Part shown: positions 1 to 64,000 of the stretch, piece by piece | How the letters are laid out: each line of letters begins with the position of its first letter | How positions within the stretch are numbered: position 1 is the stretch's first letter | Assembly (NCBI GenBank): GCA_964491475.1 | Contig: CAZBFO010000001.1 | Coordinates: forward strand, 110,720 to 174,719 | Origin: an uncultured Gammaproteobacteria bacterium | Lineage (GTDB): Bacteria > Patescibacteriota > Patescibacteriia > SG8-24 | Length of the DNA: 64,000 nt | Direction of reading: 5' to 3' | Made by a program: the position numbers and the translations under genes | The notes under the pieces: model-generated | Seen by the model: the letters and a program-made list of their open reading frames with translations, nothing else | Told to the model about the DNA's origin: nothing | Databases searched by the model: none

Positions 1-73
1 GTCCTGCACGTAGCTTTTGATGGTGATGTCGCTGCCCTTGTGGACGCCGAGATGCAAGTGCTTGCGCTCGCCG

Positions 74-241
74 TCAGTCTCGCGGGAAAAGCGGTCCCGA
101 GGAGTCCGAGCTGCTGACCGCGTTTGAGAACGTCGCCGACGTCGGCGGCCGCGATGAGAACCGCAAGGAATACGAGATGACGAAAGCCAAACCCACGACC
201 GCCGCGGCGACGGCCAACGCCTTGTGATGGAGATGTTTCAT
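74..241 (-). CDS. small hypothetical membrane protein (55 aa)
   Basis: ATG inside ORF 74..385(-). Strong GC3 codon bias, one hydrophobic helix (ALAVAAAVVGLAFVI), 40 bp downstream of the oxidoreductase stop. No homology recognised. Confidence 0.3.
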   Translation of the reverse strand: MKHLHHKALAVAAAVVGLAFVISYSLRFSSRPPTSATFSNAVSSSDSSGPLFPRD

Positions 242-281
242 GCCGTCAGTGTAGCAGAAACGGCCCGCTGGCGCGGCCGGA

Positions 282-1538
282 CTAGTCGGAGGCGGCGCTT
301 TCGCCGGCCAACCGTCCGGTAGCCCACGACGCCTGCAGGTTGAAGCCGCCGGTAAAACCGTCCACGTCGAGAATTTCCCCGGCAAAGTACAAACCGGGGC
401 AGATGCGCGACTCCATGGTGCTTGGATTGACTCCCTTGAGTTCCACCCCGCCGGCAGTCACGAACTCGTCGCCTGCACCGCGGGAAACTACGGTCAGCGG
501 AATGCCCTTGAGCCAGGCACAGCATCGCATGATGTCCTTGTGCGCGACTTCGGCCGCATGTACGGTGCCGTCCACGCGCAGTTCGCGGCCGAGGATTTCG
601 GCCAGCGACTTCGGCACGGTCATGGCGATGACGTTGATGATGCCCTTCTTGGGATTCTCGGCGATCCGGCCCTTGACGCGCTCGGCCAGCGCGTCGACGG
701 TGGCGTCGGGAAACAGGTCGATGGCGATTTCGAGCGGCCGTGCGGCGTCGTAACGCTCGAAGGCTACCAGCGATGACAGCGCGAATACGGCGGGACCGCT
801 GACGCCGCGATGGGTGAACAGGAACGGTCCGGTGAACGACGGGCTGCCGCCGCGCTTGGCGGTGATGGTGGCGCTTTGGAACGACAGGCCGGAGATGTCC
901 GCCACCCAGCGTTCTCGCGTGCCGAAGGAGTTGAGGCTTGGTGCCAGCGCGGTGATGGTATGCCCCAGCGACATGGCAAAAGCGTAGCCGTCGCCGGTGG
1001 AACCGGTGGCGCGGTAAGCCTGGCCGCCGGTGGTCAGCACCACCTTGTCAACGGCCAGCGGCGCGTCGCTGCCGCGGAAGAAGATCGAGAAACCGTCGGC
1101 GCCTTTCTCTATCCTCGCCACGTGGGTGTTGAGCAGCACGCGCGTGCCGTTTTCTTGGAACAGCTTTTCGAACGCGCCGACCACGTCGTGGCCGTCGTCC
1201 GATTGCGGAAAGACGCGCATGTCATCTTGGGTTTTGAGCGGCACGCCGTGCGACTCGAACCAGTCGTAGACGGCCTGCGGCGGGAACTGGTGCATGGCCT
1301 TGGCCAGGAACTTGCTGCCGCGCGGATACTTGGTCAGCACCGTCTTGACGTCCGTGATGCCGGTGGTGACGTTGCAGCGTCCGCCGCCCGAGATGATGAC
1401 CTTCTTGCCGAGGCCGTCGTTGCGCTCGATCACGAAAACGTCGATCGAGGGATCGGTTTCGCGCGCTGCCGCTGCGGTCATGAGTCCGGCGGCTCCTCCG
1501 CCGATGACGGCCACTTTCATAGGCTTTAGGTCTAGCAT
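282..1538 (-). CDS. NAD(P)/FAD-dependent oxidoreductase, HI0933/BaiN family flavoprotein
   Basis: N-terminal Rossmann GxGxxG (VAVIGGGAAGLMTAAAA), GGGRCNVT motif and C-terminal FAGE motif typical of the HI0933-like family. 418 aa. Confidence 0.85.
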   Translation of the reverse strand: MLDLKPMKVAVIGGGAAGLMTAAAARETDPSIDVFVIERNDGLGKKVIISGGGRCNVTTGITDVKTVLTKYPRGSKFLAKAMHQFPPQAVYDWFESHGVPLKTQDDMRVFPQSDDGHDVVGAFEKLFQENGTRVLLNTHVARIEKGADGFSIFFRGSDAPLAVDKVVLTTGGQAYRATGSTGDGYAFAMSLGHTITALAPSLNSFGTRERWVADISGLSFQSATITAKRGGSPSFTGPFLFTHRGVSGPAVFALSSLVAFERYDAARPLEIAIDLFPDATVDALAERVKGRIAENPKKGIINVIAMTVPKSLAEILGRELRVDGTVHAAEVAHKDIMRCCAWLKGIPLTVVSRGAGDEFVTAGGVELKGVNPSTMESRICPGLYFAGEILDVDGFTGGFNLQASWATGRLAGESAASD

Positions 1539-1611
1539 AAAAACGGGGTTTTGGATAGGGGAGCAGCCTCGCGTTTGACCTGGGTTCGCGGCGTGTACTA
1601 GGCTTCAGGGA

Positions 1612-2991
1612 ATGTCGCGCGCTTTCTTTGCGAGTACCCGCAAAAACGTCATCACCGCCTCATTCGGCGTTTTTTTGGTTGCGGCGCTCGCTGCAGCGCA
1701 CGTTTTTGCGCCGTTGACGGTCCGCGCCGAGGGGGCCATGGACGCGGCCAACCTCAATGCCGCCGAGAAGCGGCAGCAGCTGGATGCCGTCAAGGAACAT
1801 TTGGGGCAACTGCAGGCCAAAAGGGCCGCGCTCATGAGCGCCGACGCCGCAAACGACGACTTGGGCCCCCTGCCCGACAGGAACGGCCAGTACGACAAGG
1901 CCGCAGCAGTCGCGGCGGCGGAGAACGCGCCGCCGGACGTCTACATGCTGGGGACCATCGAGCGCATCAGCCAAGGTCAGGACCAAGAAGTGGGCGGCGT
2001 GACGGAAAAGCAGAAGACGTTCTCGGTGCGCATCACCGGCGGTGCGGAGAAAGGCCGGCTGGTCACGGTGCGTGAGAGCGAATTGGACATCACCGGCCAG
2101 AACCGGCCGTTGGCCGCGGGTGATCGCGTCATCGTCGTCAAGAATTACCAGGACGGCTCCAACTTCGCCTATTACGTCGCCGATAACTACCGCATACCGT
2201 CGATGGCGCTGATGGCCCTGCTGTTCTTCGGGCTGGCGGTGCTGTTCGGCCGGCTGCGCGGCTTCACCTCGATGTTCGGGTTGGCCGTGACGGTCGGGGT
2301 GATCGTCTGGTACGTGGTGCCGCAGGTGAGCGCCGGTAAAAATCCGCTGACCGTCTGCGTGATCGGCGCGTTCGTCATCGCCGCCACCTCGCTGTACCTG
2401 GCGCACGGCTTCAACACGCGCACCACCATCGCGTTCGTGGGCACCTGTCTGACGCTGGGGTTCTCGTCGTGGATGGCGGTGCGCTTCGTCGGCTGGGCTC
2501 ACCTGTTCGGCACGGGCAGCGAAGACGCGCTGTTCCTCCAGGGAACGGGATTCGACCATCTCGATCTTCGCGGTTTGCTGTTGGGCGGCATCATCCTGGG
2601 CGTGCTGGGCATTCTCGACGACATCACCACTGCGCAGTCCGCCATCGTGGAAGAACTCAAGCGGGCAAATCCGCGGTTCGGATTCGCCGATTTGTATCGC
2701 CGCGGATTGTCGGTCGGACGGGAACACATCGCCTCGCTCATCAATACCTTGTTCCTGGCATACGCCGGCGCCTCGCTGCCGCTGTTCCTGCTGTTCAGCG
2801 CCAACAAGGGGCAGCCGCTCTGGTTCGTGCTGAACGGCGAGACCATTTCGGAAGAGATCGTGCGCACGCTGGTCGGCAGCATCTGCCTGATACTGGCGGT
2901 GCCGGTCACCACGGCGCTGGCCGCCTCGTACTTCAGCGAGCGACAGCCCAAGCCCGACGCTCACGGAGGCGGGCACGCGCATCATCATTAG
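1612..2991 (+). CDS. YibE/F family membrane protein
   Basis: 459 aa. Signal/TM at N-terminus, soluble domain, then multiple TM helices; overall architecture of the YibE/F family. Confidence 0.75.
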   Translation: MSRAFFASTRKNVITASFGVFLVAALAAAHVFAPLTVRAEGAMDAANLNAAEKRQQLDAVKEHLGQLQAKRAALMSADAANDDLGPLPDRNGQYDKAAAVAAAENAPPDVYMLGTIERISQGQDQEVGGVTEKQKTFSVRITGGAEKGRLVTVRESELDITGQNRPLAAGDRVIVVKNYQDGSNFAYYVADNYRIPSMALMALLFFGLAVLFGRLRGFTSMFGLAVTVGVIVWYVVPQVSAGKNPLTVCVIGAFVIAATSLYLAHGFNTRTTIAFVGTCLTLGFSSWMAVRFVGWAHLFGTGSEDALFLQGTGFDHLDLRGLLLGGIILGVLGILDDITTAQSAIVEELKRANPRFGFADLYRRGLSVGREHIASLINTLFLAYAGASLPLFLLFSANKGQPLWFVLNGETISEEIVRTLVGSICLILAVPVTTALAASYFSERQPKPDAHGGGHAHHH

Positions 2992-2995
2992 CAAA

Positions 2996-3018
2996 GGCGG
3001 CCTCCGGGCCGTTTTTTG
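2996..3018 (+). terminator. rho-independent terminator after YibE/F gene
   Basis: GGCGGCC-TCCG-GGCCG hairpin followed by TTTTTTG. Confidence 0.6.
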
Positions 3019-3046
3019 CGCGCAGCATTCGTGCTACACTGCGGTC

Positions 3047-4687
3047 ATGAGCACCATCGAAGACCTGGGCAAAATCCTGCGAGGAGAGGTGCTTGCGGAT
3101 GACGCCACGCTGACGACGTATTCCCACGACGCCAGCCTGTTTGAGATTCGCCCGTCGGTGGTGGCCTTTCCCAAGGACGCCGAGGATGTCGGGGCGCTGG
3201 TGCGGTACGTCGCGGAGCATCGCGATACGGGCATGTCGGTCACCGCGCGTTCTGCCGGCACGGACATGACCGGCGGAGCCCTGTCCGAATCGGTCATCAT
3301 CGACTTCACCAAGCACTTCGATCGGATCATCCGCGTGGGCGACGGCGAGGCGGTCACGCAGCCCGGCGTGTTCTACCGCGACTTCGAAAAGGCCACGCTG
3401 GCCCAGGGGCTGCTGCTGCCGTCATACCCGGCCTCGCGCGAGATCTGCACCGTCGGCGGCATGGCGGCAAACAATTCGGGCGGCGAAAAGTCGCTGCGTT
3501 TCGGAAAGACCGCGCGGTACGTCAAGCATCTCAAGGTGGTGCTGCGCGATGGCAAGGAATACGGCTTCGGCCCGCTGAACAGGCAGCAGCTGGATGCCAA
3601 GCTGGCCCAGCACGATCTCGAGGGCGAACTCCATCGACAGATGTTCGCGCTGGTGGACGGCAACGCCGAACTGCTGCGCAAGGCCAAGCCGAACGTCTCC
3701 AAGAACTCCGCCGGTTACGGGCTGTGGGACGTCTGGGACGGCACCACCTTCGACCTCACCAAGGCGCTGGTCGGTTCGCAGGGCACGCTCGGAATCATCA
3801 CGGAAATCACCTACCGCCTGGTGCACAAGAAACCGCATGCCAAGCTGCTGGTCATTTTCCTGAAAGACCTGGCGCCGCTGCCCGGCGTGGTCAATGCGGT
3901 GCTCAAGCACGAGCCGGAGTCGTTCGAGTCCTACGACGACCACACCATGAAGTTCGCCTTCCGCTACTTCGGCGACATCGTCAAGACCATGGGCACGGGG
4001 GCGCTTTCGTTGGCGTTCCGTTTTCTGCCGGAAGCGTGGATGGTGGCGACGCGCGGCTTTCCCAAGCTGGTGATGCTGGCGGAATTCACCGGCGATACCG
4101 AAGAGGAAGTCGACGCTGCCATTTCCGCCGCTGCGGCGGACGTGGCGCCGTTCGGCCTGCCGACGCGCGTCACCAAGACCGAGGCGGAAGCGGCCAAGTA
4201 CTGGGTGATGCGCCGCGAGAGCTTCAACCTGCTGCGCCGGCATTTCAAGAAGATGCAGACCGCGCCGTTCATCGACGACTTCTGCGTGCGGCCCGAACAG
4301 CTGCCGGAGTTCCTGCCCAAGCTGTACGCGGCGCTCGACAAGTACAAGCTGCTGCTGACGGTCGTCGGTCACGTCGGCGACGCCAACTTCCACATCATTC
4401 CCATCATGGACCTGGCCGACCCGCGCACGGCCGAAATCATCGAGAAGCTTTCCAAGGAGGTGTACGACCTGGTGTTCAGCTATGGCGGCTCGATGACCGG
4501 CGAGCACAACGACGGCCTGGTACGGGGACCGTTCTTGCGGCAGATGTTCGGCGATCAGGTCTACGCCCTGTTCGAGGAGACCAAACGCGTCTTCGATCCC
4601 GACGCCATCTTCAATCCGGGCAAAAAGGTAGGCGCCTCGTTGCCTTACGCGATGGCGCACCTGAAGGGTCGCGCCAAACAGACGTGA
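3047..4687 (+). CDS. FAD-binding oxidoreductase (FAD-linked oxidase, GlcD/D-lactate dehydrogenase-like)
   Basis: 546 aa. PCMH-type FAD-binding N-terminus (RSAGTDMTGGA, ICTVGGMAANNSGG) and C-terminal FAD-oxidase domain. Confidence 0.85.
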   Translation: MSTIEDLGKILRGEVLADDATLTTYSHDASLFEIRPSVVAFPKDAEDVGALVRYVAEHRDTGMSVTARSAGTDMTGGALSESVIIDFTKHFDRIIRVGDGEAVTQPGVFYRDFEKATLAQGLLLPSYPASREICTVGGMAANNSGGEKSLRFGKTARYVKHLKVVLRDGKEYGFGPLNRQQLDAKLAQHDLEGELHRQMFALVDGNAELLRKAKPNVSKNSAGYGLWDVWDGTTFDLTKALVGSQGTLGIITEITYRLVHKKPHAKLLVIFLKDLAPLPGVVNAVLKHEPESFESYDDHTMKFAFRYFGDIVKTMGTGALSLAFRFLPEAWMVATRGFPKLVMLAEFTGDTEEEVDAAISAAAADVAPFGLPTRVTKTEAEAAKYWVMRRESFNLLRRHFKKMQTAPFIDDFCVRPEQLPEFLPKLYAALDKYKLLLTVVGHVGDANFHIIPIMDLADPRTAEIIEKLSKEVYDLVFSYGGSMTGEHNDGLVRGPFLRQMFGDQVYALFEETKRVFDPDAIFNPGKKVGASLPYAMAHLKGRAKQT

Positions 4688-4718
4688 CGAAGTCGTGGCC
4701 GTATTAAGCTTGGCGCAT

Positions 4719-6101
4719 ATGAAGAAGACGTTTCCCGTTGCCATCGTCGGTTTCCTGCTGCTGGCCGCCATCGGCGCGTATTTTCTTGCGAAAATGAGCG
4801 CGAAGCTCCCGATCACGAAGGCACCGCCGACCGAATGGCCCATCATCGATTCGACCAAGAGCGCACCGACCATGCCGGGCGGCGGCGGCAGCGTCCCGTC
4901 GGAAGCGGGCGGCACGCCGTCGGTCAACGCGCCGGAGAACCAGCTGCAGGCCCAGGAACAGACGGAGGAAACGCACGTGGTGTCACCCGTCATCGAGCAG
5001 TATTGGCCGGAGGCGTCGGTGAACCTGACCGGAGGGACGCTTGGCAACCAGCGCGTACCCTTTACTGACGGCATCGGCGACATCCATCAGGTGCTCTTCC
5101 ATCTGCCCAGCTACACCTTGTTCATGGCCGTCACCGAACCGAACGGCATGCGTTCCGTCTGGCAGATGCATGAGAACCGCAAACCGGAGCGCGTCTTTGC
5201 CGGCACCGACGCCAAGGGCGACCTGGTGCTCTTCCAGACCTCGGACGGCACCGTGTACGTGCAGATGGACAACCCTTGCAGCCTGTACCGCTCGGGCGAC
5301 GGCCTCAAGTCATGGCACTTGGTGTCGCGCGACGCCTGCATGTTCTGGTCCATGGCCGACGACGGCAAAGGCAACGTCTACGCCACCATCCATAACTGGA
5401 ACGAGGCGACGTTGTGGCGCAGCCCCGACGACGGCTTTTCGTGGGAGCGGTGGAAGGACTTTCAGCAGCTGTTTCCGGAATACGCCGTCACTTACGCCGA
5501 AAACGACGACCGCATGAAGCTGCGTCACCTGCACGACGTGCTCTACGACCAGCAGAGCGGCACCCTCGTGGTCGGTACCGGCGACGTCGCCCGTTATGCC
5601 TTCGCCTCGCAGGATGACGGGCAAACTTGGATGCGCATTTGGGACGAGGGATTTACCAGCCACGTGGCCATGTCGGGCGGCGACCGGTTCTTGCTGGGTC
5701 CGGACCAGCTGCATAATCACGGCATCGGCCTATACGACGTCAAAAAGGGGACCACCAAGGAGGTGTGGAACCCGCGCCCGTACGGCTACGCCGGCTATGT
5801 CTACAGCATGGCCAACGTCGATGGCATCTATTACGCGGCCGTGCACACCGAGGCCAATGAGGTGGATTCCATCGTCCCCAAGTTCGGCATCATCACCTCT
5901 CCGGACGGCCTGCGCTGGTACCGCTTCCTCGAATGGGGTCCGTTGGGCAACCACGCCCGCACTGACATCTGGATTACCCCGGCGCCCGGGATCATCTACG
6001 CCAGCATCAACGGCAGTCTTTACGCCTTCCGGCCGCTCGACAAGGCCTGGTTCAGCGACAAGGAACCGTTCGATGATACGCACCCGACCCAGGGTCACTG
6101 A
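4719..6101 (+). CDS. membrane-anchored BNR/Asp-box repeat (sialidase-like beta-propeller) protein
   Basis: N-terminal TM helix. Several S-x-D-x-G-x-(T/S)-W Asp-box motifs (SGDGLKSW, SQDDGQTW, SPDDGFSW, SPDGLRW). Alternative GTG start at 4695. Confidence 0.6.
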   Translation: MKKTFPVAIVGFLLLAAIGAYFLAKMSAKLPITKAPPTEWPIIDSTKSAPTMPGGGGSVPSEAGGTPSVNAPENQLQAQEQTEETHVVSPVIEQYWPEASVNLTGGTLGNQRVPFTDGIGDIHQVLFHLPSYTLFMAVTEPNGMRSVWQMHENRKPERVFAGTDAKGDLVLFQTSDGTVYVQMDNPCSLYRSGDGLKSWHLVSRDACMFWSMADDGKGNVYATIHNWNEATLWRSPDDGFSWERWKDFQQLFPEYAVTYAENDDRMKLRHLHDVLYDQQSGTLVVGTGDVARYAFASQDDGQTWMRIWDEGFTSHVAMSGGDRFLLGPDQLHNHGIGLYDVKKGTTKEVWNPRPYGYAGYVYSMANVDGIYYAAVHTEANEVDSIVPKFGIITSPDGLRWYRFLEWGPLGNHARTDIWITPAPGIIYASINGSLYAFRPLDKAWFSDKEPFDDTHPTQGH

Positions 6102-6154
6102 CCCTTGCCAAAAAACGAAAAAGGGGTTCAACTGGACGCAGCTCTTTTGGAGGC

Positions 6155-6580
6155 GTGATGAAAGACAAGAAAACGGAATATCTGGACGCGTCTTACGAGG
6201 CACTGATCGAGCGCACGGCCAAGAACGAGCATTTGCGCGTCGACGACCTTCGCAACGGCGACGTGCTCACCGTGGTCACGCAGAACCACCGCTACGACTT
6301 CGCGGTGCTCGACCGCGCCGAGGGGCGCGTCCGCTTGACCAGCGATAATCCCCAGTACGCCGGACCGTACGAAGGGCACATCATCGGCAGCCTTTTGGCT
6401 TCCGGCGGTTCGTCCATCTACGCGGGCCGAGTGGTCATCGGCCTTTGCCTGGCGTTTGCCAGCCCCGCATTGCGCACGCCGGATGTGCTTCTTCCGGAGC
6501 TGTACCTCACGGCAACGCGCGAAATCCTGGTAAACGGCTTCCGCGTCCTGCCCACCGTCGCTGGCGGCACGAGGCAGTAA
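6155..6580 (+). CDS. hypothetical protein
   Basis: 141 aa. Good SD (GGAGG) 6 nt upstream of ATG, GC3 bias, followed by a terminator. No recognisable domain. Confidence 0.5.
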   Translation: MMKDKKTEYLDASYEALIERTAKNEHLRVDDLRNGDVLTVVTQNHRYDFAVLDRAEGRVRLTSDNPQYAGPYEGHIIGSLLASGGSSIYAGRVVIGLCLAFASPALRTPDVLLPELYLTATREILVNGFRVLPTVAGGTRQ

Positions 6581-6609
6581 GACGTCCTGCACTGCAGGGC
6601 GCTTTTTTT
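6581..6609 (+). terminator. rho-independent terminator
   Basis: Palindrome GACGTCCTGCA-c-TGCAGGGCGC followed by TTTTTTT. Confidence 0.7.
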
Positions 6610-6662
6610 ATGCCGCGATTCGCGTATACTGAAGCGACTTCTCTCCCTAACTGCCCATCCCA

Positions 6663-6920
6663 ATGGCTCTCCTGGAATTCTACGGGACCGAGTGTCCGCA
6701 CTGCATTACCATGGCTCCGCTGATCGAGAAACTTCGCGCCGAAGGCTTCGTCGTTGAGCAGTTCGAAACCTGGCACGATGCCGCCAATGCCGCCAAACTG
6801 GCGGAATACGACCGCGGCCTGTGCGGCGGCGTGCCGTTTTTCTTCAACACCGAAAGCGGCAAGCACCTCTGCGGCGGCACCGACTACGACACCCTCAAGG
6901 CCTGGGCCGAAGGGAAGTGA
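6663..6920 (+). CDS. thioredoxin/glutaredoxin-like small protein (CPHC active site)
   Basis: 85 aa. FYGTECPHC motif near the N-terminus, typical of the thioredoxin fold. Confidence 0.75.
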   Translation: MALLEFYGTECPHCITMAPLIEKLRAEGFVVEQFETWHDAANAAKLAEYDRGLCGGVPFFFNTESGKHLCGGTDYDTLKAWAEGK

Positions 6921-6954
6921 AAGCCTCTCCCGGCCCCGTATCCATTGACTGAAA

Positions 6955-6984
6955 TTGACGGTTATCGTCTTCGGAAATTATACT
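6955..6984 (+). promoter_or_regulatory. sigma-70-type promoter for the HU gene (TTGACG-N18-TATACT)
   Basis: Near-consensus -35 (a second TTGACT lies just upstream) and -10 TATACT, about 35 bp before the hup start. Confidence 0.5.
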
Positions 6985-7018
6985 GTGTGCATAACTCCAT
7001 TTGTGGATCATCATCACT

Positions 7019-7300
7019 ATGGCCAAAATGACCAAGGCTCAGATTCTCTCGGCTCTCGCCGACAAGACCGGCATGCAGAAGAAAGACGCCGCCGCTTTCA
7101 TGGACGCGCTTAACGCCCTCGCCCTCTCCGAGGTCAAGAAGAACGGCATGTTCTCGGTCGGCGACTTGGGCAAGCTGGTGAAGATGCACCGCAAGGCTCG
7201 TCAGGGTCGCAACCCGGCTACCGGCGCCACCATCCAGATTCCGGCCAAGACCGTGGTGAAGTTCCGCGTGGCCAAGGCCGCCAAGGACGCAGTGCTCTAA
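7019..7300 (+). CDS. hup: HU family DNA-binding protein
   Basis: MTKAQILSALADKTG...RNPATGATIQIPAKTVVKFRVAKAAKDAV matches the bacterial HU/IHF fold, including the RNP..G arm motif. Start could be 7028. Confidence 0.9.
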   Translation: MAKMTKAQILSALADKTGMQKKDAAAFMDALNALALSEVKKNGMFSVGDLGKLVKMHRKARQGRNPATGATIQIPAKTVVKFRVAKAAKDAVL

Positions 7301-7318
7301 TCGCTTCCGCAATCAAAA

Positions 7319-7351
7319 ACGCGGCTTCCGCAAGGGGCCGCGTTTCGTTTT
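7319..7351 (+). terminator. rho-independent terminator after hup
   Basis: ACGCGGC-N11-GCCGCGT hairpin then TTTCGTTTT. Confidence 0.7.
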
Positions 7352-7366
7352 GGGCCGTCGGACGCC

Positions 7367-8161
7367 TCATTGCAGCGTGGAGAAGGCGAATCCTTCGGCC
7401 CGAAGCGCCGGAACGATCTTGCGCAGGGCATCCGTGGTTGCCGGAGCGTTGGGACCGCCCAGGTGCATCACTACCACGCTGCCGTCCTTCGCGCTGCTTA
7501 TCACTCGCCGGGCAATCCCGTCCGCATTGCGGTTGAAGGCATCGCCGGAAACCAGGTTGCCGTCGTTTATCCGCAGTCCCTGCGACGTGACGATGGCGTC
7601 GTCGTGGGCGTTCTTGCAGAGACCGGGGTAGCGGAACAGCGTCGGTGCCTTGCCGGTCAGGCGTGTGAGTATCGACTGCGTCTCGGAGACTTCGGCACGG
7701 CGCTGATCGTCGGTCTTCAGCTCGTTGAGGCCGTAGCAGGGGAACTCGAAGCCGGAATGGTCATAGCTGTGATTCTGCAGCGAGAAACGATCGTCTTTCG
7801 CCAGGCCGGCAATGAGCGACTGGTACGTCTCGGCGAACATGCCGGTGACGAAGATGGTCGCATGTACGTCTTCCTGGCGAAGGTAGGCGATGAGGGCAGG
7901 GTCGTACCAGGCGCGGACTTTCTTTTCCTCGAGGCGCTTTTTCATCGAGGGCGTCATGTCGGCGTCGAAAGTCAGGTAGACCGTTTTGTTGGCGGCATTT
8001 GAGGACGCCACTTTTTGCGGCGCGTCGGCAGCCACGGGCAATTCGGATTTTCCGAATTGCAGCCCGGCCAGCGGGGAATGCCCGTCGGTGCAGCCAAAAC
8101 CGGCCACGCAAAGGACCGTGACCACGAAAGCGGCGAGTGACGATGCCCTGGGGTAAGTCAT
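7367..8161 (-). CDS. polysaccharide deacetylase family lipoprotein (NodB homology domain)
   Basis: Lipobox LCVAGFGC; NodB motifs TFDADMT, HSYDH, RYPGLC, VVMH. Confidence 0.8.
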   Translation of the reverse strand: MTYPRASSLAAFVVTVLCVAGFGCTDGHSPLAGLQFGKSELPVAADAPQKVASSNAANKTVYLTFDADMTPSMKKRLEEKKVRAWYDPALIAYLRQEDVHATIFVTGMFAETYQSLIAGLAKDDRFSLQNHSYDHSGFEFPCYGLNELKTDDQRRAEVSETQSILTRLTGKAPTLFRYPGLCKNAHDDAIVTSQGLRINDGNLVSGDAFNRNADGIARRVISSAKDGSVVVMHLGGPNAPATTDALRKIVPALRAEGFAFSTLQ

Positions 8162-8307
8162 GTGCAGACCATCTTTGCATGGCCGGCGAACGACGGCAAC
8201 GACCTGGCCGCTCCGCGACCTTCAAAATGCCATAATTTGGCTAAAAAAAGGCAAACTGTGGACGATGCACGTTGCTGGAAAACGGTTTTTTCGTTATACC
8301 GAACAAT

Positions 8308-9780
8308 ATGTTTTCCAAGCGCCTTGTCACCGTTGCCGCCATTCTCCTTTCCGTCGCTTTCGTCCTGCCTGCAGCCGCGCAAACGGCGCCAATCGACGAT
8401 TCGACGCCTGCGACGACCGTACAGTCGCCCCAAAAGATGACCGTTCTGGATGCCGTGCATAGGGGCAAGGCGATGCTGAACGCCATTCTTGCCGATGGGC
8501 TGAAGACTCGAAAGCAGCCCTACGCGGTGTCGAACGCCTCGACTGCCAAGATTACCCTGGCGGTTTGGAACCGCGCCACCGATGTCATCGATATCGTAGG
8601 TGCCGACAAATACGGCGACAGCCTGAAAATCACCTCCGGACCCAAGCTGCCGATCAGCGTCAGCTACAGCGCCAAGTTGGCGTCGCAGTATTCTCTGCCG
8701 CCCGAATCCGACAGCCTGGTTGTCGGCGTGATCTATCCGGTCACTTCCAAGAACGTCATTTCGAGGAAAAAGGTGACCTATTCGGCAGTCGACACGGTTT
8801 ACGTTCCTTATGACTCCGCCTTCTATACCCCGCAGATGCTCTCCGCCGGTTCGGACTACCTGTCATTCCTCATCCAGGACGCCTATGACGAACTGCGCGC
8901 AAAGGGCATCAAGTCGCGGGCGTACCCCGACAAGCTTCTGGCGGACGTCGTGGACCCTTACCTAGTGAAGTCCATTGCCGTCATCGAGCATAGCGATACC
9001 TATTCGCTGACCAAGCAGGACGACCAGGACCGGGCCATCGGGCGGTTCCTGATCAAGCTTGCCACCAACGAGGAAGAAACCTTCCGTGCCTCCGTGTCGA
9101 CTGCCGGCGCGCAGGGACTGGTGCAGTTTATTCCCTCCACCTATGCCTTGATGGTACGCACTCGTCCGGACCTGGGGCTGATCAAGGATTTCCACGCCGG
9201 AATGGCCGATCACAAGAATGCCGTGAAGGCACAGGTCGCCTATATCGACAGCGACTTGGCGGGCATGCCGCTCGTGAAGCAGCTGTACTTGACCGACAAG
9301 GCCAAGGCCGCGGAATACCTTGCCGCTTCCTACAACGGCGGTTCAACGCGCGTCATACGTGCTTATACGGCCTTCGGTGACGATTGGCAGGCCTCGCGTC
9401 GGACGCAACTGAATGCCGCCGACAGCAAGCAGGCGGGGCTCAAATCGCGCATCTTGGCCTTGCTGGCGCAGATCAACAAAGGCAAGGACGTGAAGGCCAA
9501 CAAAGCCACGGTCGCTAAGCTGCGAAGCCAGCGTGCCGATGCGCTTTCCGCGATTGCTTCGCTAAAGAAGGCTTCGCTCAAGGAGGAGACCGTCGGCTAC
9601 GTCGCCAAGCTCAAGCACGCCTACGCCATGTTCACTGCCGGGTACTTTGCCACGCCGAGCGCGCCTTCCGGGGCGCTGCCAGCGGTGGCCGTGACGCCAC
9701 CGTCTTCGGCAACGGCTCCCGTAGCCGCAGGCAGCAGCCAAGTCTGCTTCGGCGACGGCGCCTGCGCCATAGCGCAGTAG
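8308..9780 (+). CDS. secreted protein with lytic transglycosylase (SLT/lysozyme-like) domain
   Basis: Signal peptide MFSKRLVTVAAILLSVAFVLPAAAQ. C-terminal region GLVQFIPSTYALM resembles the SLT catalytic core; the rest is uncharacterised. Confidence 0.55.
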   Translation: MFSKRLVTVAAILLSVAFVLPAAAQTAPIDDSTPATTVQSPQKMTVLDAVHRGKAMLNAILADGLKTRKQPYAVSNASTAKITLAVWNRATDVIDIVGADKYGDSLKITSGPKLPISVSYSAKLASQYSLPPESDSLVVGVIYPVTSKNVISRKKVTYSAVDTVYVPYDSAFYTPQMLSAGSDYLSFLIQDAYDELRAKGIKSRAYPDKLLADVVDPYLVKSIAVIEHSDTYSLTKQDDQDRAIGRFLIKLATNEEETFRASVSTAGAQGLVQFIPSTYALMVRTRPDLGLIKDFHAGMADHKNAVKAQVAYIDSDLAGMPLVKQLYLTDKAKAAEYLAASYNGGSTRVIRAYTAFGDDWQASRRTQLNAADSKQAGLKSRILALLAQINKGKDVKANKATVAKLRSQRADALSAIASLKKASLKEETVGYVAKLKHAYAMFTAGYFATPSAPSGALPAVAVTPPSSATAPVAAGSSQVCFGDGACAIAQ

Positions 9781-9805
9781 CAGGCGGCCGATTGCGACAA
9801 AAAAA

Positions 9806-9834
9806 GACCGGCCCCGCGTTGGGGCCGGTTTTTG
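9806..9834. terminator. bidirectional terminator between convergent genes
   Basis: GACCGGCCCC-GCGTT-GGGGCCGGT hairpin flanked by AAAAAA and TTTTTG. Confidence 0.7.
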
Positions 9835-9836
9835 CG

Positions 9837-11696
9837 TTACTTGGTCAGTCCAAGCTCCTTGGCCAACGCCTCGGCATCGGACACCAGGCGTTCCATGCTC
9901 ACCTTGATGCCGTCCTCCCAGAAGGTCTGCGAGGTCGGGTCGAGGCCGAACGGCGCCAGGAGCTCCTTGGCGTCCTTGGTGCCGCCGGCGCGGAGCATCT
10001 CGAGGTACAGCGGCTCGAACTTCTCGCCCAGGCGCGGACGGGCCGCGTACAGCGACTGCGTCAGTAGCTCGCCGAAGGCGTAACCGTAGACGTAGAACGG
10101 GCGGTGGAAGTGGCCGACGTAGGCCCACAGGTGCGAAGTGTCTTCGTAACTGAACACTTCGCCCGGTTTGCCGTAGAGCGGGTAGAGCGACTCCTGCCAG
10201 AGCCGGTCGAGCTCGTCGGCGGAATGCTTGGCCACGGGGCCCCACGAACTGGTCTCGAAGTTCCAGCCGTGGATGCGGCGCTCGAAGTTGGAGAAGCCGA
10301 TCTGGCGCACCACCGTGTTGGTGACGTCGTTCAGCTTGTCCATGATCAGCGCCAGCTTGGCCTTCTTGGCGTTTTCGTCCGGGCTCTTGTCGAGCTCGGA
10401 CATCAGGTAGTTGAAGGTGGTCATCTCGCCGAAGACCGATGCGGTCTCGCACAGCGCGATGGGCGCGTGGGACATCAGCGGTCCTTGGGCCTCGCCGGCC
10501 AGCAGCCCATGGACGCCGTGACCCAGCTCGTGCGCCAAGGTCATGACGTCGCGTCCCGAACCTTGGTAGTTCAGGAAGGTGAACGAGGCGGCGGAAGCGT
10601 CGGGCAGCGAGAACGAGTAGTTGTACGCTCCTCCGCGTCGGCCCTTCATGGCCGGCGCATCGATCCAGCCCTTGCCAGCGCTCTTCTCGACCAGCGAGGC
10701 CAGCGTCGGGCTGAAGCTGCGATAGGCCGAGAGGACGATCTCCATGGCCTTGTTCCACGGCAGCTTGGTGTTGTCCGCGAAAGGCATCGGGGCGTTGCGG
10801 TCGCTCCAGGCCAGCACCTTCCTGCCGAAGATGTCGGCTTTGAGGCGATAGAAGCGCTGGGCGATCGGTCCGGCCTTTTCGGTGACGGCCTGGTGCAGCG
10901 CGTCGACCACGGCGTCGGGCAGCTGGCTGGACTTGTTGCGCGAGTCCATCGGGTGGGCGTACTTGCGGTCCTTGTCCTCGACTTCGCCGGAACCGGTCAC
11001 CATGTACAAGGTCTGTGCCGAGTACTTGGCAAAGGCCCCGCCGAGCCCGTCGTTGGTCACCTTGAGCGCGGCCGCGCGTTCAGCGGAGTCGGTGCTCTCG
11101 CTCAAGACGTGCAGGATTTCCGTCAGCGACAGCTCTTCATCCTTCCAGGCAAAGCGCAGGTCGGCTTCGAACTCGTCGAAGAACTCGGCCCACGAACCCG
11201 AACCGAACGGCGAACGCTTGGTCAGGGCCGACTCGACCACTTCGGTCAGCACGTGCGGCTTGAACAGGCGGACCTGCTTGAGCCAGGGGAGGTGCTTTTT
11301 GACCACCTCGTCCTTGGCGGCATGCGCGGCGATGACCGCGTCATCCAGCTCCACGAGCTCCAAAGTGAAGAACTCCATGTACTCGGCGCTCGCTTGACTG
11401 ACGGCCTTGTCGAGCTTGGCGGACTTGGTCTTGGCGGCCGCGTCGCCGGTGTTGACGCTGGTCAGGAAGAACAGGTAAGCGCCGGTCTTGGCGCTCATCA
11501 GCTGCATCTGGGTGTAGTCGCGGATGGCCTGGCCGAGGGTCTCCTTGAGCTTGCCCTTGTGGGCGGCGTTGAAGGCCTTGGCGCGGGCAATCCAGGCGTC
11601 GGTGTCGGCCTCGATGGTCGGGTCGTCGACGCCCTTGTAGAGCTGCGACAGGTTCCAGCGGACGTTTTCGGCCCCCGTGGCGGGGGCTTTGGACAT
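9837..11696 (-). CDS. pepF: oligoendopeptidase F (M3B family metallopeptidase)
   Basis: 620 aa. HELGHGVH zinc-binding motif and M3-family context (FSNFERRIH... ; GAYNYSF). Start chosen at MSKAPATG. Confidence 0.85.
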   Translation of the reverse strand: MSKAPATGAENVRWNLSQLYKGVDDPTIEADTDAWIARAKAFNAAHKGKLKETLGQAIRDYTQMQLMSAKTGAYLFFLTSVNTGDAAAKTKSAKLDKAVSQASAEYMEFFTLELVELDDAVIAAHAAKDEVVKKHLPWLKQVRLFKPHVLTEVVESALTKRSPFGSGSWAEFFDEFEADLRFAWKDEELSLTEILHVLSESTDSAERAAALKVTNDGLGGAFAKYSAQTLYMVTGSGEVEDKDRKYAHPMDSRNKSSQLPDAVVDALHQAVTEKAGPIAQRFYRLKADIFGRKVLAWSDRNAPMPFADNTKLPWNKAMEIVLSAYRSFSPTLASLVEKSAGKGWIDAPAMKGRRGGAYNYSFSLPDASAASFTFLNYQGSGRDVMTLAHELGHGVHGLLAGEAQGPLMSHAPIALCETASVFGEMTTFNYLMSELDKSPDENAKKAKLALIMDKLNDVTNTVVRQIGFSNFERRIHGWNFETSSWGPVAKHSADELDRLWQESLYPLYGKPGEVFSYEDTSHLWAYVGHFHRPFYVYGYAFGELLTQSLYAARPRLGEKFEPLYLEMLRAGGTKDAKELLAPFGLDPTSQTFWEDGIKVSMERLVSDAEALAKELGLTK

Positions 11697-11852
11697 GGCG
11701 TTTGCTTCCTCGTTTGCGAATCGTAAAGAACGGACGGCAGAGATGGAGTGGTTTTTCATGCAAATCTCAATGCAAAAAGCAATGCTGGCACTATACCCGT
11801 TGGTTCGGGAAGTGTGGAGTGCCGTTTTTGAGAAGCGTAGTAAGTCGCACCG

Positions 11853-11881
11853 TTGACAAAATGCCAAAAAAGCGCTAATTT
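11853..11881 (+). promoter_or_regulatory. promoter TTGACAAAATG-N-TAATTT
   Basis: TTGACA, 17-nt spacer, TAATTT; one of five TTGACAAAA-class promoters in the window. Confidence 0.5.
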
Positions 11882-11910
11882 TTGCGGTCGGGATACTTTT
11901 CCGACGGAGG

Positions 11911-12717
11911 GTGTTGAACGTGTCGAACGATCATGACCCCGCAAGGCTCCTTTCCGAAATCATTCTCGACCCCGACAACATGGACTTGCGGCAAGCGTAT
12001 GCTGCCGCCATCGCCCCATCGGACCCCGAGCGCGCCGAGTATGTCCGGCTTTCGCTCGAAACCATCGAGGCCGCTCAGCTCGCCGATCCCGACATGGGGT
12101 CGCGGCTGAAGCTGAATCAGCTGCGGAAGCTCTTGGGCGAAAACCGCGGACGCTGGATCAAGGCGCTTGCTCCTCATGTCCGGAACGCGGAGTTCTGGAG
12201 GGGCTTCGTCGAAATGGCGACGGTAAGCGCGCAATCGTTTATTGCGAGCGGTGAACGCCTGGTCACGATGGCGCCCATTCAGCATCTCGACGTGCATCCG
12301 TGGGGCGGCGTCGACGCGCGGCGATTCTGCGGCATGCAAGCGCTGGCGCGCATGAAGTCGCTCGTTCTGGCCAGCAACGGCTTGCGAGACGACTTCCTCG
12401 AAGCGTTGGTGCAGAGTCCGTACGTCGCGAACCTGCGCTACATCAGCTTGCGGTCGAACGGGTTCACCAAGAAGGGCGTACGCCTTCTTGCCGAGTCAGC
12501 GAACTTTCCGTCGTTGCGCTGGGTGGACCTCTCCAACACCGACTTTCCCGCGTCCGATACGGTCTTCGTGTTCGAAGACGGCAGCGTGTCGCTGCCCATC
12601 GTCGCGGACGAGGCGAGGGAGATCGAGGCGGAGATTGGTCGTCGTGTGCCGTGGCTGCACTATCCGACGCCACCGACCTGCATCTGGGACATGCATCCGA
12701 ATCCTTTTCGCCTGTAG
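11911..12717 (+). CDS. TIGR02996 (repeat-companion) domain protein with leucine-rich-repeat C-terminus
   Basis: N-terminal LRQAYAAAIAPSDPERAEYVRLSLE resembles the TIGR02996 signature. C-terminus has ribonuclease-inhibitor-like LRRs (LRYISLRSNGFTKKGVRLLAESANFPSLRWVDLSNTDF). Likely true start is GTG at 11920, 9 nt after GGAGG. Confidence 0.5.
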   Translation: MLNVSNDHDPARLLSEIILDPDNMDLRQAYAAAIAPSDPERAEYVRLSLETIEAAQLADPDMGSRLKLNQLRKLLGENRGRWIKALAPHVRNAEFWRGFVEMATVSAQSFIASGERLVTMAPIQHLDVHPWGGVDARRFCGMQALARMKSLVLASNGLRDDFLEALVQSPYVANLRYISLRSNGFTKKGVRLLAESANFPSLRWVDLSNTDFPASDTVFVFEDGSVSLPIVADEAREIEAEIGRRVPWLHYPTPPTCIWDMHPNPFRL

Positions 12718-12741
12718 AATGCAGGCCCGTTGCGGCTTATC

Positions 12742-12787
12742 AGGAACACCTTCAGGAACATCTTCGGGTGTTCCTGTTTTTATTACG
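12742..12787 (+). terminator. rho-independent terminator
   Basis: AGGAACACC...GGTGTTCCT hairpin followed by GTTTTTATT. Confidence 0.6.
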
Positions 12788-12812
12788 AAGGAAAGGGTAT
12801 GCTGACGGACGT

Positions 12813-13151
12813 ATGCGCCTACTCCTGCACATCCTGACCAACACTTTGGCCGTCGTCGTGGCGGCGTATCTGCTGCCCGGCATCGTCATAGACGGGTACC
12901 TTACGGCCCTCGTCGTGGCTGTCGTGCTCGGCGTCGTCAACGCCGTGGTCAAGCCGATTTTGGTGGTGCTGACCTTTCCGGTCACCGTCGTGACCTTGGG
13001 ACTGTTCCTGTTCGTCATCAACGCGCTGATGGTGCTGTTGGTGGCTAAGATCGTCCCCGGATTCGCCGTTCGCGGATTCTGGTGGGCGCTGCTGTTCAGC
13101 CTGGTGGTCTCGGTCGTCACCTCGTTCCTGAACGCCATCGCCGCCGAATAG
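12813..13151 (+). CDS. DUF360 / phage holin family 4 (YvlD-like) small membrane protein
   Basis: 112 aa, 3-4 TM helices. LLPGIVIDGY...LGVVNAVVKPILVVLTFPVTVVTLGLFLFVINALMV...VPGFAVRGFW pattern of Phage_holin_4_2. GAAAGGG RBS. Confidence 0.8.
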   Translation: MRLLLHILTNTLAVVVAAYLLPGIVIDGYLTALVVAVVLGVVNAVVKPILVVLTFPVTVVTLGLFLFVINALMVLLVAKIVPGFAVRGFWWALLFSLVVSVVTSFLNAIAAE

Positions 13152-13153
13152 CT

Positions 13154-13693
13154 ATGGCCGATGGAAAGCGTTGGACGCTCAAGCGCAACGCTCGCAGCCG
13201 GCGCCTATGGGTGCGGGTGCAGCGCGACGGCGCGGTGGTGGTCACCGCACCGGTTTTTGCGCCGCTTTCCGTCATTGATCGGTTTGTCCGCGACAAGTCC
13301 GAATGGATCGCCAAGACCGTGGCGCAGATGAGCCGCTACAAGGACGACGCCTTCCTCCCGCGTGACCGCCGCAGCTACCTGGCAAACAAGGAAAAGGCTA
13401 GGACGGCGGTCCGCGCGCTGCTCGCGCAGTACGCACCGCGGTACGGGTTTGCCTATCGGAACGTGTTCATCAAGAACATGCGTCGCAATTGGGGAAGCTG
13501 TTCGGAGTTGGGCAACCTGAACTTCAACTACAAGCTGGTGTTCCTGCCCGAACGACTGGCGGCGTACGTGGTGGTCCATGAGCTGTGCCACCTGGCCGTG
13601 TTCGATCACTCCAGGGCATTCTGGGAACTGGTGGCGCGCGAGATGCCGGACCACAAGAAGCTGCGACAGGAAATCCGCAAGTACCATGCATGA
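13154..13693 (+). CDS. YgjP-like metal-dependent hydrolase (DUF45/M48-like, HExxH)
   Basis: HELCHLAVFDH zinc motif and RRNWGSCS motif of the YgjP/SprT-like family. Start 3 nt after the holin-like gene stop. Confidence 0.8.
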   Translation: MADGKRWTLKRNARSRRLWVRVQRDGAVVVTAPVFAPLSVIDRFVRDKSEWIAKTVAQMSRYKDDAFLPRDRRSYLANKEKARTAVRALLAQYAPRYGFAYRNVFIKNMRRNWGSCSELGNLNFNYKLVFLPERLAAYVVVHELCHLAVFDHSRAFWELVAREMPDHKKLRQEIRKYHA

Positions 13694-13722
13694 AAAAAGC
13701 CGACCCGCTGGGTCGGCTTCTG
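13691..13722. terminator. convergent terminator (AAAAAA-GCCGACCC-GCTG-GGTCGGC)
   Basis: Perfect 9-bp stem. The U-run is on the minus-strand side, so it serves the lipoprotein paralog P1 and probably also the plus-strand gene. Confidence 0.65.
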
Positions 13723-13725
13723 CGT

Positions 13726-14262
13726 TCAGTCGCGTTTGAGGCTCATGACGATGTAGTCGAAGTCGGCGGAGGCTTCGGCGTCGCGTTCCCTCGGCCAAAT
13801 CCCGAAGACTCGCGTCAACTCTTCCGGGTCACGATGCATGCGCACGAATGAGACCCGGACCGCCTCGTGCCTTCTGCCGCAGTGAAAGGCAGCAAAGACC
13901 CCCGCGGGATGCAGCCGCGCCGTCACCTTCGCGCACCGTTCCCCCTGATTTTTCATCACTTCTCTTTCGAAAAGGGCGACCTCGTAAGGCGTTTTCTCGG
14001 TGCGCTTTACGATCAGATAGGCACGAGCCTCATTCGCCGCATTTTCGAATGCGGCGAACAGGGGAATGTGCGTTTCTGTTTTCCCTTCCTCGGATCGGGG
14101 GTGCCATCCCTCCGGCATTTCCAGAGAAAGCGCTGCTGGCGTTCCCGAAAAGAGGTGCATTCGTGGGGTTTCGGTCGGGATGGAGTCGATGGGACCATGT
14201 TTGGCGCAAGCCGCCGACAAAAGTGCCATTGACATCAGGGCAAAAGACCTGGAAATTCGCAT
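13726..14262 (-). CDS. lipoprotein, paralog family member P1
   Basis: Lipobox LLSAAC; C-terminal about 120-aa domain shared with P2-P5 (PEGW...VRVSFVRMH...GIWPRERDAEASADFDYIV). Confidence 0.65.
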   Translation of the reverse strand: MRISRSFALMSMALLSAACAKHGPIDSIPTETPRMHLFSGTPAALSLEMPEGWHPRSEEGKTETHIPLFAAFENAANEARAYLIVKRTEKTPYEVALFEREVMKNQGERCAKVTARLHPAGVFAAFHCGRRHEAVRVSFVRMHRDPEELTRVFGIWPRERDAEASADFDYIVMSLKRD

Positions 14263-14454
14263 GTGCTGCCTCGTCTTTTCTTCCGTCCGTTTTTGACGTG
14301 TATCGCACACTGTATCATAAAATAGCTCCTCCGGCAAGTCCTCGAGGCCCGATTTTTCCACGTATTTACCATTTCTCGGTCTCGTGCTTTACTGGCTTTT
14401 AAGCGGCCATGTCGGTCGCCACAGACGTTCCGAAAGGAACAGGAGCCCTTTCCA

Positions 14455-15063
14455 ATGCACAAGACAGCTTTGCTACTGGCGTGCGTCGCTTTCGCGGCCA
14501 TCGGATGCGGTTCCCAGCCGCAACAGGCACCCGCACCCGCAACGCCCACCAAGATCGTCGGTACGCCGCAGCCTGCCGCACCGGCACCGCCGGCCGAGGA
14601 GCCGAAGCAGCCCCCGGCCGCCCAACAGCCCGAGGAGCCCGAGGAGCCGGCCGAGCCCGCCAAGCAGATCACCTGCAAGCTGCCCGGCGGTTGGGCCAGC
14701 ATCCCGTCGTCGCGGCTGCCCGAAGGCATCACCGCGGTGTACATCAACCCGGAAAAGCACGGCCAGGTCGTGGTCCGTCCTGCCCCCGAGGGCAAGACGA
14801 CCGCCGCGCAGGCAGAGATCCTCCACCAGCTGATCGCCAAGAACAACCAGGGCATCAAGCTCTCGAAGATCAGCAGCGCTGCGGACGGCAAGTCGTCTTC
14901 GTTCACCATCGATGCCGGCGAAGTGCACGCCAAGCTGGTAGTCCGCAGGCTCGGCGGGCCGGACGACACCTTCGCCTTCCTCGGCAAGTGGGAAGCCAAG
15001 AACGAGAAGGCCCTCGCGCCCGACGTCGACAAGATCATCAACGGAGCGGCGCTGCAAAAGTAG
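14455..15063 (+). CDS. lipoprotein, paralog family member P2
   Basis: Lipobox AAIGCG, Pro/Ala/Glu-rich linker, then conserved domain (LPGGW...AKLVVRRLGG...GKWEAKNEKALAPDVD). AGGAG RBS. Confidence 0.7.
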   Translation: MHKTALLLACVAFAAIGCGSQPQQAPAPATPTKIVGTPQPAAPAPPAEEPKQPPAAQQPEEPEEPAEPAKQITCKLPGGWASIPSSRLPEGITAVYINPEKHGQVVVRPAPEGKTTAAQAEILHQLIAKNNQGIKLSKISSAADGKSSSFTIDAGEVHAKLVVRRLGGPDDTFAFLGKWEAKNEKALAPDVDKIINGAALQK

Positions 15064-15077
15064 CCGGCGCGCCATCG

Positions 15078-15104
15078 CCTCGCGGATTCGCGAGGTTTTT
15101 TCTT
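15078..15104 (+). terminator. terminator for P2
   Basis: CCTCGCG-GATT-CGCGAGG followed by TTTTTTCTTTG. Confidence 0.7.
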
Positions 15105-15133
15105 TGCAAAAAATCCCGACGCGAGGTCGGGAT
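15105..15133 (-). terminator. terminator for P3 (minus strand)
   Basis: ATCCCGAC-GCGAG-GTCGGGAT with U-run on the minus strand; near-identical to the P1 and P5 terminators. Confidence 0.7.
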
Positions 15134-15138
15134 GACGG

Positions 15139-15645
15139 TCATTTCGGATCGATGCTCAAGAAAATGGCAGCGAAGTCCTGGCTGGCCTTCTTGTCGCGTT
15201 CGGCGGCCCATTCGCCCTTGAGGATGAGCGCCGTCCCGTCCGGGTAATGGCGAACGGCCACGCGGCCGTGACGGCGAGGCGTGTCGAAGGGGAACGTGCC
15301 CTCCGAACCGTCGTCGGCCATGATGCCGTTTTGGCAGTGCCAACCTTGGACGGTCAGCATGCGGCAGAACTGCTGCAGCTCGAGTTCGAGCGACTTGACC
15401 GACTTGCCGACCATGATGTCGACGCGGGCGTCGATCGACTCGTTGAGGAGGGTCGAAGGCGATGCCCGTTTCCAGCCCTTGGGCAGCGTCATGGTCAGTT
15501 CACGGTCCAACGGTCGCGGCGGCGGACTGCCGTTGAGCTGCGCGTGCGCGCGTGGCGGTCTGGGACCGGACGCGGGCGGCGAACCGCCGCAGCCGCAGAC
15601 AAGTGCCACGACTCCGACCAGCAGCCATCGTCGCACCGCCGTCAT
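15139..15645 (-). CDS. lipoprotein, paralog family member P3
   Basis: Lipobox ALVCGCG; LPKGW...VQGWHCQNG...GRVAVRHYPDG...GEWAAERDKKASQDFAAIF. Start overlaps the P4 stop (ATGA). Confidence 0.7.
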   Translation of the reverse strand: MTAVRRWLLVGVVALVCGCGGSPPASGPRPPRAHAQLNGSPPPRPLDRELTMTLPKGWKRASPSTLLNESIDARVDIMVGKSVKSLELELQQFCRMLTVQGWHCQNGIMADDGSEGTFPFDTPRRHGRVAVRHYPDGTALILKGEWAAERDKKASQDFAAIFLSIDPK

Positions 15646-16160
15646 CGGTACTCCGCGGAGGCGGCGACGGCATCGACGGCCTTGCGGCCTTGGGCATCGG
15701 CCTCTTGCGGCCATTGGCCCATGACGACCACATGGAACGCGCCTTTTTCGAAATGCCGGACGACGATTTTTCCGCGCACCCCGCCGCGCCGCACCGCGAA
15801 CGCGGCCATGGCGCCGTCCGCGGACGCGGTGACTGCGGAACAGCGCATTCCGCCTTGGCGCAATATGCCGGCCAGAGCCTGGGCTTCGTCCCTGGCGTCC
15901 TCGTCCGCGGGGGACTTGGCGACCATGATCCGGGCGCGCAAGTCCTCGTTCACGCTGGAGATGGGCTGGCAGCCGACGGCCTTGGACATGTCGATGGGCG
16001 GCCATCCCGGAGGCATGGTGACCCGCAGATGCGGCTGTTCTGCCGGTAAGGGCGTAGCCGCTGCTGCTTTGGGCGGTTCCGTCGCGGCCGGAGCCGCGGG
16101 CGGTCTGGCGCATGCCGCAGTCATCAGCAGCGCCAACGCGAGCAAGGCTTGTTTGCACAT
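15642..16160 (-). CDS. lipoprotein, paralog family member P4
   Basis: Lipobox LMTAACA; MPPGW...RQGGMRCSA...GKIVVRHFEKG...GQWPQEADAQGRKAVD. Confidence 0.7.
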   Translation of the reverse strand: MCKQALLALALLMTAACARPPAAPAATEPPKAAAATPLPAEQPHLRVTMPPGWPPIDMSKAVGCQPISSVNEDLRARIMVAKSPADEDARDEAQALAGILRQGGMRCSAVTASADGAMAAFAVRRGGVRGKIVVRHFEKGAFHVVVMGQWPQEADAQGRKAVDAVAASAEYR

Positions 16161-16239
16161 GGGCGAACCCTCCGTTGTCCAATGAAAAGGAGCATGAACG
16201 CCACGATAGCACAGCCGCGGCGCGCGGCAACCTGCGCAA

Positions 16240-16266
16240 GAAAAAACCCGACGGCGAGGTCGGGTT
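16240..16266 (-). terminator. terminator for P5 (minus strand)
   Basis: ACCCGAC-GGCGAG-GTCGGGT plus A-run on the plus strand (U-run on minus). Confidence 0.65.
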
Positions 16267-16272
16267 GAGAGG

Positions 16273-16866
16273 TCACTCGACCTGCGTGGTCTTGACCATC
16301 GTGTCGAAGTCCTTGGCGGCCTGGGCGTCGTCGGCCTTGGCCCAGCGGCCATACAGCTGCACCTGGCAGCGGGCCGGACCGGCGAGGTCGCGGACGGCGA
16401 TCTTGCCCTTGGTCTTCTCGGTGGCGAAGGTGAAGGTCGCACCGGTACCATCGGCCAGCAGCTTGGAGGGCGTGCAGCTCCATCCCTGCCCGCTGCACAT
16501 CACGCCGATGATCCTGCCGACATGCTCGACGGCCGTCATTTTGGCGTTGACCTCGAAGTCCATCAGGACCAGCCCGCTGACCTCGGCATTGATCAGGCCG
16601 AGCTTCCACGGCTTGCGCACCAAGTTCTCCGGCGCTTGCGACCACGCCGGCGGCGTGTCGAAAGTCAGCTTGAACGACTTGGCGCCGGGCGTTTGGGTGT
16701 GCCCCGCGTGATTAGGCGGAAGCTTGGGCTTTTCCTCCGACTGGTGCGCAGGCGGCGGATCCGGCGGTGCGGCCGGGGAATTGGCCGGCTTGGGCGCAGG
16801 TGCGGCCTGACCGCAGGCGACCAGCAGGGCAACTGCGGAAAGCAAAATTGCCTGACGTTTGAACAT
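16273..16866 (-). CDS. lipoprotein, paralog family member P5
   Basis: Lipobox LLVACG; PPAWSQAP...SGQGWSCTPS...GKIAVRDLAG...GRWAKADDAQAAKDFDTMV. GGAGGAAG RBS. Confidence 0.7.
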   Translation of the reverse strand: MFKRQAILLSAVALLVACGQAAPAPKPANSPAAPPDPPPAHQSEEKPKLPPNHAGHTQTPGAKSFKLTFDTPPAWSQAPENLVRKPWKLGLINAEVSGLVLMDFEVNAKMTAVEHVGRIIGVMCSGQGWSCTPSKLLADGTGATFTFATEKTKGKIAVRDLAGPARCQVQLYGRWAKADDAQAAKDFDTMVKTTQVE

Positions 16867-17036
16867 CGTCTTCCTCCGATTGGGCAATAAGCCCAAGTGC
16901 AATCAAAGAACCACTGTTAGCCATACTCACCGATACCGTTTTGACTGTCAAATAAGCCAAAAAAGAAGCTGGGGACCGTGCCGGCAACCCAGTCAAAAAA
17001 ATGGCTTATTTTAGCCATAAAAGCGACCAAAAATCC

Positions 17037-17065
17037 TTGACAAAATGATCAAAATATGCTATAGT
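17037..17065 (+). promoter_or_regulatory. consensus promoter TTGACAAAATG-N-aTGcTATAGT
   Basis: TTGACA, 17-nt spacer, extended -10 TGnTATAGT, about 30 nt before the small lipoprotein gene. Confidence 0.6.
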
Positions 17066-17094
17066 ACAGGCACGATCAACAAGGAGATTGTCAA

Positions 17095-17334
17095 ATGAAT
17101 ACCACCAAGTTCGTTCTCGGTATCGCTCTCGCCCTTTCCACCCTCGTCGGTTGCTCCGGTCCTCTGGTCACCTTCTCCTACAAGGTGGTCGACCCGCCCG
17201 CTGAAAAGCGGTACCTCACGACGCACTGCGTCTCGAGCAGCAACTGCACCACCATCTACACCGATCCTGCAAAGGAAGAAAAAGAGCTCGAAGAGTACAA
17301 AAAGAACCACCCCCGCCCCAACCCCAACAAGTAA
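17095..17334 (+). CDS. small lipoprotein (79 aa)
   Basis: AAGGAG RBS; lipobox LVGCSG; C-terminal EEKELEEYKK and Pro-rich tail. Confidence 0.5.
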   Translation: MNTTKFVLGIALALSTLVGCSGPLVTFSYKVVDPPAEKRYLTTHCVSSSNCTTIYTDPAKEEKELEEYKKNHPRPNPNK

Positions 17335-17351
17335 GCCGACTCCCACACTTA

Positions 17352-17381
17352 AACCGCCCTGCTTTGGCAGAGCGGTTTTTG
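17352..17381 (+). terminator. rho-independent terminator
   Basis: ACCGCCCTGC-TTTG-GCAGAGCGGT followed by TTTTT, between convergent genes. Confidence 0.6.
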
Positions 17382-17401
17382 AATCGGGCGAGGCGACGGG
17401 G

Positions 17402-18616
17402 TCAGCTGCGGATTTCTGAAAGTCGGGCCGTCACCGCGTCGATGAACGCTTCCGTCGTGGCCGGCTGGGCGACCTTGATGGTCGTCAGCGAGATCAGGTC
17501 CTTGGTCATGATGCCGCGGTCGATGCAGTCGATGGTGGCTTCTTCCAGGTTACGGGCGAACTCGACGACGTCGGGCGTGCCATCCAGCTCGCCGCGCTTG
17601 GCCAGCGCGCCGGCCCAGGCGAAGATGCTGGCGACGGAATTGGTCGAGGTCGGTTCGCCCTTGAGGTGCTTGTAGTAGTGGCGCTGCACGGTGCCGTGTG
17701 CCGCTTCGAACTCGAAGGCGCCGCCGGGACTGACCAGCACCGAAGTCATCAGGCCGAGGCTGCCGTATCCGGCGGCCAGCATGTCCGACATGACGTCGCC
17801 GTCGTAGTTCATGCAGGCCCAGAGCATGCCGCCCTCGCTGCGCATGATGCGCGCCACGATGTCGTCGATCAGGCCGTAGGAGTAGGCGACTCCCACGGCG
17901 GCAAGTTCCTCCTTTTTCGCCTCGACCTCTTCGCCGAAGATGGCGCGGAAGCGGGCGTGATAGGTCTTGGAGATGGTGTCTTTGGCACCGAACCAGATGT
18001 TCGTGTTCTCGGACAGGGCATAAGCGATGCAGGCCTGGGCGAACGAGCGGATGGAAGCGTCGGTGTTGTGAATGGCTTGCAGGATGCCGGGGCCTTTGAA
18101 CTTGGCGACGGGCACGCGCTGCTCGAGGCCGTTGGCCCCCTTGAATACCAACTCCGCTTCGCCGGCACCCCACGGCGCGAACTCCGCGTTCTTGTAGACG
18201 TCGCCATAGGCGTGGCGGGCGATGACGATGGGCTTGTTCCAGCCGCGGACCATCGGCGGGATGCTCTTCACAAGGATCGGCTTGCGGAAGACGGTGCCGT
18301 CGAGGATGCCGCGGATGGTGGCGTTCGGGCTGGGCCATTCCTTTGCCAGGGAGTATTCCTTGACGCGGTCGGCGTTGGGAGTGATGGTGGCGCACTTCAC
18401 GCCGACGCCGTGCTTGAGGATGGCGGCCGCCGAGTCTGCCGTGACCTTGTCGGCGGTCTCGTCGCGGTACTTGATACCGAGGTCATAGTATTCGAGCGTG
18501 ACGTCGAGGTGAGGAAGGATCAGTTTTTCCTTGATCAGCGCCCAAATGACGCGGGTCATCTCGTCGCCGTCCAGCTCGACCAAAGGGGTTTTCACGGTGA
18601 TCTTCTGTCGTGACAT
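17402..18616 (-). CDS. icd: NADP-dependent isocitrate dehydrogenase (subfamily II, eukaryotic-type)
   Basis: 404 aa with hallmark IDH motifs ([25 protein letters not shown]). Confidence 0.9.
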
Positions 18617-18688
18617 AATCGTGCAGGCTTTCTATACTGGAGTTGAGGTAACCGCGCACGGTTCTCGTGCGAGTTGACCAAGCATACC

Positions 18689-21388
<2,700 letters not shown>

Positions 21389-21399
21389 CCGGCTTTCCG

Positions 21400-21441
21400 A
21401 GAAGCAAAAAAAGACCGTCACGCGAGCGCGTGGCGGTTTTT
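21400..21441. terminator. bidirectional terminator
   Basis: ACCGTCACGC-gagc-GCGTGGCGGT hairpin flanked by AAAAAAAG and TTTTTC. Confidence 0.65.
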
Positions 21442-21444
21442 CAG

Positions 21445-22356
21445 TCACTTCTTGTCGTCGTTTCCCGCATCGTCCTTCGTCTCGGGCAGGGGATACGCGT
21501 GCGGGAAACCGTGGGCTTGGCCCAAAGCGCGGTAGCGTGCGGCGCTCGCTTCGAGCTGCCGGGCGACCTGCTCGAGGTCGATGAACCGCAGGTCGTTGCG
21601 CACGGCCTCTTCTTTTTCCGCACGGCCGATGACCGTGGCGATGAACAGTATGCCGAACTCCAGCAAATGGTTGGGCGCGACGTTCGGGCAGTTGTGCTCC
21701 CAGAACAGGTCCTTGCCCTTCTTGTAGCCGGTCCCTTCGTTCACAGCCTGCTCGAGCGTCTCGATTGCGCAGCCGCCGGCGTCGCCGTTGGGCCAGCCGA
21801 GCGGCGTTTCGACCATCATGCGGATCATCATCCGGATTTCTTCGGGGAACCGGAAGTGCGGCACGTACGGCACCAGGATCATGCCGTTGAGGTCCAACCG
21901 CTCTTGCGCGAAAAGGCGCTTGACCGCGGCGAAGACCTCTTCGGGACGCTTGCCGAGAAGTTCGGCGGCTTCCTGCACGTAGAGGATGCCGGCATGGGCC
22001 TGTCCGAGGCATTCGCCCCCGGAGACCTTGCGGTGCGCCTCGAGGACTGCTGCCTCGATGCCGTTCTGCGCCAGCTCCAGGCGGAGGGCGACGGCCGCTT
22101 CGTTCTTGAGCGCGGTGCGGGCCACTTCCTTGGCCATGCATTTGCGCGGGTCGTTACGGAGCCTGTAGCCCTGGCCGCCGGCAAGCGGAATGGCGTCATA
22201 ATCGCAGACGCACACCAGCGTGGCGGCGCGGCGACCGTCCGGATCGTCCAGCCGTCCGTGCATGATGACGGCCACCTCGTGACCGCCGACTTCCCACGTC
22301 CTGACGACATCGTGCGCGCAGCCCGCGTCGTCGTCCAATTTGAAGTTTATGGGCAT
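21445..22356 (-). CDS. hypothetical protein (303 aa)
   Basis: Long GC3-biased ORF, divergent from the sigma-70 gene. No domain recognised with confidence. Confidence 0.5.
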   Translation of the reverse strand: MPINFKLDDDAGCAHDVVRTWEVGGHEVAVIMHGRLDDPDGRRAATLVCVCDYDAIPLAGGQGYRLRNDPRKCMAKEVARTALKNEAAVALRLELAQNGIEAAVLEAHRKVSGGECLGQAHAGILYVQEAAELLGKRPEEVFAAVKRLFAQERLDLNGMILVPYVPHFRFPEEIRMMIRMMVETPLGWPNGDAGGCAIETLEQAVNEGTGYKKGKDLFWEHNCPNVAPNHLLEFGILFIATVIGRAEKEEAVRNDLRFIDLEQVARQLEASAARYRALGQAHGFPHAYPLPETKDDAGNDDKK

Positions 22357-22451
22357 GATGCCACCTCGCTTCCGGAAAGAACTGCGCCTTGAGGATACTC
22401 CCTGCCGCCAGTCTTGCCAAAGGCCCCCCTTTCTGTCACGGTCGGGCAGTC

Positions 22452-23402
22452 ATGTTCCTTTTTATGTTTATGCGGCGTAATGCCGCGGAAACGACGAGGC
22501 CGGCAATGCCTGCCGAGACGAGAAGCAAAACGGCATTCGACCGGTACCGAAACGACTTGTCCCGCTTCGCTCCGTTGGAGCGTCGAGAAGAACGCCGATT
22601 ACTGCGTGCCTATGCCGCAGGAGACCGTGCGGCCGGCGACCGCGTCGTGCTGGCGCATCTGCGCTTCGTCGTCGACGAGGCCAAGAAGTTCGTCGGCCGC
22701 GGCGTGCCCTTCGAGGACCTGGTGCAGGAAGGCAACATCGGACTGCTGCACGCCTTGGAAAGGTTTGACCTCGAAAAACGGTCGCGGCACGTCGGCAGGA
22801 GCTGTCGGTTCATCTCCTATGCCGCCTTTTGGGTGAAGGAGCGGCTGACAATGGCCGTCATCGAGAAGGGAAAGGTCGTCAAGGTTGAGCGCAAGGTGCA
22901 GCACAGGCTCGCCAAGCTGCGAAAGCTGGACCGCCTGTACGAAGCCGACTTGGGCCGCCCCGCCACCGTCGAGGAAGCGGCCGCGCACCTGGGGCTGACC
23001 GAGGCGGTGGCCAGACGCCTGCGGCTTGTCGAGACGTTCCGCAGCGTTTCGCTCGATCAGCCGTCGGGATCCGCAAGAAGCGCGGACGAGGAGTTCGCGC
23101 TGTACGCGGTGGTTCCTGCCGAACAGCCCGCAATCGACGAGCACTGCCACGAAAAACTGCGCGACGAACGTCGCCGGCGCGATCTCGCGGCCGCCATCGA
23201 GACGCTGGACCCGCGTGACGGCACGCTGCTGCGCGAGCGGCTGCTGCGAGAACCGGAAGACCGCAAGATGCACCGCCAGCTTGCCGCAGAGCTCGGGCTG
23301 TCGCGCTCGCGGGTGCAGCAGCTGGAAGAACTGCTCATGCGTCGGCTTCGGACGCTGATGAACGGCGTCCCGGATCGGGCGGAAAGGACGAAACGATGCT
23401 GA
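22452..23402 (+). CDS. RNA polymerase sigma factor, sigma-70 family (regions 2, 3, 4 present)
   Basis: Region 2 DLVQEGNIGLLHALERFD...FISYAAFWVKERL; region 4 HTH QLAAELGLSRSRVQQLEE. Alternative start at 22506, preceded by GAGG. Confidence 0.8.
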   Translation: MFLFMFMRRNAAETTRPAMPAETRSKTAFDRYRNDLSRFAPLERREERRLLRAYAAGDRAAGDRVVLAHLRFVVDEAKKFVGRGVPFEDLVQEGNIGLLHALERFDLEKRSRHVGRSCRFISYAAFWVKERLTMAVIEKGKVVKVERKVQHRLAKLRKLDRLYEADLGRPATVEEAAAHLGLTEAVARRLRLVETFRSVSLDQPSGSARSADEEFALYAVVPAEQPAIDEHCHEKLRDERRRRDLAAAIETLDPRDGTLLRERLLREPEDRKMHRQLAAELGLSRSRVQQLEELLMRRLRTLMNGVPDRAERTKRC

Positions 23403-23653
23403 CGGAAGAAGAGCGACTGCTTCTTGAGCACGAGCTGCAAAAACTGGAAAACAGCGAACTCAAGGCCCTGTACGTCCAGCTGGTGCAACAGCGGCTGGCA
23501 TTGGAAGACATCAACTCCCAATATCCTGCCACCAAGGCGTTCCTGCAGGCACGCGGGCTTACCAACGTGCGCCAGCTCGATGCCGATGGGCTGAAGGTGC
23601 TGGAGCAGCACCTGCGCGACACCTTGGCGGCGATTTTCAAGACCAGCTCCTGA
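23396..23653 (+). CDS. small coiled-coil protein translationally coupled to the sigma factor
   Basis: ATG overlaps the sigma TGA (ATGCTGA). 85 aa, helical/heptad-like (LLLEHELQKLENSELKALYVQLVQQRLALEDIN). Followed by a terminator. Confidence 0.5.
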   Translation: MLTEEERLLLEHELQKLENSELKALYVQLVQQRLALEDINSQYPATKAFLQARGLTNVRQLDADGLKVLEQHLRDTLAAIFKTSS

Positions 23654-23658
23654 TTACG

Positions 23659-23688
23659 TCCTCCGACAATATCGGAGGATTTTCTTTT
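23659..23688 (+). terminator. rho-independent terminator
   Basis: TCCTCCGA-CAATA-TCGGAGGA followed by TTTTCTTTT. Confidence 0.75.
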
Positions 23689-23790
23689 CCCTTCGTATCC
23701 GCCCAATCTTGTCATTTTTAGCCTTTTCTGTAGGATGCCCGCACTGCTTTTTGCCCCCAGTCGGCAGGCCGCCAATAGACCCTCCCAGGA

Positions 23791-23819
23791 TTGACAAAAT
23801 GGTCATTTTCTGGTAGGCT
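23791..23819 (+). promoter_or_regulatory. promoter TTGACAAAATG-N-cTGgTAGGCT
   Basis: TTGACA, 17-nt spacer, TGn-TAGGCT; precedes a leader with a small hairpin plus T-run. Confidence 0.5.
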
Positions 23820-23874
23820 CCAGAGTCGCCCGCCCGCAGCGGACGATTTTGTTTTGGCTAACTGTAGCGAAAAT

Positions 23875-24465
23875 ATGAGAATGACCTTCAAACGAACCTT
23901 GGCCGCAACCAATCTCGGCAGGATCGCATCGGCCCTTCTCACCTTGGTAATGGTGATTCAGCCGGTAAAAGTGACCGCCCAGACGGTTTCCGGCCTTGAA
24001 ATCGGCCCTGCCGCCACTGCGACGGCCGATGAAAACCCTCCGAGTACCGAGGGCGATGACCAGGCTTCCGAGCCTGTCGTGCCGCCCACAGCCCAGGAAA
24101 TTTTGCTGGATACCTGCAAAAACCGCGGCTACGGTGAGGGTTGCGCCAAGGCGCTGCTCGGCATGATGTGGAAAGAGTCCCGTAACTTGGCTACAGCCGT
24201 GGGCGACCACGGTGCAGCCCTGGGCTACTTCCAGATCCACTATCGCCTTCACAAAGTCACCCGCGCTTGCGCCACTGACCTGGCCTGCTCGGCCGAATGG
24301 ACCATCAAGTACATGGAACGGAACGGTTACCCCAAGTACGTGAAATATGCGGTCCAGTGCCATAACGGCTGCGGCATCAACAACGGTTACGCCCTCTCGG
24401 CGCTTCGCAACGGCGAACGCCTCTGGGACGAACCGATGACCATCGAGGTCGCCTTAGCCAAGTAA
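23875..24465 (+). CDS. secreted lysozyme-like/transglycosylase-like protein
   Basis: Signal peptide. ESRN...GDHGAALGYFQI motif reminiscent of family GH23 lytic transglycosylase / goose-type lysozyme cores. Several Cys. Confidence 0.5.
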   Translation: MRMTFKRTLAATNLGRIASALLTLVMVIQPVKVTAQTVSGLEIGPAATATADENPPSTEGDDQASEPVVPPTAQEILLDTCKNRGYGEGCAKALLGMMWKESRNLATAVGDHGAALGYFQIHYRLHKVTRACATDLACSAEWTIKYMERNGYPKYVKYAVQCHNGCGINNGYALSALRNGERLWDEPMTIEVALAK

Positions 24466-24471
24466 GGCAGA

Positions 24472-24510
24472 AAAGGCCCCTTCCTCTCTCGAGCGGGGCC
24501 TTTTCATTTT
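24472..24510 (+). terminator. rho-independent terminator
   Basis: AAAGGCCCC...GGGGCCTTT hairpin followed by TCATTTTC. Confidence 0.7.
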
Positions 24511-24557
24511 CAAAAAATCCGCTATACTCCGCACAGCTCATTGCAAAGAGGTGAATA

Positions 24558-25505
24558 ATGATTTTGCGCGGCATAGATTTCGGCAAAGTGACGGACGCAT
24601 CCGGCGTCCGCGGCTTTTTCGGGGAGGGATATCCGCATCATCGTTGGTGGAAACCGTTCGGTCTGGACTTTGCCGGGTCGACCTTCGTGGCCAAGACCAC
24701 TACGCTGGATTCCCGCAGCGGCAACATGCCGCTGAACAAGGATCTCTCGCCCAAAGAAATGCTCCCCAAATGCGTGGTGGTGAAACCGCTGCGGGGAGTG
24801 GCCCTGAACGCCGTCGGTCTCTCTGGCCCGGGCGCGATGGCGCTCTTCAAGGACGGACGCTGGCAACGGCGGACCGACCCGTTCTTCCTGTCCTTCATGT
24901 CGGTGCAAGGCACTGCTCCGGAGAGGTTGAGAGAACTGAACGTCTTCGTCGAGCTGCTTCGGATGTATCTGCCGTATTTCCGGGCACCCGTCGGCCTGCA
25001 GATAAACTTTTCCTGCCCCAACGTCGGTTTGCATGCCGACAATCTGGCGGAAGAGGCAATGTCTGCGCTCACCTCGGCGTCCAAGTTGGGCATCCCGCTC
25101 ATGCCCAAGTTCAATGTCCTGCTGCCGCCGGATGCGGCAAAGAAGGTCAGCGAACACCGTGCCTGTGACGCCCTGTGCGTCTCTAACACCTTGCCGTGGG
25201 GCGCGTTGCCCGACACGGTCGACTGGGTAGGCCTGTTCGGCAGCGCCACTTCGCCGTTGGCGGCGATGGGCGGCGGAGGACTCTCCGGCAAGCCGCTTTT
25301 GCCGCTCACCGAGCTGTGGGTGCGCATGGCCCGCAGGCACGGCGTCACCAAGCCGATCAACGCCGGCGGCGGCATACTCTCTGCCGACGATGCCGCCAGG
25401 CTGCTGCGCGCTGGCGCCGATTCGGTGTTCATCGGCACGGCCGCGATCATCCGTCCGTGGCGCGTGCGAAGCATCATTCGTGCCGCCAAGCTCTTTCGTT
25501 CCTGA
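24558..25505 (+). CDS. dihydroorotate dehydrogenase family protein (class 1 DHOD/DHPD-like TIM barrel)
   Basis: INFSCPNV (N-x-S-C-P-N) motif, SNT, GGGG...INAGGGI, GADSVFIGTA. AGAGGTG RBS. Confidence 0.75.
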   Translation: MILRGIDFGKVTDASGVRGFFGEGYPHHRWWKPFGLDFAGSTFVAKTTTLDSRSGNMPLNKDLSPKEMLPKCVVVKPLRGVALNAVGLSGPGAMALFKDGRWQRRTDPFFLSFMSVQGTAPERLRELNVFVELLRMYLPYFRAPVGLQINFSCPNVGLHADNLAEEAMSALTSASKLGIPLMPKFNVLLPPDAAKKVSEHRACDALCVSNTLPWGALPDTVDWVGLFGSATSPLAAMGGGGLSGKPLLPLTELWVRMARRHGVTKPINAGGGILSADDAARLLRAGADSVFIGTAAIIRPWRVRSIIRAAKLFRS

Positions 25506-25511
25506 CGACGG

Positions 25512-25540
25512 CGACCGCTTCCGGCGGTCGTTTTTCTTTT
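25512..25540 (+). terminator. rho-independent terminator
   Basis: CGACCGC-TTCC-GGCGGTCG followed by TTTTTCTTTT. Confidence 0.7.
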
Positions 25541-25619
25541 GCCGGGATGTTACCCGAATCGGTCTCATTCGTTGTATTATTATGATAAGAGCGATTTCTT
25601 TCGTTATCAGCGCATAGCT

Positions 25620-26585
25620 ATGACCCCCATCAAGAAAAGGCGCGTCATCATCGGTTCGGTTTCGGTCGCGGTCGTCCTGTTCGCAGCCGCCGCGGCATAT
25701 CATCTGCATCTCAAGCAGACCGCGAAAGGCGGCGTTTCGACGCTTTCGCTGCCCATCATGACGGCTCGAGGGTTCGTCGGGGCGGCCGCCTCCTCCGGCG
25801 AAGCCGCCTACGACAGCTACGACGACAACGTCGCCGTCAAATCGATGATCGCCCCGTCGCCGATGCCGCCGATCTATCAGAACGGGGGACAGACGGCCGC
25901 GGAAGTCGATCAGAAAATCATCAAGAACGGTTCGCTGCGGCTGACGGTCGACAGCGTCTCCGACTCGTTGGCGCAGATGGCGAATATCGCCAAGAAGTAC
26001 CAGGGTTTCGTGCAGGCTTCGTCTTCCTCGGAGCGCGGCGACGGCAAGCATGAGGGCTCCGTCGCCATTCGCGTGCCTTCCGACAGGTTCGAGTCGGCCA
26101 TGAGCGACGCCAAGAAGATTGCCCGCGTGGTCAACAACGAATACGTCTCCGGCCAGGACGTGACCGAGCAGTACTCGGACCTCGAGGCGCAGCTCCGCAA
26201 CGCCCAAGCCCAGGAAGCGGAATATCTGGTCATCCTCAAGAAGGCAGTCTCGGTTGAGGACATCCTCAAGGTGCAACAGCCGTTGGGACAGGTCCGCGGC
26301 GAAATAGAATCGCTGCAGGGCCGTCTGAAGTATTTGCAGAACGTCACCTCGCTTTCGAGCATCGACATCGCGCTGACCGAGGAGGCGAGCGTGTCCGTGC
26401 CCACCAAGGAGTTTCGCCCGCTGACCATCGTCAAGCAGGCCGCGCAGACGCTGGTGACGCTGGCGCAGGACATCGCCGCGGCGATCATCTGGATCGTCAT
26501 CGTCGGCGGCGGCATCGCCATTCCAATCATCGTACTGGTTCTGCTGGTGCTGGCCGCGCTGCGGCGGCGCGGCAAAAAGAAATAG
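25620..26585 (+). CDS. DUF4349 domain-containing membrane protein
   Basis: N-terminal TM, central coiled-coil-like region (DLEAQLRNAQAQEAEYL...LQGRLKYLQN), C-terminal TM and RRRGKKK tail; typical DUF4349 architecture. Confidence 0.65.
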   Translation: MTPIKKRRVIIGSVSVAVVLFAAAAAYHLHLKQTAKGGVSTLSLPIMTARGFVGAAASSGEAAYDSYDDNVAVKSMIAPSPMPPIYQNGGQTAAEVDQKIIKNGSLRLTVDSVSDSLAQMANIAKKYQGFVQASSSSERGDGKHEGSVAIRVPSDRFESAMSDAKKIARVVNNEYVSGQDVTEQYSDLEAQLRNAQAQEAEYLVILKKAVSVEDILKVQQPLGQVRGEIESLQGRLKYLQNVTSLSSIDIALTEEASVSVPTKEFRPLTIVKQAAQTLVTLAQDIAAAIIWIVIVGGGIAIPIIVLVLLVLAALRRRGKKK

Positions 26586-26669
26586 CCGTTACTTCCGCCG
26601 CAAGGTCTCGTTTCACTAGGCGGAGGACGACCTGATCAGCCGGACTCGCCCACAGGTAATCGCCGTGCC

Positions 26670-27251
26670 ATGGCCAACGTGCAAGACGCAAAACTCGTCC
26701 GTGCCTGCCAAACGGGAGACGCCGACGCCTTCGGCCGGCTTTATGACGCCTACGTTCGGAAAATCTACGACTTCGTCTATTACCGCACGCATCACCGCGA
26801 AACCGCCGAAGACTTGACCAGCGACGTCTTCATGAAGGCCTTCGCCGGCCTGCGCGGGTTCGATCCGGACCAAGGCTCCTTCTCCTCCTGGCTGTACCGC
26901 ATCGCCAGGAACCGCGTCATCGACCATTACCGCACCGCCAAGCATGCCAAAGACGTCGAAGACATCGAGGACGTCTGGGACGTGCTGCGGAGCGGCGAAG
27001 ACGTCAACCGCGACGCAGAGACGCGCGAACTGCTGCGCGACGCCGAGAAGCTGGTGGCCCAGCTGCCAGCCGCCCAGCGCGACGTAGTCATCATGCGCGC
27101 TTGGGACCAGCTCTCCTACGCGGAGATTGCCGAAATCCTCGGCAAGTCCGAAGCCGCCTGCAAAATGAGCTTCTCGCGCGCGGTGGCCTCGCTGCGGCTG
27201 CAGGCGCCCCTAGCCCTGCTGCTGGCCATACTTCTTAATCCTTTGCGTTGA
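26670..27251 (+). CDS. ECF-type RNA polymerase sigma factor (sigma-70 family, RpoE-like)
   Basis: Region 2 (YDFVYYRTHHRETAEDLTSDVFMKAF, SWLYRIARNRVIDHYR) and region 4 (VIMRAWDQLSYAEIAEILGKSEAACKMSFSRA). Confidence 0.9.
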   Translation: MANVQDAKLVRACQTGDADAFGRLYDAYVRKIYDFVYYRTHHRETAEDLTSDVFMKAFAGLRGFDPDQGSFSSWLYRIARNRVIDHYRTAKHAKDVEDIEDVWDVLRSGEDVNRDAETRELLRDAEKLVAQLPAAQRDVVIMRAWDQLSYAEIAEILGKSEAACKMSFSRAVASLRLQAPLALLLAILLNPLR

Positions 27252-27256
27252 CCGCC

Positions 27257-28846
27257 ATGCCTAGCAAAAACCAGATCGAGGAAATCCTCCGCGACTGCCT
27301 GGCCGCCGACCCGTCCTTGCGGGAACGCGAGGACGAGCTACGGCCGATCATCAAGGCACTGCTCGAATCCAAACCGGACACGCGCTTCAGCACGGAGTTC
27401 GCCGATCGGCTGCACGACGCCCTCGCAAACGAACGGCAGAAACGAAACGGCAAGATTCGAGTCACCCCTTCACCTTTCGGCGCTATGAAGCTCAAACCCA
27501 TCGCTTTCCCCATCGTCGGCAGCCTCGCGCTCGTGGCCGTCTTTGCCCTGCTCCTGGTGCAAAAGCCTCCGGGAGCCAAAACGTCGACGGTGGCCACGGT
27601 GCAGCAGCCCAAACCGCACGGCATGCAGATCGCCAAGGTCGCCGACGGCGCCTTCGGTCCGCTCGCCGCTACGACGGTTCAGGCAACCCGGCCGTTGATG
27701 GCTGACGGCTACGAGGAGGGCCGCAACGCGGCGGGCGCGGCACCCATGGCCGCACCTTCGGCCGCCATGGGCATGGACACGGCGGTCAGTGCTCATTCGC
27801 AAAATGGCGGAGGCGGTACGGCAAGTTCCTCCAAGATGGCCGCGATCATGCCCGTCCAGCAGCCGGTCAACTACCGCTACGTCTACAAGGGCGAGCTGCC
27901 GCCCATCGACGCCAAGATCGCGGTCTATCGCCACGTGAAGGGCCTGACCTCCGGAAACCTGCTGCCATCCTTCGGCAACATCACCGGCGGCTTGATGGAC
28001 GGTTCGCATTTTTCTTCGGGCGCCCTGCAGTCGCTGAATGTCGTCGAGGACCGAGACTACGGTTACGGCATCTTCCTGGACGCGACCGAGGGCGGCATCT
28101 CGATGAATCAGAACTGGCAGCGCTGGCCGCATCCCGAGAGCAAGTGCCGCGACGAGGCGTGCTACCAGCAGTACCAGCTGAAGCCCGACCAGATGCCGGC
28201 TGACGACGTGGTCATCGGCGTGGCCGAGGACTTCATCAAGGAGTACGGCATCGACCGTTCGGCGCTCGGCAAGCCGTCCATCAACAGCGATTGGCGCATC
28301 CGTCCGATGGGCGTTGCCGCGGACATGCCCTTGTACGTCCCCGACGTGGTCTCCGTATCGTATCCGTACCTTATCGACGGCAAGACCGTACAGGACGAAA
28401 GCGGCAACGTGAACGGCGTGACCGTCAACGTCGACGTCCGCGAGAAGAAGGTCGACGGGCTGTGGGGACTGCTGACCAACCGTTACGAGCAGTCGTCGTA
28501 TGATGCGGAGACGGACACGGCGCGGCTGCTCAAGTTCGTCTCGAACGGCGGCTTGTATCCCGTCTACGACGATTCGTCCGCAAAGACGGTCGAGATCGCG
28601 TTGGGCGAACCCGAAGTAGTGCTCGTCGCCTATTGGAAGGACAACGGCGACGGCACCGGCCAGAACCTGTATGTGCCCACCCTGCGCTTCACGGTGCAGA
28701 ATCCGCCGGCCGATCAGCCGTGGTTCCGCAAGGCCGTGACCGTACCGCTTTCCAAGGACCTGCTCGACCAGGCCGACAAGCAGGCGGCCGGCCAGGGCGG
28801 CGGCGTGCCGACTCCCGTCATGTACATGAAGGACGGCGTCAAATGA
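27257..28846 (+). CDS. putative anti-sigma factor (single-pass membrane protein, large extracytoplasmic domain)
   Basis: Start overlaps the ECF sigma stop. About 80-aa cytoplasmic N-terminus, one TM (IAFPIVGSLALVAVFALLLV), 430-aa external domain. Assignment is by position and architecture. Confidence 0.55.
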   Translation: MPSKNQIEEILRDCLAADPSLREREDELRPIIKALLESKPDTRFSTEFADRLHDALANERQKRNGKIRVTPSPFGAMKLKPIAFPIVGSLALVAVFALLLVQKPPGAKTSTVATVQQPKPHGMQIAKVADGAFGPLAATTVQATRPLMADGYEEGRNAAGAAPMAAPSAAMGMDTAVSAHSQNGGGGTASSSKMAAIMPVQQPVNYRYVYKGELPPIDAKIAVYRHVKGLTSGNLLPSFGNITGGLMDGSHFSSGALQSLNVVEDRDYGYGIFLDATEGGISMNQNWQRWPHPESKCRDEACYQQYQLKPDQMPADDVVIGVAEDFIKEYGIDRSALGKPSINSDWRIRPMGVAADMPLYVPDVVSVSYPYLIDGKTVQDESGNVNGVTVNVDVREKKVDGLWGLLTNRYEQSSYDAETDTARLLKFVSNGGLYPVYDDSSAKTVEIALGEPEVVLVAYWKDNGDGTGQNLYVPTLRFTVQNPPADQPWFRKAVTVPLSKDLLDQADKQAAGQGGGVPTPVMYMKDGVK

Positions 28847-29688
28847 CCGCGAACCGCTTCAAGGGCCTCCGCACGGAGGCCTTTGTGCGTGCCGTTGTGC
28901 CGACTTCGGCGCTCGGCTACACTAGGCTCATCATCTTTTACCCTATGGAATCAAAAGACCTCCGTTCAGCGCTGGTGGCGACAGCTTTGGTGCTGTCGCT
29001 GGGCCTGGTTGCGGCCACCGGCGTCGCCGCGACAGCCTTCTTCAAGGCCAAGACGCTCGGCAACGTCATCGAAGTCACCGGATCTGCCGACAGGACCATC
29101 ACCTCGGACGTGGTGAAGTGGTCCGGCCGGATTTCACGCACCGTCGGCGTCGACGGCCTCAAAGGCGGCAGCGCCGCAATCAAGGCCGACCTCGCGACGG
29201 TGACCGAGGCTCTGCATGCCGCCGGGGTGAAGGATGAGCAGCTGACGATCCGGCCGGTGAACGTCTTCCCCAACTACGCCGGCGACGCCAACGGCACCTC
29301 GCACATGACCGGCTACAGCATCGACCAGGGCTTCCTGGTCGAGTCGAACGACGTGAAGGGCATCACGGTCCTGTCGCATGACGTGGCCGACAAGATGCTG
29401 GCTTCCGGCGTGGTGTTCAGCACCGACGGCCTGGAGTACTACTATTCCAAGCTGGCCGAGCTGAAGCTGCAGATGCTTTCCGATGCCACCGCCAACGCCA
29501 AGGCGAGGGCGCAACGCATCGCGGAGAGCACCGGCGCGCGACTCGGCACCGTGCGCAGCGCGGGCATGGGCGTGTTCCAGGTCACGGCGGTCAATTCCGC
29601 CGAGATTTCGGACTATGGCGCTTATGATACCGGCGCCATCGAGAAGAAAGTCACTGCGGTCGCACGGACCACCTTCCAAATCAACTAA
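28843..29688 (+). CDS. SIMPL domain-containing protein (DUF541)
   Basis: ATGA overlap with the anti-sigma stop. Signal/TM then a SIMPL-like domain. Alternative internal start at 28946 (MESKDL). Confidence 0.65.
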   Translation: MTANRFKGLRTEAFVRAVVPTSALGYTRLIIFYPMESKDLRSALVATALVLSLGLVAATGVAATAFFKAKTLGNVIEVTGSADRTITSDVVKWSGRISRTVGVDGLKGGSAAIKADLATVTEALHAAGVKDEQLTIRPVNVFPNYAGDANGTSHMTGYSIDQGFLVESNDVKGITVLSHDVADKMLASGVVFSTDGLEYYYSKLAELKLQMLSDATANAKARAQRIAESTGARLGTVRSAGMGVFQVTAVNSAEISDYGAYDTGAIEKKVTAVARTTFQIN

Positions 29689-29703
29689 CCAAAGGCACAG
29701 CTC

Positions 29704-30483
29704 ATGTCTCCATTGCACGCGGCCGTTCTCGGCGTCGTCGAGGGCCTGACGGAATTCTTGCCCGTCTCCTCGACCGGTCATCTCATCCTGGCATCGCACC
29801 TGCTGGGCGTCGGCCAGTCCGATTTCCAGAAGACCTTCGAAATCGTCATTCAGCTGGGCGCCATCATGGCGGTGGTGCTGTTGTACTGGAAGTCGCTTTT
29901 GGACATCGAGGTGCTCAAACGACTGGTCATCGGTTTCATCCCTACGGGAGTGATCGGTCTGGCCCTGTACAAGGTGGTCAAGCGCTACCTGTTGGCCAGC
30001 GAGACGCTGGTGCTCTGGTCGCTGGCCATCGGCGGCATCGTGCTCATCGCCTTCGAGCTGTGGCAGCGCAGGCGGGCATTCGCGCATGATGACAGGGAAG
30101 ACGTAAAACGCATCACCTACAAGCAGGCCTTCGTCATCGGCCTGTTTCAGTCCATCGCCATCATTCCCGGCGTGTCGCGCTCCGCCGCCACCATCGTCGG
30201 CGGCATGGTACAGGGCATCGACCGCAAGACCACGGTGAAGTTCTCCTTTCTGCTGGCCGTGCCGACGATGCTTGCCGCGACGGGACTGGACCTGCTCAAG
30301 AACGCCAAGAGTTTCGCCCATGCGGACGCAACGGCGCTGGCCATCGGGCTGGCGGTGTCGTTCATCGTTGCCCTCGGTGCCATTCGGTTCTTTCTGGCCT
30401 TCGTGCGCACGCGTACGTTCATGCCGTTCGGCATCTACCGGGTGGTTGCGGCCCTGGCCTTCTGGGGCCTGTTCCTGAGCTGA
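29704..30483 (+). CDS. uppP: undecaprenyl-diphosphate phosphatase
   Basis: VEGLTEFLPVSSTGHL, SRSAATI and 8-TM layout of BacA/UppP. Confidence 0.9.
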   Translation: MSPLHAAVLGVVEGLTEFLPVSSTGHLILASHLLGVGQSDFQKTFEIVIQLGAIMAVVLLYWKSLLDIEVLKRLVIGFIPTGVIGLALYKVVKRYLLASETLVLWSLAIGGIVLIAFELWQRRRAFAHDDREDVKRITYKQAFVIGLFQSIAIIPGVSRSAATIVGGMVQGIDRKTTVKFSFLLAVPTMLAATGLDLLKNAKSFAHADATALAIGLAVSFIVALGAIRFFLAFVRTRTFMPFGIYRVVAALAFWGLFLS

Positions 30484-30497
30484 TCATGCTGAAGATG

Positions 30498-30526
30498 ACC
30501 GCCGCTTTCCGCGGCGGTTTTTCATT
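30498..30526 (+). terminator. rho-independent terminator ending the ECF operon
   Basis: ACCGCCGC-TTTCC-GCGGCGGT followed by TTTTTC. Confidence 0.75.
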
Positions 30527-30562
30527 TGCGAAGGAAGCCGGGAAAAGCTAGGCTGGAAGCGT

Positions 30563-31720
30563 ATGAAGATGCGACATGCCGTGGCCTTCACGACCGCACC
30601 GACGGCCCTGCTGACCGGGCTGCTGTTGTCGGTGTTTTTGCGCGGGCAGCAGCCCAAGCCGGCGCCGCAGCCTCACGCGCGCGAGCTGCCGCTCGCCGCC
30701 CTGCTGCCGGCGACTCTCGCCGCCGAAAATCCGGACGCTTCGGCCGTTTCTACGGAAAAGACGGCAGCGAAGAAAACGACGTTGGTCGCGGTGGGCGACA
30801 TCATGCTGTCACGCAACGTCGGGGCGATCATCCGCAAGCGCAAGGACGTGCGCTATCCGTACGCCGACACGGCAGAACTCACCCGCGACGCCGACATCGC
30901 CTTTGCCAACTTGGAAACGTCGATTACTCCCGGAAGGCCGATCAACACTGGCGAGATGACGTTCCGCGCCGACCCGGACACGGTCGACGGGCTCGCCGAC
31001 GCCGGGTTCGACGTCGTTTCGCTGGCAAACAACCATACGCCCAACTTCGGTCAGAAAGGCCTGGCTGACACCTTCAAGCACCTGCATGACGCGGGGGTCG
31101 CCTACGCGGGGGCCGGCGAAGACTACGCAGCCGCGCATCTGCCCGCTGTCATCGAGCGCAACGGATTGCGCTTCGCCTTCCTTGCCTACAACGATCACGA
31201 CGTCGTGCCGGAGTCATACGCGGCCGCGGACGGCCATGCCGGCACCGCCATAATGAACGTCGACGCGGTGAAGGCGGCCGTGAAGGCGGCACGCGAAATC
31301 GCGGACGTGATCATCGTCTCGATGCATTCGGGGCACGAGTACACCTACGTTCCGGACGCATCGCAGACGGCGTTCGCCCGCGCGGCCATAGATGCCGGCG
31401 CGGACCTGGTCATCGGTCACCACGCGCATGTGGTGCAGGCAGTCGAGCAGTACGGGGGCAAGATGATTTTCTACGGATTGGGCAATTTCATCTTCGACCA
31501 GCAGTGGTCGATACCGACGCGCGAAGGCATGGCGATCCGCGTGACCTTTGAAGGCACCCGCGTGGCGGACGCGGAAGCGTTCCCCGTGTACATCACGGAT
31601 GCCAAGCCGTCATTTGCCGATGGCATGACGGCGGACGAGACCTTGAGGCGTCTTGGCATGCCCGCACAGAAAACCGAGAACGGTTATCGGCTGACGGCCT
31701 TCGAACTGCACGGACAGTGA
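30563..31720 (+). CDS. CapA family protein (poly-gamma-glutamate synthesis / metallophosphatase-like)
   Basis: Signal/TM. VGDIML, NLETS, ANNH, GHHAH motifs of the CapA family. Confidence 0.85.
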   Translation: MKMRHAVAFTTAPTALLTGLLLSVFLRGQQPKPAPQPHARELPLAALLPATLAAENPDASAVSTEKTAAKKTTLVAVGDIMLSRNVGAIIRKRKDVRYPYADTAELTRDADIAFANLETSITPGRPINTGEMTFRADPDTVDGLADAGFDVVSLANNHTPNFGQKGLADTFKHLHDAGVAYAGAGEDYAAAHLPAVIERNGLRFAFLAYNDHDVVPESYAAADGHAGTAIMNVDAVKAAVKAAREIADVIIVSMHSGHEYTYVPDASQTAFARAAIDAGADLVIGHHAHVVQAVEQYGGKMIFYGLGNFIFDQQWSIPTREGMAIRVTFEGTRVADAEAFPVYITDAKPSFADGMTADETLRRLGMPAQKTENGYRLTAFELHGQ

Positions 31721-31848
31721 GCCGCGCGAAGCTTTGCGATGGAAGGTCGAAGGGACGCCCTTGTGAACGCCCTTTTTTTGTCGCACGGTCACACTCTGGC
31801 AAAACGCGCATTTTCCTGTATTCTTTGAGAAAAGCGCCGCCGAAACCT

Positions 31849-32619
31849 ATGTCTAAAGAGAAAAAACTGCCCACGTCCTGGGGTTCCGTCGCCGAGTGGT
31901 ACGACCGGCTCCTCGGCAAAGAGGACACCTTCCAGGCCAACGTCATTCTGCCCGGACTGATGCGGCTCATGGCCGTCCGGCCGGGAGAGCGCGTTTTGGA
32001 CCTTGCCTGCGGCCAGGGATTTTTTTCGTACGCGCTGGCGGCCTGCGGAGCGCAAGTCACCGGCACGGACATCGCGCCGGAACTGATCGCGCTGGCAAAA
32101 AAGAACGCGCCGCCCGGCTTGCAGGCGCAGTTCGCCGTGGCGCCGGCCAACGACCAGTCGCCGGTGGCGACCGGCTCGGTCGATCGCGTACTCATCACCT
32201 TGGCCATCCAGAACATCGAGGACGTGATGGGCACTTTTCGCGAGGCGCATCGCGTGCTCAAGCCGGGAGGCAAGTTCCACCTGGTGCTGAACCACCCTTC
32301 CTTCCGCGTGCCCAAGGGAAGCGGCTGGGAATGGGACGAGGGGAACAGGCAATACCGCCGCGTCGACAAGTACCTGTCGGAGTCGAAGGCGAAAATAAAG
32401 ATGAAGCCCGGCGGCGACCCCGGCGTGGTGACCGTTTCCTTCCACAGGCCGTTGCAGTTTTTCGTGAAAGCCTTGGCCGAATGCGGCTTCGTCGTGACCG
32501 ACCTCGAAGAATGGGCCTCGCACAAGAACAGCGATTCGGGGCCGCGCGCCGCGGAGGAGAACCGCGCACGCAACGAAATTCCCATGTTCATGTACCTCGA
32601 AGCTCAACGCTCACGCTGA
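31849..32619 (+). CDS. class I SAM-dependent methyltransferase
   Basis: VLDLACGQGFFS motif I (GxGxG), KPGGKFHLV motif. Start at MSKEKK. Confidence 0.8.
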   Translation: MSKEKKLPTSWGSVAEWYDRLLGKEDTFQANVILPGLMRLMAVRPGERVLDLACGQGFFSYALAACGAQVTGTDIAPELIALAKKNAPPGLQAQFAVAPANDQSPVATGSVDRVLITLAIQNIEDVMGTFREAHRVLKPGGKFHLVLNHPSFRVPKGSGWEWDEGNRQYRRVDKYLSESKAKIKMKPGGDPGVVTVSFHRPLQFFVKALAECGFVVTDLEEWASHKNSDSGPRAAEENRARNEIPMFMYLEAQRSR

Positions 32620-32634
32620 CCTTATGCCCGTCTT

Positions 32635-34506
32635 ATGAACTACGGACCGCGCACTCCCACGCTGCTCTATGACGGCGAGTGCCTGTTTTGCCGCACTTGG
32701 GTCGACTATTGGCAGCGCTGCACCGACGGCGTGCTGTACGAAACCGTGCAGGACGCCGGCGACGCGCATCCGGGCATCGCCCGCGAGCAGCAGCTTCGCG
32801 CGGTCCATTTCGTAGACGAGAACGGCAAGGTCACTGCCGGAGCGGCCGCGGTATTCTCGCTCCTCGCCCGCGCGCCGGGAAAGAAATGGCTCCTGTGGGC
32901 CTACGAGCACCTGCGCCCGTTCGCCTGGGCAAGCGAGCAGGCCTATGCGCTGATCGCCGCGCATCGTCCGTGGGCGATGGCGGTGACGCGCGTGCTGTGG
33001 GGACGCCGCATCGAGAAGCCGAGTTTCGCCGTCGGCCGATGGCTCTTTACTCGGAGCGTGGGCGTCATCTACCTGATCGCCTTCATTTCGTTTGCGGTGC
33101 AGCTTTCGGGGCTGATCGGCGGAGCGGGAATCCTGCCGGCCTCGACGTTCCTGGCGGCGGCCAGCGACCGTTACGGTGCGGCGGCCTTTTGGCTGTATCC
33201 GACCATGGCCTGGTTCGGCGCGAGCGATGCCGCCTTGCAAGTCATGACCATGGTGGGCGCGGCCTCCGCCATCGCCGTCATCAGCGGATTCGCCGTGCTT
33301 CCCGCGCTTGCCGTCGCCTACGTCTGCATGCTGTCGTTGGTCACGGTGGGCCAGGATTTTTTCGCCTACCAGTGGGACGTGCTGCTGCTGGAGATGGGTT
33401 TCCTGGCGATTCTCGTCGTTCCGACGGGACTGGGCCGCGATGCCGCCGCAAAGGAACCGTCCGCCGCCGCGCGTTGGCTGCTGTGGCTGCTGCTGTTCCG
33501 CGTGACGTGGGGCTCGGGCCTGGTGAAGATGTATTCCGGCGACACCAGCTGGCGCACGCTGACTGCGCTGTCGTACCACTACTTCACGCAGCCGCTGCCG
33601 AATCCGCTGTCTTGGACGATGCAGTGGACCTCTGCGGGATTCCAAAAGCTGCAGACCTTGTCTGCGCTGCTGATCGAGCTGGCCGTGCCGTTCCTGCTGT
33701 TCGCCCCGCGCCGGCTGCGCATGGCCGGCGCCGCCGTGACGGTTGCCTTTCATCTGCTGATCGCCGCCACGGGCAACTTCGCTTTTTACAATCTCGAGGT
33801 GATGGCGCTGTGCCTGACCTGCTTCGATGACCAGTGGTACCGCTGGGCGTTCCGCAAGAAGAAGATGCCGGTGCCGGTTCCGGAGAACGCCAAGGCCAAG
33901 CCGCCGCTGCGCGTTTTGGCCGGCGCGGGTCTTTCTCTGCTGTTCGCCGCCGACGCCGTCTTGCTCTCTTCGGCGGCCGCGGGAAGGTTTTATCCGCGCG
34001 GCATCGTCGGTGCCGCCTTGGGTGCTGCGGCCCCGTTGCGCCTGGCCAACGTCTACGGCGCCTTCGCCGTGATGACCACGGAGCGCCGCGAGGTGGTGAT
34101 CGAGGGAAGCGAGGACGGCCAGAACTGGAAAGAGTACGGTTTCCGCCACAAGCCCGGCGACGTGCTGCGCCAACCAGGATGGGTGGCCCCGCACGATCCT
34201 CGGCTGGACTGGCAGATGTGGTTCCTGCCCTTCGGCGAATGGCAGGAGCATCAGTGGTTCGTGAGCCTGCTGATGCGCCTGCTGCAGGGCACGCCCGAAG
34301 TCACTTCGCTGCTGGCGCAAAACCCGTTTCCGGACTATCCGCCGCGTTACGTGCGCGCGCTCCTGTACGATTATCGCTTCACCACCCGCGAAGAACGGAT
34401 GGTCGACGGCGCCTGGTGGCATCGCGAGCTGATCGGCGAATACGCGCCGCTGATGTCCTTGCAGACCATGGCCGACGTGTTCAGGTCGGCATCGCGCGGC
34501 CGTTGA
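32635..34506 (+). CDS. lipase maturation factor family protein with N-terminal DCC-type thiol-disulfide oxidoreductase domain
   Basis: N-terminal YDGECLFCRTWVDYW (DUF393/DCC family CxxC), then a polytopic membrane domain and C-terminal region as in LMF1-like proteins. Confidence 0.75.
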   Translation: MNYGPRTPTLLYDGECLFCRTWVDYWQRCTDGVLYETVQDAGDAHPGIAREQQLRAVHFVDENGKVTAGAAAVFSLLARAPGKKWLLWAYEHLRPFAWASEQAYALIAAHRPWAMAVTRVLWGRRIEKPSFAVGRWLFTRSVGVIYLIAFISFAVQLSGLIGGAGILPASTFLAAASDRYGAAAFWLYPTMAWFGASDAALQVMTMVGAASAIAVISGFAVLPALAVAYVCMLSLVTVGQDFFAYQWDVLLLEMGFLAILVVPTGLGRDAAAKEPSAAARWLLWLLLFRVTWGSGLVKMYSGDTSWRTLTALSYHYFTQPLPNPLSWTMQWTSAGFQKLQTLSALLIELAVPFLLFAPRRLRMAGAAVTVAFHLLIAATGNFAFYNLEVMALCLTCFDDQWYRWAFRKKKMPVPVPENAKAKPPLRVLAGAGLSLLFAADAVLLSSAAAGRFYPRGIVGAALGAAAPLRLANVYGAFAVMTTERREVVIEGSEDGQNWKEYGFRHKPGDVLRQPGWVAPHDPRLDWQMWFLPFGEWQEHQWFVSLLMRLLQGTPEVTSLLAQNPFPDYPPRYVRALLYDYRFTTREERMVDGAWWHRELIGEYAPLMSLQTMADVFRSASRGR

Positions 34507-34511
34507 ACGCG

Positions 34512-34541
34512 GGCAAAAGAAAAGCCCCGCGAGTGCGGGGC
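34512..34541 (-). terminator. terminator (minus-strand U-run) between convergent genes
   Basis: GCCCCGC-GAGT-GCGGGGC hairpin; on the minus strand it is followed by TTTTCTTTTG. Confidence 0.65.
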
Positions 34542-34552
34542 GGGACTGAATT

Positions 34553-35077
34553 TCAGGCGTGACGGATGGTGACCATGCGCACGCCCGCATGGTTCAGGCT
34601 GCACAGGTCGTCGTCCATGGACAGCTTGCGGTCGTGCCAGGCGTCCAGAATGGCGTCGTAGAGCCGGTCGGCCAGGTCCCAAGGGAGCGCCGCGTGATCT
34701 CCCAACCTGGAAACGAAGTAGGCGCGCGGCACGCGGACGGTCTTGCCGCCGTTCTGGTAGGTGCAGCCCTCCTCGTGGATGATGACGTACTGCGGCGAGT
34801 CGCTTCGGCAAAGGAGCGACCTGCAGGCCAGAATGACTTCCTGGTAGGCCAGGAAGCAGGCGAGCGCGACGTCGTCTTCGACCACCTCCTTCCCGTGCGC
34901 CGCGCACTCGTTGCTGCGGACTTCGAGTTCCGCGCTGCGACCGCATGCCAATCCGGTTTTCAGATTGAAGCGGTCAGAGATGATGGCGGCGAGGTCGTCC
35001 ACGGTCAGCATGGCGCGGACCGCATTGACGACCTCGATTGCGCGCTTGCGCCAATCTTCCCGGACTTCCTGCACCAT
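34553..35077 (-). CDS. hypothetical Cys-rich protein (174 aa)
   Basis: Nine Cys (ACGRSAELEVRSNECAAHG...ALACFLAYQEVILACRSLLCRS...EGCTYQNG). GC3 bias. Sits between the LMF/DCC gene and ccdA. Confidence 0.45.
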   Translation of the reverse strand: MVQEVREDWRKRAIEVVNAVRAMLTVDDLAAIISDRFNLKTGLACGRSAELEVRSNECAAHGKEVVEDDVALACFLAYQEVILACRSLLCRSDSPQYVIIHEEGCTYQNGGKTVRVPRAYFVSRLGDHAALPWDLADRLYDAILDAWHDRKLSMDDDLCSLNHAGVRMVTIRHA

Positions 35078-35132
35078 TGCGCTGGTTTTTGTCACTGTCC
35101 ACTTCCTTTGTCCAAAGGGTGCCGCCAACCTA

Positions 35133-35162
35133 TCAAAAAAATGGCCCCGTGTCAACGGGGCC
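35133..35162 (-). terminator. terminator after ccdA (minus strand)
   Basis: GGCCCCG-TGTCAA-CGGGGCC plus AAAAAAA on the plus strand (U-run on minus). Confidence 0.7.
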
Positions 35163-35168
35163 GCCATT

Positions 35169-35936
35169 CTATCGGTAGTGGAGTTTGGCCAGGAAATCGG
35201 CCGCACCGACGTTGAAATCGGACAGCAGCTTGGTATCCGCCCCCAGGCTCCCCATGAAGAACGTGCCCTGCGAGGCGATGAAGACGATGCCCAGCACCAC
35301 CATGAACGCGGCGGCCACGGCATTGGTCGAATGCACCGAACGTTCCTTGCCGACCAGCGTGAAGGTCCACAGTTTTCCCTTGAGCGCCGGATGATGGAGG
35401 AACTTGGTCCTGTCGGCAACGAAGGCCAGCGCCAGCAGCGGCGTCGCCAGTCCCAAGCCGTAAGCGGCCAAAATGAAGAACGAGAACAGGCGGTGCGGCT
35501 CCATTGCCGACAAGGCGAACACCAGGCCGAGCAGAGGCGCCGTGCAGCCAGCCACGGTGAAACCGAAGACGATGCCGATCAGATAGGACGAGAGCGCGTC
35601 ATGGTGAAAGCCGCGTTTGGTCAGAAATTGCGGTACGGGGACGTGAAGACCGCGTCCGGCCAAGGCGTAAGCGGCGAGGCCGAAGAACAGCATCCCGCCG
35701 ATCCAAGTCAGCTCCCGACGGTGCAGCAGCAACGGCGCCGAAATCAGGCGGATGCCGAGCCCCAGAGGAATGAACAGCGTCAGGAACCCGGCCAGGAACC
35801 AGCAGGTGGCGGCGATCAGCTCGGACCGCTTCTTGAAGGTGTACGCGAAAAAACTGGGCAGCAGCACGGCCCCACAAGGTGCGAAAAACGACAACAGGCC
35901 GGCGAGGTAGGCGATGGGGACGGCGGGAACGCGCAT
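35169..35936 (-). CDS. ccdA: cytochrome c-type biogenesis protein CcdA (DsbD-family thiol-disulfide transporter)
   Basis: LLSFFAPCGAVLLPSF and second Cys motif FTVAGCTAPLL in a 6-TM protein. Confidence 0.75.
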   Translation of the reverse strand: MRVPAVPIAYLAGLLSFFAPCGAVLLPSFFAYTFKKRSELIAATCWFLAGFLTLFIPLGLGIRLISAPLLLHRRELTWIGGMLFFGLAAYALAGRGLHVPVPQFLTKRGFHHDALSSYLIGIVFGFTVAGCTAPLLGLVFALSAMEPHRLFSFFILAAYGLGLATPLLALAFVADRTKFLHHPALKGKLWTFTLVGKERSVHSTNAVAAAFMVVLGIVFIASQGTFFMGSLGADTKLLSDFNVGAADFLAKLHYR

Positions 35937-36034
35937 AGACACTACCGATGGTAGTTCAGTTGCACCTTGGCGGCAAGCGGAAATTATCAACAACGAAACC
36001 TCCGAGCGCATCGGAGGTCTTCGCGATCGGCAGC

Positions 36035-37453
36035 CTACGGCGCCGTTTCTACGGGAGGCGTCGGCCCTACGATGGTCAGCGGGTCGCCGGCAGGATGCAG
36101 ATCGAGCATCTTTTGGCTGGTGGTGAGCACGTTGGTCCAACGGTAACCGAACGCCAGGAAGACGTCCTCGCTGGGAATCGGGCGCTTTTTGCCGCCGGAA
36201 ATCACATACACCGTCGGGTCGTTCGGCGTCTTGACCAGCACGCCGTCGTCGAAGCGCACGGGATCGCCGTCGGTCATGGCCGAGAGCTCCTCGTGCGAAG
36301 CGCGGCCGATGGGCTCTTCGGAGAAATTGACGATGAGCAGGGCGCGGTCGTACAGCGCGCGCTTCACGTGATCGGTCACGTAGTAGATGCCGCCGGTCTG
36401 CGTGTCCTGCAGCAGTTCGCCGGCAGCGGACTCGGTGTCTTCGGTGATGGGATCGCCGTCGGCATAGTCGGCGAGATCGGCAGCCTTGGCGTCCTCGACT
36501 TCCTCGGGATTGAAGCCGATTTTGGAAAACGCTTCCATGGAGACGATGCGGCGCTTGGTGCTGCCGACCAGCAGGTAGATGGCGCCGTCCTCGACGCGGA
36601 CCAACGAGAAGTCGGAGAAGCGCACCGGACGGCCGAGCGAGTGCTGGATGAAGCCGGAGAAGACATCGTGGTCCACGTCCACCGGCATGATGCCGCCGAA
36701 GCGCGAGGTCAGCACCGCCGGGCTGACGATCGGGCGGAACTTGCCGTTCTGCACCAGGGCGATGGCGCCGGTCTTGGCGTCGCGGGCCAGCGTGCCGTCG
36801 GGGAAGTCCATGTGGGAGCTGCCGTCACCGAACCATCGGTTCCAGATGTTCCAGAGCAGCAGGTTACCGTGGATATGCGGCGTGTAGCTGTACAGCGCGG
36901 CAGTGGCCAAGTTGTCGGGAGTGACCTGCAGATTATTGACGGCATACGTCACGCCGGGCCGATGCAGCCCGCTTCCCGTCGAGGCATGCTGAAAGTACCA
37001 GTCAATCCAACCCGCGCCGGCGTCGACCTGCCTGGCAAAGCCGCGGTACTTCTTGGCAAGCGAGTTGGTCCGCTTGCAGCCGTCGCAGAGCGCGTAGCCG
37101 GTGGCCCATTCCAGCTGTTTTCTCGCTGGCAAGTCGGTCTCGACCGCGCTCGATTCCTTCTGGATCAGCGCCAAAATGTATTGCGGATTGACCTGATAGC
37201 GCGTGGCGGCGTCGGCCACGATCTGCGCGGCGTTCTTGCGCTTGCCGTCGACGGGGTCGGTGTCGCGAACATCTGCCAAACCGCCCTTCTTCTGCAGAAA
37301 GTCGCGGATGTCCTCGTAAGACATCGAGGACGAGCGCCGTAAGGTGGAGTCGTCGAGAATGTGTTCGGGGTTGAACGTGGCCGCTTGCGCCGCCGACGCC
37401 GCCAGCAAGGCCGCCGCCGAAACGGTCGCAAGAATGTTCCGCGCGAGTCGCAT
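36035..37453 (-). CDS. secreted protein with N-terminal lysozyme/glucosaminidase-like region and four ~55-aa C-terminal repeats
   Basis: Signal peptide MRLARNILATVSAAALLAASAAQA. YQVNPQYILALIQKESS motif. Four repeats with core G(A/G)IY(L/Y)V..G.KR.I.S..VF..(F)GF. Confidence 0.55.
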   Translation of the reverse strand: MRLARNILATVSAAALLAASAAQAATFNPEHILDDSTLRRSSSMSYEDIRDFLQKKGGLADVRDTDPVDGKRKNAAQIVADAATRYQVNPQYILALIQKESSAVETDLPARKQLEWATGYALCDGCKRTNSLAKKYRGFARQVDAGAGWIDWYFQHASTGSGLHRPGVTYAVNNLQVTPDNLATAALYSYTPHIHGNLLLWNIWNRWFGDGSSHMDFPDGTLARDAKTGAIALVQNGKFRPIVSPAVLTSRFGGIMPVDVDHDVFSGFIQHSLGRPVRFSDFSLVRVEDGAIYLLVGSTKRRIVSMEAFSKIGFNPEEVEDAKAADLADYADGDPITEDTESAAGELLQDTQTGGIYYVTDHVKRALYDRALLIVNFSEEPIGRASHEELSAMTDGDPVRFDDGVLVKTPNDPTVYVISGGKKRPIPSEDVFLAFGYRWTNVLTTSQKMLDLHPAGDPLTIVGPTPPVETAP

Positions 37454-37531
37454 ACGCCGAAAAGTATAGCAGAGCCGGAAGCAAATTGCGCAGATGACGC
37501 TGGGCGTCGCCCGTGCTACGCTATCCACACT

Positions 37532-37951
37532 ATGTCTTTCTCCGTCACGCCGTTTTCAAAGAAAATCGAAAAACCCTGGGGGTACGAAGTGATTTTCACG
37601 CCGGAACATTCCCCGCGGCTGGCCAAGATCCTTTTTGTGAAGGCGGGACGGCGGCTTTCGCTGCAATATCATGACGCCAAGGAGGAGACGCTCTGCCTGC
37701 TCACCGGAAAGGCCGTCATTTGGCTCGAAAACGAAGCCGGAGAAATACTCAAGACGCCGATGGAAATGCACAGGGGCTACGCCATCAGCGTGATGCAAAA
37801 GCACCGCGTGGAGGCGATCGAGGACGCCTTCGTGATCGAGTCGTCAGATCACGAGAAGGGCAACACCTTTAGGCTGGAGGACGATTACAGCCGCGGCACG
37901 GAGACCGAGGACGTGCGGAGGCTCGAGGATCGCGGATGGAACCGCCCGTAA
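37532..37951 (+). CDS. cupin domain protein (mannose-6-phosphate isomerase-like)
   Basis: KPWGYE motif and beta-barrel cupin signature (LSLQYHDAKEET, MEMHRGYAISVMQKHRVE). Confidence 0.7.
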   Translation: MSFSVTPFSKKIEKPWGYEVIFTPEHSPRLAKILFVKAGRRLSLQYHDAKEETLCLLTGKAVIWLENEAGEILKTPMEMHRGYAISVMQKHRVEAIEDAFVIESSDHEKGNTFRLEDDYSRGTETEDVRRLEDRGWNRP

Positions 37952-37984
37952 TCTGGCTTGGGGACGGCGTGATACACTGCGGGT

Positions 37985-40249
37985 ATGAAAAAAACCATCC
38001 AATTCATGATCGTCGGCATGCACTGCGCATCCTGTTCGGTGCGCAACGAGCGCGCCCTAGTCAGGCTGCCGGGCGTCCTTGATGCCAGCGTCAATTTCGG
38101 CACGCATACCGCCACGGTGACCTTTGACACCGAAACCACCAACGAAAATTCCCTGTACGACGCCGTCGTGCGGACGGGCTACAAGGTGATGGCCACCGGC
38201 CATCCCGACGATCAGCGCGCCGAAGAGGCGAAGGCGGTCGCCTCTGCCAGGCTCAAGATGCAGCTGGCGATCATTTTTACGGCACCGGCAGTGATCATCG
38301 GCATGCTGAACTTGCGCTTTCCGGGGGCGTTGTGGGGCATCGGCCTGGCGCTGTGGCTGCAGATGCTCCTGTCGGGCATCGTCGTGTTCGTTCTCGGCTG
38401 GTCGTTCCATGTCGGCATGGCCACGCAGCTGCGGTCGGGGACCTCGAACATGGACACGCTGGTATCCATCGGTACCGCCTCGGCGTTCCTGTACAGCTTC
38501 TGGTCGGCTATATCGGGGTACGAGCACGCATATTTCGAGGCCGCCACCATGGTGGCGACGCTGATTTTGGCCGGCCAATATTTTGAGGAAAAAAGCCGTG
38601 GCAGCGCATCGGAAGCCATTCGCAAGCTGATGGAACTGGGCGCCAAAAAGGCGCGCCTGTTCCTTTTTGACGGGTCTGACCGCGAAGTGCCCATCGATGC
38701 GGTGAAGGTCGGCGACATGCTGCTGGTCAAGCCTGGGGAAAAGATTCCTTTGGACGGCGTGGTGCTGCAGGGGGATTCGGCGGTGGACGAATCCATGCTG
38801 ACCGGCGAAAGCCTGCCGTCGGGCAAGCACCCCGGCGACGACGTCTTCGGCGCGACCGTCAACAGGAACGGCATGATGATCGTCGAGGTGAAAAAATTGG
38901 TGGGGGACACCGCCTTGGCGCATATCGTGCGCATGGTGGCCGAGGCCCAGGGCAAAAAAGCGCCCATTCAGCAGCTGGTGGATCGCGTTTCGGCCGTCTT
39001 CGTTCCCATCGTGCTCGTGGTGGCCGCGCTCACCGCCGTGGCCTGGTATGCCAGTACCGGCGACTTCGGCAGCGCCCTGGTCCCGGCAGTCGCCGTTCTG
39101 GTCATCGCTTGCCCCTGCGCCTTGGGCTTGGCCACGCCGACGGCCATCATGGTCGGCACCGGCACGGGCGCATTGCACGGCATCATCATCAAGAACGGCG
39201 AAGCCTTCGAGAAGGCTCGCGCCGTCGATACCGTGGTGTTCGACAAGACGGGCACGCTGACGGAAGGGCGGCCGACAGTCACCGACGTCGTCGAGCTGGG
39301 CGACATGCCCGCCGACGAGGCGCTGCGCATCGCCGCCTCGCTGGAAAACTACTCCGAACACCCGCTGGCCAAGGCCATCGTCGACGAGGCCAAGAAGCGC
39401 AAATTGGCGCTGGCCCGCACCTATGAGTTCTCGGCCGTCCCCGGAAAAGGCATCGAGGGCGTCATCGAGGGGAAAAAGGTGCGCATCGGCAGCGGCAAAA
39501 TCGCCGACGAGGGCAGCGCCGAACTGACGGCCGAAGGATTGTTCCTGCTTTCCAAGCTCGAAGACGAGGGCAAGACGGCAGTACGCGTGTTCATCGACGG
39601 CGTAGCCAGGTGCCTGATCGCCATCGCGGACACTGCCAAGTCCGACGCGAGCGCGGCCGTGCGAGAATTGCGTCGCAAAGGCATCGACGTGTTCATGTTG
39701 ACCGGCGACAACCGCGGCACGGCCATGGCAATAGCGCGGCAACTGGGCATTCCTTCCGCGCACGTCATTCCCGAAGTGCTGCCGCAGCAGAAGGCCGTGG
39801 AAATCCAGCGCCTGCAGGAAGAAGGCCGCACCGTCGGCTTCGTCGGTGACGGCATCAACGACGCGCCCGCGCTGGTGCAAGCCGATCTTGGCGTGGCGGT
39901 CGGCACGGGCACGGACATCGCCATCGAGGCCGGAAACATCGTCCTGGTCAAAGGCCACCCGTCAAAGGTAGTCGATGCCCTGCTGCTTTCGCGCCGCACC
40001 TTCACCACCATCCAGCAAAACCTTTTCTGGGCGTTTTTCTATAACGTACTGGCGGTTCCCGTCGCCGCACTGGGTTTTTTGACGCCCATGATCGCGTCCG
40101 CGGCGATGGCCTTCTCCTCGGTATCGGTGGTCGCCAATTCCTTGCGCATCCGAAAAATACGCTTTCAGTCAGTTGAAGAAAATGACTCAACCGAGCCAAA
40201 AAATGATATCCGTCCCGACAATTGGCAAAAACGTGCTAGACTGCGTTAG
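37985..40249 (+). CDS. copA: copper-translocating P1B-type ATPase
   Basis: N-terminal [11 protein letters not shown]; CPC in TM6; DKTGTLT phosphorylation site; [10 protein letters not shown]; 754 aa. Confidence 0.9.
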
Positions 40250-40296
40250 GAAATGGCCTTTTGGGCCGTTCGCTTACTCCTAAATCGTTCATCGGT

Positions 40297-40722
40297 ATGA
40301 TGAAGAAAATGTGCAACGTTCATAAGGTCGCCTGGTGCCTGCTGCTGATCGGCGGCCTCAACTGGCTCCTCGTCGGCATCTTCCAGACTGATCTCTTCGC
40401 CATGCTCGGCCTCGGCGGCGGCTTGGTCGCCCGTGCGGTGTATGTCCTCGTCGGTCTCTCGGCGGTCAGCATGCTCGGCATCAAGAAATGCTGCATGAAA
40501 GACAGCTGCACCTGCGGCGAGAAGGGCTGCGAGGAGTGCGGACCGATGAACAAGGAGAAGGCCATGGCGATGATGAAGCCGTGCGCCTGCGGTTCGGGCA
40601 AGCCGGGCTGGCAGTGCTGCATGAAGGGCGAAGCCGAGAAGATGAAGGGCATGCCCTGCTTCTGCGGTTCGGGCAAGAAGGTCGAGGACTGCTGCATGAA
40701 GAGCCCCGAGACGCACCAATAA
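40297..40722 (+). CDS. DUF378 membrane protein fused to Cys-rich metallothionein-like C-terminal domain
   Basis: HKVAWCLLLIGGLNWLLVGIF...LVGLSAV (DUF378), then KKCCMKDSCTCGEKGCEECGP...KPCACGSGKPGWQCCMKGE...MPCFCGSGKKVEDCCMK (16 Cys in about 75 aa). A TTG at 40261 is possible. Confidence 0.65.
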   Translation: MMKKMCNVHKVAWCLLLIGGLNWLLVGIFQTDLFAMLGLGGGLVARAVYVLVGLSAVSMLGIKKCCMKDSCTCGEKGCEECGPMNKEKAMAMMKPCACGSGKPGWQCCMKGEAEKMKGMPCFCGSGKKVEDCCMKSPETHQ

Positions 40723-40732
40723 GAACGATGTC

Positions 40733-40765
40733 ACCGCCCCGCTTTCCGCGGGGCGGTTTTGTTTT
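40733..40765 (+). terminator. rho-independent terminator
   Basis: ACCGCCCCGC-TTTCC-GCGGGGCGGT followed by TTTTGTTTT. Confidence 0.8.
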
Positions 40766-40817
40766 CCCTGATTGCCAGTACCCCGGGCGTTTGCTATCAC
40801 CAATACGAGGAGTTCCG

Positions 40818-41000
40818 ATGCGCTACTTTTATGCGGCCGTCGCGTTCCTGGTCGCCGGCGGCATTTCGGTCTTTTTCGATTACGGCAGCATGGCGCCCTA
40901 CTTGGTGGCCCAAACGTGCGTCTTGGGGGCGACAGTCACGCTGTTCCTGGGCACGTTGCACCTGAACGACGCCCGCAGAAATGGCGACAAAAAGCCCTGA
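40818..41000 (+). CDS. small 2-TM membrane protein (60 aa)
   Basis: GAGGAG RBS 7 nt upstream; two hydrophobic helices; own terminator. Confidence 0.45.
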   Translation: MRYFYAAVAFLVAGGISVFFDYGSMAPYLVAQTCVLGATVTLFLGTLHLNDARRNGDKKP

Positions 41001-41003
41001 ACG

Positions 41004-41030
41004 AGCCTCGCCGTCGGCGGGGCTTTTCCT
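41004..41030 (+). terminator. rho-independent terminator
   Basis: AGCCTCGCC-GTC-GGCGGGGCT followed by TTTCCTT. Confidence 0.55.
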
Positions 41031-41105
41031 TATCGCGGCCCCTTGGACAAAGGCGCGGCGCCTGCTAGCATGGTTACTATTGGCTCTTTCGCATTCGGAG
41101 GACGC

Positions 41106-41390
41106 ATGCCCAAAGGATACGTCAGCGCGCGAGCGTATCGCGGCGTACTGATTTTCGCCGCATCTGCCAGTTTTCTGTGCGGGATGGCCCTCTTCCTGAC
41201 CGGACACCAGCTCGGCGGCACCGTCGCCTTCCTTTCGTCGATCGGTTTCGGGGTACTGCTGTTCTTCAGCATCGTCGGCGCGAATAACCGTGCCATCGAC
41301 GAAGAGCAAGAAGACGCCGAGCGCGAACGCGCCAAACGGAAGAAGGCCGAAAAGCCCAAGCAGCCGCCCAACTACAAAGATCTCAACTGA
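41106..41390 (+). CDS. small 2-TM membrane protein with charged C-terminal tail (94 aa)
   Basis: GGAGGA RBS; two TM helices; KR/E-rich tail (EEQEDAERERAKRKKAEKPKQ). Confidence 0.45.
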   Translation: MPKGYVSARAYRGVLIFAASASFLCGMALFLTGHQLGGTVAFLSSIGFGVLLFFSIVGANNRAIDEEQEDAERERAKRKKAEKPKQPPNYKDLN

Positions 41391-41402
41391 ACGCGCCGCC
41401 CG

Positions 41403-41427
41403 GCCGCCTTGTGGCGGTCTTTTTTTG
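41403..41427 (+). terminator. rho-independent terminator
   Basis: GCCGCC-TTGT-GGCGGTC followed by TTTTTTTG. Confidence 0.65.
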
Positions 41428-41484
41428 TCGGGAGTTGACTTCGCCCGCCATGCTGCTAAGCCTTGTTCAGGAAAGGAGTTCGTC

Positions 41485-41838
41485 ATGCGACGAAAACGCG
41501 TCTCGAATCGCGCTTTGGCGCTGACGGCTCTGGCTGCCGTCGCGCTGTTCTCGCTCGTTTGGTTCGTCTTCGCCGACGGATCGGCCGAGGCACAGGCTGC
41601 CGCAATCGCCATCGAGGCGATCTGCGTGGTTGCCTTCCTGGTCATCAGGTCGAAGAACAAGCGTAAGGCGCGTATGATTCAGCGCTGCGAGCTGTGCCGC
41701 AGGGAGATGGGGGACAGGACCGACGACATGGCCTGGGCCCGCGAATACGGGCTGGAAGCCTGCCACGAATGCAGTTTCAAGATGCAGGTGGCCTTCGGCA
41801 ACGTCGGCACGTCCGTCGGAGAGAGGATTCTTCATTGA
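41485..41838 (+). CDS. small membrane protein with C-terminal zinc-ribbon-like CxxC...CxxC (117 aa)
   Basis: AAAGGAG RBS; two TM helices; CELCRRE...CHECSFK. Confidence 0.5.
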   Translation: MRRKRVSNRALALTALAAVALFSLVWFVFADGSAEAQAAAIAIEAICVVAFLVIRSKNKRKARMIQRCELCRREMGDRTDDMAWAREYGLEACHECSFKMQVAFGNVGTSVGERILH

Positions 41839-41863
41839 GCGCCCGAAAAGGCGCTTTTTTTTG
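41839..41863 (+). terminator. rho-independent terminator
   Basis: GCGCC-CGAAAA-GGCGC followed by TTTTTTTT. Confidence 0.75.
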
Positions 41864-41994
41864 CTTTAGGAAAAGCAGTTAGCGAGGTTGACAAAATCGC
41901 CGTTTTATGGTTCCATAAGGCGTCCGTCGACGTGCCCGAAGGGGCAGATCGACGCGTACGTTTTACGCCAAGAAAGCAACGGAAGGAGTCACGC

Positions 41995-42837
41995 ATGGCA
42001 CACGAAAGCGGCGAGCGCCTTCATGCGCAAAAGGATACGCTGCCCTCGCAGTCCAACTACGTCCCCGGTCAGCAGAGCCGGCGCAAGCCGGTCAGCATCG
42101 AGGTTGTCGACATTGGCCGTCTGCCGACCATCCCGGCCAGTCAACGCCTGGCACCGCCGTCGGCACCAGCGACCGTGCGGCCCCGTTCGGAGGAGCCGCC
42201 CGTGCGCGTCAACGTGCGGGCGGATTCGACGGCACCGTCCACGCGGCGGAGCGAAACGCCCTCATCGCAGCTGGCGCATTCGCCGGCCGGCAAGGTGCTG
42301 GCGGCTTTCCGCGGCAGCTGGGCCGGGCTGCGGCCGCCTGCGGAACGAGATTCGGAGTTCGGCCAATTGCGCCGATACGTTTCTGAACTGGTCCGCGGCA
42401 TCGGCTTGAGCGCCAACAGCATCTACGTCCTGCAGATGAGACCGGTCAAGGACCTGTACCGCGTCATGCCGCCCAGCATGCGCGAGACGGCCAAGGACGG
42501 CTTCACCGTCGGACTCGAGCAGACGCTGCAGGTGCCTCTGACCGAATGTCTGGCCGGCATCACCCGTCGAAGAGCCGACCCCGCGATGCTGGAAGAAATG
42601 CCGGAGTACGGCGAATTCCAGCGCGTGATCGATCTGCTCGACGACACTGCCGGCGGCATGTTGCCGCCGCGCGTCCTGCAGGTCGCCCGTGACCTGCTGC
42701 TCATGGCCATCTCGGCGCACGCTTTCGAGAACAGGCCGCAGCAGCACCTGTTGCGGCCGTTCCTGCGGATGCTGGAGGACGGTCATTTGGCCGTCGGACT
42801 GACCAAGGAACGCCGTTTCCTGATGGTTACCTTGTAA
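41995..42837 (+). CDS. hypothetical protein (280 aa; Pro/Ser/Arg-rich N-terminus, conserved C-terminal domain)
   Basis: GGAAGGAG RBS 6 nt upstream. Low-complexity N-terminal half, structured C-terminal half. A TTGACAAAA-class promoter lies about 100 bp upstream. Confidence 0.5.
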   Translation: MAHESGERLHAQKDTLPSQSNYVPGQQSRRKPVSIEVVDIGRLPTIPASQRLAPPSAPATVRPRSEEPPVRVNVRADSTAPSTRRSETPSSQLAHSPAGKVLAAFRGSWAGLRPPAERDSEFGQLRRYVSELVRGIGLSANSIYVLQMRPVKDLYRVMPPSMRETAKDGFTVGLEQTLQVPLTECLAGITRRRADPAMLEEMPEYGEFQRVIDLLDDTAGGMLPPRVLQVARDLLLMAISAHAFENRPQQHLLRPFLRMLEDGHLAVGLTKERRFLMVTL

Positions 42838-42851
42838 GGAAGGAGCTCGAA

Positions 42852-43046
42852 ATGGATCCCATCTTCGAACCGGCATGGGTCAACTACCTCACGCCCATCA
42901 GTGACTACGCCGGGTACGGCCTCATCGCCGTCTTCGCAGCCTCATTCGTCTGGACCTGCGCCACGCTGGGCGGCATGGTCTCGCGGGCCGGCGAGATCGA
43001 TAAGGCAGAAGGGAATGCCGACCAGACCAAGGACGACGCAAAGTAG
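42852..43046 (+). CDS. small membrane protein (64 aa)
   Basis: Strong AAGGAAGGAG RBS; one TM helix (YGLIAVFAASFVWTCATLGGMV); 14 nt after the previous stop. Confidence 0.45.
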   Translation: MDPIFEPAWVNYLTPISDYAGYGLIAVFAASFVWTCATLGGMVSRAGEIDKAEGNADQTKDDAK

Positions 43047-43091
43047 TCCAACCGCAACGATATTGACCTTTTTTCCCGGTCATGATTAAAT

Positions 43092-43119
43092 CCTAGCAAT
43101 CAGCTAGGATTTTCTTTTT
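43092..43119 (+). terminator. rho-independent terminator (possible operator overlap)
   Basis: Perfect palindrome CCTAGC-AATCA-GCTAGG followed by ATTTTCTTTTTG; it abuts the GTG start of the Rrf2 regulator gene. Confidence 0.6.
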
Positions 43120-43557
43120 GTGCTAAAAGTCCCCCAAAAAGCCGACCATGCCCTGCTGCTGATGCGCCATCTGGCCGTCAGGCACGCCGCCAAACAGCCG
43201 CTGTCCCTCGAGGACGTGGCCAAGGCCGAAGGCATCTCCCAGGGATACCTCGAAGAGGTGGCCCGGCTTTTGCGTTCAGCCAAGCTGGTCGAGGGGCGCC
43301 GCGGCATCGGCGGCGGCTATGTGCTTTCGCGCGATCCTCAAGACGTCACCGTGGCCGACGTGGTCACGGCCATCGAAGGCCCCAAGTGGACCGCAGAATG
43401 CCTCGGCGAATCCAAGCGCCCGCGCGTTGCCGCGCACGACGTCCTGTGGCGCAAAGTGCAGGGCCAGGTGATGACCATGCTTCGCGGCATGACCATTGCC
43501 GACGTCGCCGAGGAAGCCGCCGCCCAGGCCAAGCGCGCCGAGACGCTGACCAAGTAA
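43120..43557 (+). CDS. Rrf2 family transcriptional regulator (IscR/SufR-like)
   Basis: GTG start. N-terminal wHTH (ADHALLLMRHLA...LSLEDVAKAEGISQGYLEEVARLLRSAKLVEGRRGIGGGY). Immediately upstream of sufB. Confidence 0.85.
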   Translation: MLKVPQKADHALLLMRHLAVRHAAKQPLSLEDVAKAEGISQGYLEEVARLLRSAKLVEGRRGIGGGYVLSRDPQDVTVADVVTAIEGPKWTAECLGESKRPRVAAHDVLWRKVQGQVMTMLRGMTIADVAEEAAAQAKRAETLTK

Positions 43558-43558
43558 T

Positions 43559-44956
43559 ATGGAAACGACTCTCGATCCCATCCGCGCGGTCTACGACGAC
43601 CACTCCAGCGCGAAAGTGAAGTACGCCGCGCCCGAAGGCCTCTCCGAGGAGATCGTGCGCGAGATTTCGCGTCAGAAAAACGAACCGGACTGGATGCTGG
43701 AGAAGCGCCTGCGCGGCCTTGAGCTGTTCCTGCAGACCCCGATGCCGTCATGGGGCCCGTCTTTGGAAAATCTCGACCTCAACAAAATCGTCTACTACGT
43801 CCGCCCCGACGCCAAGGAATCCAAGACGTGGGATGAGGTGCCGGCCGACATCCGCGCCACTTTTGAAAAGCTGGGCATCCCCGAAGCCGAACGCAACTCG
43901 CTCTCCGGCGTCGGCGCGCAGTTCGATTCCGACGTGGTCTACCACAGCCTCAAGAAGGAGTGGGAGGAGAAGGGCGTGATTTTCGAGAACATGGACGTGG
44001 CCGTGCACCAGTATCCGGAGCTGGTGAAGAAGTACTTCATGACCGATTGCATCCCGGTGTCGGATCACAAGTTCATCATGCTCCACGCTGCCGTCTGGAG
44101 CGGGGGAACGTTCATCTACGTGCCGCCCGGCGTGAAGGTCAACGTGCCGCTGCAAGCGTACTTCCGCATGAACCAAGAAAAGGGCGGACAGTTCGAGCAC
44201 ACTTTGATTATCGTCGATGAAGGCGCGTCAGTTGAATACATCGAGGGCTGCAGCGCGCCGCGGTTCGCCGCCAGCGCTTTGCACGCCGGTTGCGTGGAAC
44301 TGCACGTCAAGAAAAACGCGCGCATCAAGTATTCCTCGATCGAGAACTGGAGCAAGAACACGTTCAACTTGAACACCAAGCGCGCGGTTGTCGAGGCGCA
44401 CGGCACCGTCGAATGGCTCAACGGCAACATGGGCTCGGGCACGACCATGCTGTACCCGTGCAGCGTGTTGCGCGGAGAGGGCGCGCATTCGGAATCGCTC
44501 GGCGTGGCCTTCGCCGGTCCCGGACAAAACCAGGACACCGGTTCCAAGGTGATTCACGCGGCGCCGCACACCACTTCGGTCATCCGCGCCAAGTCCATCA
44601 GCAAGGACGGCGGCATCTCGACCTATCGCGGCCTGGTACGCGTGACGGCTGCCGCCAAGGAGACGGCTTCTTCCGTGAACTGCGACGCGCTGCTGATGGG
44701 TGACGGGTCGGTCTCGAACACCTATCCGTTCATGCGCGTGGACACCTCCGCCGTGGACGTGGCGCACGAGGCGACCGTGGGGCGCATCGGCGAAGAGGAA
44801 ATCTTCTACCTGATGTCGCGCGGACTGTCCGAGGAGAAGGCGCTAAAGATGATCGTCAGCGGATTCATCGAGCCGGTGACGAAACGGCTGCCTCTGGAGT
44901 ATGCGGTGGAGCTCAACAAACTTATTGAGTTGGAGATGACGGGGTCGGTGGGATAA
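43559..44956 (+). CDS. sufB: Fe-S cluster assembly protein SufB
   Basis: 465 aa, conserved SufB C-terminal beta-helix region (GRIGEEEIFYLMSRGLSEEKA). Confidence 0.9.
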   Translation: METTLDPIRAVYDDHSSAKVKYAAPEGLSEEIVREISRQKNEPDWMLEKRLRGLELFLQTPMPSWGPSLENLDLNKIVYYVRPDAKESKTWDEVPADIRATFEKLGIPEAERNSLSGVGAQFDSDVVYHSLKKEWEEKGVIFENMDVAVHQYPELVKKYFMTDCIPVSDHKFIMLHAAVWSGGTFIYVPPGVKVNVPLQAYFRMNQEKGGQFEHTLIIVDEGASVEYIEGCSAPRFAASALHAGCVELHVKKNARIKYSSIENWSKNTFNLNTKRAVVEAHGTVEWLNGNMGSGTTMLYPCSVLRGEGAHSESLGVAFAGPGQNQDTGSKVIHAAPHTTSVIRAKSISKDGGISTYRGLVRVTAAAKETASSVNCDALLMGDGSVSNTYPFMRVDTSAVDVAHEATVGRIGEEEIFYLMSRGLSEEKALKMIVSGFIEPVTKRLPLEYAVELNKLIELEMTGSVG

Positions 44957-44964
44957 ACCCGTTG

Positions 44965-45110
44965 TGCGCGTGTTCTGCTCATGCGGGCCGCGGGTCCTGT
45001 CAGGGGCTCACCCCACGAGTGCTCGGTCGCCTGCGGGCGACACTGCGCGCTCGCGGGGTCCCCAGCCCCTGCCACCCGCGGTTCGCATATGGAGAGCACG
45101 CAACGCATTT
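44965..45110. repeat. palindromic intergenic repeat element, copy 1 (between sufB and sufD)
   Basis: About 90-bp core (GGGTCCTGTCAGGGGCTCACCCCACGAGTGCTCGGTCGCCTGCGGGCGACACTGCGCGCTCGCGGGGTCCCCAGCCCCTGCCACCCGCGG) is near-identical (1-2 mismatches) to the reverse complement of 53911-54000. Flanks are partially similar. Internally self-complementary. Confidence 0.8.
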
Positions 45111-46316
45111 ATGAACGACACATTGATGGCACAACCCAAGACGCTTGAAGGCCTCCGCAAAGCGGCTGCGGCCGACTTTGCGTTGGCGCACGATGTTTCG
45201 CTCAAGTACGGGTTGAACGTGTTTTTTTCGCCGAAGACTGTTGCGATGCCGTTTGGTGATGTGGACTCTGCTGTCCGCTCGGAGATTCGGTTGCCGGAGG
45301 GATTGGCGGCTTACTCATTTGAGGAGTGCATGAATGATCCGAAGATGGCCGAGGCGGTGTTGAACGCGCTGGCGGCCAAGGACATTCGTGCCGAGAAGAT
45401 TGCGGCTTGGCATCGCAGTCAGGCGGGAGTCGGGACGGCCATCGTGGTGCCGCCGAATTTTTCTTCTGATGAGCCGATTCGAATTGATTTGGTGCTTCGA
45501 GATGCGCGACGCGTAGAGAATGTGTTGATCGTGGCATGCGAAGGCGCGCGCGTGACCGTGGTGGAGCATCTTCGTTCAGAGGCTATGCCGGGAAGCGCGG
45601 CAGACGACGCCGCCTCCGCTATAAAGAATGACGAGGTGAAACTTCGCAGCGCAATCACAGACATCATCGTGCATCCCAACGCCAAGGTCACGCACATCTC
45701 GCTGCAGGATTTTGCCGAGAACGTCACCGACCTCTCGCTCAAGCGCGCCAAAGTGCAACGCGACGCTTCCATGACTTGGATCGAGTGCGTCTTTGGCGGC
45801 GGGTTCAGCCAGTCGCTGGTCAGCACCGAACTGTTGGAGGAAGGCGCGTCGACCGGATCGAAGACGCAGTTCTTCGGTCGCGCCTCGCAGAAGTTCGATC
45901 TGTATCAGCACGTTCGCCACGCGGCTTCGCACACGCACTCCGAACTCCGCACTCGCGGCGCGCTGATGGATACGGCCAAGACCATTTATCGAGGCCTGGT
46001 TCGTATCGAGAAGGGGACCAAGGGCTGCATCGGCCATCAGAAGGAAGACACCTTGCTTCTCGGCGAGAAGGCCGAGATCGATGCCGTGCCCAATCTCGAA
46101 ATCGAATCCGAGGACGTCCGCTGCGGCCATTCCGCCTCGGTCGGGCGCATCGACAAGGACAAGCTGTTCTATCTGATGTCGCGCGGGCTCGATGAAGGAG
46201 CGGCACGCAAGTTCTTGGTCGAAGGCTTCTTTGCGCCTATCGTCAACGAGATGCGCGCGGCCGGCCTTGAAGACCGCGTGCAGTGCATCATCGACGAACG
46301 TATCGCGCCGTTGTAG
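45111..46316 (+). CDS. sufD: Fe-S cluster assembly protein SufD
   Basis: 401 aa SufBD-family paralog following sufB. Confidence 0.85.
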   Translation: MNDTLMAQPKTLEGLRKAAAADFALAHDVSLKYGLNVFFSPKTVAMPFGDVDSAVRSEIRLPEGLAAYSFEECMNDPKMAEAVLNALAAKDIRAEKIAAWHRSQAGVGTAIVVPPNFSSDEPIRIDLVLRDARRVENVLIVACEGARVTVVEHLRSEAMPGSAADDAASAIKNDEVKLRSAITDIIVHPNAKVTHISLQDFAENVTDLSLKRAKVQRDASMTWIECVFGGGFSQSLVSTELLEEGASTGSKTQFFGRASQKFDLYQHVRHAASHTHSELRTRGALMDTAKTIYRGLVRIEKGTKGCIGHQKEDTLLLGEKAEIDAVPNLEIESEDVRCGHSASVGRIDKDKLFYLMSRGLDEGAARKFLVEGFFAPIVNEMRAAGLEDRVQCIIDERIAPL

Positions 46317-46342
46317 GTGTCGAGAAGAAACATGACACGCTT

Positions 46343-47575
46343 ATGAAAGACACGCTCGACGTCGCAAACCTCCGCAAGGACTTTCCGATGCTGTCGCAGA
46401 ACGACGGCAAGCGTTTTGCGTACCTCGACAGCGCCTCGTCTTCCCTGACGCCCGCACCAGTGCTGGCGGCCATGGACGACTACTACCGCACCTACCGCGC
46501 CAACGTGCATCGCGGCATGTACAAGATCAGCGAGAAGGCCACCGAGCGGTACGAGGAAGTCCGCCGCAAGATCGCCGACCTCATCCGTGCCGACGAGAAC
46601 GAAATCGTCTTCACCCGCGGCACCACCGAAGGGATCAACATGGTGGCGCACTCGCTCGCCAAGCGGCTCGGCAGCGGTGACGAAGCGGTGCTGACCGTGA
46701 TGGAGCATCACGCCAATCTGGTTCCGTGGCAGCAGTACGCCAAGGAATACGGCTTTGCGTTGCGCTTCATTCCGCTCACAGCCGACTACCAACTCGACAC
46801 GGAGGCGGCGCAAAGGATGATCACTCCGGCAACGAAGGTCGTCGCGGTCACCTACGCCTCGAACGTGCTGGGCACGATCGTTCCCGTCGCAAAAATTGCC
46901 GCTCTTGCTCGTGCGGTCGGCGCAACCGTCGTCATCGACGCAGCGCAAGCCGCCGGCCACGCGCAAATCGACGTCCGCAAATGGGACTGCGACTTCCTGG
47001 CGTTCTCCGGACACAAGATGTTCGGCCCCACCGGCACCGGCGTGCTCTACGGAAAGAAGGCCGCTCTCGAAAAACTGACGCCGATGCAGTACGGCGGCGA
47101 CATGATCAAGGAAGTGCGCTTCGAGGACGCCACTTGGAACGAGGTGCCGTGGAAATTTGAGGCGGGTACGCCGAACATCGCAGGGGTTATCGGACTTGGT
47201 ACTGCAGCCGATTACGTTCGTGCCATCGGCGTCGACATGATTGGCACGCACGAAACTGCGTTGGCCAAAGATGCCGTCGCCAAACTCACGGCCGTTCCGG
47301 GCGTTCGAATCATCGGTCCCGGAGCGGACGCGGAACGCACGGGCGTGGTCTCCTTTGACGTCGAAGGCATTCACCCGCACGACGTCGCCACCATTCTTGA
47401 TGCCGAGGGCGTCTGCGTGCGCGGCGGCCATCACTGCGCCATGCCGTTGCTGCAGTCGCTCAAGCTGGTCAACGGCACCACGCGTGCCAGCTTCGGGGCA
47501 TACAGCACCGCCGAAGACGTCGGCGCGCTCGTGGCAGGCATCATCAAGGCGCGCAAAATCTTCAAACTCGCCTGA
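46343..47575 (+). CDS. sufS: cysteine desulfurase SufS (class V aminotransferase)
   Basis: PLP-lysine SGHKMFGPTG; RGGHHCAMP active-site Cys loop; 410 aa. Confidence 0.9.
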   Translation: MKDTLDVANLRKDFPMLSQNDGKRFAYLDSASSSLTPAPVLAAMDDYYRTYRANVHRGMYKISEKATERYEEVRRKIADLIRADENEIVFTRGTTEGINMVAHSLAKRLGSGDEAVLTVMEHHANLVPWQQYAKEYGFALRFIPLTADYQLDTEAAQRMITPATKVVAVTYASNVLGTIVPVAKIAALARAVGATVVIDAAQAAGHAQIDVRKWDCDFLAFSGHKMFGPTGTGVLYGKKAALEKLTPMQYGGDMIKEVRFEDATWNEVPWKFEAGTPNIAGVIGLGTAADYVRAIGVDMIGTHETALAKDAVAKLTAVPGVRIIGPGADAERTGVVSFDVEGIHPHDVATILDAEGVCVRGGHHCAMPLLQSLKLVNGTTRASFGAYSTAEDVGALVAGIIKARKIFKLA

Positions 47576-47576
47576 T

Positions 47577-47999
47577 ATGGAACTCTACATTGACTCCAGC
47601 GACGACCTCATCGGCGACGAGCAGATGTACATGGAGAACATCCTCGACCACTCCAAGCATCCGCACAACGCCGGCACCATCCCAAACGCCACCTTCATGC
47701 ACCAGGAGGTCAACACCTCCTGCGGCGACGCCATCTCCATCTACGTGAAGCTGGCCGACGGCAAAGTGACCGACGTGAAGTTCGACGGTCACGGTTGCGC
47801 CATCAGCCAGGCAAGCGTGTCGATGCTCACCGACTTCGTGAAAGGCAAGACGGTCGCGGAACTGCAGGCGCTGACCAAGGAAGACATCTTCGGCCTGCTG
47901 GGAATCACTGTCGGCATGACGCGTCTCCGCTGCGCGTTGCTCGGACTCAAGACGTTGGAAATCGGACTCGCGGAACACCTGAAGGACTCTGGCACATAA
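47577..47999 (+). CDS. sufU: SUF-system Fe-S scaffold SufU/IscU-like (NifU family)
   Basis: Conserved Cys in SCGD, GHGCAIS, RLRCALL motifs. Confidence 0.85.
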   Translation: MELYIDSSDDLIGDEQMYMENILDHSKHPHNAGTIPNATFMHQEVNTSCGDAISIYVKLADGKVTDVKFDGHGCAISQASVSMLTDFVKGKTVAELQALTKEDIFGLLGITVGMTRLRCALLGLKTLEIGLAEHLKDSGT

Positions 48000-48011
48000 C
48001 TCTCCATCCCT

Positions 48012-48737
48012 ATGTCACTCAAAATCGCGAAACTCCACGTCTCCCGCGAGGGCAAGGAAATCGTCAAAGGCGTGTCGCTCTCCGTTGCGCCCGGCGAAGT
48101 GCACGCGCTGATGGGACAGAACGGCTCCGGCAAATCGTCACTGGCCAACGCGCTGATGGGCCATCCCAAGTACGCCATCACCGACGGCACCATCAGCATC
48201 GACGACGAGGGCCTGACAGCGCTCAAACCGAACGAGCGCGCCGCCAAGGGCCTGTTCCTGTCGATGCAGCATCCGCCCGAGGTCTCCGGCGTGACCGTGG
48301 CGCACTTCCTCCGCGTCATCACCACCACCGCGCGCCGCGAACCGCTCTCGGTTGCCGATTTCCGCAAGCTGCTGATGGAAAAGATGGCCGACCTCAAGAT
48401 CGACGGGGCCTTCATGCACCGCGGCCTCAACGAAGGCTTCTCCGGCGGCGAAAAGAAGCGCATGGAAATCCTGCAGCTGGCCCTGCTTGCGCCGAAATAT
48501 GCCATACTGGACGAGACCGACTCCGGCCTGGACGTCGACGCGCTCAAGATCGTCAGCGACGGCGTGAAGAAGCTGCGCGAGCAGGGGATGGGCGTGCTGC
48601 TCATCACTCACCACACTCGCATCTTGCAGGATTTGGTTCCTGACAAGGTCCACGTACTCAAGGACGGCCTAATCGTGGCCGAGGGCGGCTCGGAACTGGC
48701 CTCGGAAATCGAAAAGGAAGGATTCACCAAGTGGTAA
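48012..48737 (+). CDS. sufC: Fe-S cluster assembly ATPase SufC
   Basis: Walker A GQNGSGKS, signature FSGGEKKR, Walker B ILDETDSGLD. Confidence 0.9.
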   Translation: MSLKIAKLHVSREGKEIVKGVSLSVAPGEVHALMGQNGSGKSSLANALMGHPKYAITDGTISIDDEGLTALKPNERAAKGLFLSMQHPPEVSGVTVAHFLRVITTTARREPLSVADFRKLLMEKMADLKIDGAFMHRGLNEGFSGGEKKRMEILQLALLAPKYAILDETDSGLDVDALKIVSDGVKKLREQGMGVLLITHHTRILQDLVPDKVHVLKDGLIVAEGGSELASEIEKEGFTKW

Positions 48738-48747
48738 ACCGACACTT

Positions 48748-49038
48748 ATGGTCATCAAGGACGAAGTCATCGAAGTGCTGAAGAACACACTCGACCCCGA
48801 ACTCGGCATCGACCTGTACACTCTCGGGCTTATTTACGATGTCGACATGGACGAGAAGAACCAGAAGCTGGTCATCAAGATGACCTTCACCACGCCGCTG
48901 TGCCCGTACGGCCCGCAGATGGTCGGCGAACTCAAGAGCAAGTTCCGCGCGCTGGGCCTCGACGACGTCAAAGTGGACGTGGTGTTCGACCCGCCATGGG
49001 AACCCAGCGAGGAAGTCCGCGCGATGTTGGGGGTGTAA
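48748..49038 (+). CDS. sufT: SufT/DUF59 (MIP18 family) Fe-S assembly protein
   Basis: 96 aa with the TPLCP motif of DUF59. Confidence 0.8.
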   Translation: MVIKDEVIEVLKNTLDPELGIDLYTLGLIYDVDMDEKNQKLVIKMTFTTPLCPYGPQMVGELKSKFRALGLDDVKVDVVFDPPWEPSEEVRAMLGV

Positions 49039-49043
49039 CCCGA

Positions 49044-49071
49044 AAACGCTCCGATTACGGGGCGTTTTTTG
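49044..49071 (+). terminator. rho-independent terminator ending the suf operon
   Basis: AACGCTCCG-ATTA-CGGGGCGTT followed by TTTTTG. Confidence 0.7.
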
Positions 49072-49074
49072 CAT

Positions 49075-49103
49075 TTGACAGCATCGGGCCTGGCTGGTTA
49101 ATT
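49075..49103 (+). promoter_or_regulatory. sigma-70-type promoter (TTGACA-N17-TTAATT)
   Basis: Upstream of the coiled-coil protein gene. Confidence 0.4.
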
Positions 49104-49139
49104 GGCGGGCGTTTTCGTTCATGCTAACGTATAAGCGCT

Positions 49140-49520
49140 ATGCGAAACGAAGAGAAAATCATCGGGATGATTTCGGACTTGGGCAATCAGGTGAACCGCA
49201 GGTTCGACGCGCTCGAAGCCAAAGTCACCGGAATGAACGCGGATATCGGCGATCTGAAAACTGATGTTGCTAGCCTGAAGTCGGACGTCGCAGTGCTCAA
49301 ATCCGACGTCGCAGTGCTCAAATCCGACGTCGCAGTGCTCAAGTCAGACAATGCCGATCTGAAAGGCTCCCAAGCTGCCATGACCGAAGGCATCTCGCAT
49401 CTCTACGACCGCATGGACTCACTCGAGACGTACGTGCGCGAAAAGGTCGCCACCAAAGACGACCTCGCCGCCCACGGCTTCCGCATCACCAGGCTCGAAC
49501 GGCTTCAGGGCATAGCCTGA
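49140..49520 (+). CDS. coiled-coil protein with tandem heptad repeats (SDVAVLK x3 plus degenerate flanking copies)
   Basis: 126 aa. Perfect 21-nt tandem repeats encode KSDVAVL three times, flanked by TDVASLK and SDNADLK. Confidence 0.55.
   Translation: MRNEEKIIGMISDLGNQVNRRFDALEAKVTGMNADIGDLKTDVASLKSDVAVLKSDVAVLKSDVAVLKSDNADLKGSQAAMTEGISHLYDRMDSLETYVREKVATKDDLAAHGFRITRLERLQGIA
49260..49364 (+). repeat. 21-bp tandem repeat (about 5 units, 3 perfect) inside the CDS
   Basis: gtcgcagtgctcaaatccgac repeated three times exactly, with degenerate flanking units. Confidence 0.8.
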
Positions 49521-49537
49521 ACCAATAGGAGGACTCG

Positions 49538-49975
49538 ATGAAAATGCGACGCGAATCCAACGGCATCTACGTGGTCAGCCTCGAACGGGGCGACGACCTT
49601 CGTTCCTGCGTCGAAAAGATGGCGCTCGACGCTGACATCGTCGGCGGCCGCGTCACGGCCATCGGCGGGGTCGAGAACCCGGAGCTCGGCTGCTACGATC
49701 TGGCCACCAAGTCGTACTCGCGCAAGACCTTCAACGGCATCTACGAGCTGGTGTCGCTCGACGGCAACCTGACCATCAAGGAAGGCAAGCCGTTCCTGCA
49801 CGTGCACGCGGTCATCTCCGGTGCCGACTTCGTGGCGTACGCCGGCCACCTGTTCGACTGCAAGGTCGGACTGGTCGCCGAAATGTTCATTGATCCGCTC
49901 GGCGCGCCGCTGGCGCGCCTGCTGTGCGAAGACATCGGCCTGTCGCGCTGGGAGCCGCTGGGCGTCAAGCAATAG
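49538..49975 (+). CDS. PPC (DUF296) domain DNA-binding protein
   Basis: AGGAGG RBS; GIYVVSLERGDDL...GVENPELGCYD...KPFLHVHAVIS pattern of the plants-and-prokaryotes-conserved domain. Confidence 0.75.
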   Translation: MKMRRESNGIYVVSLERGDDLRSCVEKMALDADIVGGRVTAIGGVENPELGCYDLATKSYSRKTFNGIYELVSLDGNLTIKEGKPFLHVHAVISGADFVAYAGHLFDCKVGLVAEMFIDPLGAPLARLLCEDIGLSRWEPLGVKQ

Positions 49976-49983
49976 TCACGACC

Positions 49984-50259
49984 ATGAAGAGACTCTGGTT
50001 CAGGGCAAAGTACTACGGCTACGGCTGGTATCCCGCGACCTGGGAAGGCTGGCTTTCGATCGCCGTCTGGCTGGCAGCCGTCCTCGCCGGCATGCGCCTG
50101 TTCGTCGGCGCCACCTTGGCGGACCCCACCAACTTCTGGCTGACGTTGTGCTTCGTCACTTACGTCAGCCTGCTCACCGGAGCGCTCGTCCTCCTCTGCC
50201 TCAAAAAGGGCGAAAAGCCCGGTTGGCGCTGGGGCAAGCCGAAGGAGCCCAAAAAGTAG
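49984..50259 (+). CDS. small membrane protein (91 aa)
   Basis: Two TM helices; starts 9 nt after the previous stop; ends at a terminator. Confidence 0.4.
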   Translation: MKRLWFRAKYYGYGWYPATWEGWLSIAVWLAAVLAGMRLFVGATLADPTNFWLTLCFVTYVSLLTGALVLLCLKKGEKPGWRWGKPKEPKK

Positions 50260-50266
50260 GCGCTTT

Positions 50267-50296
50267 CCCGCCCCATAAGGCGGGATTTTTCTTTTG
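50267..50296 (+). terminator. rho-independent terminator
   Basis: CCCGCC-CCATAA-GGCGGG followed by ATTTTTCTTTTG. Confidence 0.75.
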
Positions 50297-50333
50297 TGCT
50301 AGACTGCAAGCAGAACCTCTAACCCGCACCCTT

Positions 50334-50573
50334 ATGGCGCACGCCGTCACCGTCTACTCCACGCCCACCTGCCCGTACTGCAAAATGGCCAAGAGTTTCC
50401 TGGCCGAAAACAAGATCGACTTCAAGGAAGTCGACGTCTCCATGGACGACAAGGCCGCCCAAGAGATGATCGACAAGTCCGGCCAGATGGGCGTGCCGGT
50501 CATCGACATCGACGGCAAGTTCATCGTCGGGTTCGACAAGGACGCGATGAAGGCGGCGTTGGGACTCCAGTAA
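50334..50573 (+). CDS. glutaredoxin-like protein (CPYC)
   Basis: VTVYSTPTCPYCKMAK...GVPVIDIDGKFIVGFD, classic glutaredoxin/NrdH fold. Confidence 0.8.
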   Translation: MAHAVTVYSTPTCPYCKMAKSFLAENKIDFKEVDVSMDDKAAQEMIDKSGQMGVPVIDIDGKFIVGFDKDAMKAALGLQ

Positions 50574-50578
50574 GCAGA

Positions 50579-50608
50579 AACGCCTCGCGCAAATGCGAGG
50601 CGTTTTTC
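50579..50608. terminator. bidirectional terminator
   Basis: AACGCCTCGC-GCAAAT-GCGAGGCGTT followed by TTTTC; lies between convergent grx and sodA. Confidence 0.75.
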
Positions 50609-50620
50609 AATTGCGTGAGT

Positions 50621-51205
50621 TTACTTGAGCCGCGCGGCCGCACGCTTCCAATCGACGTGCTCCCAGAAACCTTTGATGAATCCGGCGCGATCGTTGCGAT
50701 GGTCGATGTAGTAGGCGTGCTCCCAAACGTCCAGCGTCAGGATCGGCCTCTTGTCAGTGCCGACCGGCGTCTCCGCGTCCTTGTATTGGGCGATCTCCAA
50801 CGTGCCGTCGGCCTTCTGCACCAGCCAGGCCCAGCCCGATCCGAACAGCGTCAGCGCCTTCTGGCCGAACTGTTCCTTGAAGGCCTCGACCGAACCGAAG
50901 TCGCGCATAAGCGCATCCGACAGCGCACCTTCCGGACCGGAGGCAGTCGGAGCAAGGCACTCCCAGAAGAACGAGTGGTTCCAATGCTGCGCGGCATTGT
51001 TGAAGACGCCGGCATCCTTGCCGCGCGAGTCTGCGACGACCTCCTCGAGCGACATGGCGGCGCGGGGCGTGTTTTCGACTGCGGCGTTGAGTTTGCTGAC
51101 GTAGGCGGCGTGATGCTTGCCGTGGTGATACGAAAACGTTTCCGCGCTCGTCCAGGCGCCGAAGGCGTTCGGAGCGTACGGGAGTTCGGGGAGGGTGAAA
51201 GCCAT
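50621..51205 (-). CDS. sodA: superoxide dismutase (Fe/Mn family)
   Basis: FTLPELPY, HHGKHH, NNAAQHWNHSFFW, DVWEHAYY motifs. Confidence 0.9.
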   Translation of the reverse strand: MAFTLPELPYAPNAFGAWTSAETFSYHHGKHHAAYVSKLNAAVENTPRAAMSLEEVVADSRGKDAGVFNNAAQHWNHSFFWECLAPTASGPEGALSDALMRDFGSVEAFKEQFGQKALTLFGSGWAWLVQKADGTLEIAQYKDAETPVGTDKRPILTLDVWEHAYYIDHRNDRAGFIKGFWEHVDWKRAAARLK

Positions 51206-51324
51206 AAGTGACGGTGATGCGGACCAGCGTCCGCGTGCGGTCATACTAACCCCGCGGCACTTCACAGGCAAGGCGCGACGTGATAGCCTCGTGCTGCCTG
51301 CGCATTGCAAGGCGAGGAGACAGC

Positions 51325-51882
51325 ATGACCGAACAATGGAAAGACGCCGCGCGCCCGAAGTACCTCGGAGCCAACCGCGACAACATCTTCGCTGACTGGG
51401 ACAAGACCTACGGCTGCGGCCACTGGCGTCTCGCCTGGCGAGTCGCCGGCATTGACGTGGACTTTCAGGGTGCCTGCGCGCTGTACGAGGACGCCTACTT
51501 CTTCTACCTGCGTCAGCACCCGCTGACGCTGCGCCGCCTGCTCCGCGATGCCAGCAACGTCTACGACGACGCCGAGAGCAACGTGCACAGCGGCTTCGAC
51601 TATGCCAAGCAGGAAACCAACCGCACCCACGTGCAGGACATCGCCATCCGGCGCTGCGTCCTCCGCCACGGCAAGTGGTTCCAAGGCAAGGAGCTGATCC
51701 AGATCCGCGACAGCATGGGCAAACACCCGCTAAGCATGGAGCTGTCGCCCGGACAGGTGCCGTTCCACCTGCCGGACCTGATCGAGCCGTACGAAGACAC
51801 CCGCCGAAACGCCCAATGGTACAAGGTGGGCTCGGTAGAGGACTTCTACCAGCGGAATCGCTACCTCCAGATTCGGACCTGA
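51325..51882 (+). CDS. hypothetical protein (185 aa)
   Basis: GAGGAGA RBS; GC3 bias; terminator after stop. Confidence 0.5.
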   Translation: MTEQWKDAARPKYLGANRDNIFADWDKTYGCGHWRLAWRVAGIDVDFQGACALYEDAYFFYLRQHPLTLRRLLRDASNVYDDAESNVHSGFDYAKQETNRTHVQDIAIRRCVLRHGKWFQGKELIQIRDSMGKHPLSMELSPGQVPFHLPDLIEPYEDTRRNAQWYKVGSVEDFYQRNRYLQIRT

Positions 51883-51892
51883 CGCTCTTTTT

Positions 51893-51917
51893 ACCGCGCT
51901 GTTGCGCGGTTTTTTGT
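51893..51917 (+). terminator. rho-independent terminator
   Basis: ACCGCGC-TGTT-GCGCGGT followed by TTTTTTG. Confidence 0.75.
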
Positions 51918-51986
51918 TACCTGATGAGCGCGGCCCAAGGGTTGCCAAACCCAAAAAAGTGTGTTACCTTCGCACAGTTATCACCT

Positions 51987-53186
51987 ATGGTCGACACCAT
52001 CATCCTGCGGACAAATGAAATCTGCCTGAAGGGGAGCAACCGCGGCATGTTCGAGCGGCATCTTTTGAATGACCTGCGGGTCCGGCTGGCGCCCATCGGC
52101 ACGTTCAAAGTGCGCGCCGACCAGGGAAGCGTTTTTGCTTTTCACGAGGGTGCATTGAGCGAAGCGCAGATCGCGGCTGCAGCCGAAGCCGTTCGCACGA
52201 CTTTTGGCGTGGCCACGATTCTGTTTGCCGCGCGCGTCGCCAAAGACATCGAAGCGATGGGCGCCGCGGCGGAAGCGTTGATCGCCAAGAGGGGAAAGAC
52301 CACCTTCAAGGTGTTCGCCTCCCGTTCCGACAAGACCTTCCCCACGCAGTCGATGGAAATTGTACGCATCGTCGGCGCTCGGTTGCTGGCTAACGTGCCG
52401 GATATCACCGTCGACGTGCGCACCCCTAAGACTGACGTGGTGATCGAAGTTGCCAAGGAGTTCGCCTACGTCGCCGTAGGCAGCGAAGCGGGCGCGGGCG
52501 GATTGCCGGGCGGCGTCGCCGGCAAAGTCGTTGCCATGCTTTCCGGCGGCATCGATTCTCCCGTGGCCGCCTGGAAGCTGATGCGTCGCGGCTGCGTGCC
52601 GGTGCTGGTGCACTTTCACAGCTATCCCTACGTCGGCGCCGAGTCCATCGACAAGGTGAAGCGCCTCGCTGCCAAGCTCGACCGGTTTTTCCCCGGCCTG
52701 ACTTTGCATCTCGTGCCCATCGGCGACGCCCAGCGCGAAATCACCGTGAAGTCCGACGAGACCATGCGCGTGCTGCTGTATCGCCGCCTGATGTTCCGCA
52801 TCGCGGAGAAGATTGCGGCACGCGAAGGCGCCTACGCGGTCGTCACCGGTGACAGCGTCGGCCAGGTCGCTTCGCAGACCATCGAGAACATCTCTGCCGT
52901 TTCCGCCGTGACTACCATTCCGACGTACCGCCCGCTAATCGGCGACGACAAGGAAGACATCGTCCGTGTTGCCAAGCGCATCGACACCTACAAGACTTCC
53001 ATCGAGCCGCACGACGACTGCTGCACGCTGTTCGTGCCGCGCCGTCCGGCCACTCGCGCCACCATTGCCGAGCTCGATACAGAAGAAGCCAAGTACGAAG
53101 TGCATGCCTTGGTCGATGCCGCGCTGGCCGCGACCGAAACCGTCGCCGTCACAAGCACGCCCGCGCGTGCTACAGTAGCCGCGTAA
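51987..53186 (+). CDS. thiI: tRNA 4-thiouridine(8) synthase ThiI
   Basis: THUMP-containing N-terminus and PP-loop SGGIDSPVAAW. Confidence 0.85.
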   Translation: MVDTIILRTNEICLKGSNRGMFERHLLNDLRVRLAPIGTFKVRADQGSVFAFHEGALSEAQIAAAAEAVRTTFGVATILFAARVAKDIEAMGAAAEALIAKRGKTTFKVFASRSDKTFPTQSMEIVRIVGARLLANVPDITVDVRTPKTDVVIEVAKEFAYVAVGSEAGAGGLPGGVAGKVVAMLSGGIDSPVAAWKLMRRGCVPVLVHFHSYPYVGAESIDKVKRLAAKLDRFFPGLTLHLVPIGDAQREITVKSDETMRVLLYRRLMFRIAEKIAAREGAYAVVTGDSVGQVASQTIENISAVSAVTTIPTYRPLIGDDKEDIVRVAKRIDTYKTSIEPHDDCCTLFVPRRPATRATIAELDTEEAKYEVHALVDAALAATETVAVTSTPARATVAA

Positions 53187-53197
53187 CCGCCGCAATT

Positions 53198-53872
53198 ATG
53201 GGAACGCTCTACATCATCGCCACGCCCATCGGCAACCTGGAAGATGCCACCTTCCGCAGCATTGAGACGCTCAAAAAGCTCGATGCGCTTTTTTGCGAAG
53301 ACACGCGCGTGACCGGCCGCCTGCTTGAGCGCTACGGCATTCACGTCCCGATGCAGTCGTACCGCGAGGACAGCCACGGCCTGAAGTTGCCGAAGATGTT
53401 GGAACTGCTCCGCGCTGATAAAACCGTCGGCCTCGTTTCCGACGCCGGCACGCCGACCATCGCCGATCCCGGTTTCCGCATGGTGCGCGACGTGCTCCAA
53501 GCCGAACCGGAAACGACCATCATCCCGATCGCGGGTGTCTCTGCCGTGACCGCCGCGCTCTCGATTGCAGGCTTCTCCGCCGACCAGTTCACCTTCATGG
53601 GTTTTCCTCCGCACAAGAAGGGCCGCAACGGCTTCTTCAAAGAAGCGCTGGATCAGTCTCGCACCGTCGTCCTGTACGAATCTACCCACCGTATCGAAAA
53701 AGCGCTCGAATCCATCAACGAGCTCGCTCCCGAGAGAAAGCTGGTAGTATGCAGGGAGCTCACCAAGATGTTCGAGACGACCTATCGCGGTATCGCTGAG
53801 GAAATCAGCACGCAACTTTCAGCCACCAGCAGTAAGGGGGAGTTCGTCATCGTAATAGAAGGCAAACCTTAA
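53198..53872 (+). CDS. rsmI: 16S rRNA (cytidine1402-2'-O)-methyltransferase RsmI
   Basis: LYIIATPIGNLEDAT...FCEDTR tetrapyrrole-methylase-fold motifs. Confidence 0.9.
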   Translation: MGTLYIIATPIGNLEDATFRSIETLKKLDALFCEDTRVTGRLLERYGIHVPMQSYREDSHGLKLPKMLELLRADKTVGLVSDAGTPTIADPGFRMVRDVLQAEPETTIIPIAGVSAVTAALSIAGFSADQFTFMGFPPHKKGRNGFFKEALDQSRTVVLYESTHRIEKALESINELAPERKLVVCRELTKMFETTYRGIAEEISTQLSATSSKGEFVIVIEGKP

Positions 53873-53884
53873 ACAAGCCTCTGG

Positions 53885-54035
53885 CGAAGTCGCGGATGCA
53901 CTCATTGCGTCACCGCGGGTGGCAGGGGCTGGGGACCCCGCGAGCGCGCAGCGTCGCCCGCAGGCGACCGAGCACTCGTGGGGTGAGCCCCTGACACCCG
54001 CGGCACGCATATATACTCCACGCACACTCCGACAA
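53885..54035. repeat. palindromic intergenic repeat element, copy 2 (between rsmI and metG), inverted relative to copy 1
   Basis: 53911-54000 is the reverse complement of 44991-45080 with 1-2 mismatches. Confidence 0.8.
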
Positions 54036-54043
54036 GCACTTCT

Positions 54044-55558
54044 ATGAAAACCTACTACATCACCACCACACTCCCATACGTTAACGCCGACCCCCACATC
54101 GGCTTCGCTTTGGAAATCATCCAAGCTGATGCGCTCGCACGTTGGCACCGCCTCCACGGCGAAGAGGTCGTGTTCAACACCGGCACCGACGAGCACGGCC
54201 AGAAGATCTACAAGAACGCCATGGAAGCCGGCATGGAACCGAAGGCCTACTGCGACATGTACGCCGCCAAGTTCCACGGCCTCAAGGATGCGCTCAACCT
54301 TTCCTACACCAACTTCATCCGCACCACCGACGATTATCACGTCGCTGCCGCCCAAGAATTTTGGAAGCGCTGCGCCGCCAACGGCGACATCTACAAGGCG
54401 CGCTACCAGACCAAGTACTGCATCGGTTGCGAATTGGTCAAGACCGATTCCGAACTGGACCACGGCAAGTGCCCGATCCACCCGAAGCTGGAAGTGGAAC
54501 TTCGCGACGAAGAAAACTATTTCTTCAAATGGTCCAACTACGGCCAGGCGTTGCTTGATCTGTACTCGGCTCGCCCTGACTTCGTCGTGCCGTCCGGTCG
54601 CCTGAACGAGATCAACTCGTTCGTCCGCGGCGGGTTGCAGGACTTCAGCATCTCGCGCCTTAAGTCAGCGATGCCTTGGGGCATTCCGGTGCCGGGCGAC
54701 GACGAACACGTCATGTACGTGTGGTTCGACGCGTTAGTGAACTATATTTCGACCATCGGCTGGCCGATCAACATGGGCAAGTTCGAGGAGTTCTGGCCGG
54801 GCGTGCAGACTGCGGGCAAGGACAACCTCCGCCAGCAGTCGGCCATGTGGCAGGCCATGCTGATGTCGGCCAAGCTGCCGCCGTCCCAGCAGATATTCAT
54901 TCACGGCTTCATCACCGCCGAGGGGCAAAAGATGTCCAAGTCCACCGGCAACGTCATCAATCCCTACGACCTCGTGACGCAGTACGGCACCGACGCCGTG
55001 CGCTACTTCCTGATGGGCGGCATGCCTTCGTACGAGGACGGCGACTTCTCCAAAAAGCTGTTCGAAGAGAACTACACCTCGAAACTGGTGAATGGCGTCG
55101 GCAACTTGGCCGCACGCACCGCCACCATGGTCGAGAAGTATTGCGAGGGCAAAGTTCCCGCCGAACAGCCTGACCGCTTCGACACCTCCGCCTTCTGGAA
55201 GGACTACTCCGCTGCCCTCGATGCCTTCCGCTTCGACGAAGCCGCCCGCGTGTTGGAGAAGTACGTCACCGCGGTTAACCAAGCCATCGACCAGGAAGCG
55301 CCGTTCAAGAAGGCCAAGGAAGGCATCGACGTGTCACCGTTCATGTACCAGCTCGCCGAGGCCCAGCGCCACATCGGCATAGCCTTACTGCCGGTAATTC
55401 CGGCTGCCGCCACCCATATTCTTGGCCAAATTTCGGTCCGCCCCGAGGATGTCCTGCTGCCGCGCGATGCGCGGTGGGGGAAGCTGGTTCCGGGGACGAC
55501 GGTGGTAAAAAGCCCGATTTTGTTCCCACGCCTTCCTGCCGTCGACGCGTCCGCTTAA
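54044..55558 (+). CDS. metG: methionine--tRNA ligase
   Basis: HIGH-class motif (PYVNADPHIGF), KMSKS, zinc knuckle CIGC...CPIH. Confidence 0.9.
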   Translation: MKTYYITTTLPYVNADPHIGFALEIIQADALARWHRLHGEEVVFNTGTDEHGQKIYKNAMEAGMEPKAYCDMYAAKFHGLKDALNLSYTNFIRTTDDYHVAAAQEFWKRCAANGDIYKARYQTKYCIGCELVKTDSELDHGKCPIHPKLEVELRDEENYFFKWSNYGQALLDLYSARPDFVVPSGRLNEINSFVRGGLQDFSISRLKSAMPWGIPVPGDDEHVMYVWFDALVNYISTIGWPINMGKFEEFWPGVQTAGKDNLRQQSAMWQAMLMSAKLPPSQQIFIHGFITAEGQKMSKSTGNVINPYDLVTQYGTDAVRYFLMGGMPSYEDGDFSKKLFEENYTSKLVNGVGNLAARTATMVEKYCEGKVPAEQPDRFDTSAFWKDYSAALDAFRFDEAARVLEKYVTAVNQAIDQEAPFKKAKEGIDVSPFMYQLAEAQRHIGIALLPVIPAAATHILGQISVRPEDVLLPRDARWGKLVPGTTVVKSPILFPRLPAVDASA

Positions 55559-55646
55559 GAGTCGCTCCACCTTGACCGCACGGGCATTTTCTGCCATAGT
55601 GCGACGTTCTTTCTTATCAGTCACAGGCACCGAGGAGAAAAAAGAA

Positions 55647-56573
55647 ATGACGTCGAAAGCCGCCTTGATGACGGTCGAAAATGCGCAGCAGCAGACGCTT
55701 GCGGACCTGCGCCGACCGAATGAGCACGTCCAGTTCGGGCACATCTTTCTGACCTTGTGTCCCGACAGGCCCCTGGACCAGCTTTGTCTCGATGACATCC
55801 TGGATACCAACTGGCAGGGCGTCGAGACCGCCGTTCGTGACGCGATCGTCCGCGTATGCCACGAAGGAGACCTCTCGTCAGGGACGCTCCAGGATACGAT
55901 ACGTCTCGTCGCGCTGGCGCTGCGGAAACTCGAGTCCGAAGATGCCCGTCTCCGCCGATTCGTGGCAGAGCATCCTCGCGTCGGCCTCATAGCGTATCTG
56001 ACGGCGCTTTTCCCCGGACCAGTGGGCGAAAGCGTGCGCAAGGTCATCGCGGCACGGCGGAACGCCGCGGCAAAGATCGTGGAGTTTGCGTGCGTGCGTG
56101 ACCGACTGTTCGAGGCTCGCATCAAGCTGGCCGAAGAGGTCGACGAGTCCCTCGACGCGCTGCTCACCAACGAGAGCGCCGAGTATCGTGAGCTGCGGGA
56201 AAGCGTCCCGCAGCTCGGCGCAGTTGCCAAGACGGCGGCCGGAATCCTTGGGGAAATCAAGGAATGGGAGGAACTCGAAGTCAGCATTGCCGATCAAGAA
56301 GACCGTCGCATCGGTGACGCCGATGCGAAGGACACCAAGCGGCTCCAGCAGCTCGGCGGCAAGCAGGACGCGTATTGCGAGTTCGCTACCGCGCACTGCG
56401 GCCAAGAGATCAATGATCTCGGCACGGTAGAAATAGCGCTCCGACAGCTCGTCGCCGAGATCAAACGGAAAACCGAACCCGTCGAACTTCGCCTGCAGGC
56501 GATGCGAGATGCCCGAAAGCGAGAGCTTTACGGCCAGGCAGCGGCGATGTTCGACGCGACTACGAACGGCTAA
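55647..56573 (+). CDS. hypothetical protein (308 aa)
   Basis: GC3-biased ORF followed by a strong terminator. No recognised domain. Confidence 0.5.
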   Translation: MTSKAALMTVENAQQQTLADLRRPNEHVQFGHIFLTLCPDRPLDQLCLDDILDTNWQGVETAVRDAIVRVCHEGDLSSGTLQDTIRLVALALRKLESEDARLRRFVAEHPRVGLIAYLTALFPGPVGESVRKVIAARRNAAAKIVEFACVRDRLFEARIKLAEEVDESLDALLTNESAEYRELRESVPQLGAVAKTAAGILGEIKEWEELEVSIADQEDRRIGDADAKDTKRLQQLGGKQDAYCEFATAHCGQEINDLGTVEIALRQLVAEIKRKTEPVELRLQAMRDARKRELYGQAAAMFDATTNG

Positions 56574-56581
56574 ATACCGCA

Positions 56582-56612
56582 CCGACCGGATACGTCCGGT
56601 CGGCTTTTTTAT
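56582..56612 (+). terminator. rho-independent terminator
   Basis: CCGACCGGA-TACG-TCCGGTCGG followed by CTTTTTT. Confidence 0.8.
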
Positions 56613-56700
56613 GCACAGACGTGGCCGCCGACGACTCCGAAAGCCCAAAAAGTGCTATACTGCCAAAAGTTACCCGTTTTGAGCCCGAAGAGCATTCCCT

Positions 56701-57213
56701 ATGAACATCATCGATATCAGCCTGCTGGTACTGCTCGGCGGCTTTGTGCTGTACGGCTTCTGGTTCGGCATCATCCACCTCATCGGTTCCATCGTCGGCC
56801 TGATCGTCGGCGCGATCGTTTCCGGAAGGATGTACGGCCCCGTCGGCGCCTGGCTCACGCCCTACGTGGGCGGCAACGCCAACCTGGGACGAGTCATCGC
56901 CTTCTTCCTGGTGTTCGTCCTGGTAAGCAAGCTGGTCGGGCTGCTGTTCTGGATTGTCGAGAAAATCTTCAAGTTCATCTCGATCATTCCGTTCATGAAG
57001 ACCTTCAACCGGCTGCTCGGCGCAGCCTTCGGGCTGCTGGAAGGCACGTTGGCGCTGGGCCTGGCAGTGTACTTCGCCTCGCGCTTCCCGATTTCGGAGG
57101 CGACCGAAGCGGCCTTGCAGGGCTCGAAGGTCGCGCACGCGCTTCTGCCGGTCGGTTCGATTCTGGCACCGCTGCTCCCGCTGGCCGTTCGCGCCGCCCA
57201 GTCGTTCATGTAA
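56701..57213 (+). CDS. cvpA: CvpA family membrane protein (colicin V production protein-like)
   Basis: IIDISLLVLLGGFVLYGFWFG N-terminus and 4-TM layout. Confidence 0.8.
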   Translation: MNIIDISLLVLLGGFVLYGFWFGIIHLIGSIVGLIVGAIVSGRMYGPVGAWLTPYVGGNANLGRVIAFFLVFVLVSKLVGLLFWIVEKIFKFISIIPFMKTFNRLLGAAFGLLEGTLALGLAVYFASRFPISEATEAALQGSKVAHALLPVGSILAPLLPLAVRAAQSFM

Positions 57214-57220
57214 CAAGGTC

Positions 57221-58060
57221 ATGCGCTTCATCGACACCCATTGTCACCTCGATTCGCCGGTCTACGAGCGAGACCTGGACATTGTGGTACGCCATGCCCG
57301 CGATGAAGGTGTCGAGATCGTCACCCTCGGCAACGACCTGGAGTCGTCGCGCCGGGCGGTGGAGATCGCCGAGCGCTATCCCAAAGGCGTCTATGCCGCC
57401 GTCGGCATGCACCCCAAACACATCGGCGGCAACTTGTGGGCCGACGACAAGCTGATGGACACCGTCGCCTTCAGCGAGCTGCTGCGGCATCCGAAGGTCG
57501 TGGCCATCGGCGAAACCGGCCTGGACTTCCACGCCTTGCCCACCTACACCCGCAGCGCCGCCGAACGCCAGATGGTGAACCGCATCAAGCTGAACCAGCG
57601 CAACGTCTTCAGCCGTTTCCTGGACCTGTCGCGCGAGTTCCGCCTGCCGCTGATGCTCCATTGCCGCGACGCCTACGGCGACATGCTCAACATGATCGAG
57701 ACCTGGGACAAGACCACCCGCGGCTTCGATTCGCGCGGCGTAGTCCACTGCTTCTCGGGGGACTGGAAGACGGCTCGACGCTTCTTCAACCTCGACTTCT
57801 CGATTTCGGTCACCGGCGTATTGACGCACGGCGCTTACCAGAGCGAAGTCATACGGAAGGCGCCGGCCAGCAGGCTGCTCATTGAGAGCGACTGCCCGCA
57901 CATGACCGCGATACCGTGGAGCCATCGCCGCAACGAACCCAGCTACCTGCCGCTGGTGGCCGAAGCCGTTGCCGCCATGCGCGACGTGAGCTCGGCCCAG
58001 ATCTCCGCAGACACCACCGCCAACGCCCTCAAGCTGTTCCACCGCATTCCGCGATCCTGA
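57221..58060 (+). CDS. tatD: TatD family metal-dependent hydrolase/DNase
   Basis: IDTHCHLD, GETGLDF, HCRDA, DCP motifs. Confidence 0.85.
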   Translation: MRFIDTHCHLDSPVYERDLDIVVRHARDEGVEIVTLGNDLESSRRAVEIAERYPKGVYAAVGMHPKHIGGNLWADDKLMDTVAFSELLRHPKVVAIGETGLDFHALPTYTRSAAERQMVNRIKLNQRNVFSRFLDLSREFRLPLMLHCRDAYGDMLNMIETWDKTTRGFDSRGVVHCFSGDWKTARRFFNLDFSISVTGVLTHGAYQSEVIRKAPASRLLIESDCPHMTAIPWSHRRNEPSYLPLVAEAVAAMRDVSSAQISADTTANALKLFHRIPRS

Positions 58061-58914
58061 TGTACCTGCAACGTATCGACGCCCACAGCCATGTCAGCTT
58101 CCGCGCCTACCGCGACGACGCCGAAGCCGTGATTCGCCGTTCCCTCGAGGAGGGGACGGGCATGCTTGCGGTCGGCACGCGAATCGAAACCAGCCGCGAG
58201 GCCGTGGCCTGCGCCGACAAGTACGACGGCATCTGGGCGCTGGTGGGTCTGCATCCGACGCACGTGTTTTCCTCATACGTGGACGAAAACGAGATGGAGC
58301 ACGAGAGCAGGCCCGAGAAGTTCGACATCGAGGCCTACCGCGCGCTGGCGAAAAGCTCCCCCAAAGTCGTCGGCATCGGCGAATGCGGGCTGGACTACTA
58401 TCGGCTGCCCGAAGGCGGCGACCATGAGGCCATCAAGGCCGCGCAGCGCGCCGCCTTTAGCGGCCAGCTCGACCTGGCGTACGAACTCGGCTTGCCGGTA
58501 ATGATCCACTGCCGCGACGCGCATGACGAGGTGGCGTCGATACTCGAGGAATGCCGCGACGCGGGCAGGCCGATCCGCGGCAACGTCCACTGCTTCACCG
58601 GCACATGGACCGAAGCGCAACGCTATCTGGCGTTGGGTTTCTACGTTTCCTTCACCGGCATCGTGACCTTTCCGCCGCGCAAATCGGACGCTGGCAAGGA
58701 GACCCTGGCCGACGTGGCCCGGCAGCTCCCCCTCGACCGCATGCTCATCGAAACGGACGCTCCGTACCTGGCACCGCTGCCGCATCGCGGCGAGCGCAAC
58801 GAACCCTCGTACGTGAAGCACGTGGCGGCGTTCATCGCCGGGCTCAAAGGCGTCAGCACCGATGAAGTCGAACGGCAGACGCTGCAGAATGTACGCACGC
58901 TTTTCCGAATATGA
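58060..58914 (+). CDS. TatD family hydrolase, second paralog
   Basis: Start overlaps the previous stop (TGATG). IDAHSH, GECGLDYY, HCRDA, VHCFTG, ETDAPYL motifs. Confidence 0.8.
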   Translation: MYLQRIDAHSHVSFRAYRDDAEAVIRRSLEEGTGMLAVGTRIETSREAVACADKYDGIWALVGLHPTHVFSSYVDENEMEHESRPEKFDIEAYRALAKSSPKVVGIGECGLDYYRLPEGGDHEAIKAAQRAAFSGQLDLAYELGLPVMIHCRDAHDEVASILEECRDAGRPIRGNVHCFTGTWTEAQRYLALGFYVSFTGIVTFPPRKSDAGKETLADVARQLPLDRMLIETDAPYLAPLPHRGERNEPSYVKHVAAFIAGLKGVSTDEVERQTLQNVRTLFRI

Positions 58915-58980
58915 AAAAGCCCCCATGATGCGGAGGACCGACCGCCGAAGGCGTATTGAAATGGCACGAATGATGGCCCG

Positions 58981-59020
58981 CAAAAAAGAGAAGGGGCGGC
59001 ACGCAAACGCGTGCCGCCCC
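58981..59020 (-). terminator. terminator (minus strand) after the 59056-60549 gene
   Basis: 12-bp stem GGGGCGGCACGC-AAAC-GCGTGCCGCCCC; the U-run is on the minus strand. A second palindrome GTCCGGA-GCTT-TCCGGAC is adjacent. Confidence 0.75.
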
Positions 59021-59055
59021 TTATTACGATGTCCGGAGCTTTCCGGACATGCCGC

Positions 59056-60549
59056 TTACGCGGACTTTTCGGAGCTCACCTTCCGCACGTAGAACATCTT
59101 CATGTTCTTCGGCTTCTCGGAGAACTCCACCACGTCCAGACCAGACTGGACGATGGCGGCCTTGAGGACCTCGACGGTGGTCGACAGCTCGGCTGCCATC
59201 TTCGGGTAGGCGCTTTCGAACTTGTCGGCCGGGGCCGTCGGGATCGGAGCGTTGGACTTGACGATGACGTCGTCCGAATCGGGCACATCGACCGATCCGT
59301 CGGTGTCGCCGCCGTTGTCGAACGGGTCGACGGCGTTGGCCGGCGGTGACGCCGGCGCAGCGCTTTCGACTCCCTTGGTCAGAGCCTTGCCGATGGCATC
59401 GCCGAACGTTGCGCCGCCGTGCGGACGGACCTTGTTCGGCGAGGACGCGGGGTCTTGGACCCGTTGAGCGTTGCCGCTCACCGGAGCCGAGGCGTTCTGA
59501 CCGTCACGGCCGTGACCGCGGCGGTTGCGCTTCTTGCGGCGCTTCGGCTTGCTGCCGTCGACCGCAGGAGCGGCCGCCGGCCTGTCCGCCTGCACCGCCT
59601 CGCCCTGGTGGGGCACGTCCTGAACCGCCTTGCGGACGGCAGCAAGGGCGCGCCTCTTGGCTTCGTGGATGGCGTCGATCCGCGCAAGGGTGTTCTCGCG
59701 CAGGACGCGAGGGGTCTCCTTGCGAAGCGAGGCTTCGAGGGCCTTGGCGATCCGATGGGCGTTTTCGCGGATGACGTGAGGCATGCTGCCCGGCATCGTC
59801 CGAATCCCCAATCGGCTGTCCGACAGAAGGTCGTAGATCGACATCTGCCGATCACGGACGGTCACGTCGGCCACGCTGCGGACGGTGATGACCGTCGGCT
59901 TCCGCTCGAATGACCGAAGGGTCACCTTGAACGGGTCTTCCGGCTGTACCGGCGGGAGAAGCTCGTCCTCGTCGCCCTGCCGCTGCACCGATGCCGGCTT
60001 GGGAGCCGGGGCGGCCAGCGGAATGGCGAAGAGCGCGTTGTTCCTGCCGTTGCGCGCCTCGACGAGCGTCACGCGAGTGACGACGCCGGGCTGGACCCGT
60101 CCTTCGTAGCCGCGTTCCACCAGCACCAGTTGCCCGCCTTGGGAGCGGGACATCAGGCGCGGTGCACGGCCGGTGTCGCGTTCGTCGCTCCAGTCGAAGA
60201 TCAGGTCTTCGATCTGCTGCGAACGCTGCTTCTGCTCGCGCACCCACTCTTCGCGGGTGAGCTCGCGGTAGTACACCGGCAGCGCCGAGCAAGCCACGCC
60301 GCGTCCCATGACGCTGCAGTAGTACGGCTTGACGTCGAGAACGGGGACGAAACGGTAGTCGTCGTACGTACCCGGAGTGACGTGCGTGCCGTCCGTGAGG
60401 ACGGCTGCGACGTGCGTGCCCCTGCCATCCGGCTTGGGCACCGTCGAGAAGACGAGACCGTCGATGATTTCGCCCTTGTTGAAGGACTCCGGCAAGGGCC
60501 GGGGCCCGCCGAATTCACGATTGCCGTTATTCTTGTTGAAATGACCCAT
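59056..60549 (-). CDS. hypothetical protein (497 aa) with basic KPKRRKKRNRR stretch
   Basis: AAGGCGG RBS; GC3 bias; low-complexity Ala/Pro-rich central region; no domain recognised. Confidence 0.5.
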   Translation of the reverse strand: MGHFNKNNGNREFGGPRPLPESFNKGEIIDGLVFSTVPKPDGRGTHVAAVLTDGTHVTPGTYDDYRFVPVLDVKPYYCSVMGRGVACSALPVYYRELTREEWVREQKQRSQQIEDLIFDWSDERDTGRAPRLMSRSQGGQLVLVERGYEGRVQPGVVTRVTLVEARNGRNNALFAIPLAAPAPKPASVQRQGDEDELLPPVQPEDPFKVTLRSFERKPTVITVRSVADVTVRDRQMSIYDLLSDSRLGIRTMPGSMPHVIRENAHRIAKALEASLRKETPRVLRENTLARIDAIHEAKRRALAAVRKAVQDVPHQGEAVQADRPAAAPAVDGSKPKRRKKRNRRGHGRDGQNASAPVSGNAQRVQDPASSPNKVRPHGGATFGDAIGKALTKGVESAAPASPPANAVDPFDNGGDTDGSVDVPDSDDVIVKSNAPIPTAPADKFESAYPKMAAELSTTVEVLKAAIVQSGLDVVEFSEKPKNMKMFYVRKVSSEKSA

Positions 60550-60632
60550 GGTGACCGCCTTTGCCTAGTGCGCCTTGCAGCGCGTCCATGTCCCGTTGCC
60601 GGGAGCCGTTGTACGCGACCCTTCGTCACGCA

Positions 60633-60652
60633 ACGTTTCCAGGGGGAAACGT
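60633..60652. promoter_or_regulatory. perfect palindrome ACGTTTCC-AGGG-GGAAACGT in the leader/control region of the 59056-60549 gene
   Basis: 8-bp inverted repeat with a 4-nt spacer, located just downstream of a TTGACAAAAGG...TGgTAAAGA promoter-like sequence on the minus strand. Confidence 0.45.
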
Positions 60653-60790
60653 GGGGTATCTTTACCATAAAATAGGCCTTTTGTCAAGGTCGGACGGAGG
60701 CTGGTGATTCGAATAATGACGCTAAAATAAGGTAAAAAAGTGTTCACTTGACCTTTTCTGTCTTTTGCCGCCCGCCAAAACCGCCTAGGA

Positions 60791-60819
60791 TTGACGAAAA
60801 GCCGATTTTTTGAGATACT
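60791..60819 (+). promoter_or_regulatory. sigma-70-type promoter TTGACG-N17-GATACT
   Basis: About 40 nt upstream of the 60860 ATG. Confidence 0.4.
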
Positions 60820-60859
60820 ACCGGCGATAGAAGTCGCTACCGAGGGTATATTTTTGTAT

Positions 60860-62494
60860 ATGGAACATCCTTCCTCGGCCGAAACTGCCCAACGGCAGGA
60901 CGGCTCGATTGTCCGTGAGCTGCCACCGGAAGCCAAGAAAGAGACGGGGGACAAGCTGCCCAGCTACGTGTTCCAGGGATACACCATCGTCCGTGACGGC
61001 GATGGCGGTTTCATCGTGAAAGAGGATCGTCGCGTCCGCAACAAGCACACGGGCGAGTACCGTGATGCCGAGATTGAGACCTCGATCACTTTCACGAAGA
61101 AGCTGACCGGACTCCTTGCGGCCGATGAGACCGCCGCCGAGACCGTCGCCCGCATCTGCGACGAGCTGCGCCGCGCGCTCGACGGTAACGGCGGGGTCAA
61201 AGTGTTCTTTGACCGCAAGCGCGACAGCTTCAAAGTGTACGCCAAGTGGCGTTACGCGCTGGAACGCGGCAAGTCCCAAGACGAACGCATCCTCGACGTG
61301 CCGGTCCACGTCCTGGACTTGGTGCGTGCCAACCGCGAGTACTACAGGACCGACATCTACAACGAGTGGCACGGACCGCTGCTGCAGCGCAAACGCGAGG
61401 CGCTCATCAGCGAAAAGCTCGCCGCCGATTATCCGGAAGACGAGACCGGGCCGACCGGAACCGAAAAGGAATCGAAGGAGGAAAAAATGCTCATTACCGA
61501 TGTCCGCACCATGACGTCCATGCAGGCGCGCGAGGCGCTCAAGGCGTCCGCAGGCATGCTGGCCGACAAGTTCGCGCCGCTCTTCGCGCTGCCAGAACAG
61601 ACCGAGAAGTACCTGTCGTACGTCACCGACTTCGCCGACAGCACTTTCAAGGTGAGCTTCCGCAGCGACATGTCCAAGGACGCCTCCAACCGGATCGTCC
61701 GCGGCGTGCTGCTGGAGAAGTTCGCCGGCGACCAGGCCATGCTCTCGGCCATCGAGCAGCACCTGCCCGAACCGCCGAAGGCCGCCGAAACCGTTCCGAA
61801 AAAAGCCAAGGCAACCGATGACGACGAGCTCTTCGGCGCCGAATTGTCGGCAGAAGGGGAGGAATCCCCGGACTCCGTCCGCGAGGCCGACATGGCTGCG
61901 GCGGCACAAGCCGAGTACCTGAAGATCCGCGAAATGCTGTCCTACGTGGGCGAGGTGTCCATGCTGGAGCAGCGCATCGCCGAGCTCGAGCAGATGATCA
62001 GCCCCGACAACGGGGCCGTCTCGCGCGCCGCCCAGTTGGCGCTTGCCGAGATCGAGCTGGGCAGGATCGGCTCCGTATCCGAAAAGCGCGTGAATGATTT
62101 GCGCCGCTCGCCGGAGGAACGGAAGCTGCTGGCCGATCATCCGGAGCTCGATGCCCGCAACGTCCGCATCGACGAGAACGACCAGCTGGTGGCCTTCATT
62201 GACCGCCAGAACGTCGAGGCCGGCGTGAAGCGGGTGATGCGTCGCGTCACCGACGCCGCGCTTCGCGGCGAGGAGGTCACGGCAGTCGATGAGGAGCTGG
62301 CCGAGCGCATCGCCAACTACCTCAAGGAAATGCTTCTGGCCAAGAACCAAAGCGAGGCTACCCGGCAGCGATTCGCCGCCAGGTTGGCCTCCTACCACGT
62401 CACCGACTCCGAAGTCCACTTCAAGGACGTGCAGGCGCTGGTGACCACGGTGGCCGGACTGGCGCAAAAGCTGAAAGTCAAGGAAAAAGCCTAG
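60860..62494 (+). CDS. hypothetical acidic coiled-coil-rich protein (544 aa)
   Basis: GC3 bias; no TM; predicted helical/charged; terminator after stop. Confidence 0.5.
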   Translation: MEHPSSAETAQRQDGSIVRELPPEAKKETGDKLPSYVFQGYTIVRDGDGGFIVKEDRRVRNKHTGEYRDAEIETSITFTKKLTGLLAADETAAETVARICDELRRALDGNGGVKVFFDRKRDSFKVYAKWRYALERGKSQDERILDVPVHVLDLVRANREYYRTDIYNEWHGPLLQRKREALISEKLAADYPEDETGPTGTEKESKEEKMLITDVRTMTSMQAREALKASAGMLADKFAPLFALPEQTEKYLSYVTDFADSTFKVSFRSDMSKDASNRIVRGVLLEKFAGDQAMLSAIEQHLPEPPKAAETVPKKAKATDDDELFGAELSAEGEESPDSVREADMAAAAQAEYLKIREMLSYVGEVSMLEQRIAELEQMISPDNGAVSRAAQLALAEIELGRIGSVSEKRVNDLRRSPEERKLLADHPELDARNVRIDENDQLVAFIDRQNVEAGVKRVMRRVTDAALRGEEVTAVDEELAERIANYLKEMLLAKNQSEATRQRFAARLASYHVTDSEVHFKDVQALVTTVAGLAQKLKVKEKA

Positions 62495-62499
62495 GAACC

Positions 62500-62530
62500 G
62501 AGCGCCCCGTCAACGGGGCGCTTTTTCTTT
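62500..62530 (+). terminator. rho-independent terminator
   Basis: AGCGCCCCG-TCAA-CGGGGCGCT followed by TTTTTCTTT. Confidence 0.8.
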
Positions 62531-62653
62531 AAAACCTCCTTGACCTTATCGGGCTTTTTCCCTAAAATCGCGTTAGTTGCCTGTGGAAAACGGGCAGCAG
62601 GCGCTGCACCCCGCCTTTCCGGAATTCGGAGACGGGTTTTATCGTTGCGTAGC

Positions 62654-62950
62654 ATGGAAACGGCTCCCAAACCTCCCGAACAGCGCGACATCGACCGCCG
62701 CTACATGCTCCTGGCCGTCAGGATCATGGGCGAGTTCGGCGCTTCCATCGCCTTGCCCGTCGTGGTGCTGGCGGTGTTGGGAAAGAAGCTGGACGCCGTC
62801 TACGGCACCGCGCCTTATCTGCGCATCGCAGGTTTCATCCTCGCTGCGGCACTGACCGCGGCCATCATCAACAAGCGCGCCCGCGACTTCGGCAGGGAGT
62901 ACGAGGCGCTCGGCAAGGAAGAAGAGGCTAATAAGGAAACGAAACAGTAG
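62654..62950 (+). CDS. atpZ: AtpZ/AtpI-like small membrane protein preceding atpB
   Basis: 98 aa, 2 TM (LLAVRIMGEFGASIALPVVVLAVLGKKLD), positioned immediately upstream of atpB as in many ATP synthase operons. Confidence 0.55.
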   Translation: METAPKPPEQRDIDRRYMLLAVRIMGEFGASIALPVVVLAVLGKKLDAVYGTAPYLRIAGFILAAALTAAIINKRARDFGREYEALGKEEEANKETKQ

Positions 62951-62954
62951 CACT

Positions 62955-63830
62955 ATGTCAGTTCCGGTCGCTGCCGAAAAATTGTTTTCCCTGGGCTCGC
63001 TTTCGGTGACCAATTCTCTGCTCACCGGCTGGACGGTCGTCGCCGTACTGGCGGTTTTGAGCGCAATCATCGCCAAGACCGTGGCCGAAGTCCCCAAAGG
63101 TGTGCAGAACGTGGCCGAATTCGTCCTCGAAGGCATGCTCTCCTTCATGGATCAGGTCACTCACGACCGCGCCCGTTCACGCCGCTTCCTTCCCATCATC
63201 GGGGCGCTGTTCCCGTTCATCCTTTTTTCCAACTGGCTCGGGCTGCTCCCCGGTGTCGGCACCATCGGCATCTGGGGCATGACCGGTGAAGGCAAGGAGC
63301 TTATCCCGCTTTTCCGTCCGGCCACCAGCGACCTCAACATGACCATGGCGATGAGCATCTCCGTGGTGGTGGCCTCGCATGTCATCGGCGTAATGACCAT
63401 CGGATTTTTCAAATACTGGAACAAGTTCATCCAACTGGGCAGCCTCTGGAAGGCGGTCGCCAAAATCGGCAAGCAGCCGGTGGGCGATTATGCCATCGGA
63501 GTGTTCTCGGCTCTCGTCGGCGTGATGGTCGGGCTGATCGAGCTGATGACCGAGGCGGCCAAGATGGTCTCACTGGCCCTGCGTCTCTTTGGCAACATTT
63601 TCGCCGGCGAGGTGCTGATTCACGTGCTGTCGTCACTGATGGCCTACGTCCTTCCGACGCCGTTCATGTTCCTCGAACTCATCGTCGGCATCGTGCAGGC
63701 GCTGGTGTTCTCGATGCTGACGCTGGTGTACCTGGTGCTGGCTACGGACGAGCCGCACGGTGACGACGAACATCACGAGGAAACCCACGGCAAAAAGCAT
63801 GCCGACTCTCCTGAGCAATCCCACGCGTAG
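62955..63830 (+). CDS. atpB: F0F1 ATP synthase subunit a
   Basis: LALRLFGNIFAGEVL (conserved Arg in R-x-FGN-x-AGE), 5-6 TM. Unusual His/Asp/Glu-rich C-terminal tail. Confidence 0.9.
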   Translation: MSVPVAAEKLFSLGSLSVTNSLLTGWTVVAVLAVLSAIIAKTVAEVPKGVQNVAEFVLEGMLSFMDQVTHDRARSRRFLPIIGALFPFILFSNWLGLLPGVGTIGIWGMTGEGKELIPLFRPATSDLNMTMAMSISVVVASHVIGVMTIGFFKYWNKFIQLGSLWKAVAKIGKQPVGDYAIGVFSALVGVMVGLIELMTEAAKMVSLALRLFGNIFAGEVLIHVLSSLMAYVLPTPFMFLELIVGIVQALVFSMLTLVYLVLATDEPHGDDEHHEETHGKKHADSPEQSHA

Positions 63831-63942
63831 GGGTTGAGGAGACGGTTCGACGCCCCCGTGCATACGGCGGACTTCGAACCTCACCCTTAACCGAAGCGGA
63901 AGAAGGCGACCCCCGTCGACCAGAACGCTTCACGTCACCACT

Positions 63943-64000
63943 ATGGCAGACCCCGCAATGCTGGCGTCAGTCAGTCCGGAATCGGTCAAGATTTTCACCA
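63943..64000 (+). CDS. possible 5' end of ATP synthase subunit c gene (truncated by window edge)
   Basis: ATG 112 bp after atpB; the expected position of atpE, but only 19 codons are visible and there is no clear RBS. Confidence 0.2.
   Translation, partial: MADPAMLASVSPESVKIFT

Follow-up and report, generated by a model that had tools for sequence, protein, structure and literature searches.

The window, a 64,000-nucleotide stretch of DNA from an uncultured Gammaproteobacteria bacterium, carries five adjacent genes, P1 to P5, which encode diverged putative lipoproteins of a single family with a C-terminal domain predicted to have a Mog1/PsbP-like fold. We put at about 0.5 the probability that these proteins are non-enzymatic binding modules of the cell envelope, tethered to a membrane, whose PsbP-like domains have diversified in partner specificity.

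The five genes and their products

The sequence-only reading had described five genes in the region 13726-16866, and all of them are present as intact open reading frames at exactly those coordinates (Table 1). Each has an ATG start and a stop codon, and a Shine-Dalgarno sequence, GGAG/GAGG, is located 6-10 nt upstream of every one. P2 is the only gene of the array on the + strand. P1 was shortened to 130 amino acids by an automatic gene call; the start that includes the lipobox is backed by Q1, the orthologue in the related genome L002.

A lipoprotein was defined by a signal peptide with a basic n-region and an uncharged h-region, ending in the lipobox [LVI..][AST..][GAS]-C. All five proteins satisfy this rule (PROSITE PS51257-type), their cysteine being residue 17-19, as do 79 of 95 family representatives, and the L002 orthologues of the array retain the lipobox. 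P1-P5 can be described, from their sequences, as bacterial lipoproteins (Lgt/LspA substrates) with predicted lipidation. The lipobox is followed by a linker of 24-52 residues. Pro and Ala make up 41-69% of the linker in P2-P5 and 25% in P1, and the layout proposed earlier, of a lipobox, a Pro/Ala-rich linker and a domain, consequently holds for P2-P5 but not fully for P1. The linker of P5 bears a conserved motif, AHQSE, at residues 40-44. The C-terminal domain has about 125 residues in all five proteins, and the shared motifs that had been reported are seen in the alignment as PxGW, QGW..C, GK..VR and G.W....D..A.DF. A cysteine pair, C-x8-9-C, around QGW is conserved in P3, P5 and their relatives, and it matches the expectation for an oxidising compartment.

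Table 1 Features of the lipoprotein array, with positions counted from the first letter of the window.
Feature	Position	Strand	Description
P1	13726-14262	-	178 aa predicted lipoprotein; lipobox Cys19; 24-residue linker; C-terminal predicted PsbP-like domain ~13729-14130
P2	14455-15063	+	202 aa predicted lipoprotein; Cys18; 52-residue Pro/Ala/Glu-rich linker; domain ~14662-15060
P3	15139-15645	-	168 aa predicted lipoprotein; Cys19; domain 15142-15504; ATGA-coupled to P4
P4	15642-16160	-	172 aa predicted lipoprotein; Cys17; domain 15645-16031; first gene of P4-P3 bicistron
P5	16273-16866	-	197 aa predicted lipoprotein; Cys18; 47-residue linker; domain 16276-16677
T1	13697-13719	-	Intrinsic terminator of P1; AAGCCGACC-cagcg-GGTCGGCTT, then TTTT
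T2	15078-15095	+	Intrinsic terminator of P2; CCTCGCG-gatt-CGCGAGG, then TTTTTT
T3	15113-15133	-	Intrinsic terminator of P4-P3 unit; ATCCCGAC-ctcgc-GTCGGGAT, then TTTTT
T5	16245-16266	-	Intrinsic terminator of P5; AACCCGAC-ctcgcc-GTCGGGTT, then TTTT
Control region	14263-14454	.	Divergent P1/P2 control region; three-genome alignment

Transcription units and terminators

The array appears to comprise four transcription units, P5, the coupled P4-P3, P2 and P1, as judged from the separate terminators after P5, P3, P2 and P1. T5 is located between P5 and the P4-P3 unit and separates them, and the ATGA overlap by which P4 and P3 had been proposed to be translationally coupled is confirmed. Near-identical terminators do follow P1, P3 and P5, as had been noted: the stems of T1, T3 and T5 have the form (G/C)CCGAC...GTCGG(G/C) and begin 5-6 nt past the stop codon, while P2 has a different terminator, T2, of unrelated sequence. 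In L002 these stems, that of T1 included, are kept with different loops, and T2 is conserved there. The window contains 3 matches to the pattern AAAAANCCGAC-N3-12-GTCGG, where 0.00 are expected; the one at 56582 has no relation to the array. T3 and T5 have a 28 nt repeat in common, and the 3' coding ends of their genes line up with it (spacings of 1133 and 1134 nt). The suggestion that each gene was duplicated together with its terminator is plausible and fits P3 and P5, which share this repeat in the same register; common descent of the terminators is nevertheless unproven, because a 6-bp stem is too short and the genes are only ~27% identical.

In the P1/P2 control region, a promoter-like element is conserved upstream of P2, consisting of TTTACC (14365-14370), a 17-nt spacer and TGC-TTTACT (14385-14393). 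The 5'-UTR of P2 has two conserved hairpins, at 14403-14419 and 14427-14440, the second of which abuts the AGGAG ribosome-binding site. RNAalifold gave 11 pairs for this region, 1 of them compensatory, and no Rfam family matched it. We infer that the region may serve P2 as a promoter with 5'-UTR hairpins.

Family and predicted fold

Pairwise identity among P1-P5 is 18-30%. Despite this, a leave-out profile built from 78 distant relatives scores all five with 59-111 bits (58.8 for P1, 110.8 for P2 and 103.8 for P4), in agreement with the paralogy that had been proposed, and by this profile P1-P5 are true paralogues of one family. Among 1.84 billion proteins the family is rare: its cluster representatives number 145, and nearly all are lipoproteins of 150-220 amino acids with the same layout. 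Pfam (E<=10), NCBIfam and PADLOC have no match for P1-P5, Pfam (E<=0.01) has none for 95 family members, and PHROGs matched only weakly, in the signal peptide and linker of P2. The domain was thus rightly described as lacking a named sequence family. The residues conserved in it are of the core type (P, G, W, N, D), and the remainder is variable.

The sequence-only reading had called for structure prediction and a Foldseek comparison, and these gave a Mog1/PsbP-like fold. Two paralogues were modelled with AlphaFold2, with a domain pLDDT of 94.4 for P3 and of 91-98 for P5. The fold is defined as an α-β-α sandwich, an antiparallel sheet with one helix on each side, in which the elements follow the order β-hairpin, strands, helix, strands and C-terminal helix. 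The two models independently retrieve the same structures. The scores for P3 are 13.2 with LpqN, 12.4 with 3lyd, 11.5 with Mtc28, 11.2 with CyanoP, 11.0 with Mog1 and 10.6 with DcrB; those for P5 are 10.9 with LpqN, 10.4 with 3lyd and 10.4 with Mtc28. Foldseek gives a probability of 1.0 for PsbP, Mog1, 3lyd, Mtc28 and DcrB. As modelled, the domain clearly falls in the Mog1/PsbP-like superfamily, with LpqN, Mtc28 and DcrB nearest, and on these predicted models it is not structurally novel.

At the sequence level, Pfam, hhalign against DcrB and PDB profiles revealed no link to a characterised family. The family profile A4 aligned to E. coli DcrB with a probability of 0.2% (E 0.28), and PDB sequence-profile searches gave E >= 0.1, the match to LpqN (E 0.15) covering only the signal peptide and linker. 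PsbP has neither a Pfam match nor a PDB sequence match, and the Pfam profiles of LpqN (Lpp-LpqN) and of DcrB/DUF1795 match neither P1-P5 nor the 95 members. The sequence family itself is therefore new, while its structural kind is already known.

Chromosomal slot and divergence

The array is located in a chromosomal slot between the isocitrate dehydrogenase (IDH) gene and a YgjP-like gene, with which it is convergent and not co-transcribed. In related uncultured genomes, the content of this slot varies: a single copy, a pair, a fused gene with two domains, or five copies. In L002 all five genes recur in identical order and orientation, intact and in one-to-one orthology. The five copies of L017 are 34-41% identical to each other and at most 28% identical to any paralogue of the window. 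Since the L017 copies are closest to each other, either the expansion was recurrent or the copies were homogenised within a lineage, and at least one of the expansions looks independent. Of the old lineage-specific expansion proposed earlier, the age stands, given the one-to-one orthologues in L002, but 'lineage-specific' is too simple for a copy number that varies by genome.

Orthologues of the array proteins are 30-52% identical, against 78-88% for neighbouring genes; the matches of P2 to P0006 (65-73%, depending on the alignment) and P0007 (71%) are higher, and that to P0008 is ~50%. P4 is 43% identical to P0009 of L002 and 41% to P0012, the single copy of L007. P1 is the fastest-evolving copy, with 30% identity in L002 and 44% in L009. 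The dN of the copies is 0.39-0.73, compared with 0.07-0.13 for IDH and YgjP, and is ~3-10 times that of the flanking housekeeping genes. The dN/dS ratios, 0.30-0.58 compared with 0.07-0.08 for IDH and YgjP, are rough values, as dS is near saturation (0.8-1.9).

The elevated dN could mean that these are redundant copies on the way to being lost under relaxed constraint, all the more for P1, which shares only 30-44% identity with its orthologues, has no Pro/Ala linker and was shortened by the gene caller. We regard this as very unlikely. All five ORFs are intact in both the window and L002, the lipoboxes, ribosome-binding sites and terminators are preserved, dN/dS is below 1 for each copy, the core motifs are kept, and AlphaFold2 is very confident for the two paralogues that were modelled. 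Fast divergence with a preserved structural core suggests that the paralogues probably recognise different partners.

The neighbouring genes, which encode peptidase M3, a holin-4_2-like protein, the YgjP-like protein, IDH and aconitase, gave no functional clue. The Phage_holin_4_2 family gene is ~600 bp from the array, and small lipoproteins are frequent phage exclusion factors, as would be expected if the array were prophage or mobile-element cargo, for example superinfection-exclusion lipoproteins. However, PF04020 homologues occur widely as chromosomal membrane proteins. In the longer contexts the array is flanked by IDH, aconitase and peptidase M3, and the YgjP-like gene flanks it in nearly all, the sole PHROG match is the weak one mentioned above, and 2.9 million viral contigs hold no relative in a search with P2-subfamily patterns. 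Neither an integrase nor repeat boundaries were seen. The chromosomal flanks, the negative viral contigs and the missing integrase largely refute a mobile-element origin, and we consider such cargo extremely improbable.

The tandem copies, the lineage-dependent copy number and the apparently independent five-copy expansion in L017 would also suit immunity lipoproteins grown by an arms race, each neutralising a different periplasm-acting toxin, from competitors or from the cell's own secretion system, as in Tsi3, Tli4/TplEi and Smlt3025. Divergence far above that of neighbouring genes, with dN/dS of 0.3-0.6, agrees with this, and a membrane-tethered periplasmic placement would suit proteins that shield the cell wall or membrane. 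We still find immunity unlikely. No effector, T6SS, T4SS, Rhs or toxin gene is adjacent in the window and eight related contexts, and no effector-like Pfam domain is found beside the array in the window, L001, L002, L007, L009, L010, L017 or L020. An immunity gene of a secretion system would be expected beside, or in one transcript with, its cognate effector or a secretion-system cluster, whereas the neighbours here are housekeeping or hypothetical genes. Moreover, the array is outside any mobile or variable island and is conserved one-to-one between the two nearest genomes, the average dN/dS is below 1, and PADLOC, with a library that covers only anti-phage systems, is negative. The array also differs from Tsi3, Tli4/TplEi and Smlt3025 in its weaker structural scores and stable synteny. 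The Eag/DUF1795 chaperones of T6SS effectors (PA0094/EagT6, SciW) are proteins of the cytoplasm that have no signal peptide and bind the transmembrane helices of effectors; the array proteins, in contrast, have lipoprotein signal peptides. If they were immunity proteins, orphan immunity arrays could hide within core-genome regions.

A broader idea, which we hold to be quite doubtful, is that the IDH/YgjP-like slot is a hot spot of repeated and independent expansion of a PsbP-fold lipoprotein into arrays of fast-diverging copies and represents a new type of envelope defence, with a conserved linker motif, [HR]-Q-x-[ED]-[AG]-P, that docks a common partner. Examples of such defence would be orphan immunity to periplasm-acting toxins, and decoys or blockers of phage or predator attachment.

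Proposed role

Proteins of the Mog1/PsbP fold serve as chaperones, immunity proteins, scaffolds and lipid-binding proteins, and the label 'binding module' is generic because the fold does so many different things. The closest likeness is to the actinobacterial envelope proteins LpqN, Mtc28 and Apa (PDB 6e5d, 4pws, 5zxa; also 3lyd, from Jonesia), which, like the array products as predicted, are exported, lipidated or secreted, carry an N-terminal extension rich in Pro and Ala ahead of one Mog1/PsbP-like domain, and have no known enzymatic activity. Their genes are single, whereas here five form a tandem array, and the host looks like a different type of organism, with 62% GC and no MmpL near the array in the contexts examined. 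DcrB (PDB 6e8a), a DUF1795 inner-membrane lipoprotein of Enterobacteria, is single-copy and has no long Pro-rich linker, unlike the array. It is a membrane-anchored periplasmic Mog1p/PsbP protein, and the group to which it belongs is said to associate with complexes anchored in the membrane (PMC7716261). PsbP, CyanoP and PNSL1, lumenal extrinsic subunits of photosystem II and NDH, have 150-190 residues compared with ~125 here, and no photosynthesis genes were found in the window regions examined.

LpqN interacts with MmpL3 and MmpL11, binds lipid mimics and has been crystallised with them (PMC7458404). Similarly, each domain of the array could bind a hydrophobic envelope lipid or a lipoprotein intermediate and pass it to or from an inner-membrane transporter, with the long linker allowing the periplasm to be spanned, and Mtc28 and Apa also have a Pro/Ala-rich extension before this fold. 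We think lipid handling of this kind rather unlikely: an RND or MmpL transporter gene is absent near the array in all contexts, identity to LpqN in the structural alignment is 7-13% with its Pfam model silent, and five fast-diverging copies are unexpected for carriers of conserved lipids.

We favour diversified binding modules. Each protein would be exported and lipidated at the lipobox cysteine, and the lipid anchor would hold it at the membrane through a linker of 24-52 residues, flexible and unstructured, that bears a compact Mog1/PsbP-like sandwich domain. The domain has no catalytic signature and, as in LpqN, Mtc28, DcrB and PsbP/CyanoP, is most likely a binding or adaptor module; its docking target in the periplasm may be a complex in the membrane or a hydrophobic ligand. 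Repeated tandem duplication of a gene in the fixed slot would have given five diverged paralogues, probably each with a different partner.

The array defines a small unannotated lipoprotein family that lacks a Pfam or NCBIfam model, and with a depositable profile such genes would no longer be 'hypothetical'. One fixed slot that holds one, two, fused or five copies provides an evolutionary case study. Should each copy prove to bind a partner of its own, the array would be a natural experiment in how the specificity of this fold evolves.

The five genes and their products

The five lipoprotein genes, P1 to P5, were found, in both the list of ORFs and the sequence itself, at exactly the coordinates proposed by the sequence-only reading, and all are intact. 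Each has an ATG start with a GGAG/GAGG-type ribosome-binding site 6-10 nt upstream, and the P4 stop and P3 start overlap as ATGA, as had been described. The 64-kb window contains exactly five copies of the family. The automatic call for P1 in the public assembly (locus L001) begins at Met49, by which the signal peptide and the lipobox are lost; in favour of the longer start are a ribosome-binding site and the orthologous gene of L002, the syntenic contig of MAG nzgw371.

A PROSITE PS51257-type rule identifies a lipobox in all five proteins, with the cysteine at residue 17-19. It is followed by a linker of 24-52 residues. This linker had been called Pro/Ala-rich, which is true of P2-P5 (41-69% Pro+Ala) but not of P1 (25%). 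The shared C-terminal domain, of about 125 residues, can be aligned in all five paralogues, and the alignment contains the motifs listed previously: PxGW, N, QGW.C, DG, GK..VR, G.W and D..A.DF. In P3, P5 and their relatives, QGW is flanked by a pair of cysteines, as would suit a disulfide formed in an oxidising compartment.

Features of the array, its surroundings and related loci (window positions unless a locus is named)
Feature	Position	Strand	Size	Remark
268-aa hypothetical	11911-12717	+	268 aa	no Pfam match
Holin-4_2-like and YgjP-like genes	12768-13693	+		tightly spaced pair
P1	13726-14262	-	178 aa
Conserved non-coding blocks	14365-14445	+		upstream of P2
P2 promoter-like element	within 14365-14445	+		TTTACC-17-TGcTTTACT
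P2 5'-UTR hairpin 1		+		GCGGCCA-TGT-CGGTCGC; one compensatory pair change
P2 5'-UTR hairpin 2		+		GTTCC-GAAA-GGAAC; directly before AGGAG ribosome-binding site
P2	14455-15063	+	202 aa
P3	15139-15645	-	168 aa
P4	15642-16160	-	172 aa
P5	16273-16866	-	197 aa
P5 linker motif	16735-16749	-	residues 40-44	AHQSE
Promoter-like site	17037-17065			TTGACA-17-TATAGT, extended -10
Small lipoprotein gene	17095-17334	+	79 aa	divergent from P5
L001, automatic P1 call	3935-4327		130 aa
L002, Fic-domain gene	7577-8206
L007 slot				one copy, between small lipoprotein gene and YgjP
L010 slot				two copies
L014	20-2331			three genes with four domains
L017 slot	7166-10771			five co-oriented genes
L020 slot	786-1856		356 aa	one fused two-domain gene

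Homology and extent of the family

Overall identity is low, as had been claimed (18-30% pairwise among P1-P5). BLASTP comparisons of the paralogues yield only 23-43 bits, P1 against P5 not being significant. A domain-only profile, run exhaustively against 1.84 billion cluster representatives, matched 145 proteins with E<=1e-3, of which 36 reach E<=1e-10. Nearly all of the 145 have 150-220 residues and the lipobox, linker and domain arrangement of P1-P5; the very long proteins matched over multiple stretches (P0055, P0081, P0087 and P0125) look like repeat-protein noise. A leave-out HMM of 78 members, each less than 35% identical to every window paralogue, scored P2 at 111, P4 at 104, P5 at 98, P3 at 65 and P1 at 59 bits, values that are partly circular since these members were recruited by a profile containing P1-P5. 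The alignment and HMM-building proposed earlier establish real homology of the five, and domain-only profiles rule out a chance likeness restricted to the lipobox and linker. A word-indexed protein search was erratic: it missed P3 itself in the first of two runs and the majority of the L002 orthologues in each, so the size of the family was taken from the exhaustive search.

The view that the domain belongs to no named sequence family was borne out. Pfam, NCBIfam, PADLOC and PHROGs yielded only insignificant or low-complexity matches for P1-P5, and a Pfam scan found a relevant model in none of 95 family members, with three unrelated single matches. Two family profiles searched against PDB sequences had no significant match; the best relevant one was LpqN (E 0.15), over the signal peptide and linker only. 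A sequence relationship to DcrB was rejected (hhalign probability 0.2% against E. coli DcrB). As judged from these searches, the sequence family of P1-P5 is unnamed.

Within the otherwise low-complexity linker, 20-30 residues upstream of the domain, 20 of 95 family representatives have a conserved short motif, either [AG]HQ[ASN][ED] or a variant form, [RK]Q[YF][DEQ]G with prolines (PP) after it, compared with 0.18 expected by shuffling. P5 is the sole window copy that keeps it; the other bearers are among family members P0005-P0096.

Predicted structure

Structure prediction with AlphaFold2, which had been suggested as a check, gave confident models with clear matches to known folds. The model of the P3 domain (11-sequence alignment) has a pLDDT of 94.4, a pTM of 0.87 and the topology E-E-E-H-E-E-E-H. 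In the model of full-length P5 (35 sequences), the domain has a pLDDT of 91-98. Confidence is low in the linker and rises locally up to 76 at residues 31-40, just before the motif; the model hints that this motif may be a docking peptide.

Structural scores of the P3 and P5 models against known structures
Structure	P3	P5
LpqN	13.2	10.9
3lyd (Jonesia)	12.4	10.4
Mtc28	11.5	10.4
CyanoP	11.2	9.5
Mog1	11.0	9.5
DcrB	10.6	8.8
PA0094	10.5	8.5
SciW	10.1	7.7
Apa	9.4	9.1
Tsi3	9.2	8.0

Foldseek agrees (probability 1.0 for PsbP, Mog1, 3lyd, Mtc28 and DcrB). The domain is thus predicted to have a small Mog1/PsbP-like alpha-beta-alpha sandwich fold. Bacterial proteins of this fold are typically accessory modules that have no enzymatic activity and are often tethered to the membrane. 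Examples are DcrB, a periplasmic, membrane-anchored protein of the Mog1p/PsbP family (PMC7716261), and LpqN, which has MmpL3/11 as partners and binds lipid mimics (PMC7458404). In our best-supported reading, to which we give a probability of roughly one half, P1-P5 would serve the envelope as binding or adaptor modules that are tethered to the membrane, have no enzymatic activity and differ in their partners from copy to copy. Its main rivals are lipid handling and immunity. An LpqN-like handling of lipids would be a more specific role, and we regard it as possible, though improbable.

Terminators and candidate control elements

The terminators T1, T3 and T5 start 5-6 nt after P1, P3 and P5 and have (G/C)CCGAC stems in common, as the sequence-only reading described. 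The P2 terminator is unrelated to them in sequence, P4 has none of its own, being coupled to P3, and this placement predicts four units of transcription. The window has about 20 further strong terminators, with different stems; the proposed terminator pattern has 3 occurrences in the window against 0.00 expected, one outside the array. A 28-nt repeat common to T3 and T5 is in register with a short repeat of the 3' coding ends (spacings 1133 and 1134 nt). In comparison with L002, the stems are kept and the loops are not. Joint duplication of gene and terminator is reasonable for P3/P5, given the repeat and its register, but 6-bp stems are no proof of it. In an Rfam scan of 13000-17600, the only matches were eukaryotic snoRNA families below threshold, taken as noise.

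Upstream of P2, non-coding blocks are strongly conserved across three genomes and could act in the control of translation or transcription; the hairpins there match no Rfam family. On the other side of the array, the 79-aa lipoprotein gene encodes the lipobox LVGC, then a V-T/S-F motif, and is preceded by a near-consensus promoter-like site. Its product has no Pfam or PADLOC match. The positional equivalents encode 58 aa in L002 (46% identical, with the promoter block in common) and 74 aa in L007.

Chromosomal location, evolution and function

In the window, the array is preceded by genes for peptidase M3, the 268-aa hypothetical protein, a holin-4_2-like membrane protein and a YgjP-like metallopeptidase, and is followed by the small lipoprotein gene, NADP-isocitrate dehydrogenase (IDH) and aconitase. 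No secretion-system, toxin, integrase or transporter gene was found near the array in the window. In L002 all five genes recur as 1:1 orthologues, with order and orientation unchanged; the partial locus L009, a closer relative, has P3-, P2- and P1-like genes. In more distant relatives, with identities to the window of 53-70% for YgjP and 74-79% for IDH, the content of the slot ranges from single or fused genes to five copies. The L017 copies R2-R5 are 34-41% identical mutually but do not exceed 28% identity to any of the window paralogues; R1, which adjoins IDH, is the sole L017 copy that pairs with P5, with the P5 linker motif in common. The L014 genes lie beside a GH5 glycosidase gene in an unrelated context. 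A P2-subfamily pattern search matched only one species-representative genome and, among viral contigs, none; alignments of the broader family proved too divergent for this kind of search. The proposed lineage-specific expansion oversimplifies this picture, as slot copy number varies and the L017 copies resemble each other. The mutual likeness of R2-R5 indicates repeated array expansion or within-lineage homogenisation. Conserved housekeeping synteny speaks against a mobile-element origin, and the idea that the array is mobile-element cargo is poorly supported and scarcely credible.

The holin-like protein has four predicted helices, and the YgjP-like protein has an HExxH motif. The YgjP-like gene is convergent to the array in nearly all related contigs examined (L002, L007, L009, L010, L017, L020 and one JGI contig). 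L002, L007, L009 and the JGI contig also have the holin-like gene. This conservation may be plain synteny or may mark a functional link. Where the window has the 268-aa gene, L002 has a Fic-domain gene; the interval from peptidase M3 to the holin-like gene thus appears to be another small site of variation, the second in a region that is otherwise conserved. MAG nzgw371 (L002/L006, JAHFIW010000004.1) is the only species-representative genome with the array. It is classed as Patescibacteria, class ABY1, 1.17 Mb (PMC12455944 supplement). JAHFIW010000004.1 (62 kb, 59% GC) has aconitase, isocitrate dehydrogenase, sigma-70-family factor and MacB-type transporter genes, and its proteins are 78-88% identical to those of the window. 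The contig looks mis-binned, as the Patescibacteria label is at odds with its gene content, and this could affect horizontal-transfer inferences from the MAG.

Between the window and L002, amino-acid identity is 78-88% for neighbouring genes against 30-52% for the lipoproteins, dN is 0.07-0.13 against 0.39-0.73, and dN/dS is 0.07-0.08 against 0.30-0.58, ratios that are rough since dS is near saturation. The lipoprotein copies evolve fast but are not decaying; drift toward loss is poorly supported and very unlikely. Array dynamics of this kind, and a fold in common with Tsi3 and Tli4, would suit an immunity role, which is nevertheless doubtful, somewhat more so than lipid handling: none of eight contexts contains an effector or secretion-system gene, and the array has a stable, core-genome location. 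Under the binding or adaptor reading, the copies would have acquired different partners through repeated duplication and rapid divergence of their surfaces.

Overall, what the sequence-only reading observed is confirmed, and its interpretation is borne out in part. P1-P5 belong to a new, unannotated sequence family inside a structural class of envelope lipoproteins that is well known. The family does not represent a new category, and a specialist would not find it surprising; the interest of the array is in its instructive locus dynamics.

Follow-up and report, generated by a model that had tools for sequence, protein, structure and literature searches.

The core of the region is the pair formed by an ECF sigma factor and ORF3, a membrane protein encoded directly behind it, and this is probably a sigma/anti-sigma pair conserved across Patescibacteria. 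It is probably an envelope-sensing gene switch that is ordinary in principle, in which an ECF sigma factor is restrained by a membrane protein. The explanation that we prefer, an autoregulated sigma/ORF3 switch with DUF4349 as a target and a separate SIMPL-uppP module, treats the region as three adjacent units (sigma-ORF3, DUF4349, and SIMPL-uppP) and not as one hard-wired operon; taken as a whole, we hold it to be reasonably likely. Domain searches of the window (the whole 64-kb stretch of DNA that was analyzed) identified five genes on the + strand (DUF4349, ECF sigma, ORF3, SIMPL, and UppP), which bears out the co-directional arrangement and domains given in a preliminary description of this DNA, as does the SIMPL-uppP gap, measured at 15 nt. 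The features are as follows.

25510-25532, + strand: intrinsic terminator at the 5' limit of the cluster, a 10-bp stem with 6 G-C pairs, then TTTTCTTTT; it closes the upstream DHO_dh-like gene.
25549-25572, + strand: predicted ECF-type promoter 1, GTTAC-N16-CGTT; 48 nt from the -10 end to the DUF4349 ATG.
25620-26585, + strand: DUF4349 membrane protein (Pfam PF14257, E=3.6e-50).
26588-26611, + strand: predicted ECF-type promoter 2, autoregulatory, GTTAC-N16-CGTT; 59 nt from the -10 end to the sigma ATG.
26670-27251, + strand: ECF (group 4) sigma factor, 193 aa (Pfam Sigma70_r2, Sigma70_r4_2, Sigma70_ECF).
27257-28846, + strand: ORF3, candidate single-pass anti-sigma factor, 529 aa, at +1 after sigma, without a Pfam domain.
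28860-28917, + strand: two stable hairpins directly 3' of the ORF3 stop (MFE -42.5 kcal/mol, z = -4.1).
28918-28923, + strand: TACACT, a -10-like box and candidate housekeeping element for SIMPL-uppP by inferred function, 21 nt before the SIMPL ATG.
28945-29688, + strand: SIMPL (DUF541) protein of 247 aa, anchored to the membrane by its N-terminus (Pfam PF04402, E=2.6e-21).
29704-30483, + strand: UppP/BacA undecaprenyl-diphosphate phosphatase, 259 aa (Pfam BacA, E=6.8e-75; NF001390).
30497-30529, + strand: strong intrinsic terminator closing the cluster; hairpin at 30497-30519 with a 9-bp stem and 7 G-C pairs, then TTTTCATTT.

The cluster is therefore bracketed by the terminators at 25510-25532 and after uppP. 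The latter had been described as a single strong terminator; it is indeed strong, but not single, since the hairpins in the 98-nt stretch between ORF3 and SIMPL are another terminator-like structure within the cluster.

The sigma factor comprises only sigma-2 and sigma-4 domains within 193 aa and scored 106.9 bits against the NCBIfam profile TIGR02937 (cutoff 42.9), which places it among the ECF (group 4) sigma-70 factors. It reached the cutoff of none of the named NCBIfam subfamilies (BldN, SigW, SigM, SigX, RpoE, and others), the best match being TIGR02952 (BldN family) with 132 bits vs. a cutoff of 206. Its C-terminus is a hydrophobic tail (aa 175-193, nt 27192-27248) kept in 33/33 aligned orthologs. 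In all 38 of the distinct related loci holding upstream DNA, a sigma ortholog lies immediately 5' of the ORF3 homolog, often with a gap of ≤5 nt, at sigma identities of 41-91% and ORF3 identities of 28-70%, and this supports the earlier pairing of the ECF sigma factor with a membrane-anchored candidate anti-sigma factor. A 4-bp overlap between the two genes had also been reported, which would need ORF3 to start at TTG 27248, but all close homologs, like the 529-aa product listed in the database, begin at ATG 27257 (MPSKNQ...), leaving a 5-nt gap like those of the related loci L003 and L009. Judged from homologous starts, both this overlap and the ATGA overlap reported between ORF3 and SIMPL are probably start-codon artefacts.

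A motif defined from the sequences themselves, GTTAC-N16-CGT(A/T), occurs ≤300 nt 5' of the sigma gene in 24 of the 32 testable loci (the exact motif is missing in the other 8) and in the sigma-ORF3 gap of 6 further loci, while only two minus-strand matches were found in 303 kb of distinct loci. Its logo reads tGTTACyTTTTt-N-CGTW, in which the T at -1, the T-run after GTTAC, and the A/T after CGT are conserved though unselected. On both strands of the window together, the exact motif occurs just twice, each time on the + strand, once 5' of DUF4349 and once 5' of sigma, and these two sites rank first and third by PWM among about 128,000 positions; promoter 1 is the top match, at 15.4 bits, and the motif also precedes the first cluster gene in the clade relatives L003, L054, and L057. 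An AAC-N16-CGT-like autoregulatory promoter had been suggested as something to look for 5' of position 26670, and such a site is present at 26588-26611, with a second copy at 25549-25572. The sigma factor is thus predicted to recognize tGTTAC-N16-CGT(A/T), including a promoter before its own gene. This agrees with the cognate promoters of ECF factors, which have an AAC-like -35 and a CGT-like -10 and are usually autoregulatory. Derivation of the motif from the same sequences does favor the view that it is no promoter and that the genes are merely adjacent without a common regulatory logic, but we give this almost no credence, because the enrichment is extreme, strand- and position-specific across many divergent lineages, and accompanied by canonical ECF architecture and conserved unselected flanking positions.

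The closest known parallels to these features are the envelope-stress ECF systems sigma-W/RsiW, sigma-M/YhdL-YhdK, and sigma-X/RsiX of B. subtilis, which likewise combine a small sigma-2/sigma-4 sigma factor with a regulator at +1 and exhibit positive autoregulation, here predicted from the motif. The promoter architecture is nearly the same as well, in this case tGTTAC-N16-CGT(A/T) and T-rich after the -35, while the sigma-W recognition sequence is TGAAAC-N16-CGTA. The window sigma nevertheless scores under the NCBIfam cutoffs of all three B. subtilis factors (SigW, SigM, and SigX), and ORF3 differs from RsiW and YhdL in lacking the zinc anti-sigma motif and any sequence similarity to either.

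According to our preferred explanation, the sigma factor would be positively autoregulated via the tGTTAC-N16-CGT(A/T) promoter before its own gene, while the second promoter copy would drive DUF4349 in the window's clade and Amidohydro_2 + DUF4349 in sister lineages. The DUF4349 protein begins with a TM segment or signal anchor, continues as a coiled-coil ectodomain, and ends in a TM tail; among the loci compared, its orthologs occur only in the window's clade. With an ECF-type promoter copy preceding it at 25549-25572, DUF4349 is a credible candidate member of the sigma regulon, which upholds the tie between the two proposed previously. There is no terminator between DUF4349 and sigma, so transcription can continue into the sigma gene, which would strengthen the feedback loop.

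ORF3 belongs to a large unnamed family spread across tiny ‘candidate phyla’ bacteria; at 50% identity it comprises about 1750 clusters, none of them characterized. Structure prediction and sequence comparison give a conserved cytoplasmic 3-helix domain with nearly invariant residues (aa 1-~66, pLDDT 81-94), followed by a TM helix (aa 82-101, nt 27500-27559), a conserved AFG strand at aa 132, and a disordered linker rich in Gly/Ala (aa ~140-195) that leads to an ectodomain of ~310 aa (aa ~200-512, nt 27854-28792, pLDDT above 90), in which Cys297 (C300) is invariant and Cys302 (C305) nearly so (at least 90%). Neither 89 full-length members of the family nor 10 isolated N-terminal fragments matched Pfam, and the ORF3 N-domain showed no significant similarity to known anti-sigma domains of Pfam (zf-HC2, RskA, RseA_N, etc.) or NCBIfam; the NCBIfam ‘antisigma’ profile NF052375 reached E=0.0019 and 18 bits vs. 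a cutoff of 100 in 3 of the 89 members. A zinc-binding anti-sigma motif had been raised for the N-terminal region, but H-x3-C-x2-C occurs in 0/89 members, 80 of which have no Cys whatever in the first 70 aa. The ectodomain, previously described as large and without a known sensor match, indeed corresponds to no known sequence family in Pfam, YycI/YycH included, or in the PDB profile search, which was empty even at E up to 10. Foldseek matched its predicted fold to YycI (2o3o) and 5coz (E about 5e-5, probability 1.0), with a target-normalized TM-score of 0.49 for 2o3o.

YycI and YycH (PDB 2o3o) regulate the histidine kinase WalK (YycG) from the extracytoplasmic side and act in cell-wall-related signaling (the WalRK system). 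ORF3 shares with them a single N-terminal TM anchor; its extracytoplasmic alpha/beta domain may have a similar fold, judging from the Foldseek match, and by analogy its setting is possibly cell-wall-related signaling too. It differs from them in having no sequence similarity, in its additional ~70-aa conserved cytoplasmic domain and ~60-aa disordered linker, and in its partner, which is a sigma factor and not a histidine kinase.

In position and topology, ORF3 corresponds to the operational definition of a membrane anti-sigma factor, as it lies at +1 of an ECF gene and has one TM helix, with a cytoplasmic N-terminus and a C-terminal domain on the extracytoplasmic side. In their classification of ECF factors, Casas-Pastor et al. 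(2021, PMC7826278) take the +1 position and TM helices as operational criteria for putative anti-sigma factors, the majority of which lack a Pfam match, and ORF3, at +1 with one TM helix, is alike in these respects; their main text makes no mention of Patescibacteria/CPR, DUF4349, or undecaprenyl. By sequence and structural model, ORF3 fits a single-pass anti-sigma factor and is our candidate for that role. Its lack of a zinc motif and of similarity to known anti-sigma domains would also suit a protein that is not an anti-sigma factor, such as a sigma-dependent extracytoplasmic effector or co-sensor or a YycH/YycI-like modulator of another membrane protein, with the sigma factor controlled otherwise, e.g., through its hydrophobic C-terminal tail as a membrane tether or degron. 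The YycI-like fold is one of proteins that regulate a kinase and not a sigma factor, the tail is found unexplained in all sigma orthologs, and the promoter copy between sigma and ORF3 in six loci implies that sigma can target ORF3 as well. However, an effector working outside the membrane would have no need of a conserved ~70-aa cytoplasmic helical domain with nearly invariant residues, the +1 position is strict throughout the 38 loci, with its often minimal gaps, and most putative anti-sigma factors are recognized by position and TM helices while lacking a Pfam match (PMC7826278), so we judge this combination of roles quite improbable. As an anti-sigma factor, ORF3 would most likely sequester sigma at the membrane via its cytoplasmic three-helix domain, while its ectodomain, predicted to fold like YycI and probably containing a disulfide, would most likely sense a cue from the envelope or the cell surface. 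Such a signal may then free sigma through a conformational change or proteolysis in the long disordered juxtamembrane linker.

The UppP protein scored 265.1 bits against the NCBIfam equivalog NF001390 (cutoff 260) and 237.8 against TIGR00753 (cutoff 217.5). As to SIMPL, the sequence does contain the ATGA at 28843-28846, where the public gene call begins (281 aa), but SIMPL orthologs begin at the position matching ATG 28945 and nearly all of 116 homologs are about 240-260 aa, which favors the downstream start and a 98-nt spacer after ORF3. Because the GC3 of this spacer is coding-like (0.79), the SIMPL start is somewhat ambiguous. The spacer folds into two stable hairpins (0/200 shuffles fold as well), making it a candidate weak terminator, attenuator, or RNA-stabilizing element; the first hairpin (GGCCTCC-GCAC-GGAGGCC) is followed by a poor U-tract, TTTGTG, and thus read-through may be substantial. 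The related locus L003 has a canonical terminator at the same place, and no strong hairpin was found in the ORF3-SIMPL spacers of L009, L054, and L057. Common to the otherwise divergent spacers of the window, L003, L054, and L057 is a GC(T/G)(C/T)TAC(A/G)CT element; its TACACT box in the window is a weak match to a promoter consensus, and Patescibacteria promoters are uncharacterized.

These observations bear upon whether all five genes form one envelope-stress operon, as the preliminary description proposed, and are read wholly from the ECF promoters, with UppP and SIMPL as obligate sigma targets. The genes run in one direction with little space between them and a terminator on either side, the internal U-tract is weak, and the order is kept in five clade members down to an ORF3 identity of 38%. 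The closest relative, L009, has an ORF3-SIMPL gap of just 17 nt without a hairpin, so SIMPL-uppP must there be largely co-transcribed with sigma-ORF3. B. subtilis, named as a parallel in the preliminary description, also offers a precedent in which ECF regulation keeps a UPP phosphatase in homeostasis, but it concerns bcrC (PMC5723303), and the linkage of an ECF sigma factor to undecaprenyl-phosphate supply is likewise through sigma-M and bcrC (PMC5723303; see also PMC11081497). BcrC is of the PAP2 type, whereas the window phosphatase is of the BacA type and has no ECF promoter of its own. Synteny within the clade extends well past the cluster (DHO_dh, methyltransferase, LMF1), and therefore the order can be conserved without any functional coupling. 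Only in this one broadly syntenic clade (the window, L009, L003, L054, and L057) does SIMPL-UppP come after ORF3; it is absent from more than 30 other sigma-ORF3 loci, while L055 carries SIMPL-BacA-PGA_cap without the sigma module and with its own predicted extended -10 promoter, TGgTAAAAT, upstream. A PWM scan of 28847-29703, covering SIMPL and the sequence upstream of SIMPL-uppP, found no ECF motif. Together with the strongly structured spacer, the conserved -10-like box before SIMPL, and the canonical terminator of L003, this makes the five-gene operon unlikely, if still worth weighing, and the claim that UppP is hard-wired into the sigma operon as its defining target is not sustained. SIMPL-UppP instead looks like a separate neighboring module whose link to the switch is, judging from these comparisons, probably local and loose. 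On this reading, SIMPL-uppP is an envelope module of wide occurrence that adjoins the switch by chance in this clade; the TACACT box would probably serve it as a constitutive promoter of its own, and transcription from the sigma promoters would reach it only as far as RNA polymerase passes the hairpins behind ORF3. If so, uppP would provide at most a modest stress-linked boost to lipid-carrier recycling.

The cluster comprises five genes, all on the + strand and bracketed by intrinsic terminators at 25510-25532 and 30497-30519:

25620-26585, + strand, DUF4349 gene (Pfam E=3.6e-50)
26670-27251, + strand, ECF sigma gene (Pfam Sigma70_r2 and r4_2)
ending at 28846, + strand, ORF3, without a Pfam domain
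ending at 29688, + strand, SIMPL gene (Pfam E=2.6e-21)
29704-30483, + strand, UppP/BacA gene (265 bits for the NCBIfam equivalog NF001390, whose cutoff is 260)

The sigma product scores above the cutoff for TIGR02937 and below the cutoff for every named NCBIfam subfamily. The preliminary description of this cluster was largely right, with the exception of two start-codon details. The genes are indeed co-directional and carry the domains it had assigned (Pfam, NCBIfam), while the 15-nt gap between SIMPL and uppP and the terminator downstream of uppP both match as well. However, the 4-bp overlap that it had proposed between sigma and ORF3 requires a TTG start at 27248. Since the public 529-aa ORF3 product and its close homologs all share an MP(S/T)K.. 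N-terminus and a 5-nt sigma-ORF3 gap is also present in the related loci L003 and L009, ORF3 almost certainly begins at ATG 27257, which leaves a 5-nt gap here too. The second detail is an ATGA overlap between ORF3 and SIMPL at 28843, which yields a SIMPL protein of 281 aa, whereas nearly all of 116 SIMPL homologs are ~240-260 aa and ortholog starts fall at the equivalent of ATG 28945. The 98 nt between the two SIMPL starts contain two hairpins (-42.5 kcal/mol, z = -4.1, 0/200 shuffles as stable). Because the GC3 of this stretch (0.79) is coding-like, we consider ATG 28945 to be the probable, rather than the certain, start of SIMPL. At its gathering threshold, Rfam returned no family anywhere in the window, the only matches within 25-31 kb being sub-threshold chance ones (ASdes and IRES_Bip), and neither ARAGORN nor Rfam (gathering thresholds) gave a tRNA, a tmRNA, or a member of any other Rfam family in positions 1-64000.

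A word-indexed search recovered only 11 relatives of ORF3. A full profile search widened this to 1754 clusters (50% identity, E<=1e-3), 1083 of them at E<=1e-30, and the matches of the best 150 of the 1754 clusters were essentially full length. Wherever the source gives a name, the relatives are called "hypothetical protein", and their organisms are Patescibacteria, Doudnabacteria, and Komeilibacteria. From public assemblies we gathered 46 distinct loci, 38 of which include DNA upstream of the ORF3 homolog, and in all 38 an ortholog of the window sigma (41-91% identity) is encoded immediately 5' on the same strand. By tblastn, DUF4349, SIMPL, and UppP adjoin the pair in the window's own clade only (L009, L003/L004/L018, the fragmentary L017, and later L054 and L057), where synteny also extends beyond the cluster (DHO_dh, PGA_cap, a methyltransferase, and LMF1). 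Judged by these gene neighborhoods, sigma and ORF3 form the conserved core. The suggestion that the ECF sigma is paired with a candidate anti-sigma factor has thereby gained comparative evidence, and we regard a sigma/anti-sigma reading of the two genes as well supported. It should be noted that the locus in L017 (4514-5231, a Patescibacteria MAG) looks degraded or misassembled, with sigma truncated after ~aa 136, an ORF3 fragment of 39 aa, and only the C-terminal third of UppP, but no damage to DUF4349, the ECF motif, or PGA_cap. A few kb upstream of the cluster, the window also encodes a second, larger member of the sigma-70 family (22389-23402, + strand; 337 aa, comprising regions 2, 3, and 4), as well as a 224-aa ORF (23791-24465, + strand) that matches neither Pfam nor NCBIfam. 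The hydrophobic segment at the N-terminus of the latter is, judged by eye, a possible secretion signal.

An AlphaFold model of ORF3 (89-sequence alignment, mean pLDDT 80.6) is numbered here from the TTG start, which equals ATG numbering + 3. It places three helices at the N-terminus (7-20, 22-40, and 49-69, pLDDT up to 94), followed by a TM helix (91-104), a short conserved strand with a nearly invariant AFG motif, a Gly/Ala-rich disordered linker of ~55 aa, and a compact alpha/beta ectodomain (residues ~205-515, pLDDT mostly >90). The ectodomain carries a C-x4-C pair (C300 invariant, C305 at least 90% conserved, TTG-start numbering), and the cytoplasmic positions D21, P43, F51, and L55 are invariant or nearly so. 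Read from its sequence, ORF3 lacks a signal peptide and carries positive charges ahead of its TM helix, so the N-terminal domain should be cytoplasmic. It had been proposed to look there for the zinc-binding anti-sigma motif, but H-x3-C-x2-C occurs in 0/89 family members. Pfam and NCBIfam scans of full-length ORF3 and of isolated N-termini returned nothing significant, the only hint being a weak match of the NCBIfam "antisigma" model to 3/89 members (E=0.0019), and the family profile matched no PDB sequence even at E up to 10. At the level of structure, the ectodomain matched EUBREC_2869 (5coz, uncharacterized) and the WalK regulator YycI (2o3o), both at E ~5e-5 and probability 1.0, with a target-normalized TM-score of ~0.49. 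On this model, the apparent likeness to YycI is one of fold and not of family membership.

At the C-terminus of the sigma protein, aa 175-193 (window 27192-27248) form a hydrophobic tail directly after region 4. Such a tail of 12-15 aa terminates 33/33 aligned sigma orthologs (L001-L053), with APLALLLAILLNPLR and MPLSLILYLFILRI as examples. Its hydrophobicity is kept across orthologs but its sequence is not, and a classical TM helix would need more residues. Possible roles are those of a membrane tether, a degron, or an anti-sigma contact.

The sigma genes are preceded by a shared motif, GTTAC-N16-CGT(A/T), for which both strands of the 64-kb window contain two exact matches in all:

25549-25572, + strand, ECF-type site 1, 48 nt 5' of the DUF4349 ATG
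26588-26611, + strand, ECF-type site 2, 59 nt 5' of the sigma ATG

The second of these is a candidate for the AAC-N16-CGT-like promoter that the preliminary description had suggested looking for upstream of 26670. Of 32 related loci that could be tested, 24 have the motif <=300 nt 5' of sigma; the gap between sigma and ORF3 carries it in six more, and only 2 opposite-strand matches occur in 303 kb. A comparison of 27 non-identical sites revealed, at positions outside the search pattern, a T before GTTAC (20/27) and a T-run after it, together with A/T after CGT in 27/27 and an A three bases further in 20/27. When a PWM built from the other loci was run over all window positions, the site before DUF4349 came out on top (15.4 bits), with the one before sigma in third place (8.6 bits). 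The second-best match (51963-51986, + strand, 10.6 bits) has CCT for CGT and abuts ATG 51987 of a ThiI-like gene (MVDTIILRTNEICLKGSNR...), leaving no room for a 5' UTR, so it is probably a chance occurrence. Another PWM match, at 6602 of the related locus L025, lies inside a GalU-like gene and was set aside. By its sequence, the motif has canonical ECF promoter architecture, close to the TGAAAC-N16-CGTA type recognized by B. subtilis sigma-W. In L003, L054, and L057 the motif is found 5' of Amidohydro_2-DUF4349-sigma, L057 having a further copy between DUF4349 and sigma, and no terminator was found between DUF4349 and sigma in the window. The copies located between sigma and the ORF3 homolog are those of L010 (960-983), L020 (217), L037 (1049), L038 (611), L043 (346), and L052 (575). 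In L010 and L037 the gap copy is additional to one upstream of sigma, while the upstream region of the other four is cut by the contig end. With a promoter copy in this gap, the anti-sigma candidate of these six lineages could therefore be induced independently of sigma, as a built-in negative feedback.

Exact, 1-mismatch, and PWM searches all found no ECF promoter before SIMPL or uppP, 28847-29703 being empty of PWM matches. Moreover, the ORF3-SIMPL junction differs within the window clade:

L009: 17 nt, unstructured
L003: canonical terminator GGCCCC-TGGC-GGGGCC, then TTTTCGCTT
window: two strong hairpins with a poor U-tract
L054 and L057: weak structure

In 4/5 clade spacers, a GCTACACT-like box is located 20-35 nt upstream of the SIMPL ATG (28918-28923 in the window), which may represent a candidate constitutive promoter. 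SIMPL and BacA also occur apart from the pair, since L055 has a tightly linked SIMPL-BacA-PGA_cap group, preceded by a well-formed extended -10 element, TGgTAAAAT, with neither sigma nor ORF3 nearby; in L056, a SIMPL homolog stands alone. On these comparisons, SIMPL-UppP is best described as a module neighboring sigma-ORF3. The preliminary reading of the five genes as one operon that includes UppP is only partly supported: the gene order, the 17-nt junction of L009, and the poor U-tract of the window hairpins fit it, but the sigma-free SIMPL-BacA of L055, the L003 terminator, the structured window spacer, and the -10-like box argue against it. It had also cited BacA-type UppP as a classic ECF target, whereas the ECF-controlled UPP phosphatase of B. 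subtilis is the PAP2-type BcrC and its BacA homolog UppP is described as the minor phosphatase (PMC5723303). The idea that UppP lipid-carrier recycling is hard-wired to a stress switch is tempered by our comparisons, the link being lineage-specific and probably partial. A gene for PGA_cap, a CapA-like metallophosphatase, recurs near the system (window 30563-31720, L055 6540-8276, L047 5883-6779, and L025 874-1761), lying directly 3' of uppP in the window and L009, overlapping BacA in L055, and 0.4-2 kb from sigma-ORF3 in two unrelated loci, which may point to a genuine functional tie between PGA_cap and the envelope module.

Most Patescibacteria (CPR) remain uncultured, their genomes are tiny with few recognizable regulators, and to our knowledge their signal transduction is essentially unstudied. 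Within the searchable library, our literature search found nothing relevant on CPR ECF systems or DUF4349 function. The re-classification of ECF sigma factors called putative anti-sigma factors by Pfam anti-sigma domains, similarity to known ones, and TM helices; they are typically encoded at +1, most lack any Pfam domain known from anti-sigma factors that have been studied experimentally, and the main text mentions neither CPR, DUF4349, nor undecaprenyl (PMC7826278). ORF3 shares the +1-position and TM-helix pattern of these proteins. The locus represents an unannotated Patescibacteria-wide family of anti-sigma candidates with a YycI-like putative sensor domain, accompanied by an ECF sigma having a conserved tail and a clearly definable promoter. 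This defines a family of ~1750 clusters at 50% identity, "hypothetical" in public databases, whose members are conserved as partners of a particular ECF sigma, while the probable promoter of sigma makes regulons predictable from sequence alone and testable in heterologous hosts. The logic of the system is that of Firmicutes envelope-stress ECF systems, and known ECF signaling principles are not overturned.

Starting from what the analysis shows, namely how the genes are ordered, that sigma and ORF3 are paired and the motif is conserved across loci, and what topology and fold ORF3 has in the model, we propose that sigma would transcribe from both GTTAC-N16-CGT sites, with DUF4349 as a direct target, and that the cytoplasmic three-helix domain of ORF3 would sequester it. 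Sequestration would be relieved when the YycI-like domain senses a cue outside the membrane, either by a shift in conformation or, as in other single-pass anti-sigma factors, by a proteolytic cut in the disordered linker and subsequent intramembrane cleavage. SIMPL-uppP would be expressed constitutively, with at most a read-through boost. Far more tentatively, sigma-ORF3 might constitute an undescribed Patescibacteria-wide ECF system in which a non-zinc three-helix anti-sigma domain is coupled to a YycI-like ectodomain reading cell-wall, lipid-carrier, or host-contact status, and sigma is tethered or marked via its hydrophobic tail, although we consider this somewhat doubtful. If true, the pair could rank among the main envelope or host-interface sensors of Patescibacteria, because reduced genomes encode few regulators, and the promoter tGTTAC-N16-CGTW would expose its regulon directly in thousands of uncultured genomes. 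A simple HExGH motif search of the window for a site-2 protease (M50) yielded no candidate other than an M3-like peptidase. In the clade relative L054, a Peptidase_M50 gene (site-2 protease family; 10402-10762, - strand) is located ~5 kb downstream of the cluster.

Follow-up and report, generated by a model that had tools for sequence, protein, structure and literature searches.

The spacer between sufB and sufD in the 64-kb stretch of DNA analyzed here (the window) holds a GC-rich palindrome that, with a probability of about 0.75, is a non-coding, non-autonomous mobile element of about 118 nt, belonging to a wider family defined by the foot of its hairpin and acquired at least twice in this lineage. 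Both copies in the window are insertions, they belong to a family of hairpins that share a conserved, asymmetric foot, and members of this family are tolerated in spacers and in protein linkers, have no preferred orientation and include at least one that was inverted in place. Among the mobile DNAs of bacteria, few are as poorly understood as palindromic repeats.

Two copies in the window and their empty sites in relatives

The sufB-sufD spacer (44957-45110, + strand) comprises 154 nt. An earlier note on this DNA had described a self-complementary, GC-rich element that fills this spacer (given there as 155 bp) and recurs as a near-identical reverse complement, and our analysis bears out both statements, with an 85-nt core that is 99% identical in the second copy (53912-53996). 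The repeat arms (44998-45082 and 53912-53996; 85 nt, 99% complementary) form the sole long repeat in the 64 kb, and a 32-mer from the arm has two exact matches in the window versus 0.00 expected. When the copies are aligned locally, the unit common to both grows to 118 nt in copy 1 and 114 nt in copy 2 (Table 1). The copies differ by one substitution and a 3-nt indel (CCT, which corresponds to a GGA bulge), and the outer arm is less conserved. The ends quoted in the earlier note are those of the reverse-complement reading of copy 1, which equals the + strand reading of copy 2.

Table 1. Positions in the window of the two copies, their parts and the neighboring genes
Feature	Position	Strand	Remarks
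sufB	43559-44956	+	Upstream neighbor of copy 1; Pfam SUFBD_core, 2e-81
Copy 1, full unit (118 nt)	44981-45098	-	Reading of the - strand runs from A-arm to B-arm; model R1, 73.3 bits
Copy 1, B-type foot arm CCGCGGGTCCTGTCAGGGG	44988-45006	+	Bears the 3-nt bulge; reverse complement CCCCTGACAGGACCCGCGG
Copy 1, apical stem-loop GGTCGCCTGCGGGCGAC	45025-45041	+	Single A/G difference between the copies around 45041
Copy 1, A-type foot arm CCCCTGCCACCCGCGG	45066-45081	+	Reverse complement of CCGCGGGTGGCAGGGG
Copy 1, longer outer arm TTCGCATATGGAGAGCA	45082-45098	+	Pairs with 44976-44987
sufD	45111-46316	+	Downstream neighbor of copy 1; Pfam SUFBD_core
TP_methylase gene	53198-53872	+	Upstream of copy 2; Pfam
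Copy 2, full unit (114 nt)	53897-54010	+	Orientation opposite to copy 1; model R1, 66.6 bits
Copy 2, A-arm	53913-53928	+	
Copy 2, other arm	53988-54003	+	Without the GGA bulge
Methionyl-tRNA synthetase-like gene (metG)	54044-55558	+	Downstream of copy 2; Pfam

Folding, which the earlier note had proposed as a check, gave a long, stable hairpin for both copies (about −80 kcal/mol, z = −7). As RNA, each copy forms one such hairpin (−83.9 and −78.6 kcal/mol; z = −6.96, with 0 of 200 shuffles equally good), and with DNA parameters each of the four strands folded at −40 to −47 kcal/mol, with z values between −4.2 and −6.7. Logan contigs (SRR12313479/80) end at 45025 when approached from the sufB side and, on the side of sufD, resume at 45053; they match the window with 0 mismatches. 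This shows a real element, not an assembly artifact, and one that breaks short-read assembly; the breaks of these independent assemblies inside the element are compatible with its repetition. The Logan contig that starts in copy 1 ends at position 49313 of the window, within a coiled-coil ORF (49140-49520), and no repeat was detected at that position.

Copy 1 lies in a suf cluster (43120-49038) that encodes an Rrf2 regulator, SufB, SufD, SufS, a NifU_N (SufU-like) protein, a SufC-like ABC ATPase and a FeS_assembly_P protein. The ATPase gene is placed after sufU and not between sufB and sufD, and relatives have the same order. The start of sufD (ATG at 45111) was set by alignment with the starts in relatives, and an exact look-up of SufD read from this ATG returned no record.

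Relatives were found via SufB, and three syntenic loci were compared, with SufB identities of 92%, 91%, and 86%. Their sufB-sufD spacers measure only 4, 36, and 5 nt, and the spacer between the methylase gene and metG measures 9 nt in one relative. A fuzzy search with the arms and a search with a covariance model detected no copy of the element in about 60 kb of the relatives' DNA. Since the orthologous sites in relatives are empty, both window copies are gains in this lineage, and nearly the entire length of both spacers is new DNA. Checking for target-site duplications, as the earlier note had advised, revealed none at either copy.

Related hairpins and their common foot

A genome scan with a pattern composed of the A-arm and a short part of the other arm (only CCCCTGNCA was demanded) returned six loci (locus labels are given as L-numbers), which come from Solirubrobacterales (two copies in one metagenome-assembled genome [MAG]), Actinomycetes, Thermoleophilia, Binatia and, probably, Planctomycetota. 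All matches are hairpins, and their interiors differ. The full B-arm CCCCTGACAGGACCCGCGG is present in four of the seven hits, and its extension GGACCCGCGG was not part of the search pattern. A scan of metagenomes, soil metagenomes among them, with the B-arm added L018, L022, L023, L026, L033, L035, L039, and L045, which brings the family to fifteen hairpins (the two window copies and 13 from the public scans). The 19-mer of the B-arm (CCGCGGGTCCTGTCAGGGG) also occurs in L003, L006, L007, L018, L022, L023, L026, L033, L039, and L045. The ends of the fifteen hairpins are paired as A with B or as A with an A-like arm, never as B with B. As for copy number, two copies were counted in the 64-kb window and two in the one Solirubrobacterales MAG.

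The common foot consists of a 7-bp helix (CCGCGGG/CCCGCGG), an asymmetric loop (TGG/ACAGGA) and a 6-bp helix (CAGGGG/CCCCTG), and part of its invariance stems from the searches themselves, whose patterns required one arm or the other. The loop can equivalently be drawn as two pairs plus a G.A mismatch and a GGA bulge. The copy assigned to Planctomycetota is the weakest member (38 bits), and its B-arm is degraded. Between the window element and the Binatia copy, the interiors share 73% identity (z = 4.8 versus shuffles), so that the kinship of these two goes beyond the foot.

As a negative control, the 16-mer of the A-arm alone was searched in viral contigs; it gave 8 hits, none with a hairpin partner, which is the level expected by chance. 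The 19-mer of the B-arm and the foot-pair patterns had no hits in viral contigs, and blastn of the window element and of the Solirubrobacterales copy against 72,556 plasmids returned only chance-level fragments up to E = 10. Metagenome hits in which N is G (CCCCTGGCAGGACCCGCGG) were set aside as chance, most of them being partnerless and located in apparently ordinary, probably coding sequence; yet L035 carries this base and is a real element. Decayed members exist as well, as exemplified by L020:300-450, where what is left of a Binatia-type element is its 3' half alone, with an intact B-arm. A related motif, GCGTTCCGGGCCCCTGACAGGACCCGCGGACCCTAGTTGCGG, was observed in five contigs from activated sludge (L017:1580-1700, L019:1-70, L036:2240-2410, L044:1930-1996, and L050:1-90). 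Here the B-arm motif is present but has no A-arm to pair with. It invariably lies no more than about 130 nt from the end of a contig, a position suggestive of a second family of repeats that shares the ACAGGACCCGCGG module.

A covariance model was built from 14 copies, and covariation was computed on the trimmed hairpins. The 16 pairs of the foot are almost invariant, which in part reflects ascertainment, and each of the next four pairs occurs as four different pair types. Cells predicted to be paired were paired in 94.5% of cases versus 85.2% in shuffles (0 of 500 as high), double-sided changes numbered 29 versus 9.7 expected (0 of 500), and the covariation score was 0.259 versus at most 0.07 with slid partners. 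The interior stems are lineage-specific, and their pairing is maintained by compensatory changes.

The covariance model also found a variant (L023:3163-3276, L026:9926-10039, and L039:3043-3155), in which the TGG/ACAGGA loop and the CAGGGG/CCCCTG helix are set apart by an additional helix of 5 bp (CGTCG/CGGCG). Since the variant retains the outer helix and the asymmetric loop despite the extra helix, these two make up the constant part of the foot. A gene of about 1.1 kb, which encodes a probable secreted protein without a Pfam family, is flanked at these loci by the variant on one side and the first element on the other. A long hairpin at L004:2949-3059 (−84.5 kcal/mol) and the element at L004:5782-5886 have the same apex on different feet; foot and apex are therefore separable, exchangeable modules.

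Outer arms of about 9 and 17 to 35 nt recur in differing gene contexts in L004, L006, L022, and L035, and the true boundaries of the element therefore lie outside the foot. At these boundaries in the four loci, as at those of both window copies, there is no target-site duplication.

Placement of the copies and comparison with known repeat classes

Many copies, including both in the window, lie 9 to 40 nt past a stop codon, and the copy in L018 is situated exactly between convergent genes. The Binatia copy (L007:6925-6970) follows directly on the canonical hairpin-plus-T-run terminator of a neighboring amino-acid permease gene and, being beyond this terminator, is outside the permease transcription unit. 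Other copies reside within genes. The one in L035 is inserted in frame in the linker between the E3-binding and the catalytic domain of a 2-oxoacid dehydrogenase E2 acyltransferase, and in L006 the copy, likewise in frame, occupies the linker that joins EcfA1 to EcfA2 in a fused ATPase; the annotated EcfA protein has 572 amino acids compared to 541 to 543 in its nearest homologs, with the surplus in the linker. In L003 and L008, the copy is flanked by transmembrane-like sequence on either side within an open frame and is, judged by ORF continuity only, probably in frame; a PDB sequence search with the two host proteins gave no hits. Reading frames and orientations differ between hosts, the metG frame is interrupted by a stop in copy 2, and the number of stop-free frames (59) is close to that predicted from composition (57.6), so that selection for stop-free frames was rejected. 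Residence in genes hence reflects tolerance rather than a protein function.

Both orientations relative to the upstream gene occur, the two window copies being opposite to each other, and wobble pairs are distributed over the two strands without bias (29 versus 26). In L039, the copy is inverted in place compared with the orthologous site of L026 and L023, while the flanks have kept their orientation. The orthologous copies in L023, L026, and L039 are 93 to 100% conserved, compared to about 85 to 95% for the flanks.

A match to a known Rfam family, which the earlier note had named as grounds for giving up its reading, did not appear: no family reached the gathering threshold in the window or at the elements in L003 to L008, and the spacer searched at E ≤ 10 gave only one spurious hit to a long non-coding RNA. 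Scans for terminators and promoters found neither a U-tract terminator nor a sigma-70-like promoter at either window copy.

REP superfamilies are found in several phyla, downstream of genes and sometimes within genes, where they encode 20 to 30 residues (PMC3733652; PMC3116915); for the CGTC REPs no transposase is known (PMC3733652), and REPINs are lineage-specific and vertically inherited (bioRxiv 10.1101/2022.05.22.493013). The element is similar to REPs and REPINs in that it is a GC-rich hairpin repeat without target duplication that lies mostly downstream of genes, between unidirectional or convergent ORFs, and occasionally in genes; the two likely also have in common that they are recognized as folded DNA through unpaired bases. 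However, the arms do not form stem-loops alone (z values of half-elements lie between −2.1 and +1.8, no better than those of shuffles), there is no consistent flanking tetranucleotide (CGTC precedes copy 2 only, and GTAG is found near L022 and L004 only), and no RAYT gene was found in the window or the element loci. A head-to-head dimer of REPs was rejected because the arms do not fold alone, and a GTAG- or CGTC-tagged REP was rejected for want of a consistent tag and with stems far longer than 5 to 13 bp. Moreover, an identical foot of 16 to 19 nt is present in different phyla above unrelated interiors, whereas REPINs are confined to lineages.

With MITEs such as Correia (for which we know of no mobilizing enzyme), ERIC, and RUP, the element shares its small size, the lack of coding capacity, terminal inverted repeats, a hairpin formed by the whole element and an intergenic, co-transcribed location. 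At 118 nt and with open frames at the level of composition, it is within the limits of MITEs (under about 300 to 500 bp, non-coding), and its ends CCGCGGGTGGCAGGGG and CCGCGGGTCCTGTCAGGGG are terminal inverted repeats that form an imperfect pair. In contrast to MITEs, it has no target-site duplication, no insertion sequence was seen whose ends would mark it as the parent, and the ends differ from each other by a 3-nt indel and one mismatch, an asymmetry that is conserved across hosts. No two foot arms that could bracket a gene were found 0.2 to 4 kb apart in 450 kb of DNA. A textbook MITE was ruled out by the missing target-site duplication, and no autonomous parent was found. The earlier note had proposed a mobile or recombination-spread element of the REP/BIME or MITE kind; a spread, inserted repeat is what the empty sites and the related hairpins elsewhere support, but its assignment to REP/BIME or MITE in the strict sense did not stand. 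Bacterial MITEs are small and co-transcribed and may alter the fate of the mRNA (PMC10969869).

Rickettsial palindromic elements (RPEs), of about 100 to 150 bp, insert in frame at tolerant sites and also in spacers, and their mobilizing enzyme is not known (PMC10969869; PMC3733652). Our element resembles them as a palindrome of similar size that is found in frame in unrelated protein genes and in spacers; in-frame insertion of the RPE type was seen in L035 and L006 and not in the window copies. The hosts of the element differ from those of RPEs in being free-living, GC-rich and distributed over several phyla, and there is no conserved peptide, the peptides encoded by the element differing in frame and sequence between hosts; this distinction is drawn from the published description of RPEs.

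Integron integrases and the tyrosine transposases of the IS200/IS605 and RAYT types recognize folded single-stranded DNA via extrahelical bases (PMC3733652, PMC3116915). A folded strand with conserved extrahelical bases in its foot and a variable top, as proposed for our element, would be similar to attC sites and to the hairpins of IS200/IS605. Different from attC, the core sites RYYYAAC/GTTRRRY are absent from the ends of the element, there is no cassette context, and the flanking genes are housekeeping genes. Different from IS200/IS605, neither a transposase nor TnpB is encoded nearby, and there is one long hairpin instead of separate left-end and right-end hairpins. The foot also does not fit the GGGGWSAS motif in the terminal inverted repeats of TIR-associated tyrosine transposases (PMC3733652). 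No Pfam family of transposases or recombinases is represented among the 57 ORFs of the window or among the neighbors of related copies, and tblastn with approximate RAYT and IS608 TnpA queries gave no credible hits (one with E = 0.002 lies inside a methyltransferase gene). Since REPINs, tagged REPs, MITEs, and attC each fail at least one tested defining feature, the element was not assigned to a named family, and the best reading is a palindromic repeat of the kind represented by REP/REPIN, MITE, and RPE that makes up a new family.

Proposed mobilization, rival explanations and the suf operon

How could such an element move? We propose that it does so as a folded single strand, whose foot and extrahelical bases would be recognized by an enzyme that acts in trans and is encoded elsewhere; our leading guess is a transposase of the HUH/Y1 type. 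Movement in this way would leave no target duplication. Folded-strand mobilization is the most economical model because it accommodates both the conserved extrahelical bases of the foot and the lack of target duplications. That feet are identical across phyla while the tops above them are unrelated may be the outcome of horizontal spread or of a strong constraint imposed by the enzyme. A more far-reaching idea, which we offer only tentatively, is that the foot (CCGCGGG-TGG ... ACAGGA-CCCGCGG) could be the handle of a hairpin-specific enzyme and could define a third superfamily of "tagged palindromes" beside the GTAG and CGTC REPs, one that would cross phyla horizontally, graft onto or accept local hairpin tops, flip in place and colonize linkers as readily as spacers.

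A hairpin that serves the host is the most probable of the rivals, but we consider it unlikely. Whatever its origin, the element might act as RNA in the suf operon, as a barrier to 3'-exonucleases, a site for RNase processing or an attenuator that tunes the ratio of SufB to SufD. REP/BIME elements stabilize, process, or attenuate mRNA in some operons of Escherichia coli, and a very stable fold within a polycistronic operon, the typical position of members shortly past stop codons (in one case exactly between convergent genes) and the higher conservation of the L023, L026, and L039 copies relative to their flanks are all in line with such a role. However, relatives operate their suf operon without the element, there is no U-tract, copy 2 is oppositely oriented in an unrelated spacer and other copies are found within coding regions; furthermore, SufB and SufD are required in equal amounts in the SufBC2D complex. 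The occurrence of both orientations relative to the flanking transcription, together with the even distribution of wobble pairs, the inversion in place, the in-frame residence in genes and the absence of any neighboring gene in common, speak against a strand-specific structured RNA or cis-regulatory RNA whose internal loop would bind a protein or ligand. The invariant asymmetric loop, the covarying stems and the conservation across phyla would suit such an RNA, but no Rfam family was matched either at the gathering threshold or at E ≤ 10, and we regard this explanation, which the earlier note had offered as a structured RNA family and for which we see no support, as very improbable.

Inversion in place would also suit a site for site-specific recombination, attC-like or an invertible segment, whose folded strand a tyrosine or serine recombinase would recognize and act on. 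The conserved extrahelical bases below a variable top, as in attC, and the missing target duplication agree with this, but with neither attC core sites nor cassette arrays, and with no integrase or invertase gene in the window or beside other copies, a recombination site is, in our view, highly unlikely. Finally, the element could be a translated module that is under selection as a peptide, as proposed for RPEs. Indeed, an in-frame GTG at 44964 opens a frame that runs through copy 1 into sufD and would add an N-terminal extension of 49 residues, and in-frame copies exist in L006 and L035, with L003 and L008 as probable further cases. Yet a stop-free stretch of 147 nt ahead of sufD has a probability of P = 0.42 from composition alone, open frames in the family as a whole are likewise at the level of composition, frames and orientations differ among hosts, the metG frame of copy 2 contains a stop, and no match at E ≤ 1 emerged when the window element was translated in six frames and searched against 5.8 billion proteins, so that we attach hardly any weight to a translated module.

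For the mobile element that we favor, any effect on the host would be a side effect and not its purpose. The suf transcript would read through copy 1 as a very stable hairpin, which may break the translational coupling of sufB and sufD in relatives, two of which have gaps of 4 to 5 nt. sufD would then be left with only a distant GGAGAG (45091-45096), which is located in the outer arm of copy 1, 14 nt ahead of the ATG, and is partly paired in the outer stem. The hairpin may protect the upstream mRNA or dampen the expression of sufD, and an effect on suf mRNA stability or sufD translation is plausible. With a hairpin of about −84 kcal/mol now set between two suf genes whose translation is coupled in relatives, the locus is a natural experiment on what an operon tolerates. 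Beyond this locus, a short recognition module with conserved asymmetry that is common to Actinomycetota, Binatia, and the lineage of the window, while the interiors above it can vary freely, is a bait in the search for the enzyme. Insertions of the element also call for care in annotation, as they inflate predicted proteins (the 572-residue EcfA fusion and, possibly, a false SufD N terminus of 49 residues), and they break short-read assemblies.

With regard to its origin, the 64-kb window has a GC content of 62% and encodes aconitase, isocitrate dehydrogenase and subunit a of the ATP synthase, as well as two ECF sigma factors and an Fe/Mn superoxide dismutase. The nearest named relatives of its SufB are labeled Parcubacteria/Patescibacteria, which is an odd fit with this gene content, and either these labels or the affiliation of the window is doubtful. 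Another type of repetition was observed at positions 40578-40704, where two direct repeats of 52 nt, 79% identical and 75 nt apart, lie inside the 3' end of a DUF378 gene (40261-40722); the repeat unit is cysteine-rich in the coding frame.

Follow-up and report, generated by a model that had tools for sequence, protein, structure and literature searches.

Two near-identical palindromic repeats in opposite orientation within gene spacers of a Patescibacteria lineage: a candidate non-autonomous mobile element

Described palindromic repeats and the element of this locus

The ERIC (or IRU) sequences of enterobacteria are imperfect palindromes of about 127 nt, present in tens to hundreds of copies. 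The Correia elements (or NEMIS) of Neisseria are bounded by defined terminal inverted repeats of 26 bp and duplicate a TA target, and in MITEs of the typical sort conservation is highest at the termini. REP sequences and BIMEs are smaller (20-40 nt), very numerous and often clustered, with a RAYT gene alongside; their classic effect is to shield upstream mRNA from 3′ exonucleases. The Rickettsia palindromic elements (RPE) form large families and are often found as in-frame insertions in protein-coding genes.

Here we describe a palindromic element that occurs twice in a window of 64 kb (the whole stretch of DNA that was analysed), once between sufB and sufD (copy 1) and once between rsmI and metG (copy 2). 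These flanking genes were identified with NCBIfam models and all lie on the + strand, so that both pairs are co-directional, as had been thought from the letters alone; an Rrf2 regulator gene lies directly upstream of sufB (Table 1). In a repeat search of the whole window, positions 53912-53996 were the reverse complement of 44998-45082 over 85 nt at 99% identity, and no other inverted pair in the 64 kb exceeded 35 nt at 71-81%. The original prediction, that copy 2 is a reverse-complement copy of the sufB-sufD element, is borne out by this search and by alignment: the similarity is neither shorter than 40 bp nor riddled with mismatches, either of which had been named as grounds for giving the claim up.

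Pairwise alignment extends the near-identical stretch to 93/96 nt; the copies differ there by a single substitution and by a 3-nt indel, which reads CCT on the + strand and is present in copy 1. Over the core, indel aside, 92/93 positions are identical. Setting the limits of the core at its CCGCGG motifs gives 91 nt in copy 2 and 94 nt in copy 1, and the core has a GC content of 79-80% vs 62% for the window. Segments of 21 and 22 nt taken from the element have exactly two occurrences in the window, even with 3 mismatches, where shuffles lead one to expect 0.00-0.01, and a profile search (nhmmer --max, all filters off) found no third copy in the 64 kb. The two copies are 8.8 kb apart and in opposite orientations, and recognisable homology between them, core included, runs to about 140 nt. 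This fits the conserved unit of 90-150 bp that had been proposed, a 91-94 nt core lying inside the longer homology; the interval 53885-54035 first reported for copy 2 does enclose the element, with its core at 53913-54003 and weakly similar arms reaching to about 53891 and 54031.

Table 1. Positions in the window of the neighbouring genes, the two spacers and the parts of each repeat copy
Feature	Position	Strand	Remarks
sufB	43559-44956	+	NCBIfam
sufB-sufD spacer	44957-45110	+	154 nt; core nearly centred, 31 and 29 nt either side
Copy 1 outer arm, sufB side	44960-44987	-	complementary to the other outer arm, lengthening the palindrome
Copy 1 core	44988-45081	-	94 nt; opposite orientation to copy 2
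Copy 1 outer arm, sufD side	45082-45103	-	
sufD	45111-46316	+	NCBIfam
sufS	46283-47575	+	NCBIfam
sufC	48012-48737	+	NCBIfam
thiI	within 51675-53186	+	NCBIfam
rsmI	53198-53872	+	NCBIfam
rsmI-metG spacer	53873-54043	+	171 nt; core exactly centred, 40 nt either side
Copy 2 left outer arm	53891-53912	+	weakly resembles copy 1 arms; motif CTCAT-TGCG; lower GC
Copy 2 core (CCGCGGG...CCCGCGG)	53913-54003	+	91 nt; 80% GC; imperfect palindrome
Copy 2 right outer arm (CGCATAT...CACGCACAC)	54004-54031	+	weakly resembles copy 1 arms
metG	54044-55558	+	NCBIfam

The palindromic character first ascribed to the element was recovered in every fold that we computed. The sense-strand RNA folds reach -85.2 kcal/mol for copy 2 (z -5.5) and -102.4 kcal/mol for copy 1 (z -8.0), and folding either strand of either copy as DNA yields this rod-like hairpin again (z -4.3 to -5.6), so that each copy is predicted to form a rod of about 45 bp from either strand. 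The core stems pair CCGCGGGTG with CACCCGCGG, CAGGGGCT with AGCCCCTG, CCCCGCGAG with CTCGTGGGG and GTCGCC with GGCGAC, around a CGCA loop. Inverted repeats of 18 nt, CCGCGGGTGGCAGGGGCT and AGCCCCTGACACCCGCGG, are 94% alike and are of the kind expected at the ends of a MITE, although they are called terminal here without the true termini of the element being defined.

Of the described families, ERIC is matched in several respects: the element belongs to the 100-150 nt class, consists of one long imperfect palindrome, lies in putatively transcribed intergenic spacers in either orientation, varies in presence among related genomes, codes for no protein and lacks a clear target-site duplication. 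Unlike ERIC, it is documented here in two copies and in another phylum, and has an 80%-GC core with arms that are much less conserved; the likeness to ERIC/IRU is one of architecture alone, a relationship in sequence not being expected. With Correia elements and other MITEs it has in common a short non-coding unit, inverted-repeat ends, a position between genes that are probably co-transcribed, insertion polymorphism among close relatives and a predicted long dsRNA hairpin that RNase III could cut. It was set aside as a Correia element (CREE) proper, since the junctions have no consistent TA duplication, conservation is lowest in the outermost sequence and no cognate transposase is known. Like REP sequences it is an extragenic palindrome inside operons, but its unit of 91-140 nt, its two known copies and the lack of a RAYT or IS200-like domain among the called ORFs of the window led us to reject a REP/BIME assignment. 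With RPEs it shares the form of a 100-150 nt palindromic repeat in the small, reduced genome of a host-dependent bacterium; it differs from them in that both copies are strictly intergenic and leave the flanking coding ends intact.

Filled and empty sites

The window comes from a metagenome-assembled genome, and assemblers are known to have trouble with palindromes, so that a chimeric fold-back, or a repeat collapsed or misplaced in the contig, has to be considered. We hold such an assembly or amplification artefact to be extremely unlikely, because Logan assemblies made independently from two runs are broken within the element, which shows that it is real. Three Logan contigs, from the runs SRR12313479 and SRR12313480, match the window without a difference up to the point, within the element, at which they stop. 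One of them (L002) ends at 53941, 30 nt past the first shared base (boundary 53912), which is the branch point predicted for a k=31 graph; the other two (L023 and L024) end at 45025, 2 nt before the 45027 predicted by a two-copy k=31 model, and these early ends may hint at a third variant with the same CCT indel, or at a strain SNP at 45026. For both copies the left junction is thereby reproduced base for base in the independent assemblies of the two runs; the genes flanking the copies and those lying between them have the order and orientation seen in relatives, and the inserted sequence is not duplicated from neighbouring DNA. A consequence for the study of such genomes is that short-read assemblies break at the element.

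For comparison we used relatives whose MetG belongs to the same 90%-identity cluster (contigs L018, L019, L020 and L021) and one more whose MetG is 86% identical (L003). The best named relatives by MetG are MAGs of Patescibacteria, Parcubacteria and Uhrbacteria; at 62%, the GC content of the window is unusually high for a lineage that MetG places with Patescibacteria. The relative contigs are collinear with the window at 75-87% nucleotide identity, with conserved synteny, and the element is absent from their loci (about 50 kb). Between rsmI and metG they have 9 nt (L018, L019 and L020), 7 nt (L021) or 5 nt (L003), against 171 nt in the window, and between sufB and sufD the one relative compared (L019) has 36 nt, against 154 nt; the coding ends on both sides of the spacers are preserved between relatives and window. 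Filled sites can thus be set beside empty ones at both loci (rsmI-metG in L003 and L018-L021, sufB-sufD in L019), which is the pattern of MITE insertion polymorphism. Because the spacers measure 5-9 and 36 nt in relatives vs 171 and 154 nt here, both copies are lineage-specific insertions, made into very short intercistronic spacers in the lineage of the window only; the word 'insertions', used of them from the start, was well chosen. A search of the window flanks for a remnant of the ancestral sufB-sufD spacer gave a result indistinguishable from shuffles, 1710 of 2000 of which scored as well.

Elsewhere in the clade, another relative (L004, MetG 80% identical) has a 108-nt palindrome at 15419-15526 of its contig, with 47-nt arms at 83% (GTCATTGCGAGCGCAGCGAAGCAATCT...), in the intergenic gap of convergent genes and with more small hairpins alongside. 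It was rejected as a member of the same family, not being alignable with the element of the window; therefore long intergenic palindromes of other families exist in the clade.

The reading that we favour, and consider the probable one, is that we are dealing with a palindromic mobile element, non-autonomous and of the MITE, ERIC or Correia kind, or with the relic of one. It is short and non-coding (a core of 91-94 nt, about 140 nt in all, within spacers of 154 and 171 nt), and two copies lie 8.8 kb apart within 64 kb. It would have entered the sufB-sufD and rsmI-metG spacers of a Patescibacteria lineage, once in each orientation, having been mobilised in trans by a transposase or recombinase that may be encoded elsewhere in the genome or since lost. 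The roughly 50 ORFs of the window that were scanned have no transposase, integrase, RAYT, IS200-like or reverse transcriptase domain (Pfam or NCBIfam), and no cognate autonomous IS or transposase sharing its ends was seen in the window. A 6-nt direct repeat, ACAAGC, stands around copy 2 (53873-53878 and 54032-54037) and is a candidate target-site duplication; comparison of the junctions revealed no equivalent at copy 1, two copies being too few to fix boundaries.

What speaks against a mobile element, as far as the sequences searched would indicate, is that only two copies are documented, with no unambiguous target-site duplication and no homologue found elsewhere. The lack of a transposase or RAYT domain among the ORFs scanned, and ends that are less alike than the core, count against it as well. 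An exact 20-mer seed had one match among 185,579 species genomes (L001), a chance one that lies inside a coding region with no extended similarity; an exact 18-mer seed had 13 matches in JGI metagenomes, all by chance, with no similarity past about 19-27 nt. Four seeds tried on viral contigs gave one chance match and three empty results, a distant blastn search of plasmids gave nothing, and a six-frame peptide query, aimed at ORFs called across other copies, found nothing at E<=1 among 5.8 billion protein clusters. These searches of distribution need exact 18-20-mers or near-identical peptides and would miss diverged relatives, and it is at this stringency that the family appears, so far, to be private to the lineage. 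Full-text searches of the literature gave no paper describing MITE- or REP-type repeats in Patescibacteria (CPR).

On the present record, then, the two copies stand for a family that is new, within a kind of element that is well known. As a genomic feature the element belongs to an ordinary class, is of mild note because of its host group and leaves current understanding unchallenged. The genomes of Patescibacteria (CPR) are small and streamlined, and the recent insertion of the element into two essential operons would mean that such elements are active in the group.

The contrast between core and outer arms

Unlike the termini of typical MITEs, the outer 25 nt or so on each side of the element are only 60-70% alike between the copies, whereas the core is 99% alike; their GC content is 54-57% vs 80% for the core. 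Motifs common to the arms of both copies are CTCAT-TGCG and CGCAT...CACGC[A/G]CAC. The partial similarity of the flanks that had been noticed earlier does hold when alignments are anchored on the core (p about 0.007-0.06 vs random window segments), and, whichever way round the arms of copy 1 are taken, the right outer arm of copy 2 weakly resembles them (p about 0.007-0.009); a previous, unanchored local test of arm similarity was not significant. In copy 1 the outer arms also pair together (44968-44995 with 45074-45101, 79% complementary; p 0.012), and in copy 2 pairing beyond the core is limited to the adjoining 5-6 nt (TGCGT). Candidate end sequences of the element are CCGCGGGTGKCAGGGGCT, or the arms ATGCG/CGCAT; a search of the window for its terminal motif found the two copies only.

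Three readings of this contrast can be put forward: a younger core nested in older arms, gene conversion between the inverted copies, or selection on the core. In the first, the arms (about 25-40 nt per side) would be an older, diverged palindrome, and the core a younger mobile hairpin that inserts at palindrome centres, much as IS1397 and ISKpn1 insert into the loops of REP sequences. Such nesting would account for the gap between core (99%) and arms (about 60-70%) in identity, as well as in GC, for the central position of the core in both spacers (40/40 and 31/29 nt) and for the pairing of the copy 1 arms with each other, and both layers could post-date the split from relatives, since both are absent there. 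It would, however, need two successive insertions at each of two sites; no 'solo' outer palindrome occurs in the window, searches for ATGCG...CGCAT and CACGCRCAC having stayed at chance level, and the similarity of the arms is of modest significance. We therefore think it unlikely that the element is nested in this way.

The second and third readings can be joined in a selected, cis-acting structure, whose core would be kept by purifying selection or gene conversion and, whatever its mode of arrival, would now be functional in both operons; the hairpin might serve as a module for mRNA processing or stability, as an attenuator, or as a cruciform that binds protein. If the arms are homologous, their neutral decay by about 30-40% predicts about 30 differences in the core, which in fact shows a single substitution and a single indel; the operons that contain the two copies serve essential functions, and the hairpin is stable in transcripts of either orientation. 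These points are opposed by the opposite orientations of the copies relative to transcription, by the 5-36 nt spacers, with no hairpin, of the same operons in close relatives, and by the lack of an Rfam match, and two near-identical copies give no covariation to analyse. Recent insertion is also the simpler account of their near-identity, and selection of this sort on the element strikes us as an unlikely explanation too.

A bolder proposal is that the core is a distinct mobile hairpin, known so far from one Patescibacteria lineage and either homing into the centres of palindromes or held by selection as an orientation-independent module for RNA processing or decoupling. We rate this as distinctly improbable; if true, it would explain why the core is 99% identical where the arms have drifted to 60-70%, and such a module would act in essential operons (for Fe-S assembly, and for an rRNA methylase and MetRS).

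Transcripts, possible effects and neighbouring features

To return to the mobile-element reading, each copy separates two co-directional genes that abut in relatives, from which we infer that the copies are co-transcribed with the flanking genes. The transcript would then have its cistrons separated by a rod-like hairpin of some 45 bp (-85 to -102 kcal/mol), whichever the orientation of the element. The hairpin would be expected to break translational coupling: the element can add to spacers that measure 5-36 nt without it, and adjacent genes are then probably uncoupled in translation. By analogy with REP, ERIC and Correia sequences it could also be a target of RNase III or a barrier to 3′ exonucleases, either of which would change the relative expression of the flanking genes; the shielding of upstream mRNA that is classic for REP is the most plausible consequence here also. 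At the level of DNA, the two copies, inverted and 8.8 kb apart, provide a substrate for inverting the segment from sufD to rsmI.

The original prediction had raised two further functions, a small RNA and a terminator-like role, and neither gained ground. The sequences 3′ of the hairpins are CACGCATATATAC and TTCGCATATGGAG; because neither hairpin has a trailing T-run, the role of a canonical terminator is unsupported, and a scan of 43000-56000 placed no intrinsic (Rho-independent) terminator at either copy, so that this candidate was rejected. A small-RNA gene in duplicate (such as one for a 6S-like rod RNA), an integron attC site or a retron-like structured site would suit an intergenic, rod-like hairpin of 100-140 nt. 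Nevertheless, no Rfam family (6S, riboswitches, ribozymes and CRISPR repeats included) reaches its gathering score anywhere in the window, and a permissive local Rfam search (E<=10) stayed at chance level, its best match being the plant miRNA model MIR1151 at 21.5 bits vs a threshold of 90. Further against these structured RNAs and sites, the element is missing at the syntenic sites of relatives, the called ORFs of the window include no integrase or reverse transcriptase domain, and the scan of 43000-56000 found no promoter-like site at either copy; we judge the whole group to be very unlikely. The window has no tRNA or tmRNA.

A promoter created at the junction of copy 2 is a matter of speculation: by eye, CTGACA and TATACT stand 15 nt apart ahead of metG, a site that the promoter scan of 43000-56000 did not pick up. 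At the junction of copy 1 ahead of sufD there are only weak −35/−10 matches.

Other features of the window were noted in passing. A second lineage-specific insertion, of 1.1 kb (55560-56698), lies between metG and a CvpA-family gene, where L018, L019, L020 and L021 have about 12 nt. It contains an orphan ORF of 308 aa (55647-56573), for which there were no Pfam, PHROG or PDB sequence matches, together with a promoter-like site (55572-55600) and a hairpin followed by a T-run at about 56581-56611; it sits 1.6 kb downstream of copy 2. Between the FeS_assembly_P gene and a glutaredoxin gene (49040-50300) the gene content is unlike that of relatives: L019 has one gene of 360 aa there, and the window has a 126-aa ORF with no Pfam match, a PCC-domain gene and others. 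The Logan contig L002 starts within this region, at 49313.

The window encodes a full SUF system with its Rrf2 regulator (43120-49038), an aconitase (18674-21388) and an isocitrate/isopropylmalate dehydrogenase (17402-18616), and in alignment with relatives an ORF at 50621-51310 corresponds to their Fe/Mn superoxide dismutase gene. Three gaps between rough ORF calls, 35420-36034, 40723-41289 and 29274-29703, are unusually long (615, 567 and 430 nt) in a window that is otherwise tightly packed, and have no Rfam or tRNA matches. Lastly, in the C-terminal part of the gene for a DUF378 protein (40261-40722) there are two 52-nt direct repeats within 40578-40704, which are 75 nt apart and 79% identical, and encode a duplicated Cys-rich motif.
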